Source: Bacteroidota bacterium
GTDB taxonomy: Bacteria > Bacteroidota > Bacteroidia > Bacteroidales > NBLH01
DNA: 64,000 bases
NCBI GenBank assembly: GCA_025361565.1
Contig: JANYKN010000195.1
Span: 22,791-86,790 of the forward strand
Direction of reading: 5' to 3'
Position 1 is the first letter of the stretch. Each line of letters opens with the position of its first letter. The translations under genes were made by a program, and so were the position numbers. Shown here one piece after another: positions 1 through 64,000 of this stretch. Under the pieces are notes generated by a model. That model made no database searches. It had not been told where the DNA came from and was given only the letters and a program-made list of their open reading frames with translations.

Positions 1-424
1 GTTTTAATTCTGTCAATTTCGGATGCCTGAATCCTCTCTTTTCATATGTTCCAATAGAAATCAAAAAAGCCCTAAGAGGTTCAATTTCATATATAAATTT
101 ATTGACCAATACCTTATAATCTGGTCTAATCTGGGTTATGATTTTTATTAGGAGCAATACATCGAGTCCTCCCAAGGGATGATTGGATACAGTAATGAAT
201 GGTCCTTCTTTTGGTATTCGTTTTAAATCATCAGAATCAATTTCATAATTGATTTGGAATTCTTCGAAAACTGAATCGATAAAATCTATTCCATCTTTTT
301 CCAGATCTCCTGAGTTTGTTTTATCCTTTTTCCTAAATTTAGAAAATTGCACCAATAATTTAGCTATAGCTGTATGCTTCCTTTGCGGAATAATAGGCTC
401 TCCTCTTAATTCATCATCAATCAT
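1..424 (-). CDS. lysophospholipid acyltransferase family protein (PlsC/hemolysin-like), 5' part only; continues past the window start
   Basis: Own translation of the minus strand from ATG at 424 is open to position 1: MIDDELRGEPIIPQRKH...RIPKEGPFITVSNHPLGGLDVLLLIKIITQIRPDYKVLVNKF... The NHPxGGxD block is typical of this acyltransferase family. Absent from the ORF track because there is no stop in the window. Confidence 0.55.
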   Translation of the reverse strand, partial: MIDDELRGEPIIPQRKHTAIAKLLVQFSKFRKKDKTNSGDLEKDGIDFIDSVFEEFQINYEIDSDDLKRIPKEGPFITVSNHPLGGLDVLLLIKIITQIRPDYKVLVNKFIYEIEPLRAFLISIGTYEKRGFRHPKLTELK

Positions 425-745
425 CTTCAAGAAAATATCTTAGTAAAAAAAATAAAGGCACCAAAAAGTATTCAATGGAACAATCTTAAATAAAATCATC
501 GCAATATTCAAATAAAATCCAAAAATAACAGAATCAGAATATTTACGAGATACAAAAATACTTAAAAAGCTAATAATTAAAACAGAGTATGCAGAATTTT
601 AAATATGAATTTGCCAGGTTTGAATTATAAGGTATACTTATTACTGTCTAATTCATTAATAGTGAGATGTTATAAGATTAAACAAATAACATTTTTTGTT
701 ATTATAAATTCCCTTCGGTTTGATATAACCTTAATCGTTTCGTCC

Positions 746-774
746 ATAAAAAAGGCTGTCATTACCGACAGCCT
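746..774 (-). terminator. rho-independent terminator downstream of the DUF5606 gene
   Basis: 8-bp perfect stem aggctgtc (753-760) / gacagcct (767-774). On the minus strand it is followed by a T-run (plus-strand A-run 748-752). Lies 57 nt past the stop at 831. Confidence 0.7.
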
Positions 775-830
775 AAAGTATTTTTCATTTTCCGAAATAA
801 AAATGAACTGAAAAGTTTGTAATATTTGAA

Positions 831-1379
831 TTACTCTTCAGATTTATCAGTTTTTTTAACAGCTTTCTTTCTTTCTTTTTTAACAGGTTTATCTTCTTCT
901 TTATCTAATCCTTCAGATTTTTCAACATTTTTAATTGCTTTATCTCCTTCTTCTGGATCTTTTTCTTCCTCCTTTTCATTTTCTTTGTCTTCTTCCAAAT
1001 CTACTAATCCTTTTTCTACCAAAAGATTGTACCAAATAACAACCTTCTTTATATCAGATACATAAACTTTTTCTCTATCGTAATCAGGAACTACTTTTTC
1101 AAAGAAAACTTTTAATTCTTCATTAGAAGATTTAGCACTTAAACTTAATTGCTTACCATTTTCCTGTTCAAAAATAGTTCTAATCACTTTTTTAAAATGT
1201 ATCTCTCCTGTTTCGGTAAAGATTGCAATATCTTCAAGTGTAGATATTTTTGAACTAGCAAAAGCCTGCATCCTTTTTTGATCAAACAGGGATTCTACTA
1301 TGAAACCTGCTTTTGTTTGTTTGATTAATTTAAACAACCCGCTATAACCTGAAATTGACAAAATTCCTGTTAAATCCAT
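831..1379 (-). CDS. DUF5606 domain-containing protein with KE-rich C-terminal tail
   Basis: N-terminus MDLTGILSISGYSGLFKLIKQTKAGFIVESL...ISTLEDIAIF matches the conserved Bacteroidota DUF5606 pattern. The tail is low-complexity Lys/Glu. Confidence 0.6.
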   Translation of the reverse strand: MDLTGILSISGYSGLFKLIKQTKAGFIVESLFDQKRMQAFASSKISTLEDIAIFTETGEIHFKKVIRTIFEQENGKQLSLSAKSSNEELKVFFEKVVPDYDREKVYVSDIKKVVIWYNLLVEKGLVDLEEDKENEKEEEKDPEEGDKAIKNVEKSEGLDKEEDKPVKKERKKAVKKTDKSEE

Positions 1380-1530
1380 ATTTACTTATTTTGATTAATT
1401 GCTTTTGATTTTTTTTTGAGGTTGTAAAAGTACTAAAAATAATTTAAATCCGATAAAAATGAACAATTTAGCTTTTTCGTATCTTTTCTTGCGAATTTTC
1501 CAGAATCATTAAACCAATTATTAAATATCG

Positions 1531-2130
1531 TTAAATAGTGCCAAGTATTTTTAGATGTATTGAATAAACTTGAGGTAAAAGTGCGACTTTCCCATCATTG
1601 ATGATTACAAAATTCGATTTATCAATCAACTCATTTTGAGGTAATTGGTTACCAATTCTTTCGATTACAGATGTACGGCTAATAGAATCCCGTTCCATAA
1701 CTCTGTTAATTCTGATTTCGTCAGGAGCTATAACTACTATAACTTTATCCACTTGCTTATAAGCTCCGCTCTCAAACAAAATGGCACTTTCTTTAATAAT
1801 ATATGAACAAAGATTAAAATTCATGAGCCACTTTTCAAAATGGAGCTTAACCCTTGGATGAACTAGCTGATTCAGTTCATTTAGTTTCTCTTTATCGTTA
1901 AATACAATATTGCCTAAATATTTTCGGTTAATGCTCCCATCTATTAAATAAACTTCACTTCCAAAATTTTGAATGAGTTTTTGTTTTAAGATATAATCAG
2001 ATTCATATAACATTTTTGCTTCGAAATCAGAATCATAAACCGGAATCATAAACGATTTAAAAACATTGGAAATTAGTGATTTTCCACTTCCAATTCCTCC
2101 TGTAATACCTATTTTAATCATTTTTCTCAA
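1531..2130 (-). CDS. coaE: dephospho-CoA kinase
   Basis: P-loop IGITGGIGSGKS at the N-terminus, about 200 aa, typical CoaE layout. Overlaps the upstream ybbR-like gene by 17 nt. Confidence 0.85.
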   Translation of the reverse strand: MRKMIKIGITGGIGSGKSLISNVFKSFMIPVYDSDFEAKMLYESDYILKQKLIQNFGSEVYLIDGSINRKYLGNIVFNDKEKLNELNQLVHPRVKLHFEKWLMNFNLCSYIIKESAILFESGAYKQVDKVIVVIAPDEIRINRVMERDSISRTSVIERIGNQLPQNELIDKSNFVIINDGKVALLPQVYSIHLKILGTI

Positions 2131-3109
2131 TAATATAATCTACCGATTGAGGATAAATTCGAATGGAAGATATGTGGTCAGGTGATTTTGCAATTTTAAC
2201 TCTTAATCGCGAAATTTTTGAATCGCCAGCCTCTTTATAATCTACAATAAGCCTGAATTGCTCTTTGTAGATAGATTGATATCGGCTAAAACCAACATTA
2301 AAAGCAATTGTTGCATTAGTAGGAAATATTTTAATTTTTAGTTTTTCAGGCGCATTTATCACTTCTATTGGCAATTCGTACTTCATCTCAGTGAATTCTT
2401 CAGCTTCAACATTACAGCTAACCCGACTGGATGAAAATTCAGTACCTGGAATCTTAATTAAATCAATTTCAAAAGTTTGTGGTCCATCAATATCAATATA
2501 TTTTTCAAATACTGTATATATTTCTGAAATGGTATCAAGCTTTGATTTAACCCCTTTTACATTAATACTGTCTGGCATAATAGTAATAGGATTCTTAAGC
2601 ATAAATTGCTTTTTAAATTCAATTTCGAAATTTTTCCTTACCTGAAGCTTCTTTGTTATCACTTCATCCATATTAAAAATTAATGAATCAGGACCTATAA
2701 TGCTTATATTCAATTCCTTGCCAATCGTGTTAATAATCTCATCTTTAAGGGATTGGGTAAGAATGAAGAATTTTTTATTTTTAGCTCCCTCTACAAGTTT
2801 CGGTTTGTGCTTTTTAAGATTGATTATAACTGGTTCAATTGAAGTTGTTTTGTAATTGATAATCCGATACCCCAAGGCTGTAATCTTGATTTTAATTTCA
2901 TTGGCCTGATCTTCTGCTATAAGCTTATTTTCTGGTGAATTAATGTATTGAACAGGAACAATAATTTCAGTATTGTACTCTTTACTAAGTGCATTGAAAA
3001 ACCAAAAAAGAGATGATATCAATAAAAAAAAGACAAAAATAATTATATTCTGGTTTAATTTTACCGATCTAATATTTTTGAATACCTGATTAAATTTGAA
3101 ACCATTCAA
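2114..3109 (-). CDS. YbbR-like domain-containing protein
   Basis: N-terminal TM helix (IIIFVFFLLISSLFWFF) followed by repeated beta-rich modules. Sits in the conserved Bacteroidota position upstream of coaE. Confidence 0.55.
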   Translation of the reverse strand: MNGFKFNQVFKNIRSVKLNQNIIIFVFFLLISSLFWFFNALSKEYNTEIIVPVQYINSPENKLIAEDQANEIKIKITALGYRIINYKTTSIEPVIINLKKHKPKLVEGAKNKKFFILTQSLKDEIINTIGKELNISIIGPDSLIFNMDEVITKKLQVRKNFEIEFKKQFMLKNPITIMPDSINVKGVKSKLDTISEIYTVFEKYIDIDGPQTFEIDLIKIPGTEFSSSRVSCNVEAEEFTEMKYELPIEVINAPEKLKIKIFPTNATIAFNVGFSRYQSIYKEQFRLIVDYKEAGDSKISRLRVKIAKSPDHISSIRIYPQSVDYIIEKND

Positions 3110-3385
3110 TACTGTATAATTTAAATTATTTCGTTCATAAACTATCTTAATACTAAAAGCTAAAATTATATAAAAAACTTTTCCTTTGGCTTAAATAACT
3201 GAAAAGAAGTTTTTATAATTTTTTAGTCGTCCAATTTCCTTTTAAAATTCATAATTAAAGATGAAATAATTATTTCTAACATTCTCTATATTATTTGCAT
3301 TGAATTAATTAAACTAAAAAAGTCAGAAAAATAAATTTTCCCGACTTTTCAAAAGACTTAATTTCTGTCTTTAATAAAGAAATTT

Positions 3386-3706
3386 TTATTTCTGGGTCAT
3401 TAAATCGCTAGAATCTAGTACCAATGCAGATTTATCAACTTTTAGCCTCATTTTTCCTTCGACTTCCATAATTACTGTTTTATCAGAAGTTTCAACTACT
3501 TTTCCATAAATTCCACCAAGAGTTATCACTTTATCTCCATTTTGAATTCCTTCGCGAAATTTACGTAAATCCTTTTGTTTTTTCATTTGGGGCCTTATCA
3601 TAAAAAAATAAAACACCACAACAATTAACACCAATGGTAATAAAGAAACCAGAGGACTTTCTCCCTCTTTTGGTGCCATTAATAATACTGTAAGTAAATC
3701 ATTCAT
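3386..3706 (-). CDS. yajC: preprotein translocase subunit YajC
   Basis: 106 aa with a single TM, then MIRPQMKKQKDLRKFREGIQNGDKVITLGGIYGKVVE, the canonical YajC core. Confidence 0.85.
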   Translation of the reverse strand: MNDLLTVLLMAPKEGESPLVSLLPLVLIVVVFYFFMIRPQMKKQKDLRKFREGIQNGDKVITLGGIYGKVVETSDKTVIMEVEGKMRLKVDKSALVLDSSDLMTQK

Positions 3707-3842
3707 TTCTAATCTATTTTAATTAATTATCTATTTAAACTTTTGTTATTTTGATCTAATTAGCTGATAATTATTCACCTAATTGAAATTGACTTAGTTA
3801 AATACTAATTTCAGGTAACCAATTTATAATTTCCAGTTTCAA

Positions 3843-4295
3843 CTAATTTTCTGGCTCTGTAACTTTTGCCCAAAGCTTTAAAACTGTTTTTGATGAATCA
3901 CAATTTGAATAAACTTCAATTTGTTTTATTTGCAATCCTCTATATCCATCACTATTAAATTCTACTTCAATGAACCCTTCATTGTTTGGCGAAATTGGAT
4001 TTTTATCATAATTTGCAACAGTACAACCACACGAACTAATCACATTTTCGATTTTTAAATCGCCTTTCCCAATATTTTTAAATGGAAAACGATGCGAAAC
4101 CTTTTCACCCATAGTAATATTCCCAAAATCAAACTCCAAATTAGTAAACTGAATTTTAGGTTTACCCGTATTTTCAGCTTGCTTTTTTTGACCGCATGCA
4201 ATCAGAATCAAAAAAAAACATAACACCAATATAAATTTTATTTTTTGCAAAAATTGATTTTTTTTTTCTAATTCAAAACTAACTCTCATATTCAA
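3843..4295 (-). CDS. DUF1573 domain-containing lipoprotein
   Basis: Lipobox LILIACG. Also FDFGNI...HRFPFKNIGKGDLKIENVISSCGCT, the characteristic DUF1573 motif. Confidence 0.7.
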   Translation of the reverse strand: MNMRVSFELEKKNQFLQKIKFILVLCFFLILIACGQKKQAENTGKPKIQFTNLEFDFGNITMGEKVSHRFPFKNIGKGDLKIENVISSCGCTVANYDKNPISPNNEGFIEVEFNSDGYRGLQIKQIEVYSNCDSSKTVLKLWAKVTEPEN

Positions 4296-4415
4296 TAATT
4301 CTTTTCAGCAATACTTATTAAAAAATCAATTTATAATATTCCAAAATAAAAGTCAATTATTGTTCAATATGCCGATTAGGAATTTTGATCTTTAATTTTC
4401 CTTTTGGCAGAAGTG

Positions 4416-5366
4416 TCAGGTAATCAAGCCCCGACCCTTTTTATTTAAACGACCTTCAGCCTCAAACTGTTTTATTATTTTGTCTAATAAGCCATTAATA
4501 AAAACTTTACTGCGCTCGGTACTATAATATTTTGAAATTTCAATGAACTCGTCAAGTGTAACTTTAACTGGGATTGAACTAAATTCTAGTATTTCTGCAA
4601 TTGCAAGTTGTAATATCAACAAATCCAATTGTGCAATTCTCTCTGTATCCCAATTTTCAACATGCTTTTCAATAATTTTGAGATATTCTTCTCTGTTAAC
4701 AATGGCACTTCGAATAATTTTTTTAGTAAATTCTTTGTCATCATCGTTTTTAAACAATGGAAGTAATTTCGTATTGTTTCCTTCAGGCTTAAAATTCTCA
4801 AGAGTTTTAAGAACCATTACAATTGCAAATCCACAATCATCGTTCCAATATATATTTTCCTCTTCAAGAAAATCTATAAATGACACATTTTCTGATAAAA
4901 ATTCGGAATAGAAATCGGACAATAGCTTTTTGTCGCTTTCAAACGAAGAATTTTCAGAAACTATATATGATTTATAAAGTTCAGTCTCAATAAAGTCATT
5001 ATATATTTTTTTTACAAGATCGGGGTTTGCCTTCCAATTTAATTTGTGTTCCTCTTTTAAATTAATTAAGTGCTGATTTGTATCAAGCAATTTAATTAAT
5101 CTATTGTCAACTAAAATAGTACTTGGAAACTGGTCATCAACAGATTTGATGTTTTTGTTTTGCCTCAACTCTATCCTGGCTCTTTCCAATTTGGACATTT
5201 CTATAATTAGCAAGAGAAGCAACAAGTATAAATCGTAAAACTTATCGATGCTATGAAAAAGCTCTTTCTCAGCTACTAATGAGCTATAGCCTTCATTTTT
5301 TTTTGAATAGGCATATAATACCTGTAAAACCTTAATCCGAATTAATCTTCTGCTAATCATAAACAA
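4416..5366 (-). CDS. nusB: transcription antitermination factor NusB (long Bacteroidota form)
   Basis: N-terminus SRRLIRIKVLQVLYAY and C-terminus ...EFIEISKYYSTERSKVFINGLLDKI. Sits in the nusB-DUF1573-yajC synteny. Confidence 0.8.
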   Translation of the reverse strand: MFMISRRLIRIKVLQVLYAYSKKNEGYSSLVAEKELFHSIDKFYDLYLLLLLLIIEMSKLERARIELRQNKNIKSVDDQFPSTILVDNRLIKLLDTNQHLINLKEEHKLNWKANPDLVKKIYNDFIETELYKSYIVSENSSFESDKKLLSDFYSEFLSENVSFIDFLEEENIYWNDDCGFAIVMVLKTLENFKPEGNNTKLLPLFKNDDDKEFTKKIIRSAIVNREEYLKIIEKHVENWDTERIAQLDLLILQLAIAEILEFSSIPVKVTLDEFIEISKYYSTERSKVFINGLLDKIIKQFEAEGRLNKKGRGLIT

Positions 5367-6065
5367 AGAACCTTATATAATTTATACTCAAGAGCGCAAA
5401 AGTAATCGAAATATTATTTTCCGAAAACAATTTAAAGCTAATTAACAATCTTTATTTAAGAATTATTACTTTTTTAAACTTCCAAATCAAATAAAAATAC
5501 AAAATCCGAAATCTATTTATTGATTTCCTTATACTTAAACCATGTAAACCAACCCTTTTATTTTTAATTAATGAATTAATTTATTGTCAATTATAATTGA
5601 TTTTGTCCCGAAGCTTATGCTTTTAAACCATTTCATATCATTGAAATGACTAACTATTATCAACTATAGTCCGAAAAAAAGTTATTTGATGGTTTTTCCA
5701 AACAGTTTACACGTCCTAAATTAAACAATATTGATTTCTCTTGGATAATTCATTGATTATGTATCTATTAAAGCCTATATTTTATCTTTTTATTATTAAA
5801 TCCTAAAATTGTTTTTTATTTAAGATATGAAAACTATATTTGCATACTTTGATTTTTAATTAAACAAGAGATACTTAGAATATAACTTGAAAAAACTCAG
5901 GTAAAAAATCAAATTTAACTCATATAATAATAATGTATTAATCTTTTTTTTAAGTACCTGATGTATTAATAAATCAGATTATTCTTATATGATTTTTATA
6001 AATATTGCAATAATGCATACTAGTTTAAGGTAAAAAAATCAGTACTAATTTTATTTTAATTTTTT

Positions 6066-6404
6066 ATGGAAGAATTTGAAAAAAATGATAGCCTTGAAAG
6101 AGATGAAATTTTTTCAAAAGCAGTTAGGGCAGGGAAAAGAACCTATTTTTTTGATGTAAAATCGACTAGGAAAAACGATTTTTACCTTACTATTACTGAA
6201 AGAAAAAGGCGTTATGAGCAAGATGGCAGTTTTCAGGTCGAAAAACATAAAATCTTTTTGTATAAAGAAGATTTTGTAAAATTTACTGAAGGCCTTTCGG
6301 AAGTTATAGAATTCATCAGAGCAAATATTGGCAATATTGAAGAATCTCCAATGGAAAACATTGAGAATTTTACAAAAGTTGAATTTGAGGATTTAGAGGA
6401 ATAG
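6066..6404 (+). CDS. DUF3276 / PUR-alpha-like nucleic-acid-binding protein
   Basis: IFSKAVRAGKRTYFFDVKSTRKNDFYLTITERKRR...HKIFLYKEDFVKFTEGL is the typical DUF3276 (PurA-like repeat) signature. Confidence 0.7.
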   Translation: MEEFEKNDSLERDEIFSKAVRAGKRTYFFDVKSTRKNDFYLTITERKRRYEQDGSFQVEKHKIFLYKEDFVKFTEGLSEVIEFIRANIGNIEESPMENIENFTKVEFEDLEE

Positions 6405-6594
6405 ATTTTTTTAGTTTGCCAGATAAAATTTTTACCAAACAAAATTGGTACATCTGTTTTTGGAATTTATGTTATTGATTTGAAAAACCTTCAGTGTATA
6501 TTTTAATTTTGGGCCGAAAACTAATTACAGCTTTATAAAAAATGACAAACATCCTTGATAATAGTCATTTATTCATTTTAAAATTAACATTTTT

Positions 6595-7320
6595 CTAACC
6601 TGACACATTATGCCAGGACTCTCTAATTTCATCAATTGATAATACTTTTACATTGGTTAGAATGAATTTTAAACTTATAAAATCACCAATTTGGTTACAT
6701 TCATCAATAGCTAAATTAATTAATTCTTTTATAGATACATTTAAAGGAACAATTGCTAAAAAAGTACTATAATTCTCATAAAAATCAATTTTCTCTATTT
6801 CACCATCCTGTTTTTTCATAGAAAAATTCAATTCCTTTTCAATTAATTTTTTTTGTAATTCAGTAAATGGATTTCCTTCTTTTGAAGCTAAAACTGTAAA
6901 ATATCTGAGTTTTTTGCCCTTGCCTCCGAGTCCAGTTGAAATAATTACTTGATTTTCATCCAGTAATGAGCTTTCTATTGTCATCCTACTTTCCTGTAAA
7001 GACAATGTTGTCCAGTCTTTGAGTTCTTCTGGGCAATCTTTTAGAAATTTTTCAATAATTCTAAAAGCTTCTACGTCATCTAGATTCGCAAGTAACGTCA
7101 ATATTTCCATCTTTTCTTTTACATCAATATTTTCGTCAAAAAGCAATTCTTTTTTCGATATGGTTTCCGCTTTATCAGGTCTGTTTTCTTTGATTTTCTT
7201 CGACCTTTCAAAATAAGTCATTTGGGTTTTAATGTCAATTTGCTCCTCAAGAATGCTGTAGTTCTCAGGAATACGCCCAAATAACTCTAGGATTTTGTTG
7301 TAAATATTATCGCTTTCCAT
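6595..7320 (-). CDS. hypothetical protein
   Basis: Clean 241-aa ORF with normal composition. No motif recognised. Confidence 0.4.
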   Translation of the reverse strand: MESDNIYNKILELFGRIPENYSILEEQIDIKTQMTYFERSKKIKENRPDKAETISKKELLFDENIDVKEKMEILTLLANLDDVEAFRIIEKFLKDCPEELKDWTTLSLQESRMTIESSLLDENQVIISTGLGGKGKKLRYFTVLASKEGNPFTELQKKLIEKELNFSMKKQDGEIEKIDFYENYSTFLAIVPLNVSIKELINLAIDECNQIGDFISLKFILTNVKVLSIDEIRESWHNVSG

Positions 7321-7548
7321 ATCAATTTCACATTAAGTCTTAAACTTCTTTCAGGTGGCAAAAATACCTAATAATTGGTATTGGTGAAAAACTTTTCTTG
7401 GGATATTTTTGCATAAGTATAAAATGCTTTAAATCTCTCTCAATCTAAAATGCCCAAATTGTAGTTTATCCCAATATTTTGGCTTTATCTCATAGGCTTA
7501 TTATTATTTCACATTCAACAACAAACTAAATTTTATAAAATAAAAAAG

Positions 7549-10032
7549 ATGAATCTTGCTGATTTACAAACAGGTGAAAATGGAATAGTTGTTAAAGTAA
7601 AAGGTCGAGGTTCTTTTAGAAAAAGAATAACAGAAATGGGCTTTATCAAAGGACGACAAATTACTGTTATAAAAAATGCACCACTAAAAGATCCCGTAGA
7701 ATATAAAATAATGGAATATGCGGTGTCACTCCGCAGAAGTGAAGCTGCCCTAATTGAAGTGGTAAGTATTGATGAGGCAAAAAGCTTATTGAATGGTAAC
7801 TTTGAAGGCACTATTAGTGAAGACATTATAAGAATCAAAGCTATAGAAAAAAGTAAAACCATTAATGTTGCACTTGTTGGAAATCCAAATTGCGGAAAAA
7901 CAACACTTTACAATTATGCTTCGGGATCTAAAGAGCATGTTGGTAATTACAGTGGTGTAACAGTTGATCTAAAAACAGCTGTTTTTAAATTAAATGGCTA
8001 CACATTTAATATTACAGATTTGCCAGGAACATATTCTTTGACGGCCTATTCACCAGAAGAATTATATGTTAGAAATTTTATAATTAGCGAAAATCCAGAT
8101 GTGATAGTCAATGTAGTTGATGCATCCAATCTGGAACGAAATCTATATTTAACTACACAACTCATCGATATGGATGTTAATGTAGTTATTGCTCTGAACA
8201 TTTATGATGAATTACAAAAAAAAGGTGCAAGGTTCGATTATTTATCATTGGCAAAAATGATTGGTATTCCAATTGTTCCAACTGTTAGCTCAAAGGGCAA
8301 AGGAATTGCTGACCTATTTCTGAAAGTAATTGATGCTTATGAAGATAAAGCTCCAAGCAGCCGGCATATTCACATTAACTATGGTCAATATATAGAAAAA
8401 GCGATTTCAAAATTACAATCAACGATAAAAATTGAAAAAAACCTATGGATTACAGATAAAATGTCTTCACGTTTTATATCAATTAAAATTCTGGAAGAGG
8501 ATAATGAAATTAATAAAATTATAGAAAATTGTCATAATCCTATTGAAATTCTTGAATGTGGGAAAATTGAAAAGCAAAAAATAAAAGAACAACTTTTCGA
8601 TGATAGTGAAACAGCAATTACTGATGCCAGATATGGTTTTATCTCTGGTGCACTAAAAGAAACATACAAAGAGAGCAATGTAAAAAGAAGGAGAAAAACA
8701 GAGATAATCGATACATTTTTAACTCACAAATTATTCGGTTATCCTATTTTTATTTTTTTTATGTGGCTGACATTTCAATCGACTTTTTCGCTGGGCCAAT
8801 ACCCAATGGACTGGATTGATGAAGCAATTCAACATCTAAGCTTACTTTTGCAAAATAATATGCCTGATGGAATGCTTAAAGATTTAATTATTGATGGTAT
8901 AGTTGGAGGAGTGGGAAGTGTGATTGTTTTTTTGCCCAATATTTTGATTCTGTTCTTCTTTATTTCATTAATGGAAGACACAGGATATATGGCCCGTGTA
9001 GCATTTATTATGGATAAAATTATGCATAAAATTGGTTTACATGGCAAATCATTTATCCCGCTAATAATGGGGTTTGGCTGCAACGTACCAGCCATTATGT
9101 CAACACGAACACTGGAAAACAGAAATGATCGGATTTTAACTATACTTATTAATCCTTTCATGTCGTGCAGTGCGAGATTGCCGGTATATTTGATTATTAT
9201 TGGGGCTGTTTTTCCGAAACATGCGGGATCTCTATTGTTTTCACTTTATATTTTCGGAATTATACTGGCAGCTTTAATTGCTATTCTTTTTAAGAAACTT
9301 ATTTTCAAATCAAAAGATGCACCGTTCGTAATGGAACTTCCACCATACAGGATGCCCACAATGAAATCGACTTCACTGCATATGTGGCATAAAGGACAAC
9401 AGTATCTGCAAAAAATGGGAGGAGTTATTTTGGTAGCTTCTATCATTATCTGGTCATTGGGATATTTCCCAAGAGAGAATAAAAGAATCATCCTAATTAG
9501 TCAAAATCTCGATTCCTTAAAATTGGATTATAAAAAGAAAACAAATAATTCAGATTCATCCCTTCGTTATCAAAAAAATGAAAAATATTTACAAGCAGTT
9601 GATTCAATGGAATTATTAATGAGATTGATCCGAAATGAAAATTCGTATATTGGCAGAATTGGGAAAATGGCAGAACCAATTATGAAACCACTGGGTTTTG
9701 ATTGGAAAATGAGTGTAAGCATTCTAACAGGAATTGCTGCTAAAGAAGTTGTTGTAAGTACTCTTGGCGTGCTTTATCAGTCAGATTCTAATGCTGATGA
9801 ACATTCGAAAAGCTTAAAAAGTGCATTGCAAAAGGATGGAAATTTCACACCATTGGCGGCTCTATCCTTTTTACTTTTTATTTTGATTTATTTCCCATGC
9901 ATTGCAGTAATTGCGGCTGTAAAAAAAGAAACAGGCCATTGGAAATGGGCTTTGTTTGTGATGGTTTATACAACAGCACTTGCATGGGCTTTATCTTTTT
10001 TGGTATATCAGGTGGGAAGTTGGTTCGTCTAA
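7549..10032 (+). CDS. feoB: ferrous iron transporter, fused FeoA-FeoB
   Basis: N-terminal FeoA-like SH3 domain (LADLQTGENGIVVKVKG...GFIKGRQITVIKNAPLKDPVEY). Then a G-domain (VGNPNCGKTTLYN, DLPGTYSL) and the polytopic permease. Confidence 0.9.
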   Translation: MNLADLQTGENGIVVKVKGRGSFRKRITEMGFIKGRQITVIKNAPLKDPVEYKIMEYAVSLRRSEAALIEVVSIDEAKSLLNGNFEGTISEDIIRIKAIEKSKTINVALVGNPNCGKTTLYNYASGSKEHVGNYSGVTVDLKTAVFKLNGYTFNITDLPGTYSLTAYSPEELYVRNFIISENPDVIVNVVDASNLERNLYLTTQLIDMDVNVVIALNIYDELQKKGARFDYLSLAKMIGIPIVPTVSSKGKGIADLFLKVIDAYEDKAPSSRHIHINYGQYIEKAISKLQSTIKIEKNLWITDKMSSRFISIKILEEDNEINKIIENCHNPIEILECGKIEKQKIKEQLFDDSETAITDARYGFISGALKETYKESNVKRRRKTEIIDTFLTHKLFGYPIFIFFMWLTFQSTFSLGQYPMDWIDEAIQHLSLLLQNNMPDGMLKDLIIDGIVGGVGSVIVFLPNILILFFFISLMEDTGYMARVAFIMDKIMHKIGLHGKSFIPLIMGFGCNVPAIMSTRTLENRNDRILTILINPFMSCSARLPVYLIIIGAVFPKHAGSLLFSLYIFGIILAALIAILFKKLIFKSKDAPFVMELPPYRMPTMKSTSLHMWHKGQQYLQKMGGVILVASIIIWSLGYFPRENKRIILISQNLDSLKLDYKKKTNNSDSSLRYQKNEKYLQAVDSMELLMRLIRNENSYIGRIGKMAEPIMKPLGFDWKMSVSILTGIAAKEVVVSTLGVLYQSDSNADEHSKSLKSALQKDGNFTPLAALSFLLFILIYFPCIAVIAAVKKETGHWKWALFVMVYTTALAWALSFLVYQVGSWFV

Positions 10033-10057
10033 TCTCTCATAAAAAATCAGTTAATCC

Positions 10058-10095
10058 AAAAAAAAGGGAACGAACTAAACCGCTCCCTTTTATTT
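10058..10095. terminator. bidirectional terminator between convergent feoB and the BNR/T9SS gene
   Basis: Stem gggaacg (10065-10071) / cgctccc (10080-10086) with one mismatch. Flanked by an A-run (10058-10064) and a T-run (10087-10090). Confidence 0.55.
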
Positions 10096-10100
10096 ATAAC

Positions 10101-13100
10101 TTATCTCTTAATAATCAATGTTTTAGAGATCTTTTTATCATCATAAAATAAACTAATAAAATAAGCACCTTCCCTTAAAAAATCAACATTGATTGAATTA
10201 TTTCCAGCATTATTTCTCCTTTGCGAAAATACTTTTTGTCCATTCAAGGTATAGATCTGAACCTGATATTCTTTATATTTCTTATCTAAATCAAATTTAA
10301 TATAACTGCTTGCCGGATTTGGATAGATATTAATCAGATTATTTGAGCTTATATTACTAATACCGGTATTTAATCCAGGGATTGTAACAGACCAGATCCC
10401 CCTGCCATGAGTTGCAATAACAATCTGATCTCCGAATCTTTTCATTTGATAAATAGAAACTGGTGGCAACCCATTGTTTGCATAATGCCATGTTGCTCCA
10501 TCATCAATCGATTCAAAAAGACCAATTTCGGTACCAACCCAAATAATATCTGGATTATTTGCCATAACTAGCAGCGAATGAACCACTACATCAGGGAATC
10601 CATTCGAACTTTGACTATTTGTTCCAAACCCTGAAATATCTTCCCAACTAGCCCCTAAATCTCTTGTTCTGAGAACCTTTGGCGAATTACTCAAGGAAAA
10701 CAAAGCATATGCAGTAGAGTCTTCTGTTGGATGAGTAGCAAAGCCACTAATATAGGAATTCATTGAAACCAGAGAATAATCTTCAATTGCTTTAAATGTT
10801 AAACCTTCATCCGTCGAAACTTGTAATTGCAATCCTGCACTTTTAGCCATGGCTGCTCCTGCCCAAACTATTTTACCATTAGCGAGTGAAACTTCAATAT
10901 GGTGAGAACTAGTTGAAGTGCTATTTACGGACCAATTAACGGAAATGTTTTTCTTTACAAAACTAGTCCCAAAATTTGTTGATCGATATACTCCAGTTCC
11001 TGCAACAGCAAATACCAAATCGGGCTTTGCATTGGAAACTGATAAACGGGTTATGAATGGTCCATCCCCGGAAGTAATTCCAGTAGCAGAAGTCCATGTT
11101 GCCCCACCATTAACTGATTTTAAAATGGAATTATTATAAACGCTTCCTAAAATATATGATGCATTATTAGCATGCCATAAACACTCAAAACCATCGCCAC
11201 CAATTTGAAACAAGTATTTTGACAAGCTTGAAGCATCTTCATTTGAAGGTGATCTCCATGTACCATTATCCTGCATTCCGCCAATATATTCATTCTTAAC
11301 TGGATTCTTTGCCACTCCATAGAATTGAGTTGTAATATAATTATTTGGAAGTTGATTTAGTGTAACACCATTATCATTTGAAATTGCAAGACCCCCATCG
11401 TTTCCATCAATTATTTTAAAGTTGCCACTGCCCAAAGGTACAATTGTAATATTATGGTGATCCGGATGGATTCCAGGAATAACTGTTTTTCCGAAACCTG
11501 CACTCTGATTATATCCATTTGGCCCTCCATAATTACCATAAGAATCGGCGATACTTGTTTTTTCGCCATTATAAAGCATGACTGTTCCGTATTCGACAAC
11601 AATTTTTGAATCAGGTAGATTTGCTTCATCCCATATTGAACCTTTGGCTAAATTAGGCCAGAACATATAAAGGTTCTTATATAAATGTCCCCCATTTATT
11701 GCAATATTTGGATCAGGTGCAGAACCATTATATAATACGGAGTTAACAAATATATACTCTCTACCTTGTAAACCATAGGTAGATCCAGTGGTTTCGTACA
11801 AATTATAAGCTCCATCTTTTTCCTGATCTCTAAAGGAAACCATTAATTGCCTATTATTTGTAATATCCCAAACCTGAAAAGGCACGTCTACATATCCTGC
11901 GTATGTATAATCAGCTGCAGCAACTCCTGATGTTGCTTGAGTTGGTACTGTAAACCTATGTGCTTTCTGAGATAATCCAGCTCCAAAGCGAATTTCAATC
12001 GAAGCCCAATCTGTACTTAATACGTTATTCCCACCGGTTGAGCTCATCCCTCCACCTAAAAAATCACCCCCAAAATTTACAAATGTTAAAAAATTGGTAT
12101 TTTCAGTATACGCATTTTTTACGAGTGGAGATGATGTAACTTCCGTACCATTAAATTTTAATTTCCAAATATCTACTCCTCCTACAAAAACTTCGTCAGC
12201 ATTATATGGATGGGCTTCAATAGTATTATCGTAATCGCCCTGTCCTCCAAGGAAATTTTGTGAATTGTGAAATCTTTTCCAATTTATCCCATTATCGTTT
12301 GATATATAAACTTTTGATTCAGTATCAGAAACATTTACACTTACAAAAACATTATTGTGATCTACTGGTGAAACAGCAATTTCAAATCTTGTTCCTAATT
12401 CTAATCCTGAAGATGAAAGCACCCAATTATCTCCGGCATCCGTTGATCGAAGCACACCTTTGGAATTATCACCTCCAAACAATACATTAAAATCTGATGG
12501 ATCTGCAACCAAATCTTCAACTCCATTCACACTAGAATAGACTTTAGTCCAATTTGCACCGCCATTTATTGATTTCAATATGCCAGATTCGGTAGCTGCT
12601 AAAACAATATCAGCGTTCAAGGGATCAACTTCAATCCTGTTTACATATCCAAAGTCAGCATTTATAGCTGTACTCATTAACTGAACCCAAGTATCGCCAT
12701 GATCATTTGATTTCCAAATACCATTTCCAACCATGTCTGTTCCACCTGGAAAACTTTCACCCGTTCCGGCATAAATGATATTATGATTGGATTGAGCCAT
12801 TTTCAATGAACTGATTGAAAGATTTGTAAAATTATCTGAAAGATTTTGCCATGTTGAACCACCATCTGTGGTTTTCCAAATACCTCCACTTACCGCACCA
12901 GCGAACCAGGTATTGTGCGTTGCATCATCGGGATCAACAATAATGGCACGAGTCCTTCCACCAACATTTGCTGGACCACGTTGAATCCAGGGAAGAATTT
13001 CATTAATAATGTTGGAATTTTTTAATCGTTGCCTTGCCTTTGCTAATTCAAGAGTTCTATATCCCATTTGATATCCTGATTTTTTCTCTCCGATCCTGGT

Positions 13101-13313
13101 AGTTATATCTTTAAAATATTGAGTAAACATATCAGGTTTATCAGTTTCATGTTTTTCCTTCTTCTCAAGCTTTTCTTCACTTGATTTTTCCGTAAGTTTA
13201 TCCGATCGGTTTGCTAAATAATTTAAAACCTCTTTATTTATCACTAAAAATGATATCACAAAACCTAACGTTATTATAAGTATTGTCAATAAATATTTTT
13301 TTTTCATTTTCAT
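10101..13313 (-). CDS. BNR/Asp-box repeat (sortilin/VPS10-like) beta-propeller protein with T9SS C-terminal sorting domain
   Basis: About ten SxDxGxTW-type boxes (TTDGGSTWQ, SNDHGDTWV, STDAGDNWV, SVNGGATWT, SIDDGATWH...). C-terminus INIYPNPASSYIKFDL...GAYFISL...KTLIIKR is a T9SS type A CTD. Confidence 0.75.
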   Translation of the reverse strand: MKMKKKYLLTILIITLGFVISFLVINKEVLNYLANRSDKLTEKSSEEKLEKKEKHETDKPDMFTQYFKDITTRIGEKKSGYQMGYRTLELAKARQRLKNSNIINEILPWIQRGPANVGGRTRAIIVDPDDATHNTWFAGAVSGGIWKTTDGGSTWQNLSDNFTNLSISSLKMAQSNHNIIYAGTGESFPGGTDMVGNGIWKSNDHGDTWVQLMSTAINADFGYVNRIEVDPLNADIVLAATESGILKSINGGANWTKVYSSVNGVEDLVADPSDFNVLFGGDNSKGVLRSTDAGDNWVLSSSGLELGTRFEIAVSPVDHNNVFVSVNVSDTESKVYISNDNGINWKRFHNSQNFLGGQGDYDNTIEAHPYNADEVFVGGVDIWKLKFNGTEVTSSPLVKNAYTENTNFLTFVNFGGDFLGGGMSSTGGNNVLSTDWASIEIRFGAGLSQKAHRFTVPTQATSGVAAADYTYAGYVDVPFQVWDITNNRQLMVSFRDQEKDGAYNLYETTGSTYGLQGREYIFVNSVLYNGSAPDPNIAINGGHLYKNLYMFWPNLAKGSIWDEANLPDSKIVVEYGTVMLYNGEKTSIADSYGNYGGPNGYNQSAGFGKTVIPGIHPDHHNITIVPLGSGNFKIIDGNDGGLAISNDNGVTLNQLPNNYITTQFYGVAKNPVKNEYIGGMQDNGTWRSPSNEDASSLSKYLFQIGGDGFECLWHANNASYILGSVYNNSILKSVNGGATWTSATGITSGDGPFITRLSVSNAKPDLVFAVAGTGVYRSTNFGTSFVKKNISVNWSVNSTSTSSHHIEVSLANGKIVWAGAAMAKSAGLQLQVSTDEGLTFKAIEDYSLVSMNSYISGFATHPTEDSTAYALFSLSNSPKVLRTRDLGASWEDISGFGTNSQSSNGFPDVVVHSLLVMANNPDIIWVGTEIGLFESIDDGATWHYANNGLPPVSIYQMKRFGDQIVIATHGRGIWSVTIPGLNTGISNISSNNLINIYPNPASSYIKFDLDKKYKEYQVQIYTLNGQKVFSQRRNNAGNNSINVDFLREGAYFISLFYDDKKISKTLIIKR

Positions 13314-13320
13314 TATTTTA

Positions 13321-13776
13321 TTAATTATTGATCTGTTTTTTGTTAATCGGGATTTTATTTAATGTATTCAAATTTATCAAATATCGAATTTTCCCACTGT
13401 CATCCATTGAATTCTTTATTCCTCTCTGCTGAATAATCAATAAGAGTGAATCATTTTCCCATGAAATGTGAGCTCCTGCAATAGCATCTTCGTATACTAT
13501 TTTTTGTTTTTTTTCAGAAAAAACGAAGAACATGACAAGGCTATTTGGGTTTAACAATGTGTCTCTGTCAGTCTTCAGGCAAAGTACATAAGATTTACCT
13601 GGGCTTAAAGTGCATAAAGTATCGAGTTGATATTTTTCAAAAGCAAGTTGTTTGTAATTTGAATAAAAGTCTAAATTACTTGATTTTGGGTTAATACTTC
13701 TATTTATATTGCAAGAAGGTACAATAAACAGTGTATATAAAATAAAAACACGAACTATCTTTTTGCTGATATTCAT
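13321..13776 (-). CDS. hypothetical lipoprotein
   Basis: Signal/lipobox LFIVPSC. Ends 7 nt upstream of the BNR gene start, so probably co-transcribed. Confidence 0.45.
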   Translation of the reverse strand: MNISKKIVRVFILYTLFIVPSCNINRSINPKSSNLDFYSNYKQLAFEKYQLDTLCTLSPGKSYVLCLKTDRDTLLNPNSLVMFFVFSEKKQKIVYEDAIAGAHISWENDSLLLIIQQRGIKNSMDDSGKIRYLINLNTLNKIPINKKQINN

Positions 13777-13892
13777 TTAAATATTTAATTGGTACTATAA
13801 AGGTGCGAAAATATTGAAATAAATTATATATCAAGTATAGCAAAATTTTCATTCTTTATATCATGGTTGAATTTCTTTTTAGGATTAAATAT

Positions 13893-14498
13893 TTAATATT
13901 TGATCCTTGGTAATAATTTACTCAATATCATTTCAACAGATTGCTCCAAAGATATTTCCTCTGTTCTTATTTCTATATCCGGATTTATAGGTTCTTCATA
14001 AGGAGCAGATATACCTGTAAACTCTTTAATTAACCCCTTTCGGGCTTTAGCATAAATCCCTTTGGTGTCTCTTCTCTCACAAGTATCCAGAGAAGTATTA
14101 ACAAAAATCTCAAAATAGTTTTCTTCGCCTACAATATTTCTTACTTGATCACGAATAAGTTGTGTAGGCGATATAAAACAATTGATCAGTACAATACCAC
14201 TCTCTAAAAATAATTTAGAAACTTCAGCTATTCGTCGAATATTCTCTTTTCTGTCGTTATCGGAAAAACCCAAATTATTGTTCAAACCTGTTCGAACATT
14301 ATCACCATCGAGCAATTTCGAAATATATCCTTTTTGATGTAATTCTAATTCCAATGCTCGTGCAATGGTCGATTTTCCACTTCCAGAAAGGCCGGTCAAC
14401 CAAACTACAACCGAGTGCTGATTTAATAATTTCTCTTTATCATTTCGTGTTAATATTTTATCAAAAATAGGGTGAATGTCTTTAGATTCAAAACTCAT
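13893..14498 (-). CDS. cysC: adenylyl-sulfate (APS) kinase
   Basis: VVWLTGLSGSGKSTIA P-loop, LDGDNVRTGLNNNLGFS, FISPTQ: the full canonical CysC core in 201 aa. Confidence 0.9.
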   Translation of the reverse strand: MSFESKDIHPIFDKILTRNDKEKLLNQHSVVVWLTGLSGSGKSTIARALELELHQKGYISKLLDGDNVRTGLNNNLGFSDNDRKENIRRIAEVSKLFLESGIVLINCFISPTQLIRDQVRNIVGEENYFEIFVNTSLDTCERRDTKGIYAKARKGLIKEFTGISAPYEEPINPDIEIRTEEISLEQSVEMILSKLLPRIKY

Positions 14499-14626
14499 TG
14501 ATATTTGGATTAATCTATAGTTTATTTTGATTTAATCAACAAATATATAGTAAATCATTCTTGTATGAATGGATATTATAGAAATTTTCTAATTTTACAA
14601 TCATTTTAATCATCTAAATATTCATT

Positions 14627-15301
14627 ATGAAACAGTCTGCTAAATTAATACTCGGCATTTTTATATTTCTCATTTTTCTTTCTTGTAATAAAACCGATGA
14701 AAAGCCTGCAATTCCAGTTAGTGTAATTCCAAATGGAGATTTTGAAAATTGGGAAACATTATTTGATCTTGATAAACCGGTAGGTTGGGGCACTTCAAAT
14801 TTTTCATTATATGGGGTCGTAACTTTTAATACTGTTTCCAAAGATGGAATTGATAAACATTCTGGAAATTTCTCAACTAGACTTGAAACTGCAAGCCAAA
14901 TAGTCAACGATCAGGAAGTGAAGATAGTTGGTCTGATTACACTTGGAAATTTTGATGTTGATATTTCAACAAAAAAAGCAAAGATTTCTGGAGGCTTACC
15001 TTTCATAAGCAAGCCTGCCGAATTAAATGGTTATTATAAATATAACGCAGTTGGTTTTGACAGTTGTTTTTTCGATATAGCTATTACCAAATTCAATACT
15101 TCGTCTATGAAACAAGATACTATTGGACATGGAAAGTTCTCGTCCGGTTCTGTTTCATCATGGACTTCATTTAATGTACCCGTTAAATATTATTTAAATG
15201 AAATTCCTGATAGTATGAATATTGTAATTCTATCTTCCGACACAAGCATTTTCAATGCAGGATCAACTTTGTGGGTAGATGATTTACTGTTAAAATATTG
15301 A
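14627..15301 (+). CDS. PCMD-domain (putative carbohydrate metabolism domain) lipoprotein
   Basis: Lipobox FLSCN, then IPNGDFENWE...PVGWGTSN and C-terminal STLWVDDLLL, the pattern I associate with PCMD-domain proteins. Confidence 0.5.
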   Translation: MKQSAKLILGIFIFLIFLSCNKTDEKPAIPVSVIPNGDFENWETLFDLDKPVGWGTSNFSLYGVVTFNTVSKDGIDKHSGNFSTRLETASQIVNDQEVKIVGLITLGNFDVDISTKKAKISGGLPFISKPAELNGYYKYNAVGFDSCFFDIAITKFNTSSMKQDTIGHGKFSSGSVSSWTSFNVPVKYYLNEIPDSMNIVILSSDTSIFNAGSTLWVDDLLLKY

Positions 15302-15318
15302 TTTATAAAAAATTAATA

Positions 15319-17094
15319 ATGGAAAAATTGTTTTACAGCAAACTTTTTTTTGCTTTTTTTTGTATGTTTTTCAGTTTGGGCATACATTCTCAAATTTTAT
15401 ACATTTCTCCATACCCTAATTCACAATATAATAATCCTAAAACCAATATTATTATCAAGCTAGATTCAGAAATCCTTAATGCAGACGAATTAAGTGAAAT
15501 TTTTCAAATACGAGGGATTAATGGGAAAATCTATCCATATCATTTTAAGCTTGTTGATAAAGACAAGACTATTTTATTCAAAACAGATGTGCAGTTCGAA
15601 GATTTTGACACAATTGAAATCAAACTTTTAGACACACTATTTTTACATGGAAAAACCCTTGCGAGCTTAGAATATAAATTTAAAGTTTCAAACCAATTAA
15701 AAGAAGAGTTAGTTGTTAACAAGCAGGATCTTGTTGAATTTGAGGATCATTCATCCACAATACCTCCTAATTTCCCCTCCATTAACATCACAATTAATAA
15801 TAATCCTGCAAATGGTAAAATATTTTTCTACAATACTACTGCCTTAGCTTCAGATAACGACAGATATCTGGCTATTATTGATAATAATGGGATTCCCGAA
15901 TATTGGAGACAGGAAAATAATGCAGGTCTGAATTTCACGCTTCAGCCAAGTGGATATTTGTCTTTTTGGAATCACAATAGTTTCGTACTTATGGATTCAA
16001 ATTATAATATTACTGAAACTATTGCTTGTGGAAATGGCTACACTACTGATTTTCATGAGTTTATTCATTTGCCAAACAAACATTCATTTTTATTTGCATA
16101 TGATATGCAAATTATTGATATGAGTCAAATAATTCCAGGAGGTTATCCTTCTGCAAATGTTACTGGAATTGTTATTCAGGAACTTGATGAATATGAAAAT
16201 ATTGTGTTTCAGTGGCGAAGTTTTGATCATTTTCAAATTACTGATGCGGTAGATGTGGATTTGAAAAATAGTACAATATCTTATGTCCATGGAAATGGTC
16301 TGGCCATAGATACAGATGGAAACATATTACTTTCATCTCGATTATTAAATGAAATAACAAAAATCAATAGAACAACAGGTGATATTATGTGGCGACTCGG
16401 TGGCAAAAATAATCAGTTCAGTTTTATCAATGATCCTGAAATGTTTTGTAGGCAGCATCATATTCAGGTATTGAAAAATGGAAATATAACTATTTTCGAT
16501 AACGGAACTTGTCATTCCCCACAAATTACTACTGTAAAAGAATACAAATTAGATATTGAAAATAAAACAGCAGAACTAGTTTGGTCGTTTCATCATCCAA
16601 ATGGAATGTATTCTAACACTATGGGAAGCGCACAAAGGTTGGATAATGGAAACACTTTTATCAATTGGGGGATGATTGAAAACACTTCATTACCTAGCAT
16701 AACAGAGGTGAAACCGGATGGAACTATAGTATTTGAACTCAATTTCAACAACCAATTCCAATTGTTATATCGAAGTTTTCGTTATGTATGGGATAATAAA
16801 ATCTTTACTTCAATTGACAAAGTCGATGATAAAAATGAATATTTTAAAATATTCCCGAATCCTGCCTCGGAAAGTTTAAATATTTTAATTGATAAGCGTT
16901 TTTCCTCAGATGGTTCTATTGCTATAAATGATATAAAAGGGAATGTTGTTTATAAGCAGAATTTAACTTCCATAATTCAAAATAATGAAGTTTCAATTCC
17001 TATTGAGAATCTTCGTGATGGATTATATTTTATTACGATTACTAATAATGTAAACAGTAAAACAAAAATGTTTATTAAAATGGATAAAAATTAA
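15319..17094 (+). CDS. arylsulfotransferase (ASST)-family beta-propeller protein with T9SS sorting domain, paralog 1
   Basis: The ORF-track frame starts at a TTG (15298). I prefer ATG 15319 (MEKLFYSKLFFAFFCMFFSLGIHSQ signal). His-rich ASST-like blocks DFHEFIHLPNKH, VHGNGL and FCRQHHIQVLKNGNITIFDNG. C-terminus FKIFPNPASESLNI...GLYFITI...KMFIK is a T9SS CTD. Confidence 0.6.
   Translation: MEKLFYSKLFFAFFCMFFSLGIHSQILYISPYPNSQYNNPKTNIIIKLDSEILNADELSEIFQIRGINGKIYPYHFKLVDKDKTILFKTDVQFEDFDTIEIKLLDTLFLHGKTLASLEYKFKVSNQLKEELVVNKQDLVEFEDHSSTIPPNFPSINITINNNPANGKIFFYNTTALASDNDRYLAIIDNNGIPEYWRQENNAGLNFTLQPSGYLSFWNHNSFVLMDSNYNITETIACGNGYTTDFHEFIHLPNKHSFLFAYDMQIIDMSQIIPGGYPSANVTGIVIQELDEYENIVFQWRSFDHFQITDAVDVDLKNSTISYVHGNGLAIDTDGNILLSSRLLNEITKINRTTGDIMWRLGGKNNQFSFINDPEMFCRQHHIQVLKNGNITIFDNGTCHSPQITTVKEYKLDIENKTAELVWSFHHPNGMYSNTMGSAQRLDNGNTFINWGMIENTSLPSITEVKPDGTIVFELNFNNQFQLLYRSFRYVWDNKIFTSIDKVDDKNEYFKIFPNPASESLNILIDKRFSSDGSIAINDIKGNVVYKQNLTSIIQNNEVSIPIENLRDGLYFITITNNVNSKTKMFIKMDKN
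15418..15524 (+). repeat. 107-nt tract identical to 17844-17950 (core of the tandem duplication, copy A)
   Basis: Direct comparison: aattcacaatataataatcctaaaacc...cgagggattaatgg is letter-for-letter identical in both ASST genes, at an offset of 2426 nt. Confidence 0.9.
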
Positions 17095-17539
17095 AATAAT
17101 TAATCGTTCTAGATTAATTATCATATCTATAAAAAGTAATTATTTGTAAAATTTTACAGATAAGTATTGAGCAATAATCCTATTATTGGATTAATAAGTT
17201 GAAAAAATTGGTCAAGCGAATAGAGCAATAAAGCATTTAGCAGATTTATTCAAAGCAATTAAATGCGGTGAAACTCATTTATTAATAACCATGAGGATGT
17301 TCAAACATCTTGATTTAGTTACGTATAATGATTAAAACTATAATTCAAACTATGAAACAGGCATGTATCAATAAGTCAAAATTAATTGAAAGACCAATTC
17401 AATTTTAATTAATATATAAGTAAACAAATTATCTGAAACGCCAATAGATATATGTTAAAACTTTTCGAAAATTTAGCAGATGCTTTAATCCTGAGATTTA
17501 AAGCTATAGTAAAACTTATTAACAAATAAAAAAAGATCT

Positions 17540-17727
17540 AAGAGTTTATAAAAATTTCCAAATCTGTTTTGAGTAAGGAGCCAGCACCGTTTTCATCTAA
17601 TATACATTATAAATGTTATTTGACTAAAAGCTTTGATATTAAGAATATTGCAATCTCATCATGTGTTATCAGTATTTTTAATTTCGGCTTCACTTAATTG
17701 ATTGTTGATTAATTGTTATAATATTGA
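17540..17727 (+). pseudogene. decayed remnant of a second PCMD-domain gene
   Basis: At the same 2426-nt offset the region translates as ...PAPFSSNIHYKCYLTKSFDIKNIAISSCVISIFNFGFT*LIVD*LL*Y*. The intact gene reads ...SSWTSFNVPVKYYLNEIPDSMNIVILSSDTSIFNAGSTLWVDDLLLKY*. That is about 45 percent identity with three in-frame stops. The 5' limit is uncertain and may extend toward 17100. Confidence 0.7.
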
Positions 17728-17744
17728 TTATTAATAACTCAGAA

Positions 17745-19514
17745 ATGATAAAAATGAATTACATCAGACTTTTATTCATGATTTCTTTTATATTCTATCA
17801 AATTGCTATCCAATCACAAGTTCTTTACTTATCCCCATATCCCAATTCACAATATAATAATCCTAAAACCAATATTATTATCAAGCTAGATTCAGAAATC
17901 CTTAATGCAGACGAATTAAGTGAAATTTTTCAAATACGAGGGATTAATGGAAAAATCTATCCATATCATTTTAAGCTTGTTGATAATGACAAGACTATTT
18001 TATTCAAAACAGATGTTCAATTCGAAGATTTTGACACAATTAAAATCAAACTTTTAGACACTCTATTTTTACATGGAAAGACCCTTACGAGTCTAGAATT
18101 TAAATTCAAAGTTTCAAAACAATTAAAAGAAGAGTTAATCGTTAACAAGCAGGATTTTGGTGAATTTGAGAATCATTCATCTGTAATACCTCCTAATTTC
18201 CCCTCCATTAATATCACAATTAATAATAATCCTGCAAATGGTAAAATATTTTTTTATAATACAACTGCCTTGGCATCGAATAATGACAGATACCTTGCTA
18301 TAATTGATAACAATGGAATTCCTGAATATTGGAGACAGGAAAATAATATTGGTCTAGATTTTACACTTCAACCAAGTGGATATCTTTCATATTGGAATGG
18401 AGGGAATTTTGTTATCATGGATTCCACTTATAATATTATTAAAACAATTGGATGCCAGAATGGATATACCGCAAATTTTCATGATTTTATACATTTAAAA
18501 AACGGGCACTCTTTTTTATTATCATGGGATAATCAAATAGTAGACATGAGTAAGATAGTTCAAGGAGGTTATCCTTCTGCTCAAGTTGAAGGTCTTGTTA
18601 TTCAGGAACTCGATGAAAATCTAAATGTTGTATTTCAATGGAGAAGTTGGGATCATTTTAAAATTACAGATGCTGAAGATATTGATTTTACAAGCAATAT
18701 AGTTAGCTATGTTCAAGGAAACGCTTTATATATAGATAGAGATGGCAACATTTTACTTTCTTCAAGGGTAATAAATGAAATTACAAAAATTAATAGAGCC
18801 ACTGGTGAAATTATGTGGAGACTTGGCGGAAAAAACAATCAATTTAATTTTATTAATGATCCTGAAATGTTTTGCAGACAGCACCATATCCAGGAACTTG
18901 ATAATGGAAATATTACAATCTTCGACAATGGTACTTGTCATGTTCCGTTATTAACAACCGTAAAAGAATATAACTTAGATACTGCTAACAGAATAGCAAA
19001 TCTTGTATGGTCATATCATCACCCTAATAATATGTTTTGTAGCAACATGGGCAGTGCGCAAAGATTAGAAAACGGGAATACTTTTATCAATTGGGGTTAT
19101 ATCAAAAAATCATGTCCCAGCATAACAGAAGTAAAGCCCGATGGAACCATTACTTTTGAGCTCTATTTTAATAATGAATTTGAATTGTTATATAGAAGTT
19201 TTAGGTTTGTATGGGATAATAAGTTTAACACTTCTATCAGCAATATCGATTTTCAGATTGATGATTTTAAATTGCAACCAAATCCTGTTTTTGAAAATTT
19301 GAACATCGCTTTTGATAAAGGTTTAATTCCTGGCAATGTTATAAGTTTGCATGATATAAAAGGTAATGTTGTATACACGCAGAATTTAACTGCTATAATT
19401 CAAAAAAATATTTCACTTCCTGTGGCTTATCTCCCTGAAGGAGTCTACTTTTTAACAATAAGTAATAGTAAATATTTCAAAACCAAAATGTTTATTAAAA
19501 TGAATAACAAATAA
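17745..19514 (+). CDS. arylsulfotransferase (ASST)-family beta-propeller protein with T9SS sorting domain, paralog 2
   Basis: The track frame starts at TTG 17724. ATG 17745 or 17754 (MNYIRLLFMISFIFYQIAIQSQ signal) is more likely. Same His-rich blocks (NFHDFIHLKNGH, FCRQHHIQELDNGNITIFDNG). C-terminal T9SS CTD FKLQPNPVFENLNI...GVYFLTI...KMFIK. Confidence 0.6.
   Translation: MIKMNYIRLLFMISFIFYQIAIQSQVLYLSPYPNSQYNNPKTNIIIKLDSEILNADELSEIFQIRGINGKIYPYHFKLVDNDKTILFKTDVQFEDFDTIKIKLLDTLFLHGKTLTSLEFKFKVSKQLKEELIVNKQDFGEFENHSSVIPPNFPSINITINNNPANGKIFFYNTTALASNNDRYLAIIDNNGIPEYWRQENNIGLDFTLQPSGYLSYWNGGNFVIMDSTYNIIKTIGCQNGYTANFHDFIHLKNGHSFLLSWDNQIVDMSKIVQGGYPSAQVEGLVIQELDENLNVVFQWRSWDHFKITDAEDIDFTSNIVSYVQGNALYIDRDGNILLSSRVINEITKINRATGEIMWRLGGKNNQFNFINDPEMFCRQHHIQELDNGNITIFDNGTCHVPLLTTVKEYNLDTANRIANLVWSYHHPNNMFCSNMGSAQRLENGNTFINWGYIKKSCPSITEVKPDGTITFELYFNNEFELLYRSFRFVWDNKFNTSISNIDFQIDDFKLQPNPVFENLNIAFDKGLIPGNVISLHDIKGNVVYTQNLTAIIQKNISLPVAYLPEGVYFLTISNSKYFKTKMFIKMNNK
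17844..17950 (+). repeat. 107-nt tract identical to 15418-15524 (copy B)
   Basis: See copy A. The perfect identity starts just after the divergent signal peptides. Confidence 0.9.
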
Positions 19515-19562
19515 AATAGAATAAATAGACTACTAGGTTTATAAAATGACTGATTTCTTTAG

Positions 19563-20657
19563 CTAAATATCGTAATTGTCATAAATAAATTTAAAATCTT
19601 CTCTGATTTTTGATTCTATCAATCCAAACTCTTCGAGTGAATATATATGGCCACTTTTGAAAGATTTCTGTTTGTTTTCCTGATCAACAATTCTAGAGGA
19701 TAACTCCTCGGATCTCTCCAATTCAAGAAACTCAATCAAACGATACATCGACCCAGTAAAATCATGTTTGATATCTTTGTAATTTAGCACCATCAGGCTT
19801 TTTGAATTTATTCCATTTTGTTGAAGGGTTTCATGTAACTCTTTGTAAAAAAACAAAGATGCCCCATACAAATTTTTATAAAAAAGTTGTTTTGTATTTT
19901 CATTCAATGAATCAAAATTGAACAATTTTTGTAATAAGCCTTTAATTAATGACATACTCGAAGGAATTACCTCCAATGGATCTCTCAATAATAATATAAT
20001 TCTGGCGCTTGGAAAATTTTCTAAAAGTAGGTTTATATTAATTATTAGTGAAAAAGACTTAGAAAACATTATTTTATTACTTCTTTTGTCTTCAAAAAGG
20101 TTTTTTTTATGAAGTTTTTTTAAATAAATTAAGGATTGCTCAATTTTTGTATGATAAATTAGATCTTTTTCTAATTCAGCGGTATTCTCAAAATTTGAAA
20201 ATGCCCTAAAATAAAGCCAGAAAAAAAGACCTTCAAATGAATTAAAAAATAAAGCCACATCATCTGTTTCCGCTTCCAATAGACCGGTTTTGTGTATTTC
20301 AGGATTGTATAATTTTTTTTTGCTTATTTTATCAAGGTAAGGAATAAATGATTTCAAGAGCTTTCTGTATGTAATAGAGGGAATAATCATTTCCCACAAA
20401 TACATTCCTCTATATTGCAGGTTATTGAGTAATAAAAACCGATGCAAAAATGTAGTTCCGCTCCTTGGATGACCAATTAAAAATACAGGTTTATCATTTC
20501 TTATTTTTATATAGCCATTAAAAAAAATAAAATCGAAAATATCTCCCAAAACAAGGAATAATTTTAGAAATGAACGGAGAACTATTATAACTAAAAGTTT
20601 AAACCATGGAAGTGGTGAACGAGCAAGTGATGAAATTTTTGCATAAAGATTTCTCAT
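19563..20657 (-). CDS. PAPS-dependent sulfotransferase family protein with hydrophobic N-terminal segment
   Basis: 5'-PSB loop LIGHPRSGTTFLHRFL and 3'-PB-like LLLRDPLEVIPSS. N-terminus PWFKLLVIIVLRSFLKLFLVLGDIFDFIFF is hydrophobic. The start lies 1 nt after the upstream stop. Confidence 0.7.
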   Translation of the reverse strand: MRNLYAKISSLARSPLPWFKLLVIIVLRSFLKLFLVLGDIFDFIFFNGYIKIRNDKPVFLIGHPRSGTTFLHRFLLLNNLQYRGMYLWEMIIPSITYRKLLKSFIPYLDKISKKKLYNPEIHKTGLLEAETDDVALFFNSFEGLFFWLYFRAFSNFENTAELEKDLIYHTKIEQSLIYLKKLHKKNLFEDKRSNKIMFSKSFSLIININLLLENFPSARIILLLRDPLEVIPSSMSLIKGLLQKLFNFDSLNENTKQLFYKNLYGASLFFYKELHETLQQNGINSKSLMVLNYKDIKHDFTGSMYRLIEFLELERSEELSSRIVDQENKQKSFKSGHIYSLEEFGLIESKIREDFKFIYDNYDI

Positions 20658-20658
20658 A

Positions 20659-21690
20659 TTAACATTCCCAAATTGCAGCTCCAGTAACCATAGAAAAACC
20701 GGCAGCAGCAGCGTTAAAAATTAATTTATTGCCATTAATTAATCCAGTAGTTTTCAATATGTGGTCCATGGTCATTGGAATACTAGAATTGATCGTATTC
20801 CCATACAAATGATGTATAATTGGAGCTTTCTCTATTGGAACACCAATTGCGTGGCAAATATTTTGGATTATCTTCTTACTTGGCTGATGGGCTATGAAAT
20901 AATCTATGTCACTTATTTTCCAACCAATTCTTTCCAAAATATTATTTATTTCAATAGGAACATTCTCCAATCCCAAATCAAAAATCTCTTTACTTGATGA
21001 CTGAAATTTTCTTAGATCAACAGGTACTTTGCATATATTATAAGAATTAGGGAGTGAAGTGTTTTGCATATCCAACAATCTGGCTCCTCCATTTTTAAGT
21101 GGCTTCTTTGTAAGCAACCAAGCTGATGATCCTCCACCCAACGTTAATCCTGCAGATTTGAAAGATAAATCAGCAAAAGATTGGATATCATAATTAATTG
21201 CTTCATCCGGGAAGTCTGTAGTACAACAAAGTGCCGTATTAATTCTGTTGTTCGCCCGCATGAGTGATGCAGCTACCTGAACAGATTGAAGCAACCCAGC
21301 GCAAGCATCAGTGACGTCAAAGGCTGACACTTTCTTAATTCCTAATCTCGCAGCAATTTCCATCGCTGTAGCAGGTTCAAAATATTCACGATATACTCCA
21401 CCATATATAACTAAATCGATACTTGTAGGATCAACTTGATTCGACTCACAAACTCTTTCTGCAACCTCAATTGCATAATCAATTGGGCTTTTTCCTTCCT
21501 CCAGACCAAGAAACCTGACTTGTGTATTGCAATATTTGAATACAAAAGAGATCCCAACTTTAATTTTTTTCCATTCGTCTTGAGTACCATTAAAATTTGA
21601 AAAAACCTTTTCGATTATTTGATCATTAGTAATACAATTCTGTGCAAATTTCACATCAGGTGCAGATAAATATATGGGAATATTAAACAT
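20659..21690 (-). CDS. FabH-like (KAS III family) condensing enzyme
   Basis: Cys-His-Asn triad contexts are present: FDVTDACAGLLQS, FIAHQPSKKII and YGNTINSSIPM. 343 aa. Confidence 0.7.
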   Translation of the reverse strand: MFNIPIYLSAPDVKFAQNCITNDQIIEKVFSNFNGTQDEWKKIKVGISFVFKYCNTQVRFLGLEEGKSPIDYAIEVAERVCESNQVDPTSIDLVIYGGVYREYFEPATAMEIAARLGIKKVSAFDVTDACAGLLQSVQVAASLMRANNRINTALCCTTDFPDEAINYDIQSFADLSFKSAGLTLGGGSSAWLLTKKPLKNGGARLLDMQNTSLPNSYNICKVPVDLRKFQSSSKEIFDLGLENVPIEINNILERIGWKISDIDYFIAHQPSKKIIQNICHAIGVPIEKAPIIHHLYGNTINSSIPMTMDHILKTTGLINGNKLIFNAAAAGFSMVTGAAIWEC

Positions 21691-22243
21691 TTAAACTTTT
21701 TAAATTAGTGGATAAAGACTTTTTTTTCAATATTAGAAATGTGCGATATTATATATTTATTCTTAAGTCGCATACTATAGAATAAAAGTTGTAATAATAT
21801 TAGAAGAAAAACACTAAAATTAAACGTTGGAAATAAATTATTTTTTACAAATAATTACAGACAGCCTAATTAAGTATCCTTATTATTTTTTTAATCGTCA
21901 TTCATTTATTCAAAACCCAATTATTGAGATCAACTAAGTTGAAACAATATAATGAAGATTACAAAAATATTAAATTTTATTCTAAATTTTAAAACAGACT
22001 ATAATTCATACTTAATTAACGTAATAAACAGTAGTTGACTTTGGAATATTGGCAATATATAAAAACTCGAATCTTGTCGTAGGATCTTATATCGAATTTA
22101 CTAATCCTAACATTAACTATTCTAATGTTTAATACAAGATTCCAAACGATCCAACACTCTAGTTAGATGTTCATAAAACATCCTTTCCTCCCAACTAATA
22201 AAGTGATTATTATCAAGCTAATAATGTATCCAAACAAGATAAT

Positions 22244-22274
22244 ATAAAAAAAGCTACCCCAAAAGGGGCAGCTT
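22244..22274 (-). terminator. rho-independent terminator of the SusC/D operon
   Basis: Stem agctacccc (22252-22260) / ggggcagct (22265-22273), with one G-U pair on the minus strand and loop aaaa. A T-run follows on the minus strand (plus-strand A-run 22246-22251). Lies 26 nt past the stop. Confidence 0.7.
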
Positions 22275-22299
22275 TAAATAAGAATTCTTAATATTCAGT

Positions 22300-23595
22300 T
22301 TATTTTAAAACTGGCTTATCATTAAGATTGAGTGTTTTATGACCTTGACTTTTTTTAGGAAGTCCAGCAGGATCCAAAGTTAGAACAGCTGTAAATGTAG
22401 GTTTAGTTGCATAACCATAATCAAACATCCATTGTCCAAGATCAAAAGTACCTTGTATTAAAGTATATTCGATTGTCATAAGGGTATATGGTCCACTATT
22501 ATCAATTACACCAGTTCCTTGAATATGATAAGGAGTCTGTAAAGCACCTTTATAGGTGGTTTGGCAATACACTTGATTAGCTATGTCTAAAGTTGCACCA
22601 TTGTCAGTGTAAACACAAGTACCTCCAGAAACAATAACCTCACCCCAAAAATCTGACATCCAACCAAAAACCAAGCCGGTCATAATCTGGCCAGTACAAT
22701 TCTGAGAAGTTGTTACTTCGCTTGTGTAACCACCATCATCACCAAACCAGGTAACAACTGGAGGTGTAACATAAGAAACCTCACGAGTAATTGTATAGAC
22801 AGCACCCACTTTAGTAACCTTTGCTAAATTTGTACGAAAAACAGAACATGGAGTTTCATTGGTCATTACACTTGCAAATTCCATTTTTTCATTGATTATA
22901 CCCAATTGAGTAAAATCCAATGTTAAGTTTAGAGTAACAGGAGCATTTAAATCACCAAAATCCAATGTTGCTAAAAGATCTACAGCAATGATGTAATCAC
23001 CATCAGGCAAATTTTTGAAATTCTCATATAATGCATCAGCAGATTTTGAGGTATTTGCAAAATCAACAATTGAATTATCAGAAGGATCAACAATTAATAA
23101 TCGCATATCTACAACATCTTTAGGTGCAAGATCTACTCCAATAGAAGATAAAACATCTGTAGTTGTTGTTAATGCAATAATCATTTTTGGATTTGTTCCG
23201 TTAACTGCAGTAAATGAATAGGTTTCGCTGCTGGTCTTAACACCTCTGGAGTCGAGTATTTCAACTCTCCAATAATAGGTTTGTCCATCTATTACATCTA
23301 CAGTTATTGTTTGCTTATTGTAAGCAGATTGTAAAAGTGCAGGTGATTTACCTGTACCAAAATAAACGTCCCAAGCAACTGCATCACCTCCGGTATTTTC
23401 AGAAGTCCATGTCAAATCAACAGTTGAACCAGTAAAGAAGAGTGTTCCATCCGCATTCACAACCGGTGAGGTTGCCACAGGTTGCGTAAATGCCTGTTTT
23501 ACTTCAAATACACCATCCTCTTGTTTACAACTTTGCATTGTAAGTAGGCCGGATACTAAAAGCAACATTATGATTAAAATATTTTTTCTTTTCAT
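22300..23595 (-). CDS. hypothetical surface lipoprotein (PUL-encoded, Ig/Fn3-like N-terminal domain)
   Basis: Lipobox LLTMQSC. Segment TVDLTWTSE...AWDVYFGTG...GQTYYWRVEILDSRG...YSFTA resembles an Fn3/Ig-like glycan-binding module. It is the last gene of the susCD operon. Confidence 0.45.
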   Translation of the reverse strand: MKRKNILIIMLLLVSGLLTMQSCKQEDGVFEVKQAFTQPVATSPVVNADGTLFFTGSTVDLTWTSENTGGDAVAWDVYFGTGKSPALLQSAYNKQTITVDVIDGQTYYWRVEILDSRGVKTSSETYSFTAVNGTNPKMIIALTTTTDVLSSIGVDLAPKDVVDMRLLIVDPSDNSIVDFANTSKSADALYENFKNLPDGDYIIAVDLLATLDFGDLNAPVTLNLTLDFTQLGIINEKMEFASVMTNETPCSVFRTNLAKVTKVGAVYTITREVSYVTPPVVTWFGDDGGYTSEVTTSQNCTGQIMTGLVFGWMSDFWGEVIVSGGTCVYTDNGATLDIANQVYCQTTYKGALQTPYHIQGTGVIDNSGPYTLMTIEYTLIQGTFDLGQWMFDYGYATKPTFTAVLTLDPAGLPKKSQGHKTLNLNDKPVLK

Positions 23596-23644
23596 AAAAT
23601 TTAATTTATTAATGTATCTATTCTTTCAATAAGAATCCAATAAT

Positions 23645-24577
23645 CTATAACCTCGTATTTGTTTCACGAATATACCGTGGAGTTGCATTATAGGAATAGT
23701 ATAATTCAAAGGTTTTGGTTACCGGATTGTAATAATTCATAGGATCACCTTTGTAAGTGCTATATTGAACAGTACCAACATTTGCAGCACCATCATCCAA
23801 CTGTAGGTTACAAAGATAAACGTCAACACCACCTACATTTATTGTGTTGGAAGTTACCTGTATTTGAAGATTATAACCTGTATAATCACCAGCCTGTGTT
23901 TTTTTAACAGTTGTTAAATCAACAGTGGTCAAATTAAGTTTCAAATCGAAAGGTAAAATTCCAAGAGAAGGATGGTTTCTAAATCCTTGTGACAAATATT
24001 GCCCTTCATATGCATTGGCAATTGGTAATCCTACCAAAACTGTTTTCACGTTTTCTGCGATTACAACGCCTCCAGATGCAGAAGTGATTGTTATGGCTTT
24101 CATATAATTACCAGCTACCTGAACTGTATCAGCTCTGTTAACTTTAAACCTAACAACTCCAGTTCTGCTACCTGCAGGTATAGTTATAGTAGGATCCAAA
24201 AGTTCAGCACCCGGATATGGCTTATAATCATTCCAAATAAGAACACCTGTTGGAGCTGTTTTAGTAGTATCACCGTTTGCAATAGCAGCAGCTTTTAAGG
24301 TTGAGTCATATGCGGCAATTGCTGCATCATCAAACTCGAAAGTTAAAGTAGTAGCTTGACCAGGAACAGCATCTGTAGCAATATTAACCGCAACCTCAAT
24401 GATTACATCATCAGGAGCAATTTGCAAACTATTGGCCCTAAAACCAGCTTTTAAAAAAGTAGCATACATTTTCCCGGCAACATCATCTTTCCAATAATCA
24501 TGGTCATCTTTCAAGCAAGAACTTAAGACAAAAATGCCTGCCAGGAAGATAAATAGAATAGCTATTTTATTTTTCAT
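23645..24577 (-). CDS. DUF1735/DUF4361-type SusD-adjacent lipoprotein
   Basis: Lipobox VLSSC. 310 aa, located immediately after susD. The beta-rich two-domain layout is typical of these PUL accessory proteins. Confidence 0.5.
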   Translation of the reverse strand: MKNKIAILFIFLAGIFVLSSCLKDDHDYWKDDVAGKMYATFLKAGFRANSLQIAPDDVIIEVAVNIATDAVPGQATTLTFEFDDAAIAAYDSTLKAAAIANGDTTKTAPTGVLIWNDYKPYPGAELLDPTITIPAGSRTGVVRFKVNRADTVQVAGNYMKAITITSASGGVVIAENVKTVLVGLPIANAYEGQYLSQGFRNHPSLGILPFDLKLNLTTVDLTTVKKTQAGDYTGYNLQIQVTSNTINVGGVDVYLCNLQLDDGAANVGTVQYSTYKGDPMNYYNPVTKTFELYYSYNATPRYIRETNTRL

Positions 24578-24611
24578 ATTTTTTTTATGTTTAAATTAAA
24601 ATCATTGATAA

Positions 24612-26129
24612 TTAACGGTTCTGCCAGAATATTTTAGATGCAAAGGCGTCAATTGTTCCAACCTTTAAAAGTTGATCATTGTTTGTTGAAATTTCAGTTT
24701 GTGGATACAACAAACGTACAGGAGGTGTAGCGTTTAATGCATCAGGATCCGGGCTAAAGCTCAAAATCGAAGGATACCCAGTTCTTCTGTAATCTGTCCA
24801 GATTTCAACAGGTGCAATACCATTTAAAGCTGCCCATTTTTGGGTAATGATTAATTCCAGTTTATTAGGAGCTAAAGTATAACTTACTTTATTATTTTCC
24901 TGTGAAAAATAATTATATGCATCACCACTAGGAAAACCCATATAAATAAATGATTGGGTAACAGCAGCTTCATAAAGAGCTTGGGCATCACCAACAATTA
25001 AACCTCTTTCAGCAGCTTCTGCCTGAATAAACAAACTTTCGAAATCAGTTAATAACGGTGCTGATTTAGAAGGTGTACCAATCATTGTTGTTGGATCTTC
25101 AGGATCAGAAGCGTAACCAAGTTGTGATGTTGTAGCAGCTGATTTTAAATTTGCAGCATTTGTACCGAAAATATTACCACCATATACTGCAGAAGTAGTA
25201 GAAGTAGATTTGAAGAATTTTCCAATACGTGGATCTAGTGTTGATTGATAATAATCAAGGACATCAGATCCTGCAAAATAATATGAAGTTGCATCAGATT
25301 GTGCACTACCAGACTCATTATAAAAAGTTTCGTAAAATGGGTTCATTTTAGTTGCAGAAGAAAGAAATCCAGGATTAACCAAACCACCTTCACCTGCACC
25401 AATATAACCAATTGAAGCAGTTGTAGCAATAGCATCATTAATATATGTATCTCTGCCAGCCATATCAGATTGGTGCAATAAAATACGCAATTTCAAAGTG
25501 TTTGCAAATTTTAACCACAAATCCATATTACCGGCATACATGATATCACTGTTAGCAGGTATTAAACTTGCATCAACAGGAGCATTTTGAATTAGATCCA
25601 TGGCAGCATCAAGCTGTACAATCAAATCTTCATAAATACCTTGCTGTGCATCGTATTTTGGTTTCATATTATGCAAAGCATCAAATGCCTCAGTATAAGG
25701 AACATCTCCCCAACAATCCACTAAATTCTGAAACATATAGGCTTTCAATATTTTAGCAACTGCCAAATAGTTTGCCTCTTTAGCATCAACTGAAGAAACT
25801 TGTTCAATCTCAGTCAAATTTTGGCCAATTAGGTAAAAAGAATTAAAAGCTCCCTGATAACTACTATTTAAAAGCTTATATTGAGTCAAAAATATTGGTT
25901 GAGTATAACCGGCACTAATTGACCATTGGCCATACCATAGATAAACAAATTCAAAATTTCGCGGACTATCCATAACCCTTGCCATACTGTTGATTGCATT
26001 AGGCAACAACAAATTTGTAGGAACTTTTGAAGCATTATTTGGATTCACTTCGTTAACCGAAAGAAAATCCTTGCATGAGCTTCCGAAAAGTATTGCTACA
26101 AATAATAATATTATGATATTTTTATTCAT
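24612..26129 (-). CDS. susD: SusD/RagB family nutrient-binding outer membrane lipoprotein
   Basis: Lipobox LFGSSC, 505 aa, TPR-like helical content. C-terminal ...IWTDYRRTGYP...RLLYPQTEISTN is typical of the SusD-like_2 type. Starts 19 nt downstream of susC. Confidence 0.85.
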   Translation of the reverse strand: MNKNIIILLFVAILFGSSCKDFLSVNEVNPNNASKVPTNLLLPNAINSMARVMDSPRNFEFVYLWYGQWSISAGYTQPIFLTQYKLLNSSYQGAFNSFYLIGQNLTEIEQVSSVDAKEANYLAVAKILKAYMFQNLVDCWGDVPYTEAFDALHNMKPKYDAQQGIYEDLIVQLDAAMDLIQNAPVDASLIPANSDIMYAGNMDLWLKFANTLKLRILLHQSDMAGRDTYINDAIATTASIGYIGAGEGGLVNPGFLSSATKMNPFYETFYNESGSAQSDATSYYFAGSDVLDYYQSTLDPRIGKFFKSTSTTSAVYGGNIFGTNAANLKSAATTSQLGYASDPEDPTTMIGTPSKSAPLLTDFESLFIQAEAAERGLIVGDAQALYEAAVTQSFIYMGFPSGDAYNYFSQENNKVSYTLAPNKLELIITQKWAALNGIAPVEIWTDYRRTGYPSILSFSPDPDALNATPPVRLLYPQTEISTNNDQLLKVGTIDAFASKIFWQNR

Positions 26130-26147
26130 TTTTTTTATATTTTAATT

Positions 26148-29100
26148 TTAGAAAGTAAGTTTTACACTAAAACCAAAAATTCTTGTTGGAGGTGTTTGGT
26201 TCTCATTTGTATTACCAACAGCATTGGATGTTGCACCTGAAGTATTAAACTCTGGATCTGTCCAAACATTGGTTTTTGGTCGGAACATCAATAAGTTTCT
26301 TCCGATTAAAGAAACATTTGCTTCCCTGATAACTTTACCACCCCAAAGTTTACTTACCGGTACATCATAAGATATAGAAACCTCTCTCAATTTCCAGGTT
26401 GCAGCACTGGTTACATAAGCCATTTGTGTAGTATGATAATCTGAATTTACCCAAAATGCTCTCGATGCATCAGGAACCACAACATCTGTATTTGGAACAA
26501 ATACACCAGGAGAAGTTTCAATTACAGAATTTGGAATTACAAATGGTTGACGTCCGTTTAAAGTAGAATGTTCAGAAACGCCAGTAAAATCAAGAGAATT
26601 ACCAACTGCATTATGAATATTGTTTCCTGTACGATATTCAGCAACTATTGTTAATCTTATACCTTTATAAGAAAGATCAGTTGAAACACCTAAAATATGA
26701 TTTGGGTTACCATGTCCTGCTTTTTGAAGAGCTGGTTCTTTTTTAGGTAATCCAGTTTTTGCATCAACAATGATGCGTCCATCAGGATCACGTTGAACAT
26801 CAGTTACTTTTAAAGTAGGGAATTGTTCACCAACAACAGCATAAGCTACATCACCAATAAACAACTCATCTAATCCAGGCATAAGAGAAAGCAACTTTGA
26901 CTCTTGATAAGTATAGTTAATACCTGCATTCCACACTAAACCACCAACTTGAATAATAGGAGTAAATTTCAAATCTACTTCAACACCTTTATTTTCCATC
27001 TCACCAGCATTAATTGTTGCTACACTATATCCAGTTGAGGCAGATATAACAGCAGGGATGGTTTGATCGTTTGTAGTGCCTTTGTAAATATTGGTTTCCA
27101 AATGAATTCTGTTTTTAAGGAAACTCATTTCAATACCAGCTTCCATATCAGTTGTAATCTCAGGCTTTAATGTTGGATTACTTAAGTTGGTGCTTGATCT
27201 AAAACCGGCAACACTTCCGTATGGAAATCCTGTTCCTGCAAAGTACTCAGGTATAGTTGCATACCAATTGGTAAGTGCAACTTGACCTGTTTTTGACCAT
27301 CCAGCCCTAACTTTAAGGAAAGACAAAACTGTATTGTCTTTTAATGCGGGAACCATATCAGAAACAATAAAAGCAACGTCAACAGCAGGATAGAAGAACG
27401 AGCGATTATCCTGAACCAATCTTGAATCCCAGTCATTACGACCTGACATGTGCAAAGAAACAAATTCTTTATATCCTACAGTAAGATCACCAAACACACC
27501 AACAGAATTTCTTTTTAGTACATATTGCGCAATAGTTGCTTCGCCAACACGGTTACTAACGTTGTATAAGTCAGGTATTACAAGAGATGAAGCAGCATCA
27601 TAAATTGAATTGTCCTGCTGAGAGTATATTGAAACACCAGCAATGGCTTTCATCTTAATATCCCCAAATTGCTTGTCGCTAATTGCTAAAAAGTCATTTG
27701 TTAATATCATAGAAGAAGTCATTTGATCATAAGAATTACCTGCATAAGGAGATAATGTACCCATATGTCCTTGACTCCAAGGATCACCTTTTGAATAATC
27801 GCTATAAACAGCCTCATCAGTATAACCATTGTAATTAATGGTATTATAAACAATACCAGAACGGTTGGTTAACTGTAACCAATTTGTAGGATTAACTGTA
27901 AAGTTTAAAGAACCCAACAAGTCATTTCGTTTTGTTAAAGCACGAGAATGTTCAATTTGCCAATAAGGGTTAGGATAGTAAGCATTGAAATATCCATCAA
28001 GAGCAGCAAACTTATTGTTCACAATATCTTTATATGAAGTTAACGGAACATGTGCTGGAGTATTTAAAACATTCCAATAAACACCACGATTCTGGTTCAT
28101 ATCACCACCTGAAACATTGGTATTTGTTTGAGTAAAACCAAGTGTGAAATTAGTTTTAAAGATACCATATTCTCTTCCTGCAGACATACGTGCACTTGTT
28201 CTTCTATTTTTATCTCCAGGAACAGTTCCGGTGCTTTTCACATCCTGAACAGAAACATAAAAATCACTTCTTTCATCTCCACCGCTTAAGGAAACGTCGT
28301 TCTGCATAGAAACTCCTGTTTGAAAGAAATTCCTTTTTTGATTTTTAACAGGACTAAAAGGAACCATTTGGTATGAACCATCTTCTAATTTACCACCCAA
28401 TATTCTCATGGAACCATCATATTCAGGACCATAGCTTTGGTTTTCGTATGAAGTGTAAGGATCTGTATTTCTATCAGGACCAATCCACATAGTGTAATTA
28501 TTGTCAGCATTTCCAAGGCTCTCACCAGAACCAGAAGCAAAACGTTCTTGTAAATTTGGAAGATACGAAATTCTTTCAAAGTTGGTTGTGTTGCTCACTT
28601 TTACAGTAAGTTTATCTTTGCCACCTTTTTTGGTAGTAACCACCAAAACTCCATTTGAAGCGTCGTTACCATACAAGGCAGCAGCACTAGCACCTTTCAA
28701 TACGTTAACATTTTCAATGTCGTTTGGATTGATTGAGTTCAGATAAGTAGCACTGATAGGCACACCATCCAAAACAACCAAAGCCTGGTTACTAGCTAAC
28801 AAGTGACGATTACCACGCAATGTGATTTTGGTTTCAGGATTAACACCATTACTAATGGTATTGATTTGCAAACCTGATACCTTACCTGCTAAACCATTCA
28901 TTACGTTTGAAACACCTGCATTTGTAAGTTCTTTTTCAGACACTTTATAGGTTGCAACCCCCATTTCTCTAGGATTTCTTTTGATACCAAAAGCAGTTAC
29001 AACAACGTCACTAATGGCAATATCACTGCTTTGCATTGCAGCATTTACCACATCACCAGTTATAGCAACTTCCTGTGTTACCATTCCCATAAACTCAAAA

Positions 29101-29312
29101 ACAAGTGTGTTTGATCCTTCAGGAACAGCTAATGAATAGCCACCATTCAAATCAGTTAGCGTACCCAATTGTGTGCCTTTAACCAACACGGAAACACCAG
29201 GCAAACCCATTCCATCGTCGGCACCAGTAACAGTACCCGTAACGGTTCGCTGTGCAAATACCTGCATACTTAGAAAACCTATGCATGCAAAAAGTATTAA
29301 TACTTTTTTCAT
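26148..29312 (-). CDS. susC: SusC/RagA family TonB-linked outer membrane protein
   Basis: Signal peptide, CarboxypepD_reg-like domain (VTGTVTGADDGMGLPGVSVLVKGT...DLNGGYSL), plug domain, and a 22-strand barrel-sized C-terminus ending ...FGFSVKLTF. Confidence 0.9.
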   Translation of the reverse strand: MKKVLILFACIGFLSMQVFAQRTVTGTVTGADDGMGLPGVSVLVKGTQLGTLTDLNGGYSLAVPEGSNTLVFEFMGMVTQEVAITGDVVNAAMQSSDIAISDVVVTAFGIKRNPREMGVATYKVSEKELTNAGVSNVMNGLAGKVSGLQINTISNGVNPETKITLRGNRHLLASNQALVVLDGVPISATYLNSINPNDIENVNVLKGASAAALYGNDASNGVLVVTTKKGGKDKLTVKVSNTTNFERISYLPNLQERFASGSGESLGNADNNYTMWIGPDRNTDPYTSYENQSYGPEYDGSMRILGGKLEDGSYQMVPFSPVKNQKRNFFQTGVSMQNDVSLSGGDERSDFYVSVQDVKSTGTVPGDKNRRTSARMSAGREYGIFKTNFTLGFTQTNTNVSGGDMNQNRGVYWNVLNTPAHVPLTSYKDIVNNKFAALDGYFNAYYPNPYWQIEHSRALTKRNDLLGSLNFTVNPTNWLQLTNRSGIVYNTINYNGYTDEAVYSDYSKGDPWSQGHMGTLSPYAGNSYDQMTSSMILTNDFLAISDKQFGDIKMKAIAGVSIYSQQDNSIYDAASSLVIPDLYNVSNRVGEATIAQYVLKRNSVGVFGDLTVGYKEFVSLHMSGRNDWDSRLVQDNRSFFYPAVDVAFIVSDMVPALKDNTVLSFLKVRAGWSKTGQVALTNWYATIPEYFAGTGFPYGSVAGFRSSTNLSNPTLKPEITTDMEAGIEMSFLKNRIHLETNIYKGTTNDQTIPAVISASTGYSVATINAGEMENKGVEVDLKFTPIIQVGGLVWNAGINYTYQESKLLSLMPGLDELFIGDVAYAVVGEQFPTLKVTDVQRDPDGRIIVDAKTGLPKKEPALQKAGHGNPNHILGVSTDLSYKGIRLTIVAEYRTGNNIHNAVGNSLDFTGVSEHSTLNGRQPFVIPNSVIETSPGVFVPNTDVVVPDASRAFWVNSDYHTTQMAYVTSAATWKLREVSISYDVPVSKLWGGKVIREANVSLIGRNLLMFRPKTNVWTDPEFNTSGATSNAVGNTNENQTPPTRIFGFSVKLTF

Positions 29313-30050
29313 AAAATAATAAATTTAGGTTAACAATTATAAAATAATATTTCAAAAGTAATATAAATATAGAATCTAACAAATAATCAAACTATATTTA
29401 TTTAAGAAATTTTAACATATTATAAGGACGGAATAAAAATTGCTTTGGTTGCGTTACTTTAAATACAAATATCAATCTTCTCATTTGTAAGCACATGAAA
29501 TAGACGGTATACAATGAATTCCATCATTCATTAAATACAAAGCTGATATAATTCATAAATAAAAAAAGATTAAAACATCCTTTACTTTAATATAATATAT
29601 GTTAAATTGTGTAAAAAAACATCAATTTCAATCTCTTGACATTTACATCTATTTTTTATTGATAAAATCAAATAAATTAACAAATCTCAAAATTTTTCGA
29701 AATTGTAAAATAGGCATTTAAACTATTCTAATTATTTTCCATAGTTAATAAGTTTAGATTAATAAATTACGTGTAAAAATATACTTATTTTTCTTATACC
29801 CCCAATTTACAAGCAACTATTTTTAAATTTTTTACTTTTTTACTATAACAACCCCATTATTTCATCATTTTATTATTATTTATTAAATAAATTAAAAACA
29901 TTTAATAATCCTAAATGAAATAATTAAGAATAGAAATTTGGATGATAATTTCTCAAATTGACTATAAATCATTTTATTTATTAAAACCCAAATACAAGCA
30001 ACAATATTCAGATTTATTATTGCAAGACAAAATAATTATGGATAGTTCTA

Positions 30051-30091
30051 AACAAAAAACCTTTATTGACTTTCAGGAAAGCCAATAAAGG
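30051..30091 (-). terminator. candidate terminator of the hutI-ftcD transcript
   Basis: Stem cctttattg (30060-30068) / caataaagg (30083-30091), followed by a T-run on the minus strand. It lies 158 nt past the ftcD stop, hence moderate confidence. Confidence 0.5.
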
Positions 30092-30248
30092 TATATTTGA
30101 ACTATTCATTTATTAGAATTTGATGATCTTATAAAATATTAGTTTAATAGAATAGTTACAGACGAATCATTAAGGCAACTCATCTTAAAATTTAACAGTT
30201 TTATTCAGCATTCAATGTATAGTAAAGAATAGTAAACGTAGCTAATTT

Positions 30249-31937
30249 TCAAGCAATCCTTTCATTAACCAATTGAAGAATCGCCTGTTCTTCAGCTAAG
30301 GCATTGTTCTGAATATTTAAGCCTTCGTAGATTATTCTTTTTGCATAATCCTTGTCATCAAGTCCTGCAGCATTGACCTTTACATTTAAAAATGCTCCGA
30401 TTATAGCTGATCGTGTGGCCAATGCACCAACCCCTGCATCAGTTATTGAATTGGGATTACCATGATGACACATGGCTTTGATAATTTCGAAGGACTGAAA
30501 TGCCAATTGCATCACTTTAAATGGAACATCCATAGCATACTTTGTTGCAGACTGGATGGCTTTTTTCCTTTCTATTTTTTCACTTTCTGTTGATTTTGGC
30601 AAAGCAAATGCATCCATAATTCCGTTAAAAGCTATTGTGTCCTCATCCACACATCGCAATAATTCGTCTTTTATTTTTTGTGCTTTCTCTGCCCAAATTG
30701 AATAATCCTCCCATTTATGGTCCCAGCCACGTTTATGTGCGGATAGATTTGCAACCATTCCACCAAGTGAAGCTCCTAAAACCCCCATATATGCCGAGAT
30801 TGAACCTCCCCCAGGTGCTGTGGACTCAGATGCAGTTTCGTTGGCAAATTCGCGAAGGTTCATATTAATTAAATTGGACTTATTTTTATCTTCGAGCAGG
30901 TATTCAATAATCCTCTCACGAGAATTAAAAGGTTTTAAATCATCCAGACCAAGAGATTTAACTGCAATATGAATAATTTCTTCTTCAGAAATACCAAGTG
31001 AGCGATTTTGCATTTTAAGATAATGTTTCCCTGCATCCAAAATTGAATTGAGCGGGACTAAACCAACAAGTTCGGAACCTGTAACACGCATACCTCTTTC
31101 AGCTGCTTTTAAGCAAACCTCATCAAATGCCTGATGGATAGACGTGACTGTAATATCTGTCAAATTAATTGATATTTGAGCAATTCCATATTCTTTTATA
31201 AACCAACCAATTGCTTTGGTTTTTTTTAATGATCCAGGAATACGCAATGGTTCACCATTTTTGTCATTGATGATTTTTCCACTGATTGGATCTCCTTCGC
31301 GTTTAATACGCCCAGCTTCACGAATATCAAAAGCTATTGCATTTGCTTTGCGGGTTGAAGTGGTGTTTAGGTTTACATTATAAGCAACCAGAAAATTTCT
31401 GGCTCCTATAGCAATTGCGCCAGCTGTTATATTAAATTCTGCAGGTCCAAAATCAGGCTTCCACTCAGGTTTGGCCAATTTTTCTTTTAATCCTTCATAC
31501 TCTCCAGACCTGCAATTTGCAAGATTTTTACGTTTCTCTTCATATGCAGCAAATTCATAACAATAGACAGGAATAATGAGTTCTTCCCCTACCCTTTTTG
31601 CCAATTTCCTTGCATATTCGACTGTTTCGTCCATAGTGATATTGGAAATAGGAATAAATGGACATACATCTGTTGCACCAAAGCGTGGATGTTCTCCATG
31701 ATGCTTGCTCATGTCGATTAATTCCGCAGCTTTCTGGATAGCAAGAAATGCGGCTTCAACTACTTCATCAGGACTTCCCACAAATGTAACGACTGTTCTG
31801 TTAGTTGCTTTACCAGGATCAACATCTAAAAGGCGGATTCCTTCAACCGATTCAATTTCATTTGTAATTTGTTTGATGATTTCCATATTGTTCCCTTCGC
31901 TGAAATTTGGAACACATTCTATTAGTTGCTTTATCAT
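30249..31937 (-). CDS. ftcD: bifunctional glutamate formimidoyltransferase / formimidoyltetrahydrofolate cyclodeaminase
   Basis: N-terminus LIECVPNFSEGNN...RLLDVDPGKATNRTVVTFVG. At 562 aa the length implies the fused cyclodeaminase domain. Adjacent to hutI. Confidence 0.85.
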   Translation of the reverse strand: MIKQLIECVPNFSEGNNMEIIKQITNEIESVEGIRLLDVDPGKATNRTVVTFVGSPDEVVEAAFLAIQKAAELIDMSKHHGEHPRFGATDVCPFIPISNITMDETVEYARKLAKRVGEELIIPVYCYEFAAYEEKRKNLANCRSGEYEGLKEKLAKPEWKPDFGPAEFNITAGAIAIGARNFLVAYNVNLNTTSTRKANAIAFDIREAGRIKREGDPISGKIINDKNGEPLRIPGSLKKTKAIGWFIKEYGIAQISINLTDITVTSIHQAFDEVCLKAAERGMRVTGSELVGLVPLNSILDAGKHYLKMQNRSLGISEEEIIHIAVKSLGLDDLKPFNSRERIIEYLLEDKNKSNLINMNLREFANETASESTAPGGGSISAYMGVLGASLGGMVANLSAHKRGWDHKWEDYSIWAEKAQKIKDELLRCVDEDTIAFNGIMDAFALPKSTESEKIERKKAIQSATKYAMDVPFKVMQLAFQSFEIIKAMCHHGNPNSITDAGVGALATRSAIIGAFLNVKVNAAGLDDKDYAKRIIYEGLNIQNNALAEEQAILQLVNERIA

Positions 31938-31986
31938 TATTTATATTTTAATTGTTGGATTTTGTTTGCTGCTTTTCTAATTAAAT

Positions 31987-33240
31987 TTAAATTACTTTTC
32001 CATTAAGTATCACCATATCAATCAAATCACTTCCAAATGCATAAGGAAAAAACTCAATGGAAGGAATTTCTTTAGTAATAAAAACATTGGCAATTTTGCC
32101 TTTGGCAATGCTTCCAACTTCTTCACTCAAACCCATGGCATAAGCAGTATTGATAGTTGTTGCATTGATTACTTCTTCGGGTAAAAGCTTGTAATTGATA
32201 CATCCAAAAGATTGCATCAATTTCATATTGCCTGTGGGAGAAGAACCCGGATTGAAATCAGAAGCCAGTGCAATTGGCAGACCGGCATCAATCATTTTCC
32301 TGGCAGGAGAATATTTCATTCCGAGGAAAAATGCAGCTCCGGGTAATATTGTAGGCATTGTTTCAGAATCCAATAAAACTTTAATTTCTTCATCTCCAAC
32401 ATATTCAAGATGATCCACTGATAAAGCATTATATTTGACTCCAACCTGAATTCCACCAGAATTCGCCAATTCATTGGCATGTATTTTAGCCTTTAAGCCA
32501 TATTTCATTCCAGCCATCAAAATCCTATCGGTATCATTAACAGTAAAAAAACCTTTATCGCAAAAAACATCTATAAAATCCGCCAATTCTTCTGCTGCCA
32601 CCATTGGAATCATTTCATTGATTACACAATCAACATATTCGGTTTGATTTTGTTTATATTCAACAGGAACCGCATGCGCCCCTAAAAAAGTTGCTTTTAT
32701 TTGAACAGGCGTGGTTTCTTTTAATCGTTTGATTACACGCAACATTTTCATTTCATCCTGTGGGTTTAAACCGTAACCGCTTTTAATCTCGACAGCGCCT
32801 GTACCTTGTTTAATTATCTCATATATCCTTTTTAATGACTGTTGATATAATTCATCCTCGCTGGTTTTGTGTAAAAGCCTTGCTGAATTTAGAATACCGC
32901 CACCTCGTTTTGCAATTTCTTCATAGCTTAAGCCCCTAATTTTGTCCATATACTCAATTTCGCGACTGCCCGCATAAACCAGATGTGTATGAGAATCGAC
33001 AAATGAAGGAAAAACCATTTTCCCAGAAGCATCTATTTCAATTATTTCATTGGTTTCATTGTAAATTTTAGATAAATCGAGATCCTTCATCGATCCAAAA
33101 TCAGCAATCAAATGATCTCTAATAAACAAAAAGGCATTGTCAATGGTATTTATTTTCGCCATTTCTTTACCAGACACTTTGAGCTTGATTTTTTGCTCAA
33201 CCTGAACCAGTTTTTTTATATTTTTAATGATTGTTAACAT
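31987..33240 (-). CDS. hutI: imidazolonepropionase
   Basis: FVDSHTHLVYAGSR, HANE and DFNPGSSP metal/active-site blocks. Start moved to ATG 33240 (MLTIIKNIKK...) because the longer ORF (to 33342) runs through the upstream terminator hairpin. Confidence 0.85.
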   Translation of the reverse strand: MLTIIKNIKKLVQVEQKIKLKVSGKEMAKINTIDNAFLFIRDHLIADFGSMKDLDLSKIYNETNEIIEIDASGKMVFPSFVDSHTHLVYAGSREIEYMDKIRGLSYEEIAKRGGGILNSARLLHKTSEDELYQQSLKRIYEIIKQGTGAVEIKSGYGLNPQDEMKMLRVIKRLKETTPVQIKATFLGAHAVPVEYKQNQTEYVDCVINEMIPMVAAEELADFIDVFCDKGFFTVNDTDRILMAGMKYGLKAKIHANELANSGGIQVGVKYNALSVDHLEYVGDEEIKVLLDSETMPTILPGAAFFLGMKYSPARKMIDAGLPIALASDFNPGSSPTGNMKLMQSFGCINYKLLPEEVINATTINTAYAMGLSEEVGSIAKGKIANVFITKEIPSIEFFPYAFGSDLIDMVILNGKVI

Positions 33241-33280
33241 AGAAATTAGAGATTTGCAAAAAGGGAAAAAGGTATGTACT

Positions 33281-33335
33281 AAATAAAAGAAAAACGTCAT
33301 TATTTCAGTTAAAACAACCAAAAATAATGACGTTT
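33281..33335 (-). terminator. rho-independent terminator downstream of lolA
   Basis: Perfect 14-bp stem aaacgtcattattt (33292-33305) / aaataatgacgttt (33322-33335). A T-rich run follows on the minus strand. Confidence 0.8.
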
Positions 33336-33383
33336 CATGCAATTTTCAATCAATATTGGATTTCATATAAATCTAATGATTTA

Positions 33384-34037
33384 TTAATCACGCATATCGT
33401 TAATTTCTAGATCTTTAGGAAACTTAGAAGGGTCAAACTTAAACATTGAATCGTTTACTTTTACATTTGGTTTAAATTCCTTTAATTCAATGGTATAATC
33501 GATTCCTTCTTTCCCAATCATTTTGATGGACTCAAGTTGGCTTTTAGCTTTGTCAATTTTCAACTTAACAATTGAATAGTTTTTATCTTTTGGATTTTCG
33601 GGGTATAAATCAATCTGATAAAAGGTTTGCGCACCCTTGGTTAATTCACCCATGAATTTATATTTAAATCCTTTCTCATATACCTTTAGCAACATTTGAG
33701 GATTAAGGGCATTGTCATCTTTGGGATCTGGCTGGGTAATCGTAAGTTCATTTGAACTAACTTGATGTGTCCAAATCGTTTTCCCATCAGAGAATACTTC
33801 ATTTCCTTTAAAAAACAATTTGAACATATCTCCTTTAATATAAATATTTCCTTTGGTAGTATCCTGAACCTTTTCAATCTTGTTATCCATGATATAACTA
33901 AATTTCAACATAATAGTTGAATAAGACTTTGTTTTTTTCGATACTTCTTCCAGAATTTTTTTTGCTTTTTCATCTTTCTGTGCCGATATTGAAAAGCTAA
34001 GGACTAAAAGTAATAATGGGATTAATAATTTTTTCAT
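33384..34037 (-). CDS. lolA: outer-membrane lipoprotein carrier protein LolA-like
   Basis: Signal peptide, about 217 aa, and the conserved Bacteroidota position directly downstream of ftsK. Has the KGNIYIKGDMFKL...DGKTIW pattern. Confidence 0.7.
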   Translation of the reverse strand: MKKLLIPLLLLVLSFSISAQKDEKAKKILEEVSKKTKSYSTIMLKFSYIMDNKIEKVQDTTKGNIYIKGDMFKLFFKGNEVFSDGKTIWTHQVSSNELTITQPDPKDDNALNPQMLLKVYEKGFKYKFMGELTKGAQTFYQIDLYPENPKDKNYSIVKLKIDKAKSQLESIKMIGKEGIDYTIELKEFKPNVKVNDSMFKFDPSKFPKDLEINDMRD

Positions 34038-34303
34038 CTTTAGATAATTAATTTTTCGTTAATACTCAGGAATTTGCACGTCTGGCTATCCGGAAAAGCT
34101 AACGCTAAATCGTTCCTTTTTGTTATAAATAAGTGCTTAATAAAATTTTGAGCCTGCAAAGTAAAGTCATTTTTTTAAGAGGTAAAAAAATATCATGAAT
34201 TTATTCGATGAAAGTTCTGTTAATACAGATTAATCAAACTTTTGATACATTTTTCCTTATATATTTTTAATCAAAATCATATTTTAAAATGAAATATCTA
34301 TAA

Positions 34304-36793
34304 TTAATTCCTGAAATTCTTTAAGAATTGTTCAAGTGCATATTCATCTGTAATTAAAACCTGTCGCGCCTTGCTTCCTTCAAACTGACCAACAATTCCA
34401 GCTGCTTCAAGTTGATCTATTATTCTACCGGCACGATTATACCCTATCGATAATTTTCTTTGAATCAATGAAGTGGAGCCTTGCTGATGCATGACTACCA
34501 TTCTGGCAGCATCATCAAAAAGATCATCCAACTTAGATAAATCTACTTCATCTATTTCACCATCCTGTTCAGAATCAGGCTCAGGAAGCATAAAAGCCGT
34601 TGGATATGATTGCTGTGAATAAATAAACCCGGTAATCTTATCAAGTTCTGCAGTATCGATAAAAGCGCACTGCAAACGAACAAGATCACTGCCTTCGGTA
34701 ATTAACATATCGCCGCGCCCAATTAGCTGATTTGCTCCAGGACTATCAAGAATAGTTCTGGAATCGACCATGGATGCTACTTTAAATGCTAAACGAGTTG
34801 GGAAATTAGCTTTGATAACACCAGTAATAATGTTTGTGGATGGCCGTTGGGTTGCAATAATCAAATGGATACCAACAGCCCTTGACAATTGCGCTAGACG
34901 GGCAATAGGCATCTCGACTTCTTTACCAACGGTAATAATTAAATCGGCAAACTCATCAATAACCAAAACCAGATATGGTAAAAACTTATGTCCTTTTTGT
35001 GGATTTAATCTTCGATTGGTGAACTTTTCATTATATTCTTTAATATTTCTGACTTGCGCACTTTTTAAAAGGTTGTACCTGTTTTCCATTTCTTTACATA
35101 ATGAATTCAGGGTATAAACTACCTGTGAATTTTCAGTAATAATGGCCTCTTTAGCATCTGGTAGCTTGGCCAGGAAATGTTTTTCAATTTTTTCGTATAA
35201 TGTGAGCTCAACTTTTTTAGGATCTACAAAAATGAATTTAAGCTGAGATGGATGTTTTTTATAAAGCAAGGAAGTAATAATGGCATTCAAACCCACAGAT
35301 TTACCTTGACCTGTTGCTCCGGCAACCAGCAAATGAGGCATTTTTGTCAAATCTACGATATAAGATTCGTTTGAAATTGTTTTTCCCAGTGCAATTGGCA
35401 ATTCATATTTTGATTCCTGAAATTTCAGTGAAGAAATTACAGAGCGCATAGAAACAATTTCTGGTTTTAGGTTTGGAACCTCAATTCCAATCGTACCTCT
35501 TCCAGGCATAGGAGCAATAATCCTAATTCCAAGTGCAGCAAGGCTAAGTGCTATATCATCCTCAAGATTTTTAATTTTAGAAATACGAACTCCAGGTGCT
35601 GGAACAATTTCGTATAGTGTGATTGTTGGGCCAATTGTTGCCTTAATCTTGATGATTTCAATTTTATAATTGCGAAGAGTTTCTACAATTTTGTTTTTAT
35701 TTTGTAACAGTTCTTCATTAGTTACGATAGAATCGGCAGAACGATGATCGTCAAGCAAATCAAGGGGTGGATATTTATAATTCGATAAATCCAATGTTGG
35801 ATCATAACTTTCAAGACCTTCAAAAACTTCATCGGTCTCAATATCCTGATTTTTCTCAACATCCAGGACCAAGCTCGATTTTACAGGCTCAATTCCTTCT
35901 ACTTCTAATTCATCATTGACTGTATTTTCAACTTCGAAGCCCAATTCATCCTTATCTACAACTTTTCCATCATCATGAAGCAGCAAACGCTTGCGATCAA
36001 CAGTCTCTGTTATTTCATTTGTATCTAAATCAATATTGCTTTTATCATTAACATAAATATCTTCAACATTTTCAGCGGAGGCAACTGTTTCGTTTACTAC
36101 TTGCTTGTTATTTTGATTAGCTCCTACAATGCCTGCAACATTTTTAATCGCATCTATATTTATTTTCTGGCCCAACCAATTATAAGATTTTTGAAAAGTA
36201 AATAAAATAAAAGCAGCAAGCGATATTATTAATACAAACGCAGTGCCCAATGAGCCTAATGAAGCAACCATCCAAGTACTTATAAAATAGCCATGCGACC
36301 CTCCCAATATCAAGTAATCATCACCAAAAATGAATGACAATGTAATTGAAAGCCAAAGTGTGCCACTTACAATATATTTTAAAGATTTTCCTATGGGTAC
36401 AATTTTGATATTAACCAGATAGAAGCTTAACAGAATCAAAACAAAGACCAAAGAAAAAGAAGAGATACCAAACCATTTGTAGATGAATAAATGAGCAATT
36501 GAAGCACCCATTTTTCCAGAAGAGTTTTCTACCTGTATATCTGTATCCAATGAATATCCGGATGCATCAAACTGGCTCTGATCTACTGACCAATTTGAAA
36601 GATAAGAAATAAATGCAACAAAAATGAAAAGTGCAAAAAACATGCTTAATCCAGCCAACAGAAGTTTGGTCCTTCCATCTTTAAATAATTTGTTGGCTAG
36701 AATATAAAATGATTCATTTTGGGTATTCCCTACAGCCGCCTTTTTTTGAGTTTTTGTTGATTTTGCAGATGTTTGTGCCTTTTTTACAGCCAT
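34304..36793 (-). CDS. ftsK: DNA translocase FtsK
   Basis: N-terminal polytopic membrane domain and a linker. Motor domain with HLLVAGATGQGKS (Walker A) and LVLVIDEFADL (Walker B). C-terminal gamma domain LIQRKLSIGYNRAGRIIDQLE. Confidence 0.92.
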   Translation of the reverse strand: MAVKKAQTSAKSTKTQKKAAVGNTQNESFYILANKLFKDGRTKLLLAGLSMFFALFIFVAFISYLSNWSVDQSQFDASGYSLDTDIQVENSSGKMGASIAHLFIYKWFGISSFSLVFVLILLSFYLVNIKIVPIGKSLKYIVSGTLWLSITLSFIFGDDYLILGGSHGYFISTWMVASLGSLGTAFVLIISLAAFILFTFQKSYNWLGQKINIDAIKNVAGIVGANQNNKQVVNETVASAENVEDIYVNDKSNIDLDTNEITETVDRKRLLLHDDGKVVDKDELGFEVENTVNDELEVEGIEPVKSSLVLDVEKNQDIETDEVFEGLESYDPTLDLSNYKYPPLDLLDDHRSADSIVTNEELLQNKNKIVETLRNYKIEIIKIKATIGPTITLYEIVPAPGVRISKIKNLEDDIALSLAALGIRIIAPMPGRGTIGIEVPNLKPEIVSMRSVISSLKFQESKYELPIALGKTISNESYIVDLTKMPHLLVAGATGQGKSVGLNAIITSLLYKKHPSQLKFIFVDPKKVELTLYEKIEKHFLAKLPDAKEAIITENSQVVYTLNSLCKEMENRYNLLKSAQVRNIKEYNEKFTNRRLNPQKGHKFLPYLVLVIDEFADLIITVGKEVEMPIARLAQLSRAVGIHLIIATQRPSTNIITGVIKANFPTRLAFKVASMVDSRTILDSPGANQLIGRGDMLITEGSDLVRLQCAFIDTAELDKITGFIYSQQSYPTAFMLPEPDSEQDGEIDEVDLSKLDDLFDDAARMVVMHQQGSTSLIQRKLSIGYNRAGRIIDQLEAAGIVGQFEGSKARQVLITDEYALEQFLKNFRN

Positions 36794-36856
36794 TTAATTA
36801 TATTTTTCATTTTAATTCGTCAACAAATGTAATAAAAACTTAGAAAAAAGTTAAAC

Positions 36857-37663
36857 TTATTGTCCAGCGGATTTGTTATAATCGTTAATAATTTTTTTCA
36901 TCTGTCCTTCAGAAATATTGACAAATCCCTTGGGTAATTCAAAAACCTCTTCTTTAATTCTTTTCCTTCGTACTTTTTCTGCGGTAAATTTCATATCAAT
37001 ATCAACCAAATTAACAGAAAACTCCATTAAAACTCCTTCAATTTCCTTAAATGGATTATTGTAGTTTGCATGCATTAAACCAATCTCATTGGTGTAGTAA
37101 AGATCTACAGTGTCCTTTAAACCATCTTCAAAAACAGCAGATGCATGTTTACATCTATAACCTGCAATTGTCTTTTCCGAATCTGAATAAATGATTTTTA
37201 CATTTTTCATCTGGTTATAACCAAATGACATTTCATCCAAATCGAAATCAGGTTTATATACATATTTTTTATCAAGAATTTGAAGCAAAGTATAATTTCT
37301 TTTCTTTGGATAATTATAAATATAAATAAGTTTAAATGTCCCAAAAAGGCCTTCGATTGAAGTTCTAGAAGCATTATATTTAAAAGAAGTTGTCATTTCT
37401 TCGGGCAGAAAGGCAATTAAAGGATTTTTTTCCTTAGATTCAAGATATTCAATTTTATAATCAATTTCGCCCTCGGTAATAAATTCATTACTAACACTAT
37501 CATTACATGCCAAAAACTGAAAAGATATTAATATGAAAAACCCATATAAGAAGCATGTGAATAGTTGCCTTTCCCTTAGCTTAAAGTAAATTTCCTTGAT
37601 TTCGATCTCCTTTTTTTTATATCCCATTTGAATCTCCTTATAATCAGAAAGGCAACAAATCAT
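36857..37663 (-). CDS. hypothetical lipoprotein (possibly distant GLPGLI-family)
   Basis: Hydrophobic leader ending FLACN. The start is uncertain (M1 or M13). YYTNEIGL...FKEIEGVLMEF weakly recalls GLPGLI-family proteins. Confidence 0.35.
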   Translation of the reverse strand: MICCLSDYKEIQMGYKKKEIEIKEIYFKLRERQLFTCFLYGFFILISFQFLACNDSVSNEFITEGEIDYKIEYLESKEKNPLIAFLPEEMTTSFKYNASRTSIEGLFGTFKLIYIYNYPKKRNYTLLQILDKKYVYKPDFDLDEMSFGYNQMKNVKIIYSDSEKTIAGYRCKHASAVFEDGLKDTVDLYYTNEIGLMHANYNNPFKEIEGVLMEFSVNLVDIDMKFTAEKVRRKRIKEEVFELPKGFVNISEGQMKKIINDYNKSAGQ

Positions 37664-38012
37664 ATCTGCCCATGCAAAAAATGCAATCTCTGGAATTCCT
37701 TTTTATATTATTTATGGCATTATCATAATTTACACCATCATACCAAACATTTGTAATAAATAGAATTACTTTTTTACATTTTACTAGAGGTTTGATATAT
37801 AGTGTATTAAATTTTGAATAGAATTATTATACTTTACTTGTCCAAATAAGTATTTTGAGGCGATAAAAGTAGGAATTATTTGCAAAAATACAATATAAAA
37901 GCATTTTGGTTTAACTGATTTGAAATTAAATGAAGAATTCAGGAATTATTTAGTGAAGAATTTGCAGAATTTTGAAAGAATTATCTATTTTAGCTTTGTC
38001 ATTTCCATAACT

Positions 38013-38099
38013 GCCCGGATGGCGAAATTGGTAGACGCGCTACATTCAGGGTGTAGTGGCTGTATGGCTGTGCAAGTTCGAGTCTTGTTCCGGGCACCA
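38013..38099 (+). tRNA. tRNA-Leu (anticodon CAG), class II with long variable arm, CCA encoded
   Basis: Hand-folded. Acceptor GCCCGGA/TCCGGGC. Anticodon stem CTACA/TGTAG with loop TTCAGGG. Variable arm TGGCTGTATGGCTGT. T-arm GCAAG-TTCGAGT-CTTGT. Ends ACCA. Confidence 0.9.
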
Positions 38100-38101
38100 T
38101 T

Positions 38102-39724
38102 CTATCTCAATCCCAACATTCCGCCAGGATTCATTATGTTTTCCGGATCAAAATGTTGTTTTAAAGCTTGCAACAATGAAATCCCATTTTCGCCATATTG
38201 TTCTTTCATCCAAGGAGAAAGTATGCGGCCAATTCCGTGATGATGAGAAAGTGATCCTTTATTTTTCACAATTACATCTACCAGCCCTTTATGAAAATTC
38301 TGATAATCTTCAACCTCCAGACCTTTTTTCCAGGGACTTAGAAAAGTGAAATATAGGTTGGCACCATTTTCATATACATGTGAAATATGAACCATCGCAA
38401 CAATTAATGGTCTGCTATTGAGATAAATGCGGGCGGAATTCCAAAGTGACAAAAGGTCTTCCCAGGTAACAGAAGTTTCAAATGTATCGGTAATGATTCC
38501 TTTGTCCATGATTGGATCACGCGCATAGGCACTTGAATAACGCTGTTCGAGCCATTTTTTAACCGGTTTTTGTCCAATATATAAACCTTTGTGTTTTTTA
38601 GCTGTCTTTTTTAGGCATTTTTTTACAAATTCAGGATATTTATTAGATCCTTCAATGGCTGCAAACATAAGCGTTCTCTGGCCAGGTTTGTAACCCAACA
38701 CTTTCAGTATTTTATCAGAGAAAGTATTTTCGAATCCCTTCATTTTAAATGCGATATCAGTTTCATCGGGATCTGAAATCCGAAATAGATGAGGCTTTCC
38801 ATAACCCGCCTGCATGGTTTCTCGCATTGATTCAACTGCTTGTTCAAAGGATTTAAAAATAAATGATGCAAAAGCGGTCTTTTCAGGATAATATTTTCTG
38901 ATTTTCAAACAAGCTTCGGTAATTACCCCAAATATACCTTCGGAACCAATGAAGATATTATTCAAGTTAATTGCTTGTGCATCTGCAGGATAATCCTTCG
39001 TTTCAATAATGCCGGAAGGTGTTACAACGTTTAATGCCAAAACCATTTCTTCAATTTTACCGTAGCCGGTAGACAATGTACCAGCACCTCTAGCAGCAAT
39101 CCATCCACCAACCGTGGAGTATTCGAAGGATTGGGGAAAATGACCACAAGTAAATCCTTGTTTATTCAATACTTTTTCAAGATCTGGTCCTAAAATGCCA
39201 GTTTCAACTGTTACTGAGCAATTCGATTCATTTATTTTAATTACTTTGTTGAAATGCTTTGATAAATCCAAGCAAACACCACCAAAGGTTGCTTGCAAAG
39301 CCATGGTTACTGAAGAACCTCCACCAAATGGAACAATTGGAATTTTATTATTGTTGCAAATTTTGACGATTTCGATAATTTGATCTGAGTTTGAAGGATA
39401 AATAACCAGATCCAGGGGATTGTCAATGATTCCCAAACGAAGTTTTAGAAGTTCAAGAAAATGTTTCCCATAGGTATGCGAGGCTCTTTCTTCTTTAGTC
39501 GAATATACATTTTCATCGCCACAAATATTTTTAAATTGCTGAATTACAGATTCTGAAATTATCAAGTCATGTTCAAAATTAAGCTCTTCATTTCCCAATA
39601 AATGAACATTTTCAAGTTCATCATTGGAAAGATTAAATTTGCTAATTAACAAATTTAACATTCCATCATCAAGCATTTCTTCTCTTTTATCTCCCCATTT
39701 AAAAATATCGCGATAGGTTTTCAT
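38102..39724 (-). CDS. FAD-binding oxidoreductase, alkyl-dihydroxyacetonephosphate synthase (AGPS)-like
   Basis: PCMH-type FAD domain (IIEIVKICNNNKIPIVPFGGGSSV). C-terminus SHHHGIGRILSPWMKEQYG...FDPENIMNPG resembles the AGPS/GlcD-family tail. N-terminal FKWGDK recalls the AGPS N-terminus. Confidence 0.6.
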   Translation of the reverse strand: MKTYRDIFKWGDKREEMLDDGMLNLLISKFNLSNDELENVHLLGNEELNFEHDLIISESVIQQFKNICGDENVYSTKEERASHTYGKHFLELLKLRLGIIDNPLDLVIYPSNSDQIIEIVKICNNNKIPIVPFGGGSSVTMALQATFGGVCLDLSKHFNKVIKINESNCSVTVETGILGPDLEKVLNKQGFTCGHFPQSFEYSTVGGWIAARGAGTLSTGYGKIEEMVLALNVVTPSGIIETKDYPADAQAINLNNIFIGSEGIFGVITEACLKIRKYYPEKTAFASFIFKSFEQAVESMRETMQAGYGKPHLFRISDPDETDIAFKMKGFENTFSDKILKVLGYKPGQRTLMFAAIEGSNKYPEFVKKCLKKTAKKHKGLYIGQKPVKKWLEQRYSSAYARDPIMDKGIITDTFETSVTWEDLLSLWNSARIYLNSRPLIVAMVHISHVYENGANLYFTFLSPWKKGLEVEDYQNFHKGLVDVIVKNKGSLSHHHGIGRILSPWMKEQYGENGISLLQALKQHFDPENIMNPGGMLGLR

Positions 39725-39810
39725 TTTTTAAATTTTCAGTTTGTTAAATTAGCGTGCCAATTATAAGCTGTTGAAATTTAGAATTTTAGGTTTTAACTAA
39801 AATTAAAACA

Positions 39811-41445
39811 TTATGGCAATTCAAAAACCTTCAACAAACTTTCTGTTTCTTCATTTTTCCTTTTATTATCCCAATTTAACAACTCGGATGCCAAATCAGA
39901 GACTAAGGCAATTACTTCCTTTCCGGGATTTCCCAAAGTACCTAATCCAGTTCGTCTTAAAAAAATATCTTTCAAGGTTTTAGCCATTTCCTTTTTAATT
40001 GCATAATACACCTGCGCAAGCAATTCACCATCAGCATTTAGTACTTTTGATAAATGACTGTTTTCTTGGGCAATTTCAAAAATCATTTTACTTTCTGTTC
40101 CATAATTTCTGCCCATGTATTCAATGGTATTAGAGCTGAATTCCTTGTCGTATTTATTATGAAGCTTAATCATAAATTCCTCCATATTTTTAATTTCACA
40201 CCCAGATAAGTAATTATTATAGGTAATTGAATCTTTAAGCTTAATATTCAATTTCTTTTGCACTAAATCCATTACATGGTAGGCTAAATTTCTGCTTGTT
40301 GTGTATTTCCCTCCTTCAACAGTAATTAGTCCTTCAATGCCGTCTTTTGAATTGTCGTATACTTCATATTTTCTTGATGACTCATAAGATCCTTCAGTTT
40401 GATCATCAATCAATGGCCTTAATCCACCATAAGCAAAAATCACATCTTCATATCTAAGTTTCCCATCTCCATAATACTGATTTACAGTGTCAACTACATC
40501 CATTATTGATTCCCTCGAAACTTTATAATCGTCAGGATTTCCCTGGAATTCCTTATCAGTTGTGCCTATAATACTGTGTCCGCGCCAAGGCATCACCATA
40601 AAATGCTTTCCATCATCTTTGATAATCGATATAATATGCTCATTATTTATTTTTTTAGTTATGATATGGATACCTTCGGAACGCTTAACTTTGTATGTTT
40701 TTTCACTGCTACCTGTTGCCATCTGAAGTATAAGATCTGCCCAGGTTCCGCCACAATTGATTACCAGCGGTGCCAAAACCTCTATTTCTTTCTTGTTAAG
40801 TATATCATAAACATCAATACCCTGTATTTCATTTTTTCCATTTTTAATAAATCCCTTTACCAATGCATAATTTGAAACTTTTGCACCATAATCTATTGCA
40901 GATTTAATAAAAGCAAGGGTTAGGCGTTCTGGGAAAATACTCTGATAATCATAAAAAATAGTTGAACTTACAAGTTTATTCTTGCGTATTCCTGGTTCAA
41001 GTTTTAAAGTTTTATTTCTTCTATAGGTATCATGATTTGACAATTCTTTACTCTTATCCCAGGTATCTTTTTTATCAAAAGAAAGAACATCGTATAAAAA
41101 CATTCCTGCCATCATCATCCACATTCCACCTTTATACCTTCTATAATTAGGAATCATAAAAGGAATAGGATATATAAAATTAGGGGCTATGTTTCCGAGA
41201 ATTTTCCGCTCTTTGAGTGATTCGCGCACAAGGCTGAATTCCATATTGGCAAGATAACGCAATCCTCCATGTATGAGTTTTGATGTTGCAGCTGAAGTGG
41301 CTCCCCCAAAATCTTTTTTCTCGAGCAAAGCCACTTTCAATCCGCGGCTGGACGCTGCATAGGCAACAGCAGCCCCGGTAATACCTCCACCTATAATGAT
41401 TATATCAAACTTTTCATTTTTGAAATCTTCAATAAATCGTTCCAT
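39811..41445 (-). CDS. glpD: FAD-dependent glycerol-3-phosphate dehydrogenase/oxidase
   Basis: FDIIIIGGGITGAAVAYAASSRGLKVALLEKKDFGGATSAATSKLIHGGLRYL is the canonical GlpD N-terminus. 544 aa. Confidence 0.85.
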   Translation of the reverse strand: MERFIEDFKNEKFDIIIIGGGITGAAVAYAASSRGLKVALLEKKDFGGATSAATSKLIHGGLRYLANMEFSLVRESLKERKILGNIAPNFIYPIPFMIPNYRRYKGGMWMMMAGMFLYDVLSFDKKDTWDKSKELSNHDTYRRNKTLKLEPGIRKNKLVSSTIFYDYQSIFPERLTLAFIKSAIDYGAKVSNYALVKGFIKNGKNEIQGIDVYDILNKKEIEVLAPLVINCGGTWADLILQMATGSSEKTYKVKRSEGIHIITKKINNEHIISIIKDDGKHFMVMPWRGHSIIGTTDKEFQGNPDDYKVSRESIMDVVDTVNQYYGDGKLRYEDVIFAYGGLRPLIDDQTEGSYESSRKYEVYDNSKDGIEGLITVEGGKYTTSRNLAYHVMDLVQKKLNIKLKDSITYNNYLSGCEIKNMEEFMIKLHNKYDKEFSSNTIEYMGRNYGTESKMIFEIAQENSHLSKVLNADGELLAQVYYAIKKEMAKTLKDIFLRRTGLGTLGNPGKEVIALVSDLASELLNWDNKRKNEETESLLKVFELP

Positions 41446-41622
41446 ACTGATTGTATTCTATTGGGTTGAATATATATTTACCCAAAGTTACAGTGAATTC
41501 GTGAAGATTTGATTATCAATTGATAAGTAATAAAAATGGAAATTTGATAATAAATTTTGGCTTTCAGCTAAAGGGTTCTAGTCTTGTTTAAATCCGGATA
41601 AACAATAACCGAATAATTTTAA

Positions 41623-42192
41623 TTAACAAATTTTCCGACGAAGCCTGCTCAGTGATTGAGAAGTAATTCCAAGGTATGAAGCAATATATTGTAATGGAAC
41701 ATTTTGCAAAACATCAGGTTTTTCGCGCATGAGCTTTAGATATCTCTCTTCAGCAGATTTAGTAAGCAGGGAATAAATTCTTTTTTGCGAACGAACAAAC
41801 ATTTCTTCAACAATCCGGCGACCAATCATTTGCCAGGTGCTATAATGCTGATATAGGTAATTTAAATCCTCACGGCTAATCATAAGTACTTCGCAATCAG
41901 TAATAGTGCTGACAATTTCGAATGAAGGTTTTTTAGTAATAAAACTTGTGAGTGCTGTAAAAAATGAATTTACAGAACTTATATCTCGCGTAATTTCATC
42001 ACCTCCTTTATCAAAATAAGTTCTTAAATAACCTTTTCGCACAAACATAATATGATCTGCAACCTTTGTTTCATCAACAAGGCAAACATTCTTTTCTATC
42101 TTCTGAACCCACACTCGTTCATGCAAAGCATCCAGTTCAGCTTCTGAAAGCGTTATAAATTTATTTAAAGTGGAATCTAAATCTTTGTACAT
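41623..42192 (-). CDS. Crp/Fnr family transcriptional regulator
   Basis: 189 aa with a cNMP-binding-like beta-roll and a C-terminal HTH (LQYIASYLGITSQSLSRLRRK). Confidence 0.8.
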   Translation of the reverse strand: MYKDLDSTLNKFITLSEAELDALHERVWVQKIEKNVCLVDETKVADHIMFVRKGYLRTYFDKGGDEITRDISSVNSFFTALTSFITKKPSFEIVSTITDCEVLMISREDLNYLYQHYSTWQMIGRRIVEEMFVRSQKRIYSLLTKSAEERYLKLMREKPDVLQNVPLQYIASYLGITSQSLSRLRRKIC

Positions 42193-42323
42193 TCTTTCGT
42201 TCTCTTTTCAACAAAAATAAAACTTATGTTTCGTTTAAAAAATCAATCCATAAATATTTTTTTTGATATACAATTACACTTTGTTAATTTTGCTTGCCAT
42301 TTTAAAATAACATATCCAAAATT

Positions 42324-44177
42324 ATGAACTCATTTTACAGATTTTTCCTTGTTGCAATTACGGTTTTAGTTTACTCCTCTCTTTTTGGTCAAAATACAAC
42401 TGAAAAGTCTGAAAAACAAATCTTTATCTTCGGTAAAAAGTATTATTTACACGAAGTAAAAAAAGGGCAAACCCTTTTTTCAATTAGTTCAGCATATGAT
42501 GTAAGTGTTCAAGATATTGTATCTGAAAATTCTGCCTTGGCTGGTGGTAAATTAAAAGTTGGAATGGAAATTAAAGTTCCAGCCAATGAAAGTTCAAATC
42601 AAACAACAGTAAAATCAGGAGATAAATACATTTTTCACACCATCGAAAAAAAGCAAACCCTGTATTTTCTGTGCAGAAAATATAACGTAGATGAATCAGA
42701 TCTTATCAGGCTTAACCCTGAAATAAGGCAGGGACTTAAAGTTGGCCAAGTTATCAAAGTTCCAAAACCTGGTTCTGAGCCAATAAACGTAGATAAAGAT
42801 TTCAATTTCCATACTGTGCTGCCAGGTGAAACTCTCTTTTCGTTGGCTCAACGTTATGGAATAGAAATCAGCTCTCTCAAATTAGAAAACCCTGATATTC
42901 AAAAGGAAGGCCTAAAAACTGGGCAGGTTATTAAAATCCCGCAAGCCAATAGTTCATCATCAGATGTACTCAATATTGTTCCTACAATTATATCAAATAA
43001 CAATAACAGTGCTTATGATCCTTTATATTTTGAAGAGTCAGGTGTTGTACCATGCAGCGAATTCAAATACAATAATATAAAATTTAAAGTAGCAGTTTTG
43101 CTTCCACTTTTTATTCAGGAAAACTATGCTTTGAAAAATTCAGGATCTTATTATAAAAATTCGGGACGCTTTTATGAGTTTTATCAAGGATTATTGATTG
43201 CAGCAAAAAGAATGAAGGAGAACGGTGTTTCCATTGAGTTTTATATAAAGGACGAAAAAGCAAGTGCAGCAACAACCCGTGAAATACTGGCACAAAATGA
43301 TATGAAAGATATGGATTTGATTATCGGCCCTGTTTATAGTGAGAACTTTAAGCTTGCAAGTGAGTTTGCCAAAGCAAATAAAATTAATATTGTTTCTCCA
43401 TTTAAGCTTGCCGATAATAGTATAGCAAACAACAATCCTTTTATATTTATGACCAATCCGAGTGATGAAACTGAAATTGCAAATATTTCAAAATATCTGG
43501 CAAGCTCAAACAATAGAAGTATTGTAGCCATCCATAATGGAACCCAGGAAGAAGCTCAGGCCATTTCAATTTTGAAAAATAAACTAATCAGATCATTTTC
43601 TCCCGATCAACAAGTAAATGAAATTGTATTTAAAGAAATTAATTATAAAGCTGGTGGTATTGGCGCTGTTGAAGATGCACTATCAGTTGGATTAAATAAT
43701 ATAATTATTGTCCCATCAAAAGATGACGTATTTATTACTAATTTAGTTACCAAACTAAATTATCTGACAAATAAATACAAAATTACCATTTTTGGTATGC
43801 AGCCATGGGAACAGAATAGAAATATTGAACTTGAATATCTTAAAAATCTTCAATTTCATTATGGCACAATTAGTTATATCGACAAAGAGAAGAAAGCTGT
43901 GAAAGATTTTGATTTCCAGTACAAAGCCTATTTTAAAAATGATCCTTCAATATACTCTTATTTGGGATTCGATGTAACTTCATATTTTTTGAACCAGTTA
44001 AAAAACTATGGTAAAAATTTCCAGTTTTGTTTATCAAAATCCGAGGACGAGTCTTATTCGTCAGGATTAAGATTTGATTTTAATTTTGACAGGATTAGCC
44101 CTGTTAGTGGTTTTGAAAACAATTGGATAAGAATTGTTAAAATTGACGAAGATTATAATTTGGTTAAAGTAAATTAA
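42324..44177 (+). CDS. LysM repeat protein with periplasmic-binding-protein-like C-terminal domain
   Basis: Signal peptide, then three or four LysM units (HEVKKGQTLFSISSAYDV..., HTIEKKQTLYFLCRKYNV..., HTVLPGETLFSLAQRYGI...). A PBP type 1-like region follows. Confidence 0.75.
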   Translation: MNSFYRFFLVAITVLVYSSLFGQNTTEKSEKQIFIFGKKYYLHEVKKGQTLFSISSAYDVSVQDIVSENSALAGGKLKVGMEIKVPANESSNQTTVKSGDKYIFHTIEKKQTLYFLCRKYNVDESDLIRLNPEIRQGLKVGQVIKVPKPGSEPINVDKDFNFHTVLPGETLFSLAQRYGIEISSLKLENPDIQKEGLKTGQVIKIPQANSSSSDVLNIVPTIISNNNNSAYDPLYFEESGVVPCSEFKYNNIKFKVAVLLPLFIQENYALKNSGSYYKNSGRFYEFYQGLLIAAKRMKENGVSIEFYIKDEKASAATTREILAQNDMKDMDLIIGPVYSENFKLASEFAKANKINIVSPFKLADNSIANNNPFIFMTNPSDETEIANISKYLASSNNRSIVAIHNGTQEEAQAISILKNKLIRSFSPDQQVNEIVFKEINYKAGGIGAVEDALSVGLNNIIIVPSKDDVFITNLVTKLNYLTNKYKITIFGMQPWEQNRNIELEYLKNLQFHYGTISYIDKEKKAVKDFDFQYKAYFKNDPSIYSYLGFDVTSYFLNQLKNYGKNFQFCLSKSEDESYSSGLRFDFNFDRISPVSGFENNWIRIVKIDEDYNLVKVN

Positions 44178-44223
44178 ACAAATAAATTCAATAATTACAG
44201 GCGGCTTATTTTATAAAAATCTT

Positions 44224-44874
44224 GTGAAAACGAAAAGCCATTATATTGAAGAGCTAATTGAACAAGGTGAAAATCAGTGTCTGGATTTCAAATTTGCCGT
44301 TAACGATTCAAAAAAAATTGCACGTACCTTGGTCGCCTTTTCAAATACAAAAGGAGGAAGGCTTTTAATTGGTGTAAAAGACAATGGAGCTATAGCTGGG
44401 GTGCGTACCGACGAAGAGTATCACATGATTGAGGGTGCGGCAGAAATATACTGTAAGCCCAAAATTAGCTTCGAAACAAAAGACTGGACAATTAATGGCA
44501 AAAAAGTACTCGAAATAATCATTCCCGAAAGCCAGGAAAAACCTAATATGGCACTTGTAGATAATAATAAATGGATGGCATTTGTTAGAGTTGCTGATGA
44601 AAATATTCTTGCCGATGCTGTTTTATTAAAAGTTTGGCAAAATCATAAAAAAGGAAATGGAATTAAAATATACAATACCGAACCAGGCAACAAACTTTTA
44701 ATGTATATTAATGATAATAAAGAAATTACACTACAAGGGTTTCTGAAACTTGCAAAAATTTCTTATCACAAAGGCATTCAGATTTTATCAGACTTAATCA
44801 CAATCGGGCTTATTGAAATTGATTATGCAAACAATCATTTCGTTTATATGGCAAAAAAAAATGCAAAAGAATAA
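44224..44874 (+). CDS. AlbA_2 (Schlafen-like divergent AAA) domain protein
   Basis: GENQCLDFKF...IARTLVAFSNTKGGRLLIGVKDNGAIAGV is the AlbA_2 core. GTG start per the ORF track, with no nearby in-frame ATG. Confidence 0.6.
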   Translation: MKTKSHYIEELIEQGENQCLDFKFAVNDSKKIARTLVAFSNTKGGRLLIGVKDNGAIAGVRTDEEYHMIEGAAEIYCKPKISFETKDWTINGKKVLEIIIPESQEKPNMALVDNNKWMAFVRVADENILADAVLLKVWQNHKKGNGIKIYNTEPGNKLLMYINDNKEITLQGFLKLAKISYHKGIQILSDLITIGLIEIDYANNHFVYMAKKNAKE

Positions 44875-44943
44875 AGTTTGGGATATTAAATAATAGTGCA
44901 TTAGAAGTTTCAATAACAACAATTACCACTTAAATATCTAATT

Positions 44944-46407
44944 ATGAAAACCATAAAAATTCTCTTAATAACCTTTCTTATAAAAATATTATTTGCTTTT
45001 GTAATTATTGCTCAACCTACTCAAAACAAAGTGGAAGTTCTAATATCTACTTTTTTGGGTAATGAAAAAAGGAATTACTATGGTAATGAAGCTCCCAATA
45101 AGCTGAATCAGATTTGGAAAATTTGGCTTGGCGAAGGCATTAGCCCTGCCTATGGAACTGATAAAGTTTGGAAAGGAGCCGGCTGGACTGGTCAACCATT
45201 GCTGGTAAGAGAGAATGGCACGTTATATCTTATCCAAGGCGCATTTGATTATCACCTAAAAAAAATTAAAGCAGAAACCGGAGAGCTCGTATGGCAATAC
45301 AAATTCGAAGATATTATAAAAGCCACCGGAACAATTTGGGAAGATAAAAAAGCAACAAATCCTGATAATAGATACATTATTTTGCAAGGAAGTCGTTTAG
45401 GTTTCTGGAATAGTCATGAAGACAGATACATACCAAGCTACCGGGGAATTTCCTATTTAACAGGTAAAGAACTTTGGCGCCTAAACGTTAAAAAAACAGA
45501 TAGTTACAGCCGCGATGTGGATGGATCAGCATTGGTAATAGACAGTACAGCCTATCTTGCACTAGAAAACGGTATATTTACCGTATTTGATCCCAGTCCA
45601 TTGCACCTTGAAAGATTGGATGACGTTATGCAGCCAAAAATTATCCAGGAAATTAAATATTATGATGACAGGGATATTAAATTACATGGTGACGATTTGG
45701 TTTCGGAATCATCTCCAACTTATTTGAATGGCAGAATTTTTACTTTAGCAGGTACCGGAAGGATTTACGGCTATAATGTTGAAAAAAAAGCCAATGATTG
45801 GGATTATTATATTGGAACCGATTTAAATGGCTCGGCACCGGCAACAGATGATGGTTGCTTATTAATCCCTGTTGAAAAACAATATATGCCAGGTAGCGGA
45901 GGAGTAATGAAAATTGATCCTTCAAAATCTGGAAATAAGAGTGTAGTTTGGTTCTACCCTACTCCTGATAAAAAATGGTTTCATTGGGATGGCGGAATAA
46001 TTGGCTCTATATCATGCAATGACGCTTATGTTAGCGATACAGAACAACATTTTGCTGTTTTCCTTGATGTGAGCGGTGAATTAACAGTTTTAGATCATCA
46101 AAAACTAGAAAAAGGAAAAACTGTGTTGGGTCCGGATAGTATCACCAGATTTAACACTCCTATTGTAATTGCAAAAGTGAATATCCCAGGAACTATTTCC
46201 ACCCCACTAATAGTAAAAGATAAAATTATTGCGGCTACAGATAGTGGACTATTCCTTTATAAACTAGTGAAAACTGGGAAAAGCTACAAACTCGATTTGC
46301 TTGATAAAGTTGACGGCCTTCCAATTGATGCAACACCAATAGTTTGGGACAAAAGGCTATATATTGCCGTGAGGGATGGGTATATGTATTGTTTTGGGGA
46401 TGAATAA
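44944..46407 (+). CDS. PQQ-like/BamB-like beta-propeller repeat protein, secreted
   Basis: Signal peptide. Repeated G..vW.. blades (TGELVWQYKF, GKELWRLNV, NDWDYYIG...). 487 aa. Confidence 0.45.
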   Translation: MKTIKILLITFLIKILFAFVIIAQPTQNKVEVLISTFLGNEKRNYYGNEAPNKLNQIWKIWLGEGISPAYGTDKVWKGAGWTGQPLLVRENGTLYLIQGAFDYHLKKIKAETGELVWQYKFEDIIKATGTIWEDKKATNPDNRYIILQGSRLGFWNSHEDRYIPSYRGISYLTGKELWRLNVKKTDSYSRDVDGSALVIDSTAYLALENGIFTVFDPSPLHLERLDDVMQPKIIQEIKYYDDRDIKLHGDDLVSESSPTYLNGRIFTLAGTGRIYGYNVEKKANDWDYYIGTDLNGSAPATDDGCLLIPVEKQYMPGSGGVMKIDPSKSGNKSVVWFYPTPDKKWFHWDGGIIGSISCNDAYVSDTEQHFAVFLDVSGELTVLDHQKLEKGKTVLGPDSITRFNTPIVIAKVNIPGTISTPLIVKDKIIAATDSGLFLYKLVKTGKSYKLDLLDKVDGLPIDATPIVWDKRLYIAVRDGYMYCFGDE

Positions 46408-46501
46408 AATTTCACTTTGATTATATTCAATAGTGGCTTATTCAGTCAGTTTAATATTGTTTTACTGAAAGGAAAGTTTCCTTATTAAACAAATATCAGG
46501 T

Positions 46502-46876
46502 TTATTCAAATGTACCTCGTATAGATTTGTCTATCTCTTTGATATTAAATGGTTTTCTAAAATATTTATTGATTAATTTTTCTTTTAAAGCATTTGAAAT
46601 TTCATCAGTAATATCGAAACCGGTAAGAATAAAAAACACAATGTTTTGATATTCAAGTTTTGCTTTTCTTATAAATTCAACCCCATTCATTCCGGGCATT
46701 TTCATATCACTAATAACAACAGCTATATCTGAATTAAGTTTTAATTTATTAAGTCCTTCAAATCCAGAATCAGCAGTATATACTTTATATTCTTTTCGGA
46801 AATTTATTAAAAAAAGTTCACGGTTTATTTGCTCATCATCAACATATAACAAACTAATTTGATCTTTTTGCTCCAT
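46502..46876 (-). CDS. single-domain response regulator (CheY-like receiver)
   Basis: LLYVDDEQ...VVISDMKMPGMNGVEF...ILTG...KP receiver signature. No output domain. Confidence 0.85.
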   Translation of the reverse strand: MEQKDQISLLYVDDEQINRELFLINFRKEYKVYTADSGFEGLNKLKLNSDIAVVISDMKMPGMNGVEFIRKAKLEYQNIVFFILTGFDITDEISNALKEKLINKYFRKPFNIKEIDKSIRGTFE

Positions 46877-47133
46877 GCCCTTTTAATTTATTAAAAATAA
46901 AATCATTGAATCTGCGCTAAACTATAAAAAATCACATAATCGAACTATTATTATTGACATGAAGGAATTGCAAGATGATGGATATTTGAAAATCAATGAC
47001 TAAGGATATAGGTTATACTGACAATTTATAACTGAAAATTTCTAATTCTATTATAAGGATTTGTTTGACGTGTTTATCTATTATCTGTCAAGTTTATCGA
47101 TAAAAACCTGTCTAATTGTCAGTAATTTCAACT

Positions 47134-47148
47134 TGGCACATCCTTTGA
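47134..47148 (+). promoter_or_regulatory. sigma-54-like -24/-12 element (TGGCAC-N5-TTGA) upstream of htpG
   Basis: TGGCAC at 47134-47139, 5-nt spacer, TTGA at 47145-47148. Deviates from the TTGC consensus at the last base. Ends 46 nt before the htpG ATG. Confidence 0.25.
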
Positions 47149-47194
47149 AAATCCCTTTAGCGAATAAAATGTCGAACTCAAAATATTATCAAAA

Positions 47195-49249
47195 ATGCAA
47201 AAAGGACAAATTAATGTTACAACCGAGAACATTTTTCCAATAATTAAAAAATTCTTGTATTCAGATCACGAAATATTTCTTCGTGAATTGGTCTCGAATG
47301 CAGTGGATGCAACTCAAAAACTAAAAACACTTGCCACTACTGGCGAATACGATGGAGAACTGAGTGATGTTGCAATTAGGATTGATGTAAATAAAAAGAA
47401 AAAAACCATTACCATTACCGATAGAGGAGTTGGTATGACCGAAGATGAAATTGACAAGTATATCAACCAGATTGCCTTTTCAAGCGCCGAAGAATTTCTG
47501 GAAAAATATAAAGACAAAGCCAATGCAATTATCGGACATTTTGGCCTGGGTTTTTATTCTTCTTTCATGGTTTCAAGCAAAGTTGAAATTCACACCAAAT
47601 CTTATAAAAATGATTCGAAAGCAATCAAATGGGAATGTGACGGTAGCCCTGAATTTTCTATAGAAGAAATTAAAAAAGAAGATTACGGAACAAAAATCAT
47701 CCTTCATATTGATGATGAATCGAAAGATTTCCTCGAAAAGAGTAAAATTGAAGAATTGTTGAAAAAGTATTGTAAATTCCTTCCTGTTCCTATTGTATTT
47801 GGCAAAAAAACAGAATGGAAAGAAGGAAAGGAAGTTGATACAGATCAAGATAATCAGATTAACAACACATCTCCTGCATGGACAAAAAAGCCTGCCGATT
47901 TAAAGGAAGAGGATTATCAAAGCTTCTATAAGGAATTATATCCGATGACTTTTGACAATCCATTGTTTAACATTCATTTAAATGTGGATTATCCTTTTAA
48001 TTTGACAGGGATTCTATATTTTCCTAAAATCAAACAGAATTTTGAAATCCAGAAGAACAAAATACAACTTTATTCTAATCAAGTATTTGTTACCGATTCT
48101 GTCGAAGGAATTGTTCCGGAATTTTTAACCTTGTTGCATGGAGTTATCGACTCACCTGATATCCCATTAAACGTTTCACGCAGCTATTTGCAAAGTGACT
48201 CAAATGTTAAAAAAATCTCAAGCCATATCACTAAAAAAGTAGCTGACAGGCTAAGCGATATTTTCAAAAACGAACGTGACGAATTTGAGAAAAAATGGGA
48301 AGATCTAAAGCTCTTTGTTGCTTACGGTATGTTATCAGATCCGAAGTTTTACGAAAAAGCAATCAAATTTGCTTTATTTAAAAATACAGAAGGCAAATCC
48401 TTTACATGGGATGAATATAATACATTAATTAAAGATAATCAGACTGATAAGGATAAAAATCTAATTTGTCTATACACATCTGATACGGAAGCTCAGTTTA
48501 CCTTTATTGAAGCTGCAAAAAGAAAAGGATATGATGTTTTGGTATTGAATGGTCAACTCGATAGTCATTTATTGAATCACCTTGAGAGCAAATTTGAAAA
48601 CACACGTTTTACCAGAGTAGATTCTGACGTAGTTGAAAAATTGATTAGAAAGGATGAAGATACTACTTCAAAACTCAAAAAAGAAGAGGAATTAGATTTA
48701 ATCACAGTTTTTAAAAGCCATCTTCCAAAAGAAGGCAATTATATTGTGATGTTTGAACCGATGAGTCCAAATTCTAACCCAGTAATGATTACCCAATCCG
48801 AATTTATGCGAAGGATGAAGGAAATGTCGGCAATGGGTGGTGGTATGAGTTTTTATGGTGATTTACCAAGTAGCTATAATTTAGTTGTTAATTCAAATCA
48901 TAACCTGATTGAGCAAATTGCTAAATCGACGGAAGAAGCAGTAAAAGCGAAATTGGAGCCGATAAAAAAAGAGGTTTCATCTATTGATTCTGACATTCAG
49001 GCACTTGAAACACTTAAAAAAGGTAAAAAAGAAGACGAAATTGCTCAAGAAGAAAAAGACCAAATGGATGAGCTTCGTAAAAAGAAAGACGATTTGAATA
49101 AGAAAAAGGAGGACGTATTGAGCGAATATGGAAAAGACAACAAATTAATCAAGCAATTGGTCGATTTGGCTTTACTTTCGAATAATATGCTAAAAGGCGA
49201 AGCGCTTGATAATTTTGTAAAAAGGAGCGTGGAACTGATTGAGAAATAA
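47195..49249 (+). CDS. htpG: molecular chaperone HtpG (Hsp90)
   Basis: ENIFPIIKKFLYSDHEIFLRELVSNAVDA and IGHFGLGFYSSFMV, GHKL ATPase motifs. 684 aa. Confidence 0.92.
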   Translation: MQKGQINVTTENIFPIIKKFLYSDHEIFLRELVSNAVDATQKLKTLATTGEYDGELSDVAIRIDVNKKKKTITITDRGVGMTEDEIDKYINQIAFSSAEEFLEKYKDKANAIIGHFGLGFYSSFMVSSKVEIHTKSYKNDSKAIKWECDGSPEFSIEEIKKEDYGTKIILHIDDESKDFLEKSKIEELLKKYCKFLPVPIVFGKKTEWKEGKEVDTDQDNQINNTSPAWTKKPADLKEEDYQSFYKELYPMTFDNPLFNIHLNVDYPFNLTGILYFPKIKQNFEIQKNKIQLYSNQVFVTDSVEGIVPEFLTLLHGVIDSPDIPLNVSRSYLQSDSNVKKISSHITKKVADRLSDIFKNERDEFEKKWEDLKLFVAYGMLSDPKFYEKAIKFALFKNTEGKSFTWDEYNTLIKDNQTDKDKNLICLYTSDTEAQFTFIEAAKRKGYDVLVLNGQLDSHLLNHLESKFENTRFTRVDSDVVEKLIRKDEDTTSKLKKEEELDLITVFKSHLPKEGNYIVMFEPMSPNSNPVMITQSEFMRRMKEMSAMGGGMSFYGDLPSSYNLVVNSNHNLIEQIAKSTEEAVKAKLEPIKKEVSSIDSDIQALETLKKGKKEDEIAQEEKDQMDELRKKKDDLNKKKEDVLSEYGKDNKLIKQLVDLALLSNNMLKGEALDNFVKRSVELIEK

Positions 49250-49270
49250 ATAGAAATCCATCAAGGACTC

Positions 49271-49310
49271 TAAAAGAAAAAGGACCACAAACGCGGTCCT
49301 TTTTCTTTTT
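49271..49310. terminator. bidirectional terminator shared by htpG and the convergent tRNA-Gly
   Basis: Stem aaaaaggacc (49276-49285) / ggtccttttt (49295-49304), with T-runs on both strands. Confidence 0.75.
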
Positions 49311-49319
49311 AAATAAGTG

Positions 49320-49392
49320 AGCGAGAAACGGGTCTCGAACCCGCGACCTTAAGCTTGGGAAGCTTACGCTCTACCAACTGAGCTACTCTCGC
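49320..49392 (-). tRNA. tRNA-Gly (anticodon CCC)
   Basis: The reverse complement folds as GCGAGAG-TA-GCTC-AGTTGGTA-GAGC-G-TAAGC-TTCCCAA-GCTTA-AGGTC-GCGGG-TTCGAGA-CCCGT-TTCTCGC-T. CCA is not encoded. Confidence 0.88.
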
Positions 49393-49450
49393 GATGCGAT
49401 GCCAAAAGTAATAAATTTTGTAAAATTACTAGTGTAATCAAACAAATTTT

Positions 49451-50134
49451 TTATTTATCCTGCATACTATTTATCAGACTTAATTTTCCTTGATAATCAA
49501 GATCAATAATCTCTTTTAAAGATTTAATCTTTAAATCGGCAATGTTGTATTTTTTTAGGTGATATTCAGATTTTTCAGGCATAGCAATAGTTAACATTCC
49601 TGCTGCTTTTGCAGATAACAAACCGGTATAGGAATCTTCAACAGCTATACAATTTCGGGGATTCACCCTTATTTTTCTTGCAGCGCCAAGATATACATCA
49701 GGAGCAGGTTTTCCCAGTTTTTCTGATTCTGCCGAATTGATACCATTAAAATAACCAACAATTTGAAGTTTGTCCATTACTGCATCTATAATACAATAAA
49801 GCGAAGAAGTGGCCAGTCCAATTTTTATTTTATTATCCTGCAGGTATTCCAATAAACCAAGAAGGCCGGGCATAGCTTTTCCACGTTCTTTAATACTTAC
49901 AATTACATTTTCCACAATTTCGTTGATAAGCACTTCTACGGAAGGTTCGCTCCAATTATTGACAGAATGCCAGTGTTTTACAACATCCTCTATTCTGGTG
50001 CCCTTCATTTGGACACACATTTCTTCTGTCATTTTTAACCCATACCTGGTATAGACTCCAATTTCTGCTTCAACCCAAAATGGTTCTGAATTGATAATCA
50101 CCCCATCCATATCAAATATTACTGCCTCTATCAT
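49451..50134 (-). CDS. HAD-IA family hydrolase (sugar-phosphate phosphatase / beta-phosphoglucomutase-like)
   Basis: MIEAVIFDMDGVIINSE (DxDG motif I), TSS (motif II), and KPAPDVYL...VEDS (motifs III/IV). Confidence 0.8.
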   Translation of the reverse strand: MIEAVIFDMDGVIINSEPFWVEAEIGVYTRYGLKMTEEMCVQMKGTRIEDVVKHWHSVNNWSEPSVEVLINEIVENVIVSIKERGKAMPGLLGLLEYLQDNKIKIGLATSSLYCIIDAVMDKLQIVGYFNGINSAESEKLGKPAPDVYLGAARKIRVNPRNCIAVEDSYTGLLSAKAAGMLTIAMPEKSEYHLKKYNIADLKIKSLKEIIDLDYQGKLSLINSMQDK

Positions 50135-50188
50135 TATTTATTTTGTAATTTGAGGCGCAAAAGTAGATAAATATTTAACATAAGTGAA

Positions 50189-51448
50189 TTAAAAATTATA
50201 TCGGAGAGCAAAACCTCCCGAACCCATTTTTATTTGATAGGAGCTAATATCACCAATGGGAAGTTTTACATATGGTTCAAATACCAAATCACCTTTGCTC
50301 AATGGAATCTTATAACCAACTGCAAAATTAAGTAAACGTGCAAAATCAAAACGGTTAAAAATTTCAGATTTTTCTTGTGTTTTTACCTGTTTCACCGAAT
50401 TTTGAGTCTCAAATTTGCCAGCTGTACTATTATATTTTGTATTTGTGACTATTGAATTATATGAATAGCTATACTTTTCCTGAACATATAAAAGCGACGA
50501 TACACCTGTTGTAATTGTCATCCTTTTATGGCTAAACTGGATATTTATGGGTATATCTATGCCAACGAATTCCAATTTCGATTCCGCAGTATTAACATCA
50601 ATCATATTAAGTGAATTTGATGATGCGTAATCAGCTGCAACACCATTCATTAACATATCACTACTTTCATTTTTACTATAACTCATTGATTGACGAGCGA
50701 TTAACATACCTGATGATAGACTGAAATTTTTAGCAATATGCCATGAAGTACTTATTCCTCCTCCAACATTTAAGCTACTGCCTTCACCTTCGCTTGCATA
50801 ATTTGAAACTGATGCAACTTCTACTCCAAAATTAAATCGTTTATCTTTTTTCTGATCATCAACAATTAAAAAATCAGAGTTATCGTCCAATGAATTAATT
50901 TTCAAAGAATCAGGTTTTGAATTATCAATTTTTTTGATTTGTTCTTTTTGTTTGTCAATTTCCTTTTTTGTATCCACCAATTGTATTTCTGAATTATCTT
51001 TATTCTCTAATGTATCAGATTTAAGTAGTACAATTTCATCATTTTCTTTTCCATTCGTTTTTACGACTGATTTTTCAATTCCATTACTTCTTGATTTTCT
51101 ATTAAAAAAAGCGATTACCGGTTCTTGATTATTAGCTTTTCCAATAAATATTGTTTGATTATCGGCAGTATCTATTTGTGGTTCAATTTTATTCGAAATA
51201 CTTGCAATATCGCCTTTATTATTTTCATCCTTTTGTTCGATATCATTTACTGTAAATACTGATAATCCCAACAATAAAGCAACAGTGGCAGCTTTTGCAA
51301 AATATGGAATCCAGATAATTGTTCTTTTTTTATCTTGTTTCATCATTGCACGCAGTTTTTCCCAATCACCAGGATTGTAAACCTCCTGATGGTTCTGAAA
51401 AACTTCAGATATGCGTGTAGCCAGTATTTTATCAAATAACTTGTGCAT
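50189..51448 (-). CDS. membrane protein with C-terminal outer-membrane beta-barrel-like domain; putative partner of the upstream ECF sigma
   Basis: Single TM (FAKAATVALLLGLSVF), a K/D/N/E-rich linker, and a C-terminal alternating beta pattern ending GGFALRYNF. Overlaps the sigma gene by 17 nt. Confidence 0.45.
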   Translation of the reverse strand: MHKLFDKILATRISEVFQNHQEVYNPGDWEKLRAMMKQDKKRTIIWIPYFAKAATVALLLGLSVFTVNDIEQKDENNKGDIASISNKIEPQIDTADNQTIFIGKANNQEPVIAFFNRKSRSNGIEKSVVKTNGKENDEIVLLKSDTLENKDNSEIQLVDTKKEIDKQKEQIKKIDNSKPDSLKINSLDDNSDFLIVDDQKKDKRFNFGVEVASVSNYASEGEGSSLNVGGGISTSWHIAKNFSLSSGMLIARQSMSYSKNESSDMLMNGVAADYASSNSLNMIDVNTAESKLEFVGIDIPINIQFSHKRMTITTGVSSLLYVQEKYSYSYNSIVTNTKYNSTAGKFETQNSVKQVKTQEKSEIFNRFDFARLLNFAVGYKIPLSKGDLVFEPYVKLPIGDISSYQIKMGSGGFALRYNF

Positions 51449-51998
51449 AATCTCTTTTATATTGTTTTGAAAAAGCCTGACGTAATAATCTTTTTGCCCT
51501 GGTTAAATTAGATCTTGATGTACCTTCTGCAATGCCTAGGAAACCTGCAATCTCTTCGTGTGTATATCCTTCTATTTCAAAAAGATTAAATGTGATGCGA
51601 TATTGTTCGGGTAATTCATTCAATAATTCCATTGCCCCTTCCAGATCTATATCATTTATCAGGTTGCAGTCAAGAATCTCATAGTCAATTACTTCTTCAT
51701 CAAAATGATTATAATGTTTACTGCATTTACGGTAATTATCAATTGCCGTATTTATAATTATTCTCCTAAACCAACTTTTAAATGATTGGTTCTGATTGTA
51801 TTTTTCGATATTTTCAAAAACTTTCAAAAAGCTATCATTCATTATTTCAGACGCCTCATCACGGTTATAGGCATAACGAAGACAGACGCTCATTCCATAA
51901 GCATAGAATTGCTTATAAAGAACCTTCTGGGCCTCCATTTTCCCCTTTATGCAGCCATTAATTATTTTGCTGCTTATTTCCATTTGATTCTCAGGCAC
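51432..51998 (-). CDS. RNA polymerase ECF-type sigma-70 factor
   Basis: Region 2 (YAYGMSVCLRYAYNRDEASEIMNDSFLKVF) and region 4 HTH (HEEIAGFLGIAEGTSRSNLTRAKRLL). Confidence 0.85.
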   Translation of the reverse strand: MPENQMEISSKIINGCIKGKMEAQKVLYKQFYAYGMSVCLRYAYNRDEASEIMNDSFLKVFENIEKYNQNQSFKSWFRRIIINTAIDNYRKCSKHYNHFDEEVIDYEILDCNLINDIDLEGAMELLNELPEQYRITFNLFEIEGYTHEEIAGFLGIAEGTSRSNLTRAKRLLRQAFSKQYKRDYAQVI

Positions 51999-52265
51999 TA
52001 AAAGTTAGGTTTATTAGTATTATTCGTAATTTTCTGTTCCAAAACAAAAAACAAAAATTTTTTCCAAATATAAAGATTGATTAAAAAAGTATAAAAATGC
52101 TATTTAAAATAATTTCTCTAACTACTAATTATTTCTGAATATTTAAACTCTTATGCATCTATATTATTAAATACAAAGTTAATGCTTAAATTCACAGACT
52201 TGAATAATAATTTTCAATACAATTTATCATTCTAAACTCAAATACTCATCGATAAAATGCTAAAA

Positions 52266-53219
52266 TCAATTTTTATTATGCAATAACAAGAGTGATCTTT
52301 TTCTATGCTCAGCTATACTAATTGTATTGTTGATATTCTTTTGAATCAATTTAATACCAACCTGTTTTCTGCTTTCTTGCAATATGATGTCAGAAATTTG
52401 CTTTAATCCGGATTCAATAGAAGGCTCTTTTACTATAAAATTACGTTCTAAATTAGCTTCGTACAATTTAATATATTTCAGAAAAGTAACATTCGCATTT
52501 GAAACTGAAATGAGTAAACCCAGGTATCCATCCAAAAATCCTTTTTTAATTATAAAAGTTTGTACAAAATCAAAAGTGGAATGAAAAAAAGCCTTCAATG
52601 GAGATGAGTCCCTTTTACCTTTGTTTTCAATAGCGAACAAATCAGAGTACATCTCTCTTTTTCGGCTAAAATCTGAAATTGAATGATAACTGTAATGATT
52701 CATATTTCCTTTTAATAAGCTCACTTTCAATCCATTTGATTCTACATATTCATGTACCAGTTTTTCTTTAAAACCCGTAATTCTCTTATTGTAAAGCCTA
52801 AGCACATATTCATTTCCCCATCCTGAATATTTAATTGGCATTTGACGATAAAAATTACGCCTTTTCCACTTATAAACCGTTCCATTTTCGAGTTTTAAAT
52901 TCCTAATAGAGTTAAATAATTCAGGAGTTAGCACTTCGTCTGTATCTATTGATAATACCCAATCAGTTTTAGCCAAGCTTGCAGCTTCATTCTTACTTTT
53001 TCCAAACCCCTTAAAAGTATCCTGAAAAAATCTCACATTTGGATATTCCTCAGCAATTTCAGCGGTGTTGTCTGTTGAACCGGTATCTAAAACCACCACT
53101 TCATCAAAACCAAGTAAGCTGTTTAATGTTTGTGCAATTGTGCTTGATGCATTTTTCGATATTATTATCGGTGTTATGTTCATTTTCATCATTTTATTCA
53201 TTACTTTTCCTTTCTTCAC
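52266..53219 (-). CDS. glycosyltransferase family 2 protein
   Basis: ITPIIISKNASSTIAQTLNSL...VVVLDTGSTDNT...SIDTDE (DxD). The start is ambiguous among several N-terminal Met codons (53219 to 53183). Confidence 0.75.
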   Translation of the reverse strand: MKKGKVMNKMMKMNITPIIISKNASSTIAQTLNSLLGFDEVVVLDTGSTDNTAEIAEEYPNVRFFQDTFKGFGKSKNEAASLAKTDWVLSIDTDEVLTPELFNSIRNLKLENGTVYKWKRRNFYRQMPIKYSGWGNEYVLRLYNKRITGFKEKLVHEYVESNGLKVSLLKGNMNHYSYHSISDFSRKREMYSDLFAIENKGKRDSSPLKAFFHSTFDFVQTFIIKKGFLDGYLGLLISVSNANVTFLKYIKLYEANLERNFIVKEPSIESGLKQISDIILQESRKQVGIKLIQKNINNTISIAEHRKRSLLLLHNKN

Positions 53220-53347
53220 CTTTTTCTATTCCTCGTTGATTGTCTGCTGTTTAGAATACTTTTTATATCTTTTAGATTCAAAAAACATAATCAAACTTTT
53301 ATATTTCGATTATTTTTGAATTGAACGCTTTATATGTTATCAATATT

Positions 53348-54586
53348 TTATCGAACTGGATTTTCAACCTTTCCAATAAAAAGGATTACACCTGTAGAAA
53401 TTTCACGAATTACAAACAAAAAAGGTTTGTCGAACACGACAATTCGTTCATCTCCAGCACTTGTGGTCTCCATTCCAACTGAAGTAACTGCCGCAGCTTC
53501 AGTGCCTTTTTCATTTACTTCAACATATGTTTTATGTTTTACTTTGGAAATATAAAGTTGATAATCGTTGTTTATTTTTGAAAAATCAGAAGTATTTGCA
53601 TTAAATGCAATTCCCATCCCCATTGCAGTTAGTACATCGTTTAATTCAGATTCATATCCAAATTTAAATGGCGGAATTTCAACAGTAACCTTGATGGGAT
53701 CACTCAGATAATTGACCCAAGAGTCCCAGCAGGAATTGGTTAGTTCATTAATTACCTGATCAATATTTTTACCAGATGAAGGCAATACAAAATCCATAGC
53801 CCAGTTTCCTTGACCATATGGCAATTCAACCATCTGAATATTATCAGAATACAAATACTTTAGGTCTGCTGTTTGAGCCATCATCTCTACCTGTTTTGTA
53901 CTTCCATCAAATAAAGTAAAATTATGGGTGATATTTTTTGTGACATCAAACTCAAATTTCCAAATTCCTTTAAAGTAAATCGCATTGATTAAAAACATTA
54001 CGTTTTCAGGAGTTATTTCATCGACAATTTTATCAATTTTATTATTGGTATTATTGGCCACCCAGTCATTTATTATATTAATGGAATTTGGATTGTCAAA
54101 ATTCAATGCATTCACTTCTGCACTATAAAAATCTTGGTTCACATCAATAAAATCCTGAAAAACAGAAAAAGAATTGCGATACCAAATCGAATTTGCGATT
54201 GAAAACTCAACCTGGTTATCCACGTGGAGCAAAGCATCAGAAACCTGTTTGAAATTAATATTGATTTCATCAACTGTCAGGTTATTTAACCCCAATGTGT
54301 TTTCCATCGCAGTTTTGGTATCTCCATTGGCTCCATTATAAGTCATTGCCAGGGCAAGAGAAATACTAAAAGGCGAAATCATAGCATTTTCACCAGTTGC
54401 TTTTGTTGGAGATATTAAAGTTCGAAATAAATCGATTCCAAATGTATTTGAAGAAGTCAGAAGGGCTTTACTTTTTTCATTGAGTTGAATATAGACTGGC
54501 TCCTTGATTAAATTATCACTTTTCTTGCATGTCAATAACATAAACATGGAAAGAAATATTAGAGTATAGAATATGGTTCTTTTCAT
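53348..54586 (-). CDS. serpin family lipoprotein (serine protease inhibitor)
   Basis: Lipobox LLTCKK. Serpin hinge and reactive-centre loop NEKGTEAAAVTSVGMETTSAGDERIVVFDKPFLFVIRE. 412 aa. Confidence 0.85.
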   Translation of the reverse strand: MKRTIFYTLIFLSMFMLLTCKKSDNLIKEPVYIQLNEKSKALLTSSNTFGIDLFRTLISPTKATGENAMISPFSISLALAMTYNGANGDTKTAMENTLGLNNLTVDEININFKQVSDALLHVDNQVEFSIANSIWYRNSFSVFQDFIDVNQDFYSAEVNALNFDNPNSINIINDWVANNTNNKIDKIVDEITPENVMFLINAIYFKGIWKFEFDVTKNITHNFTLFDGSTKQVEMMAQTADLKYLYSDNIQMVELPYGQGNWAMDFVLPSSGKNIDQVINELTNSCWDSWVNYLSDPIKVTVEIPPFKFGYESELNDVLTAMGMGIAFNANTSDFSKINNDYQLYISKVKHKTYVEVNEKGTEAAAVTSVGMETTSAGDERIVVFDKPFLFVIREISTGVILFIGKVENPVR

Positions 54587-54742
54587 ATATATTTATTTAA
54601 ATATTCTCAAGGAATTAATAATATCCACAAAAATCAATCATCTGTCCGGATCTAACTCAAATTGAATTTTGATTTAAATATTTTCCTTATTTATTGTCAA
54701 TACGCAGAAAGTGAAAAGAACGTTGCATTAATCTAATTTTTT

Positions 54743-54772
54743 CTCAAAAAAAAATCCCCTTTCAGGGATTTT
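54743..54772 (-). terminator. rho-independent terminator of gltA
   Basis: Stem aaaatccc (54751-54758) / gggatttt (54765-54772). A long T-run follows on the minus strand (plus-strand A-run from 54746). Lies 25 nt past the stop. Confidence 0.75.
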
Positions 54773-54796
54773 ACTTATAAATCATCTAATTAATTG

Positions 54797-56095
54797 TTAA
54801 ATACCAGCTGCGTCTTCGAGCATTTTTGTGGTAAGTGATTTAGGTCTTTCAAGTGGATAATTTAAAGCCCTGTCCCATACCAAATTGGAAGCAACACCAA
54901 TTGCACGTCCAATCGCAAAAAGCACAGTATAGAAATCATATTCTTTAAGGCCATAATACCATTGTATAACACCAGATTGAGCATCAACATTCGGCCATGG
55001 ATTTTTAGCTTTTCCTTGTTCCAGTAAAATTGGAGGAACCACTTTAAACAACAAGCTGGTATATTCAAACAAGATATCATTAGGCAAATGTTTCAAGCAG
55101 AATTCTCGTTGGATTGTATAACGTGGATCTGTTTTACGCAATACTGCATGCCCAAAACCAGGAATAACATGTCCGGATTTTAAAGTTTCCAAAACAAAGT
55201 TTTTCATGAGTTCTTCAGTTGGTTTTTGATGATTTAGCTTTACCATTACACCCTGCAACCAACTCAATACTTCTTGATTTGCTAAGCCGTGCAATGGGCC
55301 TGCCAAAGCATTAGTCATTGATGAAATGGAATAATACATATCCGAAAGCGTACTGGCTGTTAAATGCCCTGCATGTGCACTTGCATTTCCACTTTCATGA
55401 TCGGCATGGATTATAAAGTACATCCGAGAAACATCATCATAAGGCTTATCAATTCCCATCATGTGTGCAAAGTTGGCACCAAAATCAAGTTTTGGTTCAG
55501 AAGGAATGATATCTCCATTTCTGAACTTGTGACGGTATATAAAAGCTCCAATTTCTGGGAGTTTAGCCAATAAATTTAAAGCATCTTCATAAGTTGCGTC
55601 CCAATAATCTCCTTTTTTCAGCTCATTATACTTTTGATTGAAAACAGATTCGCGCTGCATAGATAATATTGCAGAAGAAAACATAACCATTGGATGTGTA
55701 TCTTCAGGCATTGCCCTTATTACGTCAAATACATATTTGGGGACATTTTTCCTTTTATTAAATTCTTCAGCCACGTCTTTTATTTCTTCATCAGTGGGTA
55801 TTTCACCAGTTAATAATAAATATACGAGGCCTTCCACATAGGGCATTTCACCTCCCGGTACTTTAGGTAACAATTTAAGTGTATCATCAAGCGTATGATC
55901 CCTGTAACGGATACCTTCATTTGGATCAAGATACGAAATATCTGTAACAAGGCTTTTTATATCCCTCATCCCTCCAATTACCTGAGAAATTGTTACTTCA
56001 TCAATCACTTTTTCGCCGAAATCTTTTAAAAGCCTTGTTGTTCTTGGACGCTGCTCTTCAATTTTTTTTAATAATTTTTCTTTTAAATGTGACAT
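54797..56095 (-). CDS. gltA: citrate synthase
   Basis: IIHADHESGNASAH, GPLHGLANQEV and GHAVLRKTDPR, the catalytic His/His/Asp contexts of type I/II citrate synthase. Confidence 0.9.
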   Translation of the reverse strand: MSHLKEKLLKKIEEQRPRTTRLLKDFGEKVIDEVTISQVIGGMRDIKSLVTDISYLDPNEGIRYRDHTLDDTLKLLPKVPGGEMPYVEGLVYLLLTGEIPTDEEIKDVAEEFNKRKNVPKYVFDVIRAMPEDTHPMVMFSSAILSMQRESVFNQKYNELKKGDYWDATYEDALNLLAKLPEIGAFIYRHKFRNGDIIPSEPKLDFGANFAHMMGIDKPYDDVSRMYFIIHADHESGNASAHAGHLTASTLSDMYYSISSMTNALAGPLHGLANQEVLSWLQGVMVKLNHQKPTEELMKNFVLETLKSGHVIPGFGHAVLRKTDPRYTIQREFCLKHLPNDILFEYTSLLFKVVPPILLEQGKAKNPWPNVDAQSGVIQWYYGLKEYDFYTVLFAIGRAIGVASNLVWDRALNYPLERPKSLTTKMLEDAAGI

Positions 56096-56386
56096 AGTTG
56101 AGTTATTTTAGGTTAATCGAATACTAATTATTTATAAGTTGCTCAATTATAAACCAATAGAACAACTTGATGTATTTAACTATTTCAATAAGTAAAAATA
56201 CAAAAAAAATGTTGAAAAAAGATATCGGAAATCAATCTTCTTTTTATACTAAATTAAGCCATAGTTAGAAAAATGTTTGAAAAAAAGGGTAACAATAAAC
56301 CAATCATCTAATTTACATAGCCATTAACTTTTGGTAAACATTTGTGAATTATGCAGTTCTAAATCCAAAATGCATTTTATCAGACA

Positions 56387-57856
56387 TTATTCATTTCCAG
56401 TTAATTTCAATAATTCAGAATATATATCAACTGGTCCATTGCATTTATTTTTAATAATTATTCCATTTTTGTCAATCAATACATAATGTGGCATTTCTTC
56501 AATGAAGTATGCGCTTTTTAACGCTTTGTCCCACTTTCCTTTACAAATTAAATTAGTTCCTTTAAGATTTTCTTCTTCAATAATTTGTTTCCATTTATCC
56601 GGATTATCATCAAGACAAATATTAATTATTTCAATTGGTTTATCACCTATTTTAAAGTAAAGTTCATTTATGGCTTTAAACTCGTTAATAACTGGTTCGT
56701 TCAGACTATTCCAAAAATGGAGGTAAACAATTTTATTTGAAAAATTGAATAATTGAAATTGTGTTCCGTTCAAATCCCTAAGATAAAAACCAGGTGCATT
56801 GTCGCCTTCGGCCAATTCGCTTTTAATAAATTTCATGGCTTTTTTCTTCATTGCATTTACAAATTCAATTTTATCCTTTGATAATTGAGGATAATTTTTA
56901 ACAATTAAAGAATCTATTTTTTTTACACCCTCCGCTTTTTTAATATTGGAGTAGAGATCTGCCAATTCACAAGTTATAAAATAATCTTTTATTTCTCCAG
57001 AAAGCAATGAGTCGGCTAAATTCGATTGAAACTTGAATAAATTTATTCTCAAGTTATTTATATCCATTTTAAGGTTCTCTTCGAAAGGAAATTTGTTATA
57101 GAAATATTCCCTTAGAAAAGAATAATATATTGAAGATAGAATTGCTTTGGAATTATTGAATTCGACTCCAAAAATTGTATTGCTTTTTCGATCAAGACTC
57201 TTTAGCCTATTATATATTCTAAACGATAGGCTGGCGGCACCATAAGTGATATCAGCCTTTTCAAGATCAAAAAACCATTTAGGCAGGCTCTTTTTATTTT
57301 TGTCAAGGAATAAATAGTTTTGTTCTACAGAATATTTTAAAATGTCAATTGCCTCGTTGTATTCACTACGTGATATTTCGTCCTTATAAAATCTATCTAT
57401 TCCATTATAATTGGAATTAATAAACGAATAATATCCGAATTTCTTCTTTTTTGCCTGATAGTAATCATTAATATTCCCATTGATTTTATAATATAATGCA
57501 AACTCATTTTTGTCATTAACTTTAAAGCCAACGTTGATTACTAATGTGTCCCCAGGAATTAAAAACGCTTGAAAATCTTCGCCAATATTAAAATAAACCA
57601 AATCAGGCATAGTCATTCCAAGAGCCATATAATAAATACCTGGATTTACGATATCGGTCTTCTTCCAATCGCCTCCAAAAAATCTGAAGCTCGAAAATAA
57701 AGATGCTTGCACGCTTAAAGTATCAACGATATTGCTTGCGATAATTTTAATATACGCTGAATCATTATAGGTAATTTGAGGGACCTTATGGTTTTGACCA
57801 GAACTGGAAAAAACAGAAAGTTCAATTAAAATAAAAATAAAAATCAGGCTTTTCAT
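56387..57856 (-). CDS. TlpA/thioredoxin-fold family protein lacking the CxxC motif
   Basis: C-terminal thioredoxin-like domain APGFYLRDLNGTQFQL..KIVYLHFWNSLNEPV...HYVLIDKNGII. The usual FWASWCGPC block reads FWNSLNEPV. Confidence 0.6.
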   Translation of the reverse strand: MKSLIFIFILIELSVFSSSGQNHKVPQITYNDSAYIKIIASNIVDTLSVQASLFSSFRFFGGDWKKTDIVNPGIYYMALGMTMPDLVYFNIGEDFQAFLIPGDTLVINVGFKVNDKNEFALYYKINGNINDYYQAKKKKFGYYSFINSNYNGIDRFYKDEISRSEYNEAIDILKYSVEQNYLFLDKNKKSLPKWFFDLEKADITYGAASLSFRIYNRLKSLDRKSNTIFGVEFNNSKAILSSIYYSFLREYFYNKFPFEENLKMDINNLRINLFKFQSNLADSLLSGEIKDYFITCELADLYSNIKKAEGVKKIDSLIVKNYPQLSKDKIEFVNAMKKKAMKFIKSELAEGDNAPGFYLRDLNGTQFQLFNFSNKIVYLHFWNSLNEPVINEFKAINELYFKIGDKPIEIINICLDDNPDKWKQIIEEENLKGTNLICKGKWDKALKSAYFIEEMPHYVLIDKNGIIIKNKCNGPVDIYSELLKLTGNE

Positions 57857-58053
57857 GATTGAAAGGTATTATTTTGAGATTTAGTTATATAGTCCTTCGA
57901 CTGACATAAATCACATTATATAATTTACCAATCAAATATATAACCAAATAATTAGTTAAGCAATTAGAGGATTACATTTTATTGATATGACCATAAACTG
58001 CAACTTGAAGATTTTACAGTTTGGATATGTTCAATTTCGCTGTATTATGGCTC

Positions 58054-58095
58054 ATAAAAAAAGCGATTCCAAGCCTCAAGAGGTTTGGAATCGCT
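58054..58095 (-). terminator. rho-independent terminator of the beta-mannosidase gene
   Basis: Perfect 11-bp stem agcgattccaa (58062-58072) / ttggaatcgct (58085-58095). A T-run follows on the minus strand. Lies 29 nt past the stop. Confidence 0.8.
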
Positions 58096-58123
58096 ATATT
58101 TACTTGTCAAACAATGAATAATT

Positions 58124-60712
58124 CTATTTATACGAATCAAACAAGGATATAATTTTAAGCTTATCTTTAATTCCTGATAAATTTTCTTTTGTTGAATAGT
58201 TAACTACCACTGGCTTACCTGGCAATAAATCAAAATAATTATCACTAAAAAAACCAGTTAGATTGTCAAAACTTAAAAAAACATTTTTGGCAAATTGATT
58301 GGTCGATAATGTAATTTTTAATCCATCTTCGATTTCTTCAACGCTTAAATTTATGTTCGCTTTTTTGAGGTTCAAATCCTTTATAGGAACAAAATGCAAA
58401 ATATTTGAATTCACAATTTCATTGTTTACTAAAACAGAGGCTTGCAATAGAAGATCTTCTGCATTTTTATTATTTAACAATTCCTTTTTTGTGATAGTAA
58501 AATAAACTTTGCTTGAATTTGGTTCAAGTTCTGTTTCAATTTGTTTTTCAAATACTACTTTTCCTGAAAAATCATATACATTTATAAACAATTTTGATTT
58601 CACTTTTTCCAACCGGTCTGAAATTACATAAACTTTGAGTGTATCCCCCAATAAATCAGGACTAATCAAAATATCTGAATACGCTTTTTTTACATAATAT
58701 TGCAATGCTTTCCAATTGCCATAATAATCCATGCTCGACCATGATGCCACCGGCCAACAGTCATTAATCTGCCAATATAAAGTACCCATGCAATAAGGCA
58801 TATCTCTACGGTGTGCTTCAATTGCCGATTTTATTCCTTCGGCTTGTAATACTTGCCCAACATATAAAAAATGTTCAAAATCTTTGGGTTCTTTGTAATC
58901 CCAACTCATGTATTCTTTAATACGCAAATTCCCAATTCCACTCCTTTGGTGTGCTGCCATTACTTCAGACTCTATATTGTAATCTTCAGGAATAGTGTAT
59001 TTTTTAACCGTATTGAACTCCGGGAAGGACTGAAATCCATATTCACTCATAAAGCGTGCTCGTTTATTCTTGAATTCGCTGAATGGTTCTTTTCCATGCC
59101 AAACACCCCAATAATGCATATCGCCCGAAGTAGTTGAATAACTTGCTTTTTCTTTAGGTCCAGCCATGGGTGAAGATGGCCAGTATGCTCTTGATGAATC
59201 ATATTTTTCTATCATTTCTGGTAGCAACTTATGAAATAACTTTTCATAGTTTGCCCAGATTTCTTTGTGCTGTTCTTCATTATAAAGTTCTTTCCAACCC
59301 CATCCACCTTCACTATATTCGGACCAGGCAACATCAATTTCATTATTTCCACACCACAACGCGATAGAAGGATGATTCCTTAAACGGATAATATTGTCTT
59401 TAGCTTCCATCCGAACACTTTCAATAAATTGTTCGTTGCCAGGGTACATGCTGCATGCAAACATAAAATCCTGCCAAACCAGAATCCCATACTGATCGCA
59501 TAATTCATAGAATTTATCATCTTCGTAAATGCCACCACCCCAAACACGTAGCATGTTCATATTCGATTCGGCTGCTGTTTTTATTTCATGTTCATAGACC
59601 TCTGGAGTTGCTCGCGAAAGAAATATATCATTCGGAATATGGTTTGCTCCTTTCATAAAAACAGGAACGCCATTCAATTCAAAATAAAATGATTTTCCAT
59701 ATTTATCAGGGTTTTGAACCAATTTCAATGTTCTTAGCCCTATTTTTTGACTTTGAATATCCGATACTTTACCATTTATTAAAACTTTGGTTTCAATTTC
59801 ATACAAATGCTGCTCGCCCAAACCATTTGTCCACCATAGTTTAGGATTTTTAATGGTAAAATTAAGACCAAATGAATTTTCACCTTTGTCTATTGTTTGA
59901 TTTTTTGACGCCAATTCGTTTCCAGTCTCCTTATTTATAATTACTATTTTAACTTGCTGTTTACCATCACTTTGAATTAATAAATTAGCCTTTAATAATG
60001 CTTCTTTATCCGAAATCTTAGTCTGTACAAATTGTATATTGTTAATTTTGAGATTACTCCATGCTTTTACGTATATCGGCCGCCAAATACCAGTAGTTAC
60101 AAATCTTGGCCCCCAGTCCCATCCGTAATGATATGGAGCTTTTCGTGTAAATGGGCTAACCCGTTTGTCTCCCATTTCACCATTCTCGGATTGATCGTTG
60201 CCTGCAGGTAGCGGATAACTGTTTAAAGCTAATTTTTCGAGTCCAATTTTTACTGGAGAATGAAAGAATATTTTTATTTTATTCTTTCCTTGTTTTAAAT
60301 GGTTTTTACATTCCACATTCCATTCACGGAACATATTATCAGCTTTTAAAATCAGTGAATCATTTAAATATACATCAGCATAAGTGTCGAGGCCCTTAAA
60401 ATCCAATTCAACAAATTCTCTTTTTAGGATTTCGTCATTCACATCAAATTCAGTCACATACGACCAATCTTCTTTGTCAATCCATTGTTGCTTTTTTTCG
60501 TTGGTGCGATAATATGGATCTTCAATCACTTTATTGGCCAACAAATCCATGTGTACAGATCCGGGAACTTTTGCAGGATAAATTTTTGATTTGGATTCCT
60601 GTATCAATTGCCAATTGTCTTTTATTTCAAAAAACAGAGGTTTCATATTCTTTGTGTTATTGCAGGATAACAATAGATAAAAGGCTGAAAGAATGATTAA
60701 ATTTTTAAGCAT
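58124..60712 (-). CDS. beta-mannosidase (glycoside hydrolase family 2), lipoprotein
   Basis: Lipobox LLLSCN. GH2 architecture with acid/base WCGNNEID and nucleophile MSEYGFQSFP. 862 aa. Confidence 0.8.
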   Translation of the reverse strand: MLKNLIILSAFYLLLSCNNTKNMKPLFFEIKDNWQLIQESKSKIYPAKVPGSVHMDLLANKVIEDPYYRTNEKKQQWIDKEDWSYVTEFDVNDEILKREFVELDFKGLDTYADVYLNDSLILKADNMFREWNVECKNHLKQGKNKIKIFFHSPVKIGLEKLALNSYPLPAGNDQSENGEMGDKRVSPFTRKAPYHYGWDWGPRFVTTGIWRPIYVKAWSNLKINNIQFVQTKISDKEALLKANLLIQSDGKQQVKIVIINKETGNELASKNQTIDKGENSFGLNFTIKNPKLWWTNGLGEQHLYEIETKVLINGKVSDIQSQKIGLRTLKLVQNPDKYGKSFYFELNGVPVFMKGANHIPNDIFLSRATPEVYEHEIKTAAESNMNMLRVWGGGIYEDDKFYELCDQYGILVWQDFMFACSMYPGNEQFIESVRMEAKDNIIRLRNHPSIALWCGNNEIDVAWSEYSEGGWGWKELYNEEQHKEIWANYEKLFHKLLPEMIEKYDSSRAYWPSSPMAGPKEKASYSTTSGDMHYWGVWHGKEPFSEFKNKRARFMSEYGFQSFPEFNTVKKYTIPEDYNIESEVMAAHQRSGIGNLRIKEYMSWDYKEPKDFEHFLYVGQVLQAEGIKSAIEAHRRDMPYCMGTLYWQINDCWPVASWSSMDYYGNWKALQYYVKKAYSDILISPDLLGDTLKVYVISDRLEKVKSKLFINVYDFSGKVVFEKQIETELEPNSSKVYFTITKKELLNNKNAEDLLLQASVLVNNEIVNSNILHFVPIKDLNLKKANINLSVEEIEDGLKITLSTNQFAKNVFLSFDNLTGFFSDNYFDLLPGKPVVVNYSTKENLSGIKDKLKIISLFDSYK

Positions 60713-60745
60713 AACATTGATTATTAAAGGTTAGCAAAATATTGA

Positions 60746-63643
60746 TTATTTAACTTTAATTCCTAATTCTTCTTGTAAAAATTTTGAAGTAAACCCAACA
60801 TTTTTTCTTGCAACCTCTTCGGGAGTACCTGTTGCCAGGATCAATCCTCCTCTTTTTCCTCCTTCGGGACCTAAATCAATAACATAATCTGCTGTTTTAA
60901 TCACATCCATGTTATGTTCTATAATTAAAACGGTATTTCCTTTATCCACCAAACGGTTTAAAACGTCCAATAAAACACGGATATCTTCGAAATGCAGTCC
61001 GGTTGTTGGTTCATCTAAAATATATAAAGTTTTTCCTGTATCACGTTTTGAAAGTTCAGTAGCCAGCTTAACTCTTTGGGCTTCGCCTCCAGATAACGTA
61101 GTAGACGATTGGCCCAAGGTAATATAACCCAAACCTACTTCCTTTAATGCCCTTAATTTTTGTATAATGGAGGGCATGTTTTCGAAAAATTCAACAGCGG
61201 CATTTATAGTCATATCCAAAACATCACTTATCGATTTACCTCGATATCTAACTTCCAATGTTTCACGGTTATAACGTTTAGCATTACAATCTTCGCAATG
61301 TACGTAAACATCAGGTAGAAAATTCATTTCAATCAATCTAAGGCCTCCTCCTTTGCATGTTTCACAGCGACCACCATACACATTGAATGAAAAACGCCCA
61401 CTTTTATAACCTCGAATTTGAGCTTCAGGAAGTTTCTCAAACAATTTCCGAATATCAGAAAAAACTCCAGTATAGGTTGCAGGATTGGAACGTGGTGTCC
61501 TTCCTATCGGCGATTGATCAACTTCTATTACTTTGTCGATATTAATTATACCTTCAATAGATTGATATTTAAGCGGTTCCTTTAGTGATCTATAAAAATA
61601 TTTACTCAGAATGGGATGCAGAGTTTCATTAATCAGGCTGGATTTACCACTTCCTGAAACACCGGTTACACATATTAACTGTGAAAGCGGAATTCGAAGG
61701 TCAACATTTTTTAAATTGTTTCCCTGTGCACCTTTCAACTCAATTGCCAGTTTAGCTCCATTTCTGCGATGAGTCGGTATTTCTATCTTTTTTATATCAT
61801 TTAAATAGTCTGAAGTCAAGGTTTTTATTGTTAAAATATCTTCTGGTTTTCCCTGCGATACTACTTCACCGCCAAATCTTCCGGCTGTTGGCCCCATGTC
61901 AATAATATAGTCGGCAGCCATAATCATTTCTTTGTCGTGCTCAACCACAATAATTGAATTACCAGAATCTCTCAGATTTTTCAACGAATTAATTAAACGT
62001 CGGTTATCACGCTGATGTAAACCAATACTAGGTTCATCAAGAATATAAAGCACATTTACAAGTTGCGAACCAATTTGGGTTGCCAACCTGATACGTTGGC
62101 TTTCTCCTCCTGACAAGCTGTTTGAACCACGATTGAGTGAAAGATAATCCAATCCAACGTCAATCAAAAACTGCAAACGCGAACGTATTTCTTTAAAAAT
62201 TTCTTTTGCAATGGCTTGTTGCTTGTCACTTAGTTTTTTCTCTACCAGTTTTGACCATTCAAGCAATTCGCTAATATCCATTGAAGCAAGTTCATAAATA
62301 TTTTTTTCATCAACTTTAAAATGAAGCGACTCCTGCTTTAATCTACCTCCATGACAATCGGGACATACAGATTCCGTGAAAAAATCATCCGCCCACTTTT
62401 GGGCAGTTTGCGAGGTTTTATCATTTTGATAACGCTCAATGTATTTTATTATTCCATCAAATGAAAGGGAATAATTGGCTTTATTTCCTAAAGGCGTATT
62501 TTCGAGTGCAAACTTTTGTTCGGAACCATGTAAAATAATATCAAGTGCTTCAGTCGGAATTTCACGGATTGGCGTATCTAAAGTAAATTTGTATTTCTTG
62601 CCAATGGCTCCAATTTGCCAGAAAATCAAACTATCTTTGGCTTTTCCTAGCGGGGCTATTCCACCATCAGTGATATTCATTCTATCATCTGGAACAATCT
62701 TAGCTCTATCTATCTGACTAATTTCACCAAGCCCGTTGCAGGTTTGACAAGCACCTTGTGGAGAATTAAATGAAAAAGTATTTGGTGCTGGCTCATCATA
62801 GGATAAACCACTTGTTGGGCACATGAGTTTTCGGCTAAAATAACTCATATTGTCACTATCTTTCTCAATCATGGCAATGGTTCCCTTTCCATGATTCATG
62901 GCTTCTTTCACAGAATCCTTAAGCCGTTTGATATCTGAAGATGAAACAGTGAATTTATCAATCACAATTTCAATATTGTGGATTTTATACCGATCAACTT
63001 TTAATGCATGCACTAATTCTTTAACTTCACCATCAACTCTTGCCCATAAAAATCCTTTTTTCCTGATTTGTTCAAATAATTCACGATAGTGACCTTTCCT
63101 GCTTTTAACGATTGGAGCCAGCAATAAGCATTTCTTATTATTATATCTTTCAAGAATGAGTTGAATAATTTGATCATCCGTATATTTAATCATTGCTTCG
63201 CCTGTTTCCATAGAATAAGCAATTGATGCTCTGGCATAAAGCAGACGCAAAAAATCATAAATTTCGGTAATGGTGCCAACCGTTGAACGTGGATTTTTAT
63301 TCGTGGTTTTTTGTTCAATAGAGATTACCGGGCTTAATCCTGTAATTTTATCAACATCAGGACGTTCAAGCTTTCCAAGAAAATGCCTTGCATATGCAGA
63401 AAAGGTTTCTATATATCTCCGCTGTCCTTCTGCATAAATGGTGTCAAATGCCAGAGATGATTTTCCGCTTCCACTTAAACCAGTAATTACACTGAGTTGG
63501 TTTCTAGGAATTTGCACATCCACATTTTTTAAATTATGAACCCGTGCACCAAAAACTTTAATGTATTGAATTGATTCCTTTTTATCAGAATTATTTTCCT
63601 TCTTTTTCTCCACCTGAACCGCCTTTTTATAAAATGGGTACAA
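60746..63643 (-). CDS. uvrA: excinuclease ABC subunit UvrA
   Basis: Two ABC modules (GLSGSGKSSLAFDT, GVSGSGKSSLINET; LSGGESQR, LSGGEAQR) and zinc modules (CPDCHGGRL, CETCKGGG...CEDC). Confidence 0.95.
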   Translation of the reverse strand: MYPFYKKAVQVEKKKENNSDKKESIQYIKVFGARVHNLKNVDVQIPRNQLSVITGLSGSGKSSLAFDTIYAEGQRRYIETFSAYARHFLGKLERPDVDKITGLSPVISIEQKTTNKNPRSTVGTITEIYDFLRLLYARASIAYSMETGEAMIKYTDDQIIQLILERYNNKKCLLLAPIVKSRKGHYRELFEQIRKKGFLWARVDGEVKELVHALKVDRYKIHNIEIVIDKFTVSSSDIKRLKDSVKEAMNHGKGTIAMIEKDSDNMSYFSRKLMCPTSGLSYDEPAPNTFSFNSPQGACQTCNGLGEISQIDRAKIVPDDRMNITDGGIAPLGKAKDSLIFWQIGAIGKKYKFTLDTPIREIPTEALDIILHGSEQKFALENTPLGNKANYSLSFDGIIKYIERYQNDKTSQTAQKWADDFFTESVCPDCHGGRLKQESLHFKVDEKNIYELASMDISELLEWSKLVEKKLSDKQQAIAKEIFKEIRSRLQFLIDVGLDYLSLNRGSNSLSGGESQRIRLATQIGSQLVNVLYILDEPSIGLHQRDNRRLINSLKNLRDSGNSIIVVEHDKEMIMAADYIIDMGPTAGRFGGEVVSQGKPEDILTIKTLTSDYLNDIKKIEIPTHRRNGAKLAIELKGAQGNNLKNVDLRIPLSQLICVTGVSGSGKSSLINETLHPILSKYFYRSLKEPLKYQSIEGIINIDKVIEVDQSPIGRTPRSNPATYTGVFSDIRKLFEKLPEAQIRGYKSGRFSFNVYGGRCETCKGGGLRLIEMNFLPDVYVHCEDCNAKRYNRETLEVRYRGKSISDVLDMTINAAVEFFENMPSIIQKLRALKEVGLGYITLGQSSTTLSGGEAQRVKLATELSKRDTGKTLYILDEPTTGLHFEDIRVLLDVLNRLVDKGNTVLIIEHNMDVIKTADYVIDLGPEGGKRGGLILATGTPEEVARKNVGFTSKFLQEELGIKVK

Positions 63644-63785
63644 AATTACGAATAATATAACAATTCAATTCATAATTTGTTGGAGAGAATTTAGAAATTA
63701 CAAATGGAGAAAATATAAAGTTAAGAGTCAGAAGCTTGAGTACAATTGTTTTAATAATTCTGCATGTATCAAGATTCACTTTACT

Positions 63786-64000
63786 TTACTCGGAAAAATA
63801 TACTTTAGAACGAGCACCTTTTTCAGGAATTTCCAATATATATTTCTTCTTCGTTTTATTTGTCAATTGATGAGCACGAAGCCAAGGATTGAACATTTTC
63901 AGCATTTTATAATTAATCTCTTGATTTTGTGCAAAATAAATCATATCGGTAATCGAAGAATCTACTTCAATCTCTTTTACATCAATGGCAGGGTAAAGAT
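63786..64000 (-). CDS. hypothetical protein, 3' end only (5' part lies beyond the window end)
   Basis: Own translation of the minus strand: ...LYPAIDVKEIEVDSSITDMIYFAQNQEINYKMLKMFNPWLRAHQLTNKTKKKYILEIPEKGARSKVYFSE*, with the stop at 63786-63788. No family recognised. Confidence 0.4.
   Translation of the reverse strand, partial: LYPAIDVKEIEVDSSITDMIYFAQNQEINYKMLKMFNPWLRAHQLTNKTKKKYILEIPEKGARSKVYFSE

Follow-up and report, generated by a model that had tools for sequence, protein, structure and literature searches.

Two-step sulfation in caprazamycin/liposidomycin biosynthesis involves the type III PKS Cpz6, the PAPS sulfotransferase Cpz8, and the arylsulfate sulfotransferase (ASST) Cpz4, whose proven natural donors are sulfated triketide pyrones (Tang et al. 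2013, as cited in PMC4924298 and PMC4257720). The relay described in the initial annotation of the present locus agrees with these accounts. The locus has in common with the pathway a clustered PAPS-dependent sulfotransferase (ST), a thiolase-superfamily condensing enzyme (KAS), and a Cpz4-type ASST, with PAPS-supply genes alongside. Cpz4 is a true homolog of the ASSTs encoded here and is their best PDB match by both sequence and fold. There are also clear differences: the host belongs to the Bacteroidota and several further phyla have counterparts of the cluster, the genes lie outside any antibiotic gene cluster, multiple ASST paralogs and a PCMD partner are present, and ASSTs of this cluster type bear signals for T9SS or lipoprotein export. 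KAS is a KASIII/OleA-like enzyme, whereas Cpz6 is a THNS-like, true type III PKS, and KAS was rejected as an ortholog of Cpz6. Likewise, the predicted Stf3-like ST (364 aa) belongs to Sulfotransfer_3/1, whereas Cpz8 (212 aa) belongs to Sulfotransfer_4 (PF17784), so that a Cpz8-like assignment was also rejected. KAS and ST are not orthologous to Cpz6 and Cpz8, so it is the ASSTs and the chemical logic that carry the analogy.

The other described relatives concern single components. Characterized Stf3-type enzymes act directly on the final lipid or polyketide, as in sulfomenaquinone (mycobacterial Stf3) and notonesomycin (Streptomyces Nbc48). Head-to-head condensing enzymes include the α-pyrone synthases PpyS and PyrS (PMC4578411), and OleA Glu117/PpyS Glu105 is the base used in this condensation. 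The ASST of E. coli CFT073 (3ELQ) is periplasmic and has no known dedicated donor pathway.

Layout of the locus

The window, that is, the whole 64-kb stretch of DNA analyzed, contains the six genes listed in Table 1. Each ORF lay where the initial annotation had placed it, and Pfam/NCBIfam profile matches upheld all six of its domain assignments. Its description of the gene order also held: cysC and the PCMD gene diverge from a 128-nt spacer, a second ASST paralog follows the first, KAS and ST appear translationally coupled (1 nt from the KAS stop to the ST start), and ST converges on ASST-B across a 48-nt gap.

Table 1. Positions of the cluster genes and neighboring features in the window
Feature	Position	Strand	Evidence
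cysC	13893..14498	-	APS_kinase PF01583, E 1e-63
cysC-PCMD divergent intergenic region, 128 nt	14499..14626		Coordinates
PCMD-domain surface lipoprotein	14627..15301	+	PF13201, E 6e-13
ASST-A	15298..17094	+	PF05935, E 9e-27; PF14269, E 1e-24; PF18962, E 3e-13
AT-rich non-coding spacer between ASST-A and ASST-B, 629 nt	17095..17723		
ASST-B	17724..19514	+	PF05935, E 1e-21; PF14269, E 3e-21; PF18962, E 1e-8
Sulfotransferase (ST)	19563..20657	-	PF13469, E 2e-19; PF00685, E 6e-13
KASIII-fold ketosynthase (KAS)	20659..21690	-	PF08541 + PF08545
SusC/SusD pair and two lipoproteins, adjacent to the cluster	22300..29312	-	Pfam

The divergent region presumably holds promoters for both cysC and the PCMD gene; a sigma-70 scan returned 58 sites against 54.9 expected. 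The spacer between the two ASST genes contained no ORF longer than 42 aa, no Rfam match, and no tblastn match to the cluster proteins. A third ASST copy, cysD, and cysN were not found by tblastn across the window, nor by Pfam scans covering 33 of the 40 window ORFs of at least 150 aa, and the cluster in the window includes no exporter gene. The description of cysC as an orphan is thus correct with respect to cysD and cysN. The cluster of several relatives among the Bacteroidota does contain cysD and cysN, directly behind cysC, which makes the orphan state here a local rearrangement.

Enzymes encoded by the cluster

CysC scored 245 bits against TIGR00455 (cut-off 139) and is predicted to be an adenylyl-sulfate (APS) kinase producing PAPS. 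ST matches Sulfotransfer_3 and Sulfotransfer_1. The two PAPS-binding motifs noted initially, PRSGTT and RDP..S, occupy invariant or near-invariant columns, and the PSB residues in PRSGTT together with R225/S233 are invariant or nearly so among 25 homologs. Homologs of ST are annotated by JGI after Stf3, and mycobacterial homologs were recovered at 33–36% identity. This source annotation and the mycobacterial matches place ST in the same broad family as Stf3 and Nbc48, and we assign it by sequence as a Stf3-like PAPS-dependent sulfotransferase. Stf3 and Nbc48 are also linked to cysCDN genes, but they are partnered with a P450 or a PKS and sulfate the final product directly, whereas ST is partnered with a KASIII-like enzyme and ASSTs. 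The N-terminus of ST carries a hydrophobic extension of about 50 aa.

KAS consists of ACP_syn_III and ACP_syn_III_C domains. The Cys-His-Asn triad proposed for it was located at Cys130, His268, and Asn298, all invariant in 27/27 homologs, as is Glu105, about 25 residues before the cysteine. The sequence YREYFEPATA of KAS aligned with SRDYLEPSTA of OleA from Xanthomonas campestris, placing E105 on OleA E117 within a common motif, R-x-Y-[LF]-E-P-[AS]-T-A; FabH has phenylalanine or methionine at this position. With PpyS and PyrS placed through their published description and the alignment with OleA, Glu105 of KAS probably corresponds to Glu105 of PpyS. The best TM-scores of the predicted KAS model were also with OleA (0.87–0.88). 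The identity to OleA is only about 18%, and in contrast to OleA, oleBCD genes are absent near KAS. KAS fell below the cut-off of every NCBIfam FabH model, scoring 142, 129, and 105 bits where 285, 249, and 292, respectively, are required. Its clade is rare: 1.84 billion proteins yielded only 35 representative clusters at E ≤ 1e-30, and a clear score gap separates it from generic FabHs. These scores, the separate clade, and the OleA/PpyS-type glutamate bear out the earlier view that KAS is not an ordinary FabH.

Both ASST-like ORFs (598 and 596 aa) matched Arylsulfotrans, Arylsulfotran_2, and Por_Secre_tail, and the T9SS C-terminal domains first noticed on both were recovered by TIGR04183 at 35.4 and 29.4 bits (cut-off 23). 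The likely starts are ATG 15319 for ASST-A (591 aa in the NCBI model) and ATG 17754 for ASST-B (586 aa). ASST-A is composed of a signal peptide, an N-terminal β-sandwich, a β-propeller, and a T9SS type A C-terminal domain. Together, the signal peptides and the C-terminal domains predict export of the ASSTs to where PAPS is absent. Cpz4 (9kf4) matched ASST-A with E 3e-31 in phmmer and 4e-55 with a profile, and the predicted structure of ASST-A (pLDDT 87) gave Cpz4 and then E. coli ASST as the top PDB matches. Both proteins are nearest to Cpz4 in sequence and in fold. The E. coli enzyme is a distant relative (E 0.28 by single sequence, 9e-10 by profile) that shares the β-sandwich plus β-propeller architecture and an extracytoplasmic location, but the ASSTs here have no DsbL/DsbI partner and are directed to T9SS export instead of the periplasm.

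The active-site residues of E. coli ASST (PMC13426309), His252, His356, Asn358, Arg374, and His436, align with family-invariant residues. The expectation that the catalytic histidines would be present held for ASST-A, which has all five equivalents and is predicted to be a Cpz4-like PAPS-independent arylsulfate sulfotransferase. It failed in part for ASST-B, in which glutamine replaces the His356 equivalent, a substitution seen in no other of the 35 family members. The two paralogs are 74% identical; the first ~540 nt of the ASST-B gene are mostly 84–98% identical to the ASST-A gene, and the downstream part is ~73% identical. The PCMD protein carries a lipoprotein signal, ...IFLSC|NK, with the lipobox FLSC, whereas its homologs in relatives have a T9SS C-terminal domain in place of the lipobox. 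Its gene adjoins an ASST gene in 12 of the 16 Bacteroidota loci, and in the window ASST-A lies just downstream.

Distribution of the cluster

The association of KAS and ST with ASST, PCMD, and cysC(DN) genes, suspected from the window, recurs in both related and unrelated genomes. The complete set ASST/KAS/ST/ASST/PCMD/ASST/cysC/cysD/cysN was found in L006, L019–L021, and L091, and the same set minus the upstream ASST in L017; a single cluster may contain up to four ASST paralogs plus cysCDN. We compared 80 species-level loci with an ST of this family; in 39 of them a KAS gene of this clade lies directly upstream of ST, the adjacency extending over Bacteroidota, Aminicenantes, Actinomycetota, and Myxococcota. 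An ASST-like gene occurs within 10 kb of ST in 29 of the 80, as a raw count. The latter include 15 of the 16 Bacteroidota loci as well as loci from Dongiaceae, a deltaproteobacterium, a gammaproteobacterium, and Marinimicrobia. ASST-like partners in Alpha- and Deltaproteobacteria carry lipoprotein signals. The Marinimicrobia loci place ST and ASST with genes for an MMPL transporter and a lipid-binding START protein, an arrangement consistent with a lipidic, exported sulfated intermediate. The KAS-ST pair without a detectable ASST was found in 16 actinobacterial loci, including mycobacteria, and two Aminicenantes loci, suggesting that the pair can make a product of its own. T9SS ASST-like proteins are themselves widespread (>1000 matches in Bacteroidota and relatives), and some with 38–39% identity were found with no KAS-ST nearby.

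A SusC/SusD pair (24–37% identity) lies upstream of KAS in L003, L006, L012–L015, L017, L018, and L091. Its position is thus conserved in relatives, and it is uncertain whether the pair and the two lipoproteins are part of the system. The FTCD, FeoB, and SusC/D genes around the cluster represent plain synteny among related Bacteroidales.

A possible sulfate relay and its alternatives

The best-supported reading, to which we give an even chance, is that a small carrier, a sulfated lipid or pyrone, is made by the cluster in the cell and gives up its sulfate to the secreted ASSTs. The directly established gene identities, catalytic residues, predicted export signals, and cross-phylum conservation agree with the relay suggested in the initial annotation; the distant relationship of KAS and ST to Cpz6 and Cpz8 and the histidine missing from ASST-B do not. 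The chemistry of the carrier, how it is sulfated and exported, which way the sulfate moves, and what accepts it are inferences. In the cytoplasm, CysC would provide PAPS together with CysD and CysN encoded elsewhere in the genome. KAS, resembling OleA and PpyS, would condense two acyl chains head to head into a product that is probably lipophilic and bears an enolic hydroxyl; an alkyl 4-hydroxy-α-pyrone is the most plausible candidate. Since the cluster shows no conserved reductase, the enol formed on cyclization would be the simplest source of a hydroxyl group for sulfation. The Stf3-like ST, possibly membrane-associated, would sulfate this hydroxyl using PAPS. After movement of the carrier to the cell surface, ASST-A would load the sulfuryl group on the His436 equivalent (His387 of the 598-aa ORF) in a ping-pong manner and hand it to an acceptor outside the cell, which may be a glycan that the PCMD lipoprotein binds.

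The KAS-ST product may instead be a sulfated end product, such as an alkyl-pyrone sulfate, another envelope sulfolipid, or a signal molecule, with which the ASSTs have no donor relationship; they may draw on environmental aryl sulfates to sulfate the same KAS product extracellularly, or work on unrelated substrates. The solitary KAS-ST pairs of mycobacteria and Aminicenantes, the Stf3-type precedents, the hydrophobic N-terminus of ST, and the MMPL and START neighbors in marine lineages, which look like sulfolipid export, all point in this direction. Nevertheless, this explanation does not account for the finding that exported Cpz4-like ASST genes neighbor this ST family in four or more phyla, or for the up to four ASST paralogs plus cysCDN per cluster, and we regard it as rather unlikely.

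We consider it less probable still that the ASSTs and PCMD form an independent surface system shuttling sulfate between environmental phenolic sulfates and phenols, merely co-located or co-regulated with the sulfur-activation genes. Detoxification or scavenging roles have been proposed for gut and urinary ASSTs, characterized ASSTs broadly accept aryl sulfates, and T9SS ASST-like genes are very common, some of them far from any KAS-ST; however, ST-ASST adjacency recurs beyond the Bacteroidota, in proteobacterial and Marinimicrobia loci, and is nearly constant within the Bacteroidota. The proposal that KAS initiates fatty-acid synthesis as an ordinary FabH, the gene order reflecting synteny without a common function, can appeal to the KASIII fold with Cys-His-Asn and to the Bacteroidales synteny of the neighborhood, but it is largely refuted and highly improbable in view of the sub-cut-off FabH scores, the rarity and separation of the clade, the invariant glutamate, and the recurrent adjacency to ST. 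The relay reading would make the cluster a sulfation module divided across two compartments; a comparable relay has so far been shown in only one Streptomyces antibiotic pathway.

Gene content and surroundings of the cluster

The six open reading frames that the initial annotation had assigned to a sulfate relay were all found where it had placed them, and every one of its domain assignments was confirmed by Pfam and NCBIfam. The layout also agreed: cysC and the gene of the PCMD lipoprotein are separated by 128 nt, and the second of two arylsulfotransferase (ASST)-like genes, ASST-B, converges on the gene of the sulfotransferase (ST). The stop codon of the ketosynthase (KAS) gene lies 1 nt from the start of ST. 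The cysC product matched APS_kinase (E 1e-63) and TIGR00455 (245 bits against a cut-off of 139). The PCMD protein, which has the lipobox FLSC, matched its Pfam domain with an E value of 6e-13, and no PDB relative was found for it by sequence. In Pfam, ST contains Sulfotransfer_3 and Sulfotransfer_1 domains, and KAS contains ACP_syn_III and ACP_syn_III_C domains. The likely ATG starts of ASST-A and ASST-B agree with database models of 591 and 586 aa, respectively.

Coordinates of the cluster, of adjoining features and of three compared loci
Feature	Sequence	Position	Strand
Sortilin/BNR-repeat protein (1070 aa)	window	10101-13313	
cysC	window	13893-14498	-
PCMD lipoprotein	window	14627-15301	+
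ASST-A	window	15298-17094	+
ASST-A, likely ATG	window	15319	+
ASST-A, segment shared with ASST-B	window	15298-15840	+
Long spacer, ASST-A to ASST-B	window	17095-17723	
ASST-B	window	17724-19514	+
ASST-B, likely ATG	window	17754	+
ASST-B, segment shared with ASST-A	window	17724-18260	+
ST, Stf3-like PAPS sulfotransferase	window	19563-20657	-
KAS, KASIII-fold ketosynthase	window	20659-21690	-
Long spacer, upstream of KAS	window	21691-22299	
Terminator-like hairpin	window	22250-22275	-
SusC/SusD pair, two lipoproteins, FTCD	window	22300-31937	
Marinimicrobia-type locus	L085	5939-17163	
Mycobacterial three-gene unit	L010	8951-12635	
Two ASST homologues beside FTCD	L092	8113-15018	

As had been proposed, cysC is an orphan, with cysD and cysN absent from the 64-kb window, which also holds no further ASST copy. 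What was scanned of the remainder of the window is mostly housekeeping, with a few ORFs lacking a Pfam match. The Pfam scan covered 33 of the 40 ORFs of at least 150 aa, and none of those scanned had oleBCD-like domains. The Rfam scan of the window gave two tRNAs and nothing else. Sigma-70 sites (58 against 54.9 expected, from a scan that does not cover Bacteroidota promoters) and terminators (3 against 2.8 expected) were at the background level.

Two spacers in the region are AT-rich and unusually long (~610-630 nt). Neither matched Rfam or contained a remnant of a cluster gene or pseudogene, and an ORF check on the spacer between ASST-A and ASST-B found no ORF longer than 42 aa. A strong terminator-like hairpin lies 3' of a 431-aa gene. 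Just upstream of KAS are a SusC/SusD pair, two lipoproteins, and FTCD; the C-terminal domain of one of the lipoproteins is BT_3044-like. On the other side, the cluster is adjoined by a Sortilin/BNR-repeat protein with a type IX secretion (T9SS) C-terminal domain. Its counterpart in the related loci L003 and L012 is 66% identical and lies directly upstream of KAS, which makes this protein a second T9SS cargo of the region.

The ketosynthase and the sulfotransferase

The initial annotation had allowed that KAS might prove to be an ordinary FabH. One FabH feature is indeed present, the Cys-His-Asn triad (C130, H268, and N298), which is invariant among the homologues. The scores against the NCBIfam FabH models fell far below the cut-offs (142 against 285 for NF006720, 129 against 249 for NF006829, and 105 against 292 for TIGR00747). 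An exhaustive homologue search among 1.84 billion representatives found just 35 that reach an E value of 1e-30. Members of this family align with KAS over the full length with at least 160 bits, whereas generic FabHs align from about residue 65 with roughly 125 bits or less. The structural model of KAS (pLDDT 90) superposed best on Xanthomonas OleA, with a TM score of 0.87-0.88 as against 0.81-0.83 for FabHs. OleA was also the best PDB match of the active-site segment, in which YREYFEPATA of KAS falls on SRDYLEPSTA, and the alignment places E105 and C130 of KAS on E117 and C143 of OleA.

All of the 27 KAS homologues compared carry Glu105. The corresponding FabH residue, at a dimer-interface position before a conserved Pro, is hydrophobic: it is Met in S. 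pneumoniae FabH and Phe87 in E. coli FabH. Glu117 of OleA and Glu105 of PpyS act as trans-acting bases of head-to-head condensing ketosynthases; PpyS and PyrS produce alpha-pyrones, and photopyrone production is lost in the E105A variant (PMC4578411). KAS has the Glu of OleA and PpyS some 25 residues ahead of the Cys, PpyS being matched through its published description. Judged from its sequence, KAS carries the hallmark of OleA/PpyS-type chemistry. The low FabH scores, the OleA-like segment and the invariant Glu105 led us to conclude that KAS is not a housekeeping FabH; it falls below all cut-offs and belongs to a separate family. Models of dialkylresorcinol synthases of the DarB/StlD type, with cut-offs of 450-550 bits, matched only at E values of ~1e-4, and this assignment was set aside.

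ST exceeded the cut-offs of both of its Pfam models (71 bits against 27 for PF13469 and 49 against 22 for PF00685). The two PAPS-binding motifs noticed in the initial annotation proved to be conserved columns among 25 homologues: in PRSGTT, the R, the G and both T residues are invariant and the P and S at least 90% conserved, and in RDP..S, the invariant residues are R225, S233, and S236, with P227 conserved to at least 90%. The homologues also share a hydrophobic N-terminal extension, about 50 residues long. In the JGI annotation, homologues are named after Stf3, and mycobacterial homologues of 33-36% identity were recovered.

The two arylsulfotransferase-like proteins and their predicted export

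ASST-A and ASST-B matched PF05935 (94.5 and 77.9 bits, respectively; gathering cut-off 24.2) and PF14269 (87.8 and 76.4 bits; cut-off 27). The T9SS type A sorting domain was found in both by TIGR04183 (35.4 and 29.4 bits against a cut-off of 23) and PF18962 (E 3e-13 and 1e-8), and the signal peptide, located by eye in the sequence, coincides with helix 2-23 of the predicted model. Both proteins thus have the signal peptide and the C-terminal domain of predicted T9SS type A cargo. The family has more than 1000 matches, most of them with T9SS domains.

Among solved structures, 9kf4/9kf6 is the nearest to ASST-A in sequence (E 3e-31), and no publication describing PDB 9KF4 was found. An AlphaFold model of ASST-A, built with an alignment of 35 homologues (pLDDT 87), shows a predicted N-terminal beta-sandwich followed by a beta-propeller. 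Its top Foldseek match was Streptomyces Cpz4 (9kf6/9kf4, E 2e-26), the ASST of caprazamycin sulfation, followed by E. coli ASST (E ~1e-16); the family profile aligned with Cpz4 at an E value of 4e-55. The active site of ASST is formed by His252, His356, Asn358, Arg374, and His436, the last being the sulfurylated nucleophile (PMC13426309). The family profile aligns E. coli His252, His356, Arg374, and His436 with conserved residues, and the five residues correspond to H246, H324, N326, R341, and H380 in the 591-aa numbering of ASST-A. These columns are invariant or nearly so among the 35 homologues. The proposal that these proteins are ASSTs, which hinged on the catalytic His residues, therefore stands for ASST-A, which has all five residues. 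For ASST-B it stands in part: the protein matches the ASST models, but it alone among the 35 family members has Gln in the His356 column (motif YVQGN). ASST-B may be inactive, or may be changed in specificity or regulation.

The DNA sequences of ASST-A and ASST-B are mostly 84-98% identical over the first ~540 nt, with 61% identity over the first 90 nt (uncertain start regions), as against about 73% for the remainder. This difference suggests recent gene conversion in the part encoding the signal peptide and the beta-sandwich. The sequence was assigned to a Bacteroidales-like MAG (GCA_043724905.1). The public MAG contig L001 stops within ASST-B, probably because of the repeat formed by the two genes.

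Occurrence in other genomes and the proposed relay

The co-occurrence of KAS-ST with ASST and cysC, which the initial annotation had left to be checked, recurs in close and distant relatives. Close relatives have the same arrangement, with KAS-ST followed by convergent ASST-PCMD. In L006, L019-L021, and L091, the order is ASST / KAS / ST / ASST / PCMD / ASST / cysC / cysD / cysN, and the ASST paralogues number up to four; L017 has the same set with the upstream ASST missing. Since cysC is accompanied by cysD and cysN within these clusters, the orphan cysC of the window is a remnant of a fuller cluster. Among 80 species-level loci with the ST family, this KAS lies directly upstream of ST in 39 (Bacteroidota, 14 of 16; Aminicenantes, 2 of 2; Actinomycetota, 16 of 16; Myxococcota/Delta, 7 of 10), and an ASST-like gene lies within 10 kb of ST in 29 (raw count). 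A Dongiaceae locus reads CoA-transferase / ASST / KASIII / ST / ASST / cysC and a deltaproteobacterial locus ASST-KAS-ST, both with ASSTs that have lipoprotein signals.

At Marinimicrobia-type loci (L085, L062, L063, L076, L078, L080, L088, and L089), the genes on either side of ST encode an MMPL transporter, an ASST, a START protein, and a T9SS ASST, with a FabH-like KASIII a few kb away. This KASIII has Ile, not Glu, at the position of OleA E117. Besides this KASIII, the gene set, which is larger than elsewhere, comprises the MMPL transporter, an ASST with a dockerin domain, ST, the START lipid-binding protein, the T9SS ASST, a T9SS LRR protein, and a secreted 488-aa protein with no Pfam match. 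Poribacteria retain ST, MMPL, and the 488-aa protein but have no ASST there. A mycobacterial unit (L010, L046, L050, L054, L056, L059, L065-L069, and L074) has three genes, for KAS, ST, and a secreted ~487-aa protein. The last shows 29-44% conservation, and in L010 its gene overlaps the stop codon of ST. The idea that this protein is a hidden ASST was rejected (hhalign probability 0.15%, no Pfam match).

The adjacency of FTCD, FeoB, and SusC/D is partly plain synteny. The FTCD-SusC-SusD position is kept in many relatives, yet SusC/D identity is only 24-37%. L092, from a 5.9-Mb genome, has two T9SS ASST homologues beside FTCD and no KAS-ST; the one that was scored is 39% identical. Going by this locus, the association of FTCD with ASST may be old and the KAS-ST part variable.

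In the caprazamycin relay, too, the genes of a condensing enzyme and a PAPS-dependent sulfotransferase accompany that of a Cpz4-type ASST. The condensing enzyme Cpz6 is a THNS-like type III PKS, 53% identical to VioA, whereas KAS matched the ACP_syn_III domains in Pfam, with no chalcone/stilbene-synthase domain among its reported matches. Cpz8, the sulfotransferase, was rebuilt from codon-optimised DNA in the machine-read (OCR'd) supplement of PMC6731281. The resulting 212-aa sequence, which contains OCR indel errors, matched Sulfotransfer_4 (PF17784, E 9e-64), unlike the Stf3-like ST with its Sulfotransfer_3/Sulfotransfer_1 domains. In hhalign, Cpz8 and the ST family gave a probability of 26% over 24 columns, one motif-sized stretch only. 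Orthology of KAS and ST to Cpz6 and Cpz8 was thus rejected, and homology to the caprazamycin relay is confined to its ASST half. The two systems would work alike, with a donor-making half that would be analogous but not orthologous: two features that define the caprazamycin system, the type III PKS and the Sulfotransfer_4 enzyme, are missing. The window system further has exported ASSTs and a PCMD partner, and it occurs in several phyla. In the literature, no description of such a cluster was found, nor anything on arylsulfotransferases with T9SS or type IX secretion, nor anything relevant on a KASIII-sulfotransferase cluster.

The analysis established the gene identities, active-site residues, predicted export signals, and conservation across phyla. 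We consider it very probable that the cluster is a functionally linked sulfation module. The best-supported reading of its mechanism, to which we give an even chance, is a relay split between two compartments, in which the carrier and its export, the acceptor, and the direction in which sulfate moves are inferred. PAPS would be produced in the cytoplasm, and KAS would carry out a head-to-head condensation whose product has an enolic hydroxyl; the simplest candidate is an alkyl 4-hydroxy-alpha-pyrone. This product would be sulfated by ST and exported, and the His436 equivalent of ASST-A would pass the sulfuryl group to an acceptor outside, possibly a glycan held by PCMD. The main rival takes the KAS-ST product to be a sulfolipid and itself the end product. 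It draws on the lineages in which the KAS-ST pair occurs without ASST and on the characterised Stf3-type enzymes, which act directly on final products. The association of KAS-ST with ASST is limited: T9SS ASSTs of 38-39% identity occur without KAS-ST, and rumen and poribacterial lineages have ST by itself.

Beyond this cluster, we put forward more tentatively, as somewhat short of an even chance, that in many bacteria of several phyla a dedicated lipid or pyrone sulfate carrier, made by an OleA/PpyS-like KAS and an Stf3-like ST, brings activated sulfate through the envelope. Exported Cpz4-like ASSTs would then use it to sulfate glycans or other molecules at the surface or outside the cell. To our knowledge, the caprazamycin relay of Streptomyces is the sole proven pathway to an ASST donor. 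Most ASSTs still lack an assigned natural donor, acceptor, and physiological role (PMC13426309). Because PAPS supply, a donor-making pair without orthology to the caprazamycin one, and exported Cpz4-like enzymes are joined in one conserved cluster, these questions become experimental: the genes are defined, and both the class of carrier and the place where it would act are predicted. Confirmation of the two-compartment relay would show how bacteria can sulfate molecules beyond the cytoplasm, and would bear on surface glycan chemistry, on PAPS-free biocatalytic sulfation, and on the host and environment interactions of Bacteroidota and marine lineages. If a carrier of this kind does operate in several phyla, it would provide the long-missing natural donors and a physiological role for the large, enigmatic ASST family, and would reveal a bacterial route to sulfation outside the cytoplasm, where PAPS is absent.

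Follow-up and report, generated by a model that had tools for sequence, protein, structure and literature searches.

Among described systems, the closest to the locus reported here belongs to caprazamycin biosynthesis in Streptomyces sp. MK730-62F2 (Tang et al., 2013, Nat Chem Biol 9:610). According to the accounts of that work in PMC4257720 and PMC13426309, the pyrones of Cpz6 are sulfated by the PAPS-dependent enzyme Cpz8 and then donate their sulfate to Cpz4, an aryl-sulfate sulfotransferase (ASST). The adp cluster of Streptomyces davaonensis combines a type III PKS with the sulfotransferase AdpST and with CysC/D/N (PMC12135136). Further points of reference are the condensing enzymes OleA of Xanthomonas campestris (PDB 3row, 4kti) and PpyS/PyrS of Photorhabdus and Pseudomonas. 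In PpyS, the exchange E105A abolishes pyrone formation; MxnB and CorB have a valine at that position (PMC4578411).

The locus described here lies in a window of 64,000 nucleotides (the whole stretch of DNA that was analysed) from a Bacteroidota bacterium. As far as the accounts of the caprazamycin system go, the likeness to it consists of a condensing enzyme leading to an enolic or phenolic molecule, a PAPS-dependent sulfotransferase, and a nearby ASST that uses such sulfate esters. The PAPS-dependent sulfotransferase and the ASSTs are encoded together here, an arrangement that recurs in nine of ten Bacteroidota loci and in Myxococcota-type operons. There are also clear differences: the condensing enzyme of the Cpz system is a type III PKS, whereas the enzyme here is an OleA/PpyS-like thiolase of the KASIII superfamily; there is no antibiotic gene cluster here; the ASSTs are secreted by the T9SS and paired with a PCMD lipoprotein; and the pair of condensing enzyme (KAS) and sulfotransferase (ST) also exists without an ASST in other phyla. 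With the adp cluster, which makes sulfated lipophilic phenols, the locus shares a condensing enzyme, a sulfotransferase and a (here presumed) dedicated PAPS-supply gene in one cluster. However, adp has a type III PKS and no ASST, and its sulfated alkylresorcinols are end products.

The KAS-ST gene pair

The pair and the sequences upstream of it comprise the following features.

22250..22275, minus strand: terminator-like hairpin closing the upstream SusC/D operon (11-bp stem with six GC pairs, T-run)
21691..22249, minus strand: AT-rich non-coding leader/promoter region of the KAS-ST operon (no ORF, GC 0.24-0.26)
20659..21690, minus strand: gene for a KASIII-superfamily condensing enzyme of predicted OleA/PpyS type, 343 aa (Pfam, NCBIfam, alignment, model, tree)
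20655..20661, minus strand: KAS-ST operon junction TAA-T-ATG, read directly from the sequence
19563..20657, minus strand: gene for a PAPS-type sulfotransferase of the mycobacterial Stf1/Stf9 kind, 364 aa

At the junction (...GAATGT TAA T ATG AGA...), the KAS stop codon (20661-20659) and the ST start codon (20657-20655) are separated by a single T at 20658, just as a preliminary description of this DNA had stated. That description had also taken the two genes for one functional unit, which proved correct well beyond this genome. In 64 of 80 related loci, the ST start lies -8 to +17 nt from the KAS stop; the set covers Bacteroidota, Aminicenantes, Myxococcota and Actinomycetota, and its related genomes are non-independent samples. 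Because of this tight spacing the pairing is not due to chance, and KAS and ST are one conserved functional unit across four phyla. The module is phylogenetically scattered: of 185,579 species genomes, about 400 carry it, and at 50% identity it makes up no more than 35 clusters in a set of 1.84 billion proteins. Our literature search found no paper connecting an OleA-like enzyme with a sulfotransferase.

As the terminator-like hairpin closes the upstream SusC/D operon, the pair forms its own transcription unit. A sigma-70 scan of the leader, run with a consensus unsuited to Bacteroidota, stayed at chance level, and no promoter was assigned. An Rfam search found no family in the locus. The GC contrast between the two genes that had been noted from spot counts was roughly right (27.9% in ST and 35.4% in KAS, with ranges of 17-38% and 23-52%, respectively, for 60-nt lines). 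It carries no signal, however, since GC3 is nearly equal in the two genes (0.244 and 0.262), and it therefore reflects amino acid composition, not origin. A low-GC island or foreign origin of the region from 13.3 to 20.7 kb was rejected, because the 12 genes measured in the cluster and its flanks have uniform GC3 values (0.20-0.28).

The condensing enzyme

The 343-aa protein matches the Pfam families ACP_syn_III_C (2.8e-21) and ACP_syn_III as well as OleA models, but not the chalcone-synthase family. In an alignment of 21 family members, the triad C130, H268 and N298 is invariant, which bears out the earlier remark that the Cys/His/Asn contexts are kept. The label "FabH-like" was too coarse, for the enzyme carries the glutamate base of the head-to-head enzymes OleA and PpyS, which couple two acyl chains. 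This residue, E105, sits in an invariant REYFEPATA motif. It is present in all 21 family members and conserved at 90% or more in an alignment of 23 sequences that includes more distant representatives. An hhalign alignment to verified OleA (probability 99.7) equates E105 with OleA E117, and C130, H268 and N298 with OleA C143, H285 and N315, in agreement with a pairwise segment alignment. Four KASIII-type proteins with solved structures, deposited under the name 3-oxoacyl-ACP synthase III, have F or M at the position of E105, and Glu is also missing from this position in the five other KASIII paralogues of the genome.

The condensing enzyme and OleA have in common the thiolase fold, the catalytic triad and an R-[DE]-Y-[LF]-E-P-x-T-A motif that contains the Glu base. 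The two differ in that identity is only about 19%, the enzyme here has a family-specific N-terminal region of about 65 residues, and a sulfotransferase takes the place of the OleA partners oleBCD (oleB, oleC and oleD are absent within about 10 kb and from the conserved neighbours in the 80 loci). PpyS and PyrS, compared by published description (PMC4578411) and via OleA, are likewise stand-alone enzymes, with C129/H281/N310/E105 in PpyS beside C130/H268/N298/E105 here, and a product of their kind would carry the hydroxyl that the sulfotransferase needs. In contrast to the enzyme here, no pairing with a sulfotransferase is known for PpyS, whose products act as signals or antibiotics rather than as sulfate carriers.

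Scores and the tree place the family apart from FabH. The best NCBIfam match is the OleA family NF006720, although its cut-off is missed (142.4 bits against 285; genuine OleA reaches 477.6), and the scores for TIGR00747 (FabH; 104.7 against 292.1 bits) and NF006829 (128.7 against 249 bits) also fall short. For the AF2 model (pLDDT 89), the best query-normalised TM-score is that with OleA (0.88); judged by Foldseek E-value, FabH and OleA structures match it about equally well. In a phylogeny, which the preliminary description had called for, the family is monophyletic and separate from FabH, and the split (99/97) that sets off the FabH-type paralogues leaves OleA together with the family; the only outgroups of this tree were the genome's own paralogues and one OleA, which sits on a long branch.

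A spare FabH of the ordinary kind, priming fatty-acid synthesis and adjacent by chance to an unrelated sulfotransferase, would also belong to the KASIII superfamily, have an intact Cys/His/Asn triad and match FabH structures well. This explanation is nevertheless highly improbable. The protein scores far under every FabH cut-off, has HQPS for the HQAN of FabH and Glu for Phe or Met (F87 of the E. coli enzyme, at the dimer-interface position), and belongs to a clade of its own, although superfamily, fold and triad are shared; chance adjacency is already contradicted by the pairing in 64 of 80 loci. Moreover, the genome has two true FabH genes at other sites (proteins L001 and L002, 363 and 370 bits), so that the finding said beforehand to speak against a special role, clustering with housekeeping FabH as the only FabH of the genome, did not occur. 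The condensing enzyme is not a FabH, and its conserved glutamate predicts head-to-head chemistry of the OleA/PpyS type.

The sulfotransferase

Pfam recognizes Sulfotransfer_3 (2e-19; 71.1 bits against a cut-off of 27) and Sulfotransfer_1 in the 364-aa protein, the only gene product with either domain found in the genome. A conserved helical N-terminal extension (residues 1-55) is followed by the PSB loop GHPRSGTT (62-69) and the RDP...S 3'-phosphate motif (225-233); the PRSGTT loop and R225/S233 are invariant among homologues. The best Foldseek matches of the AF2 model (pLDDT 90) are Stf1 and Stf9 (PDB 2zq5, 2z6v; E 1e-11, TM 0.63-0.66, 337-360 columns), and the common fold extends over the full length, including the N-terminal helices. 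Sequence identity to Stf1, Stf9 and Stf3 is only 17-20%; homologues of ST are named after Stf3 activity in one source. To our knowledge, none of the three has been described as paired with a condensing enzyme. By sequence and model, ST looks like a competent PAPS-type sulfotransferase of the Stf1/Stf9 type.

A hydrophobic segment ahead of the PAPS loop had been pointed out before, and it is indeed present (residues 16-46, Kyte-Doolittle 19-mer maximum 2.29). Of 22 homologues, mycobacterial ones included, 19 retain an N-terminal extension of some 61 residues, and the ST start is therefore called correctly; the mis-called start that had been considered as a refutation did not materialize. The description of the enzyme as membrane-associated, on the other hand, could not be upheld. 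Hydropathy alone reaches transmembrane level in the Bacteroidota members, but three points speak against a transmembrane anchor: the helix always contains one to three charged residues, the mycobacterial members are far less hydrophobic, and the N-terminal helices superpose on those of crystallised Stf1 and Stf9. In addition, the distribution of charges around the helix would place the catalytic domain on the wrong side of the membrane.

Among solved structures, the best sequence match of ST is retinol dehydratase (3.7e-06), a sulfate-then-eliminate enzyme; sulfate-activated elimination is established chemistry for the ST-TE domains of CurM and Ols. The pair might then serve a hydrocarbon route, in which the OleA-like enzyme would provide a 2-alkyl-3-keto acid, housekeeping reduction and ST would yield a sulfated beta-hydroxyl as leaving group, and decarboxylative elimination would give an olefin, ST replacing OleC/OleB. 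Such a route would be in keeping with the OleA-type Glu and triad and with a cluster that has no oleBCD-like genes. We consider it improbable, since the TM-scores of ST to the CurM and Ols domains reach only 0.34-0.35, far from the values for Stf1 and Stf9, no reductase or thioesterase is conserved beside the pair in the 80 loci, and the ASST, APS kinase and exporter neighbours would be left unexplained.

Neighbouring genes

Downstream of ST, the cluster contains the following genes.

17724..19514, plus strand: ASST2, PAPS-independent aryl-sulfate sulfotransferase (Arylsulfotrans 1e-21, Por_Secre_tail 1.4e-8)
15298..17094, plus strand: ASST1, 73% identical to its paralogue ASST2 and likewise equipped with a signal peptide and T9SS tail (Pfam, N-terminus)
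14627..15301, plus strand: PCMD-domain lipoprotein (Pfam PF13201, lipobox)
13893..14498, minus strand: APS kinase CysC (Pfam 1.3e-63), the only copy in the genome
10101..13776, minus strand: 151-aa lipoprotein and 1070-aa BNR/sortilin-like T9SS-secreted protein (Pfam, lipobox)

SusC/D, FeoAB and FTCD genes are further neighbours of the pair. ACP, FabG, FabZ and FabF genes are absent within about 10 kb, so that the placement of the condensing enzyme outside a fab operon was correct, and the Bacteroidota cluster has no exporter gene. The ASST2 gene is convergent with the ST gene across a 48-nt gap, and its product combines a signal peptide with a T9SS C-terminal sorting domain; the closest solved structure to ASST1 is an ASST of Streptomyces sp. 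(9kf4, 3e-31). ASST1 and ASST2 are the only ASST genes in the genome. They lie within 5 kb together with ST, and the sole APS kinase, the sole PAPS-type sulfotransferase and both ASSTs of the genome are found within 8 kb. CysC is presumed to be a dedicated PAPS supplier for ST; sulfate assimilation should not need PAPS, because the CysH of the genome has the CC...CxxC motif of APS reductases. The genes for the 151-aa lipoprotein and the BNR/sortilin-like protein are co-directional with cysC, and a BNR/T9SS homologue also adjoins KAS-ST in two other loci (one fetched as both L008 and L012, the other L022). The PCMD gene adjoins an ASST gene in nine of ten Bacteroidota loci, and the PCMD lipoprotein is a conserved partner of the ASST gene in Bacteroidota.

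ASST genes beside the pair in other genomes

An ASST gene adjoins the pair itself in nine of the ten Bacteroidota loci. Within the genus, ASSTs and KAS occur in the same four genomes and in no others, always no more than about 2 kb apart. Among 30 Myxococcota-type loci, 13 also have ASST matches within the fetched flanks; Pfam confirmed all six that were examined as true ASSTs, three of them abutting the KAS start on the same strand. In one locus (L059), the gene order is KAS-ST-ASST-CysC. The Myxococcota-type loci additionally hold MMPL, LolA-like, DUF1302 and FadL-like genes, in line with a lipophilic product being exported.

The association does not extend to all phyla. No ASST was found near the pair in any of 38 Actinomycetota and two Aminicenantes loci, four genomes with such loci have no ASST anywhere, and the next gene in 28 mycobacterial loci encodes a secreted repeat protein instead. 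Donor supply can therefore not be the universal role of the pair, and the sulfate ester of the Actinomycetota and Aminicenantes is probably an end product.

It could be argued that the same holds wherever the pair occurs, and that the sulfated lipid or signal is itself the end product, for instance as an envelope sulfolipid or as a diffusible pyrone-sulfate signal, with the ASSTs acting elsewhere or only modifying or recycling it. Apart from the loci without ASST, the MMPL-type exporters of Myxococcota-type loci, the end products of the adp cluster with its type III PKS, sulfotransferase and PAPS genes, and the role of PpyS-type pyrones as quorum signals are all compatible with this idea. However, ASST genes adjoin the pair in two phyla and in differing gene orders, co-occurrence with KAS within the genus is perfect, and all sulfation genes of the genome are gathered in one cluster. 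On balance we regard this explanation as rather unlikely.

Discussion

Together, our data suggest that the pair probably makes a fatty, lipophilic sulfated small molecule. The preliminary description had already arrived at a sulfated lipid, pyrone or resorcinol, and a sulfated lipophilic product with a pyrone among the options was a reasonable reading. It could not assign such a product to a known Bacteroidota pathway, but the two-step sulfation by Cpz6, Cpz8 and Cpz4 does provide a precedent; the APS kinase and ASST genes, which lead to this parallel, lay outside the region it covered. We propose, with a probability of about one half, that the pair is the donor-making arm of a similar two-step sulfation, with an OleA/PpyS-like enzyme replacing the type III PKS.

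In this model, the condensing enzyme would load an acyl chain on C130, as its sequence suggests, and E105, reaching in from the partner subunit, would take the alpha-proton. In the manner of OleA and PpyS, the carbanion formed in this way would then attack another thioester, either acyl or beta-ketoacyl, and no decarboxylation would be involved. With a beta-ketoacyl thioester as this second substrate, closure to a 3,6-dialkyl-4-hydroxy-2-pyrone would require no further enzyme. Our guess is a pyrone rather than a beta-keto acid, because a hydroxyl is needed and no reductase is conserved beside the pair. The Stf-type sulfotransferase would then sulfate the enolic hydroxyl with PAPS from the APS kinase of the cluster. 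Finally, the activated sulfate ester would exit the cytoplasm and act as sulfuryl donor for the two T9SS-secreted ASSTs, which would have no access to PAPS; this last step is suggested by the gene neighbourhood and the caprazamycin precedent.

A wider reading, which we put forward tentatively and with the odds somewhat against it, is that the module makes a lipid-soluble sulfuryl carrier that would in effect take the role of PAPS outside the cytoplasm. Loading would take place in the cytoplasm; after export of the carrier (in Myxococcota by the products of the MMPL, LolA-like and DUF1302 genes), exported ASSTs would use it to sulfate acceptors on the surface or in the environment. The carrier would then be the long-sought physiological ASST donor outside antibiotic pathways.

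ASSTs, which find use as biocatalysts, are widespread among gut and environmental bacteria. Their one genuine donor known so far belongs to a single antibiotic pathway of Streptomyces. According to a 2026 review, their natural substrates and physiological roles are still poorly understood (PMC13426309). The condensing enzymes described here form a small, distinct branch of the Glu-bearing head-to-head enzymes that is partnered with a sulfotransferase. The pair may be the natural sulfate source of the adjoining secreted ASSTs. A further question raised by this work is which extracellular acceptors receive sulfate from the secreted ASSTs of Bacteroidota. As a compact, conserved pair that recurs beside exported ASSTs in two phyla, it makes a direct test of the donor question possible.

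The gene pair and its surroundings

Features of the window, with the cluster genes listed leftward from the pair in window coordinates
20659-21690, minus strand: KAS gene (P0001), a 343-aa ORF of the KASIII superfamily; Pfam ACP_syn_III_C (2.8e-21) and ACP_syn_III
19563-20657, minus strand: ST gene (P0002), a 364-aa ORF for a PAPS-type sulfotransferase; Pfam Sulfotransfer_3 (2e-19) and Sulfotransfer_1
17724-19514: ASST2, T9SS-secreted aryl-sulfate sulfotransferase with signal peptide and T9SS tail
15298-17094: ASST1, T9SS-secreted, with signal peptide and T9SS tail, 73% identical to ASST2
14627-15301: PCMD lipoprotein
13893-14498: APS kinase
13321-13776: small lipoprotein
10101-13313: BNR/sortilin-like T9SS protein

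The junction between the KAS and ST genes reads TAA-T-ATG, which bears out the one-nucleotide spacing of the preliminary description, and the absence of fatty-acid-synthesis genes within ~10 kb of the pair agrees with its statement that KAS is not part of a fab operon. Its spot counts of GC content were roughly right (27.9% for the ST gene, 35.4% for the KAS gene). However, GC3 is uniform (0.20-0.28) in each of the 12 genes measured in the cluster and its flanks, so that the contrast is due to amino-acid composition and is uninformative on origin. A strong terminator-like hairpin (22250-22275) lies between the pair and the upstream SusC/D operon. From this terminator to the KAS start, a 560-nt AT-rich non-coding stretch (21691-22249, ~24% GC) is without a match to Rfam families. 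The SusC/SusD pair and two lipoproteins directly upstream of KAS (22300-29312) come without an enzyme gene. ASST1 and ASST2 are separated by ~630 nt (17095-17723). Among solved structures, an unpublished one of a Streptomyces sp. ASST (9kf4/9kf6, E 3e-31) comes closest to ASST1, rather than that of the E. coli enzyme.

The condensing enzyme is OleA/PpyS-like

P0001 had been described as FabH-like with intact catalytic contexts. The triad is indeed present (C130, H268, N298), but the assignment to the FabH class does not hold, as P0001 scores below every curated FabH cut-off (TIGR00747, 104.7 vs 292.1 bits). Its best NCBIfam match is NF006720 (142 bits vs a cut-off of 285), which is the OleA family, because the verified Xanthomonas campestris OleA (100% identical to PDB 3row_A residues 7-344) scores 477.6 bits. 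In a profile-sequence alignment of P0001 and this OleA (probability 99.7), the following residues pair (OleA in published numbering):
P0001 E105, OleA E117
P0001 C130, OleA C143
P0001 H268, OleA H285
P0001 N298, OleA N315

In head-to-head condensation without decarboxylation, the base is E117 in OleA and E105 in PpyS; PpyS E105A is inactive, and MxnB and CorB have Val at that position (PMC4578411). All 21 family members aligned share the REYFEPATA motif around E105 of P0001, and Glu occupies this position in at least 90% of an alignment of 23 sequences, more distant representatives among them. A segment search found Glu in OleA, but Phe or Met in four solved KASIII-type proteins deposited as 3-oxoacyl-ACP synthase III. 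The five other KASIII paralogues of the genome have HQAN, but not the Glu; two of them are true FabH (363 and 370 bits). The AF2 model of P0001 (pLDDT 89) has its best query-normalised TM-score with OleA (0.88, vs 0.80-0.84 for FabH), with similar Foldseek E-values. Of the phylogeny proposed in the preliminary description, a maximum-likelihood tree covered OleA and the five paralogues; with the reservation of long branches and a single OleA, the KAS family is monophyletic (100/98), and the split that separates it from the FabH-type paralogues (99/97) leaves OleA with the KAS family. P0001 is therefore an OleA/PpyS-like enzyme, predicted to condense head to head; it lies outside the curated OleA family, nor is it FabH.

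The pairing is conserved

Relatives of P0001 numbered 209 in a word-index search, and in the first three contexts, from a Bacteroidales, an Aminicenantes and a Myxococcota MAG, ST was directly downstream in every case. A scan of 185,579 species, one genome each, found KAS relatives in 398 stretches. The 80 loci fetched are carried by Bacteroidales, Aminicenantes, Myxococcota-type lineages, and Mycobacterium and other Actinomycetota. In 64 of them the KAS stop and the ST start are -8 to +17 nt apart, and in 5 more ST is within 10 kb, yet not directly downstream. Judging by this spacing, KAS and ST belong to one conserved operon, in line with the single functional unit of the preliminary description. 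The alternative of a spare FabH beside an unrelated sulfotransferase is contradicted by this pairing, the sub-cut-off score, the Glu at E105 and the monophyly of the family.

Only 35 of 1.84 billion cluster representatives, all of them scanned, match at E ≤ 1e-30, so the KAS family is small and well delimited. KAS is present in 4 of 12 genomes of the window's genus, and in 0 of 49 from other families of the order. The Aminicenantes KAS (P0026) falls inside the Bacteroidales clade beside the relative P0016 (support 100/98), which would reflect either inter-phylum transfer or a mis-binned contig.

The sulfotransferase

Homologues of ST are annotated only as sulfotransferase, or with Stf3 activity (JGI). 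There is no variation in the PAPS-binding loop (PRSGTT) or in the 3'-phosphate motif (R225, S233). The AF2 model (pLDDT 90) best matches Mycobacterium tuberculosis Stf1 and M. avium Stf9 (TM 0.63-0.66 over 337-360 columns), with CurM and Ols sulfotransferase domains, TPSTs and cytosolic SULTs all at TM < 0.4. A route to olefins from OleA plus ST, with sulfate as leaving group, is weakly supported, as the fold is far from the CurM/Ols domains and no conserved reductase or thioesterase lies beside the pair.

Of 22 homologues, 19 retain an extension of ~61 residues ahead of the PAPS-binding loop, in which an Asp (D42) is invariant; the start codon is therefore correct, and a mis-called start is dismissed. 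The hydrophobic N-terminus that had suggested membrane association is real and may be an anchor, since in Bacteroidota members the hydropathy of its helix reaches transmembrane level. However, the helix always has 1-3 charges, is far less hydrophobic in mycobacterial members, and the extension aligns with N-terminal helices of crystallised Stf proteins, all of which counts against an anchor. Moreover, three positive charges precede the helix, and under the positive-inside rule these would put the PAPS-using domain on the non-cytoplasmic side.

Link to aryl-sulfate sulfotransferases

The sulfation genes of the 98%-complete genome are confined to a single cluster, with its only two ASSTs, only APS kinase and only Sulfotransfer_1/Sulfotransfer_3 gene. 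Its CysH, which adjoins CysD (L095:1420-2112, contig C19), has two motifs known from iron-sulfur APS reductases, CC...CxxC and ECGLH, so sulfate assimilation should need no PAPS. By these motifs PAPS is probably bypassed there, and the APS kinase is probably present to serve ST.

ASST and PCMD genes adjoin the pair, on either side, in 9 of 10 Bacteroidota loci. In the genus, ASST occurs in exactly the four KAS-bearing genomes of the 12, each time ~2 kb or less from the pair; other Sulfotransfer_3 genes are more widely spread. SusC and SusD homologues neighbour the cluster in half (5/10) of the Bacteroidota loci, which hints at a link of sulfation to a glycan or other imported substrate. Of the Myxococcota-type loci, 13 of 30 have an ASST-like gene within the fetched flanks; all six checked were true ASSTs by Pfam; three of them lie immediately next to the KAS start in the same orientation, and one locus (L059) has the order KAS-ST-ASST-CysC. 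The Myxococcota-type loci also hold APS kinase fusions of CysNC size, and genes for a DUF1302 barrel, MMPL, LolA-like and FadL/TodX-like proteins that adjoin KAS, sometimes between KAS and ST (L076:7990-12028, L085:6294-7160, L070:17400-18995). Such genes could together export a lipophilic product across the whole envelope.

The absence of ASST near the pair in all 38 Actinomycetota and both Aminicenantes loci fetched, and anywhere in four such genomes, counts against a universal KAS-ST-ASST link. In these two groups the sulfate ester is likely itself the end product, a sulfolipid or signal, which is also possible in the present genome. The third gene in 28 mycobacterial loci encodes a secreted Thr/Gly/Asp-rich repeat protein without Pfam match; it has ~494 aa and a single N-terminal hydrophobic segment (loci L039-L091, e.g. 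L054:3393-4877).

A proposed model for the pathway

The operon structure, residue patterns, folds and gene neighbourhoods, which are shown directly, suggest the following model. KAS would be acylated on C130, and E105 from the partner subunit would deprotonate the alpha-carbon, so that the resulting carbanion could attack a second thioester. With a beta-ketoacyl partner, the product would cyclise to a dialkyl-4-hydroxy-2-pyrone, as in PpyS; spontaneous closure would explain the absence of a conserved reductase or tailoring gene beside the pair. ST would then transfer sulfate from PAPS to the enolic hydroxyl, and the resulting sulfate ester would feed the exported ASSTs of Bacteroidota and Myxococcota.

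The caprazamycin pathway follows the same logic: according to the accounts of Tang et al. (2013) in PMC4257720 and PMC13426309, the type III PKS Cpz6 makes pyrones, Cpz8 sulfates them, and the ASST Cpz4 uses the sulfated pyrones as sulfate donors. The adp cluster of Streptomyces davaonensis, with a type III PKS, AdpST and PAPS genes, is a related precedent without ASST (PMC12135136). In the literature we found no account of a sulfotransferase that has an OleA/PpyS-like enzyme as its partner. The three-part logic is already known from one Streptomyces pathway, and its OleA/PpyS-like version with a sulfotransferase has apparently gone undescribed.
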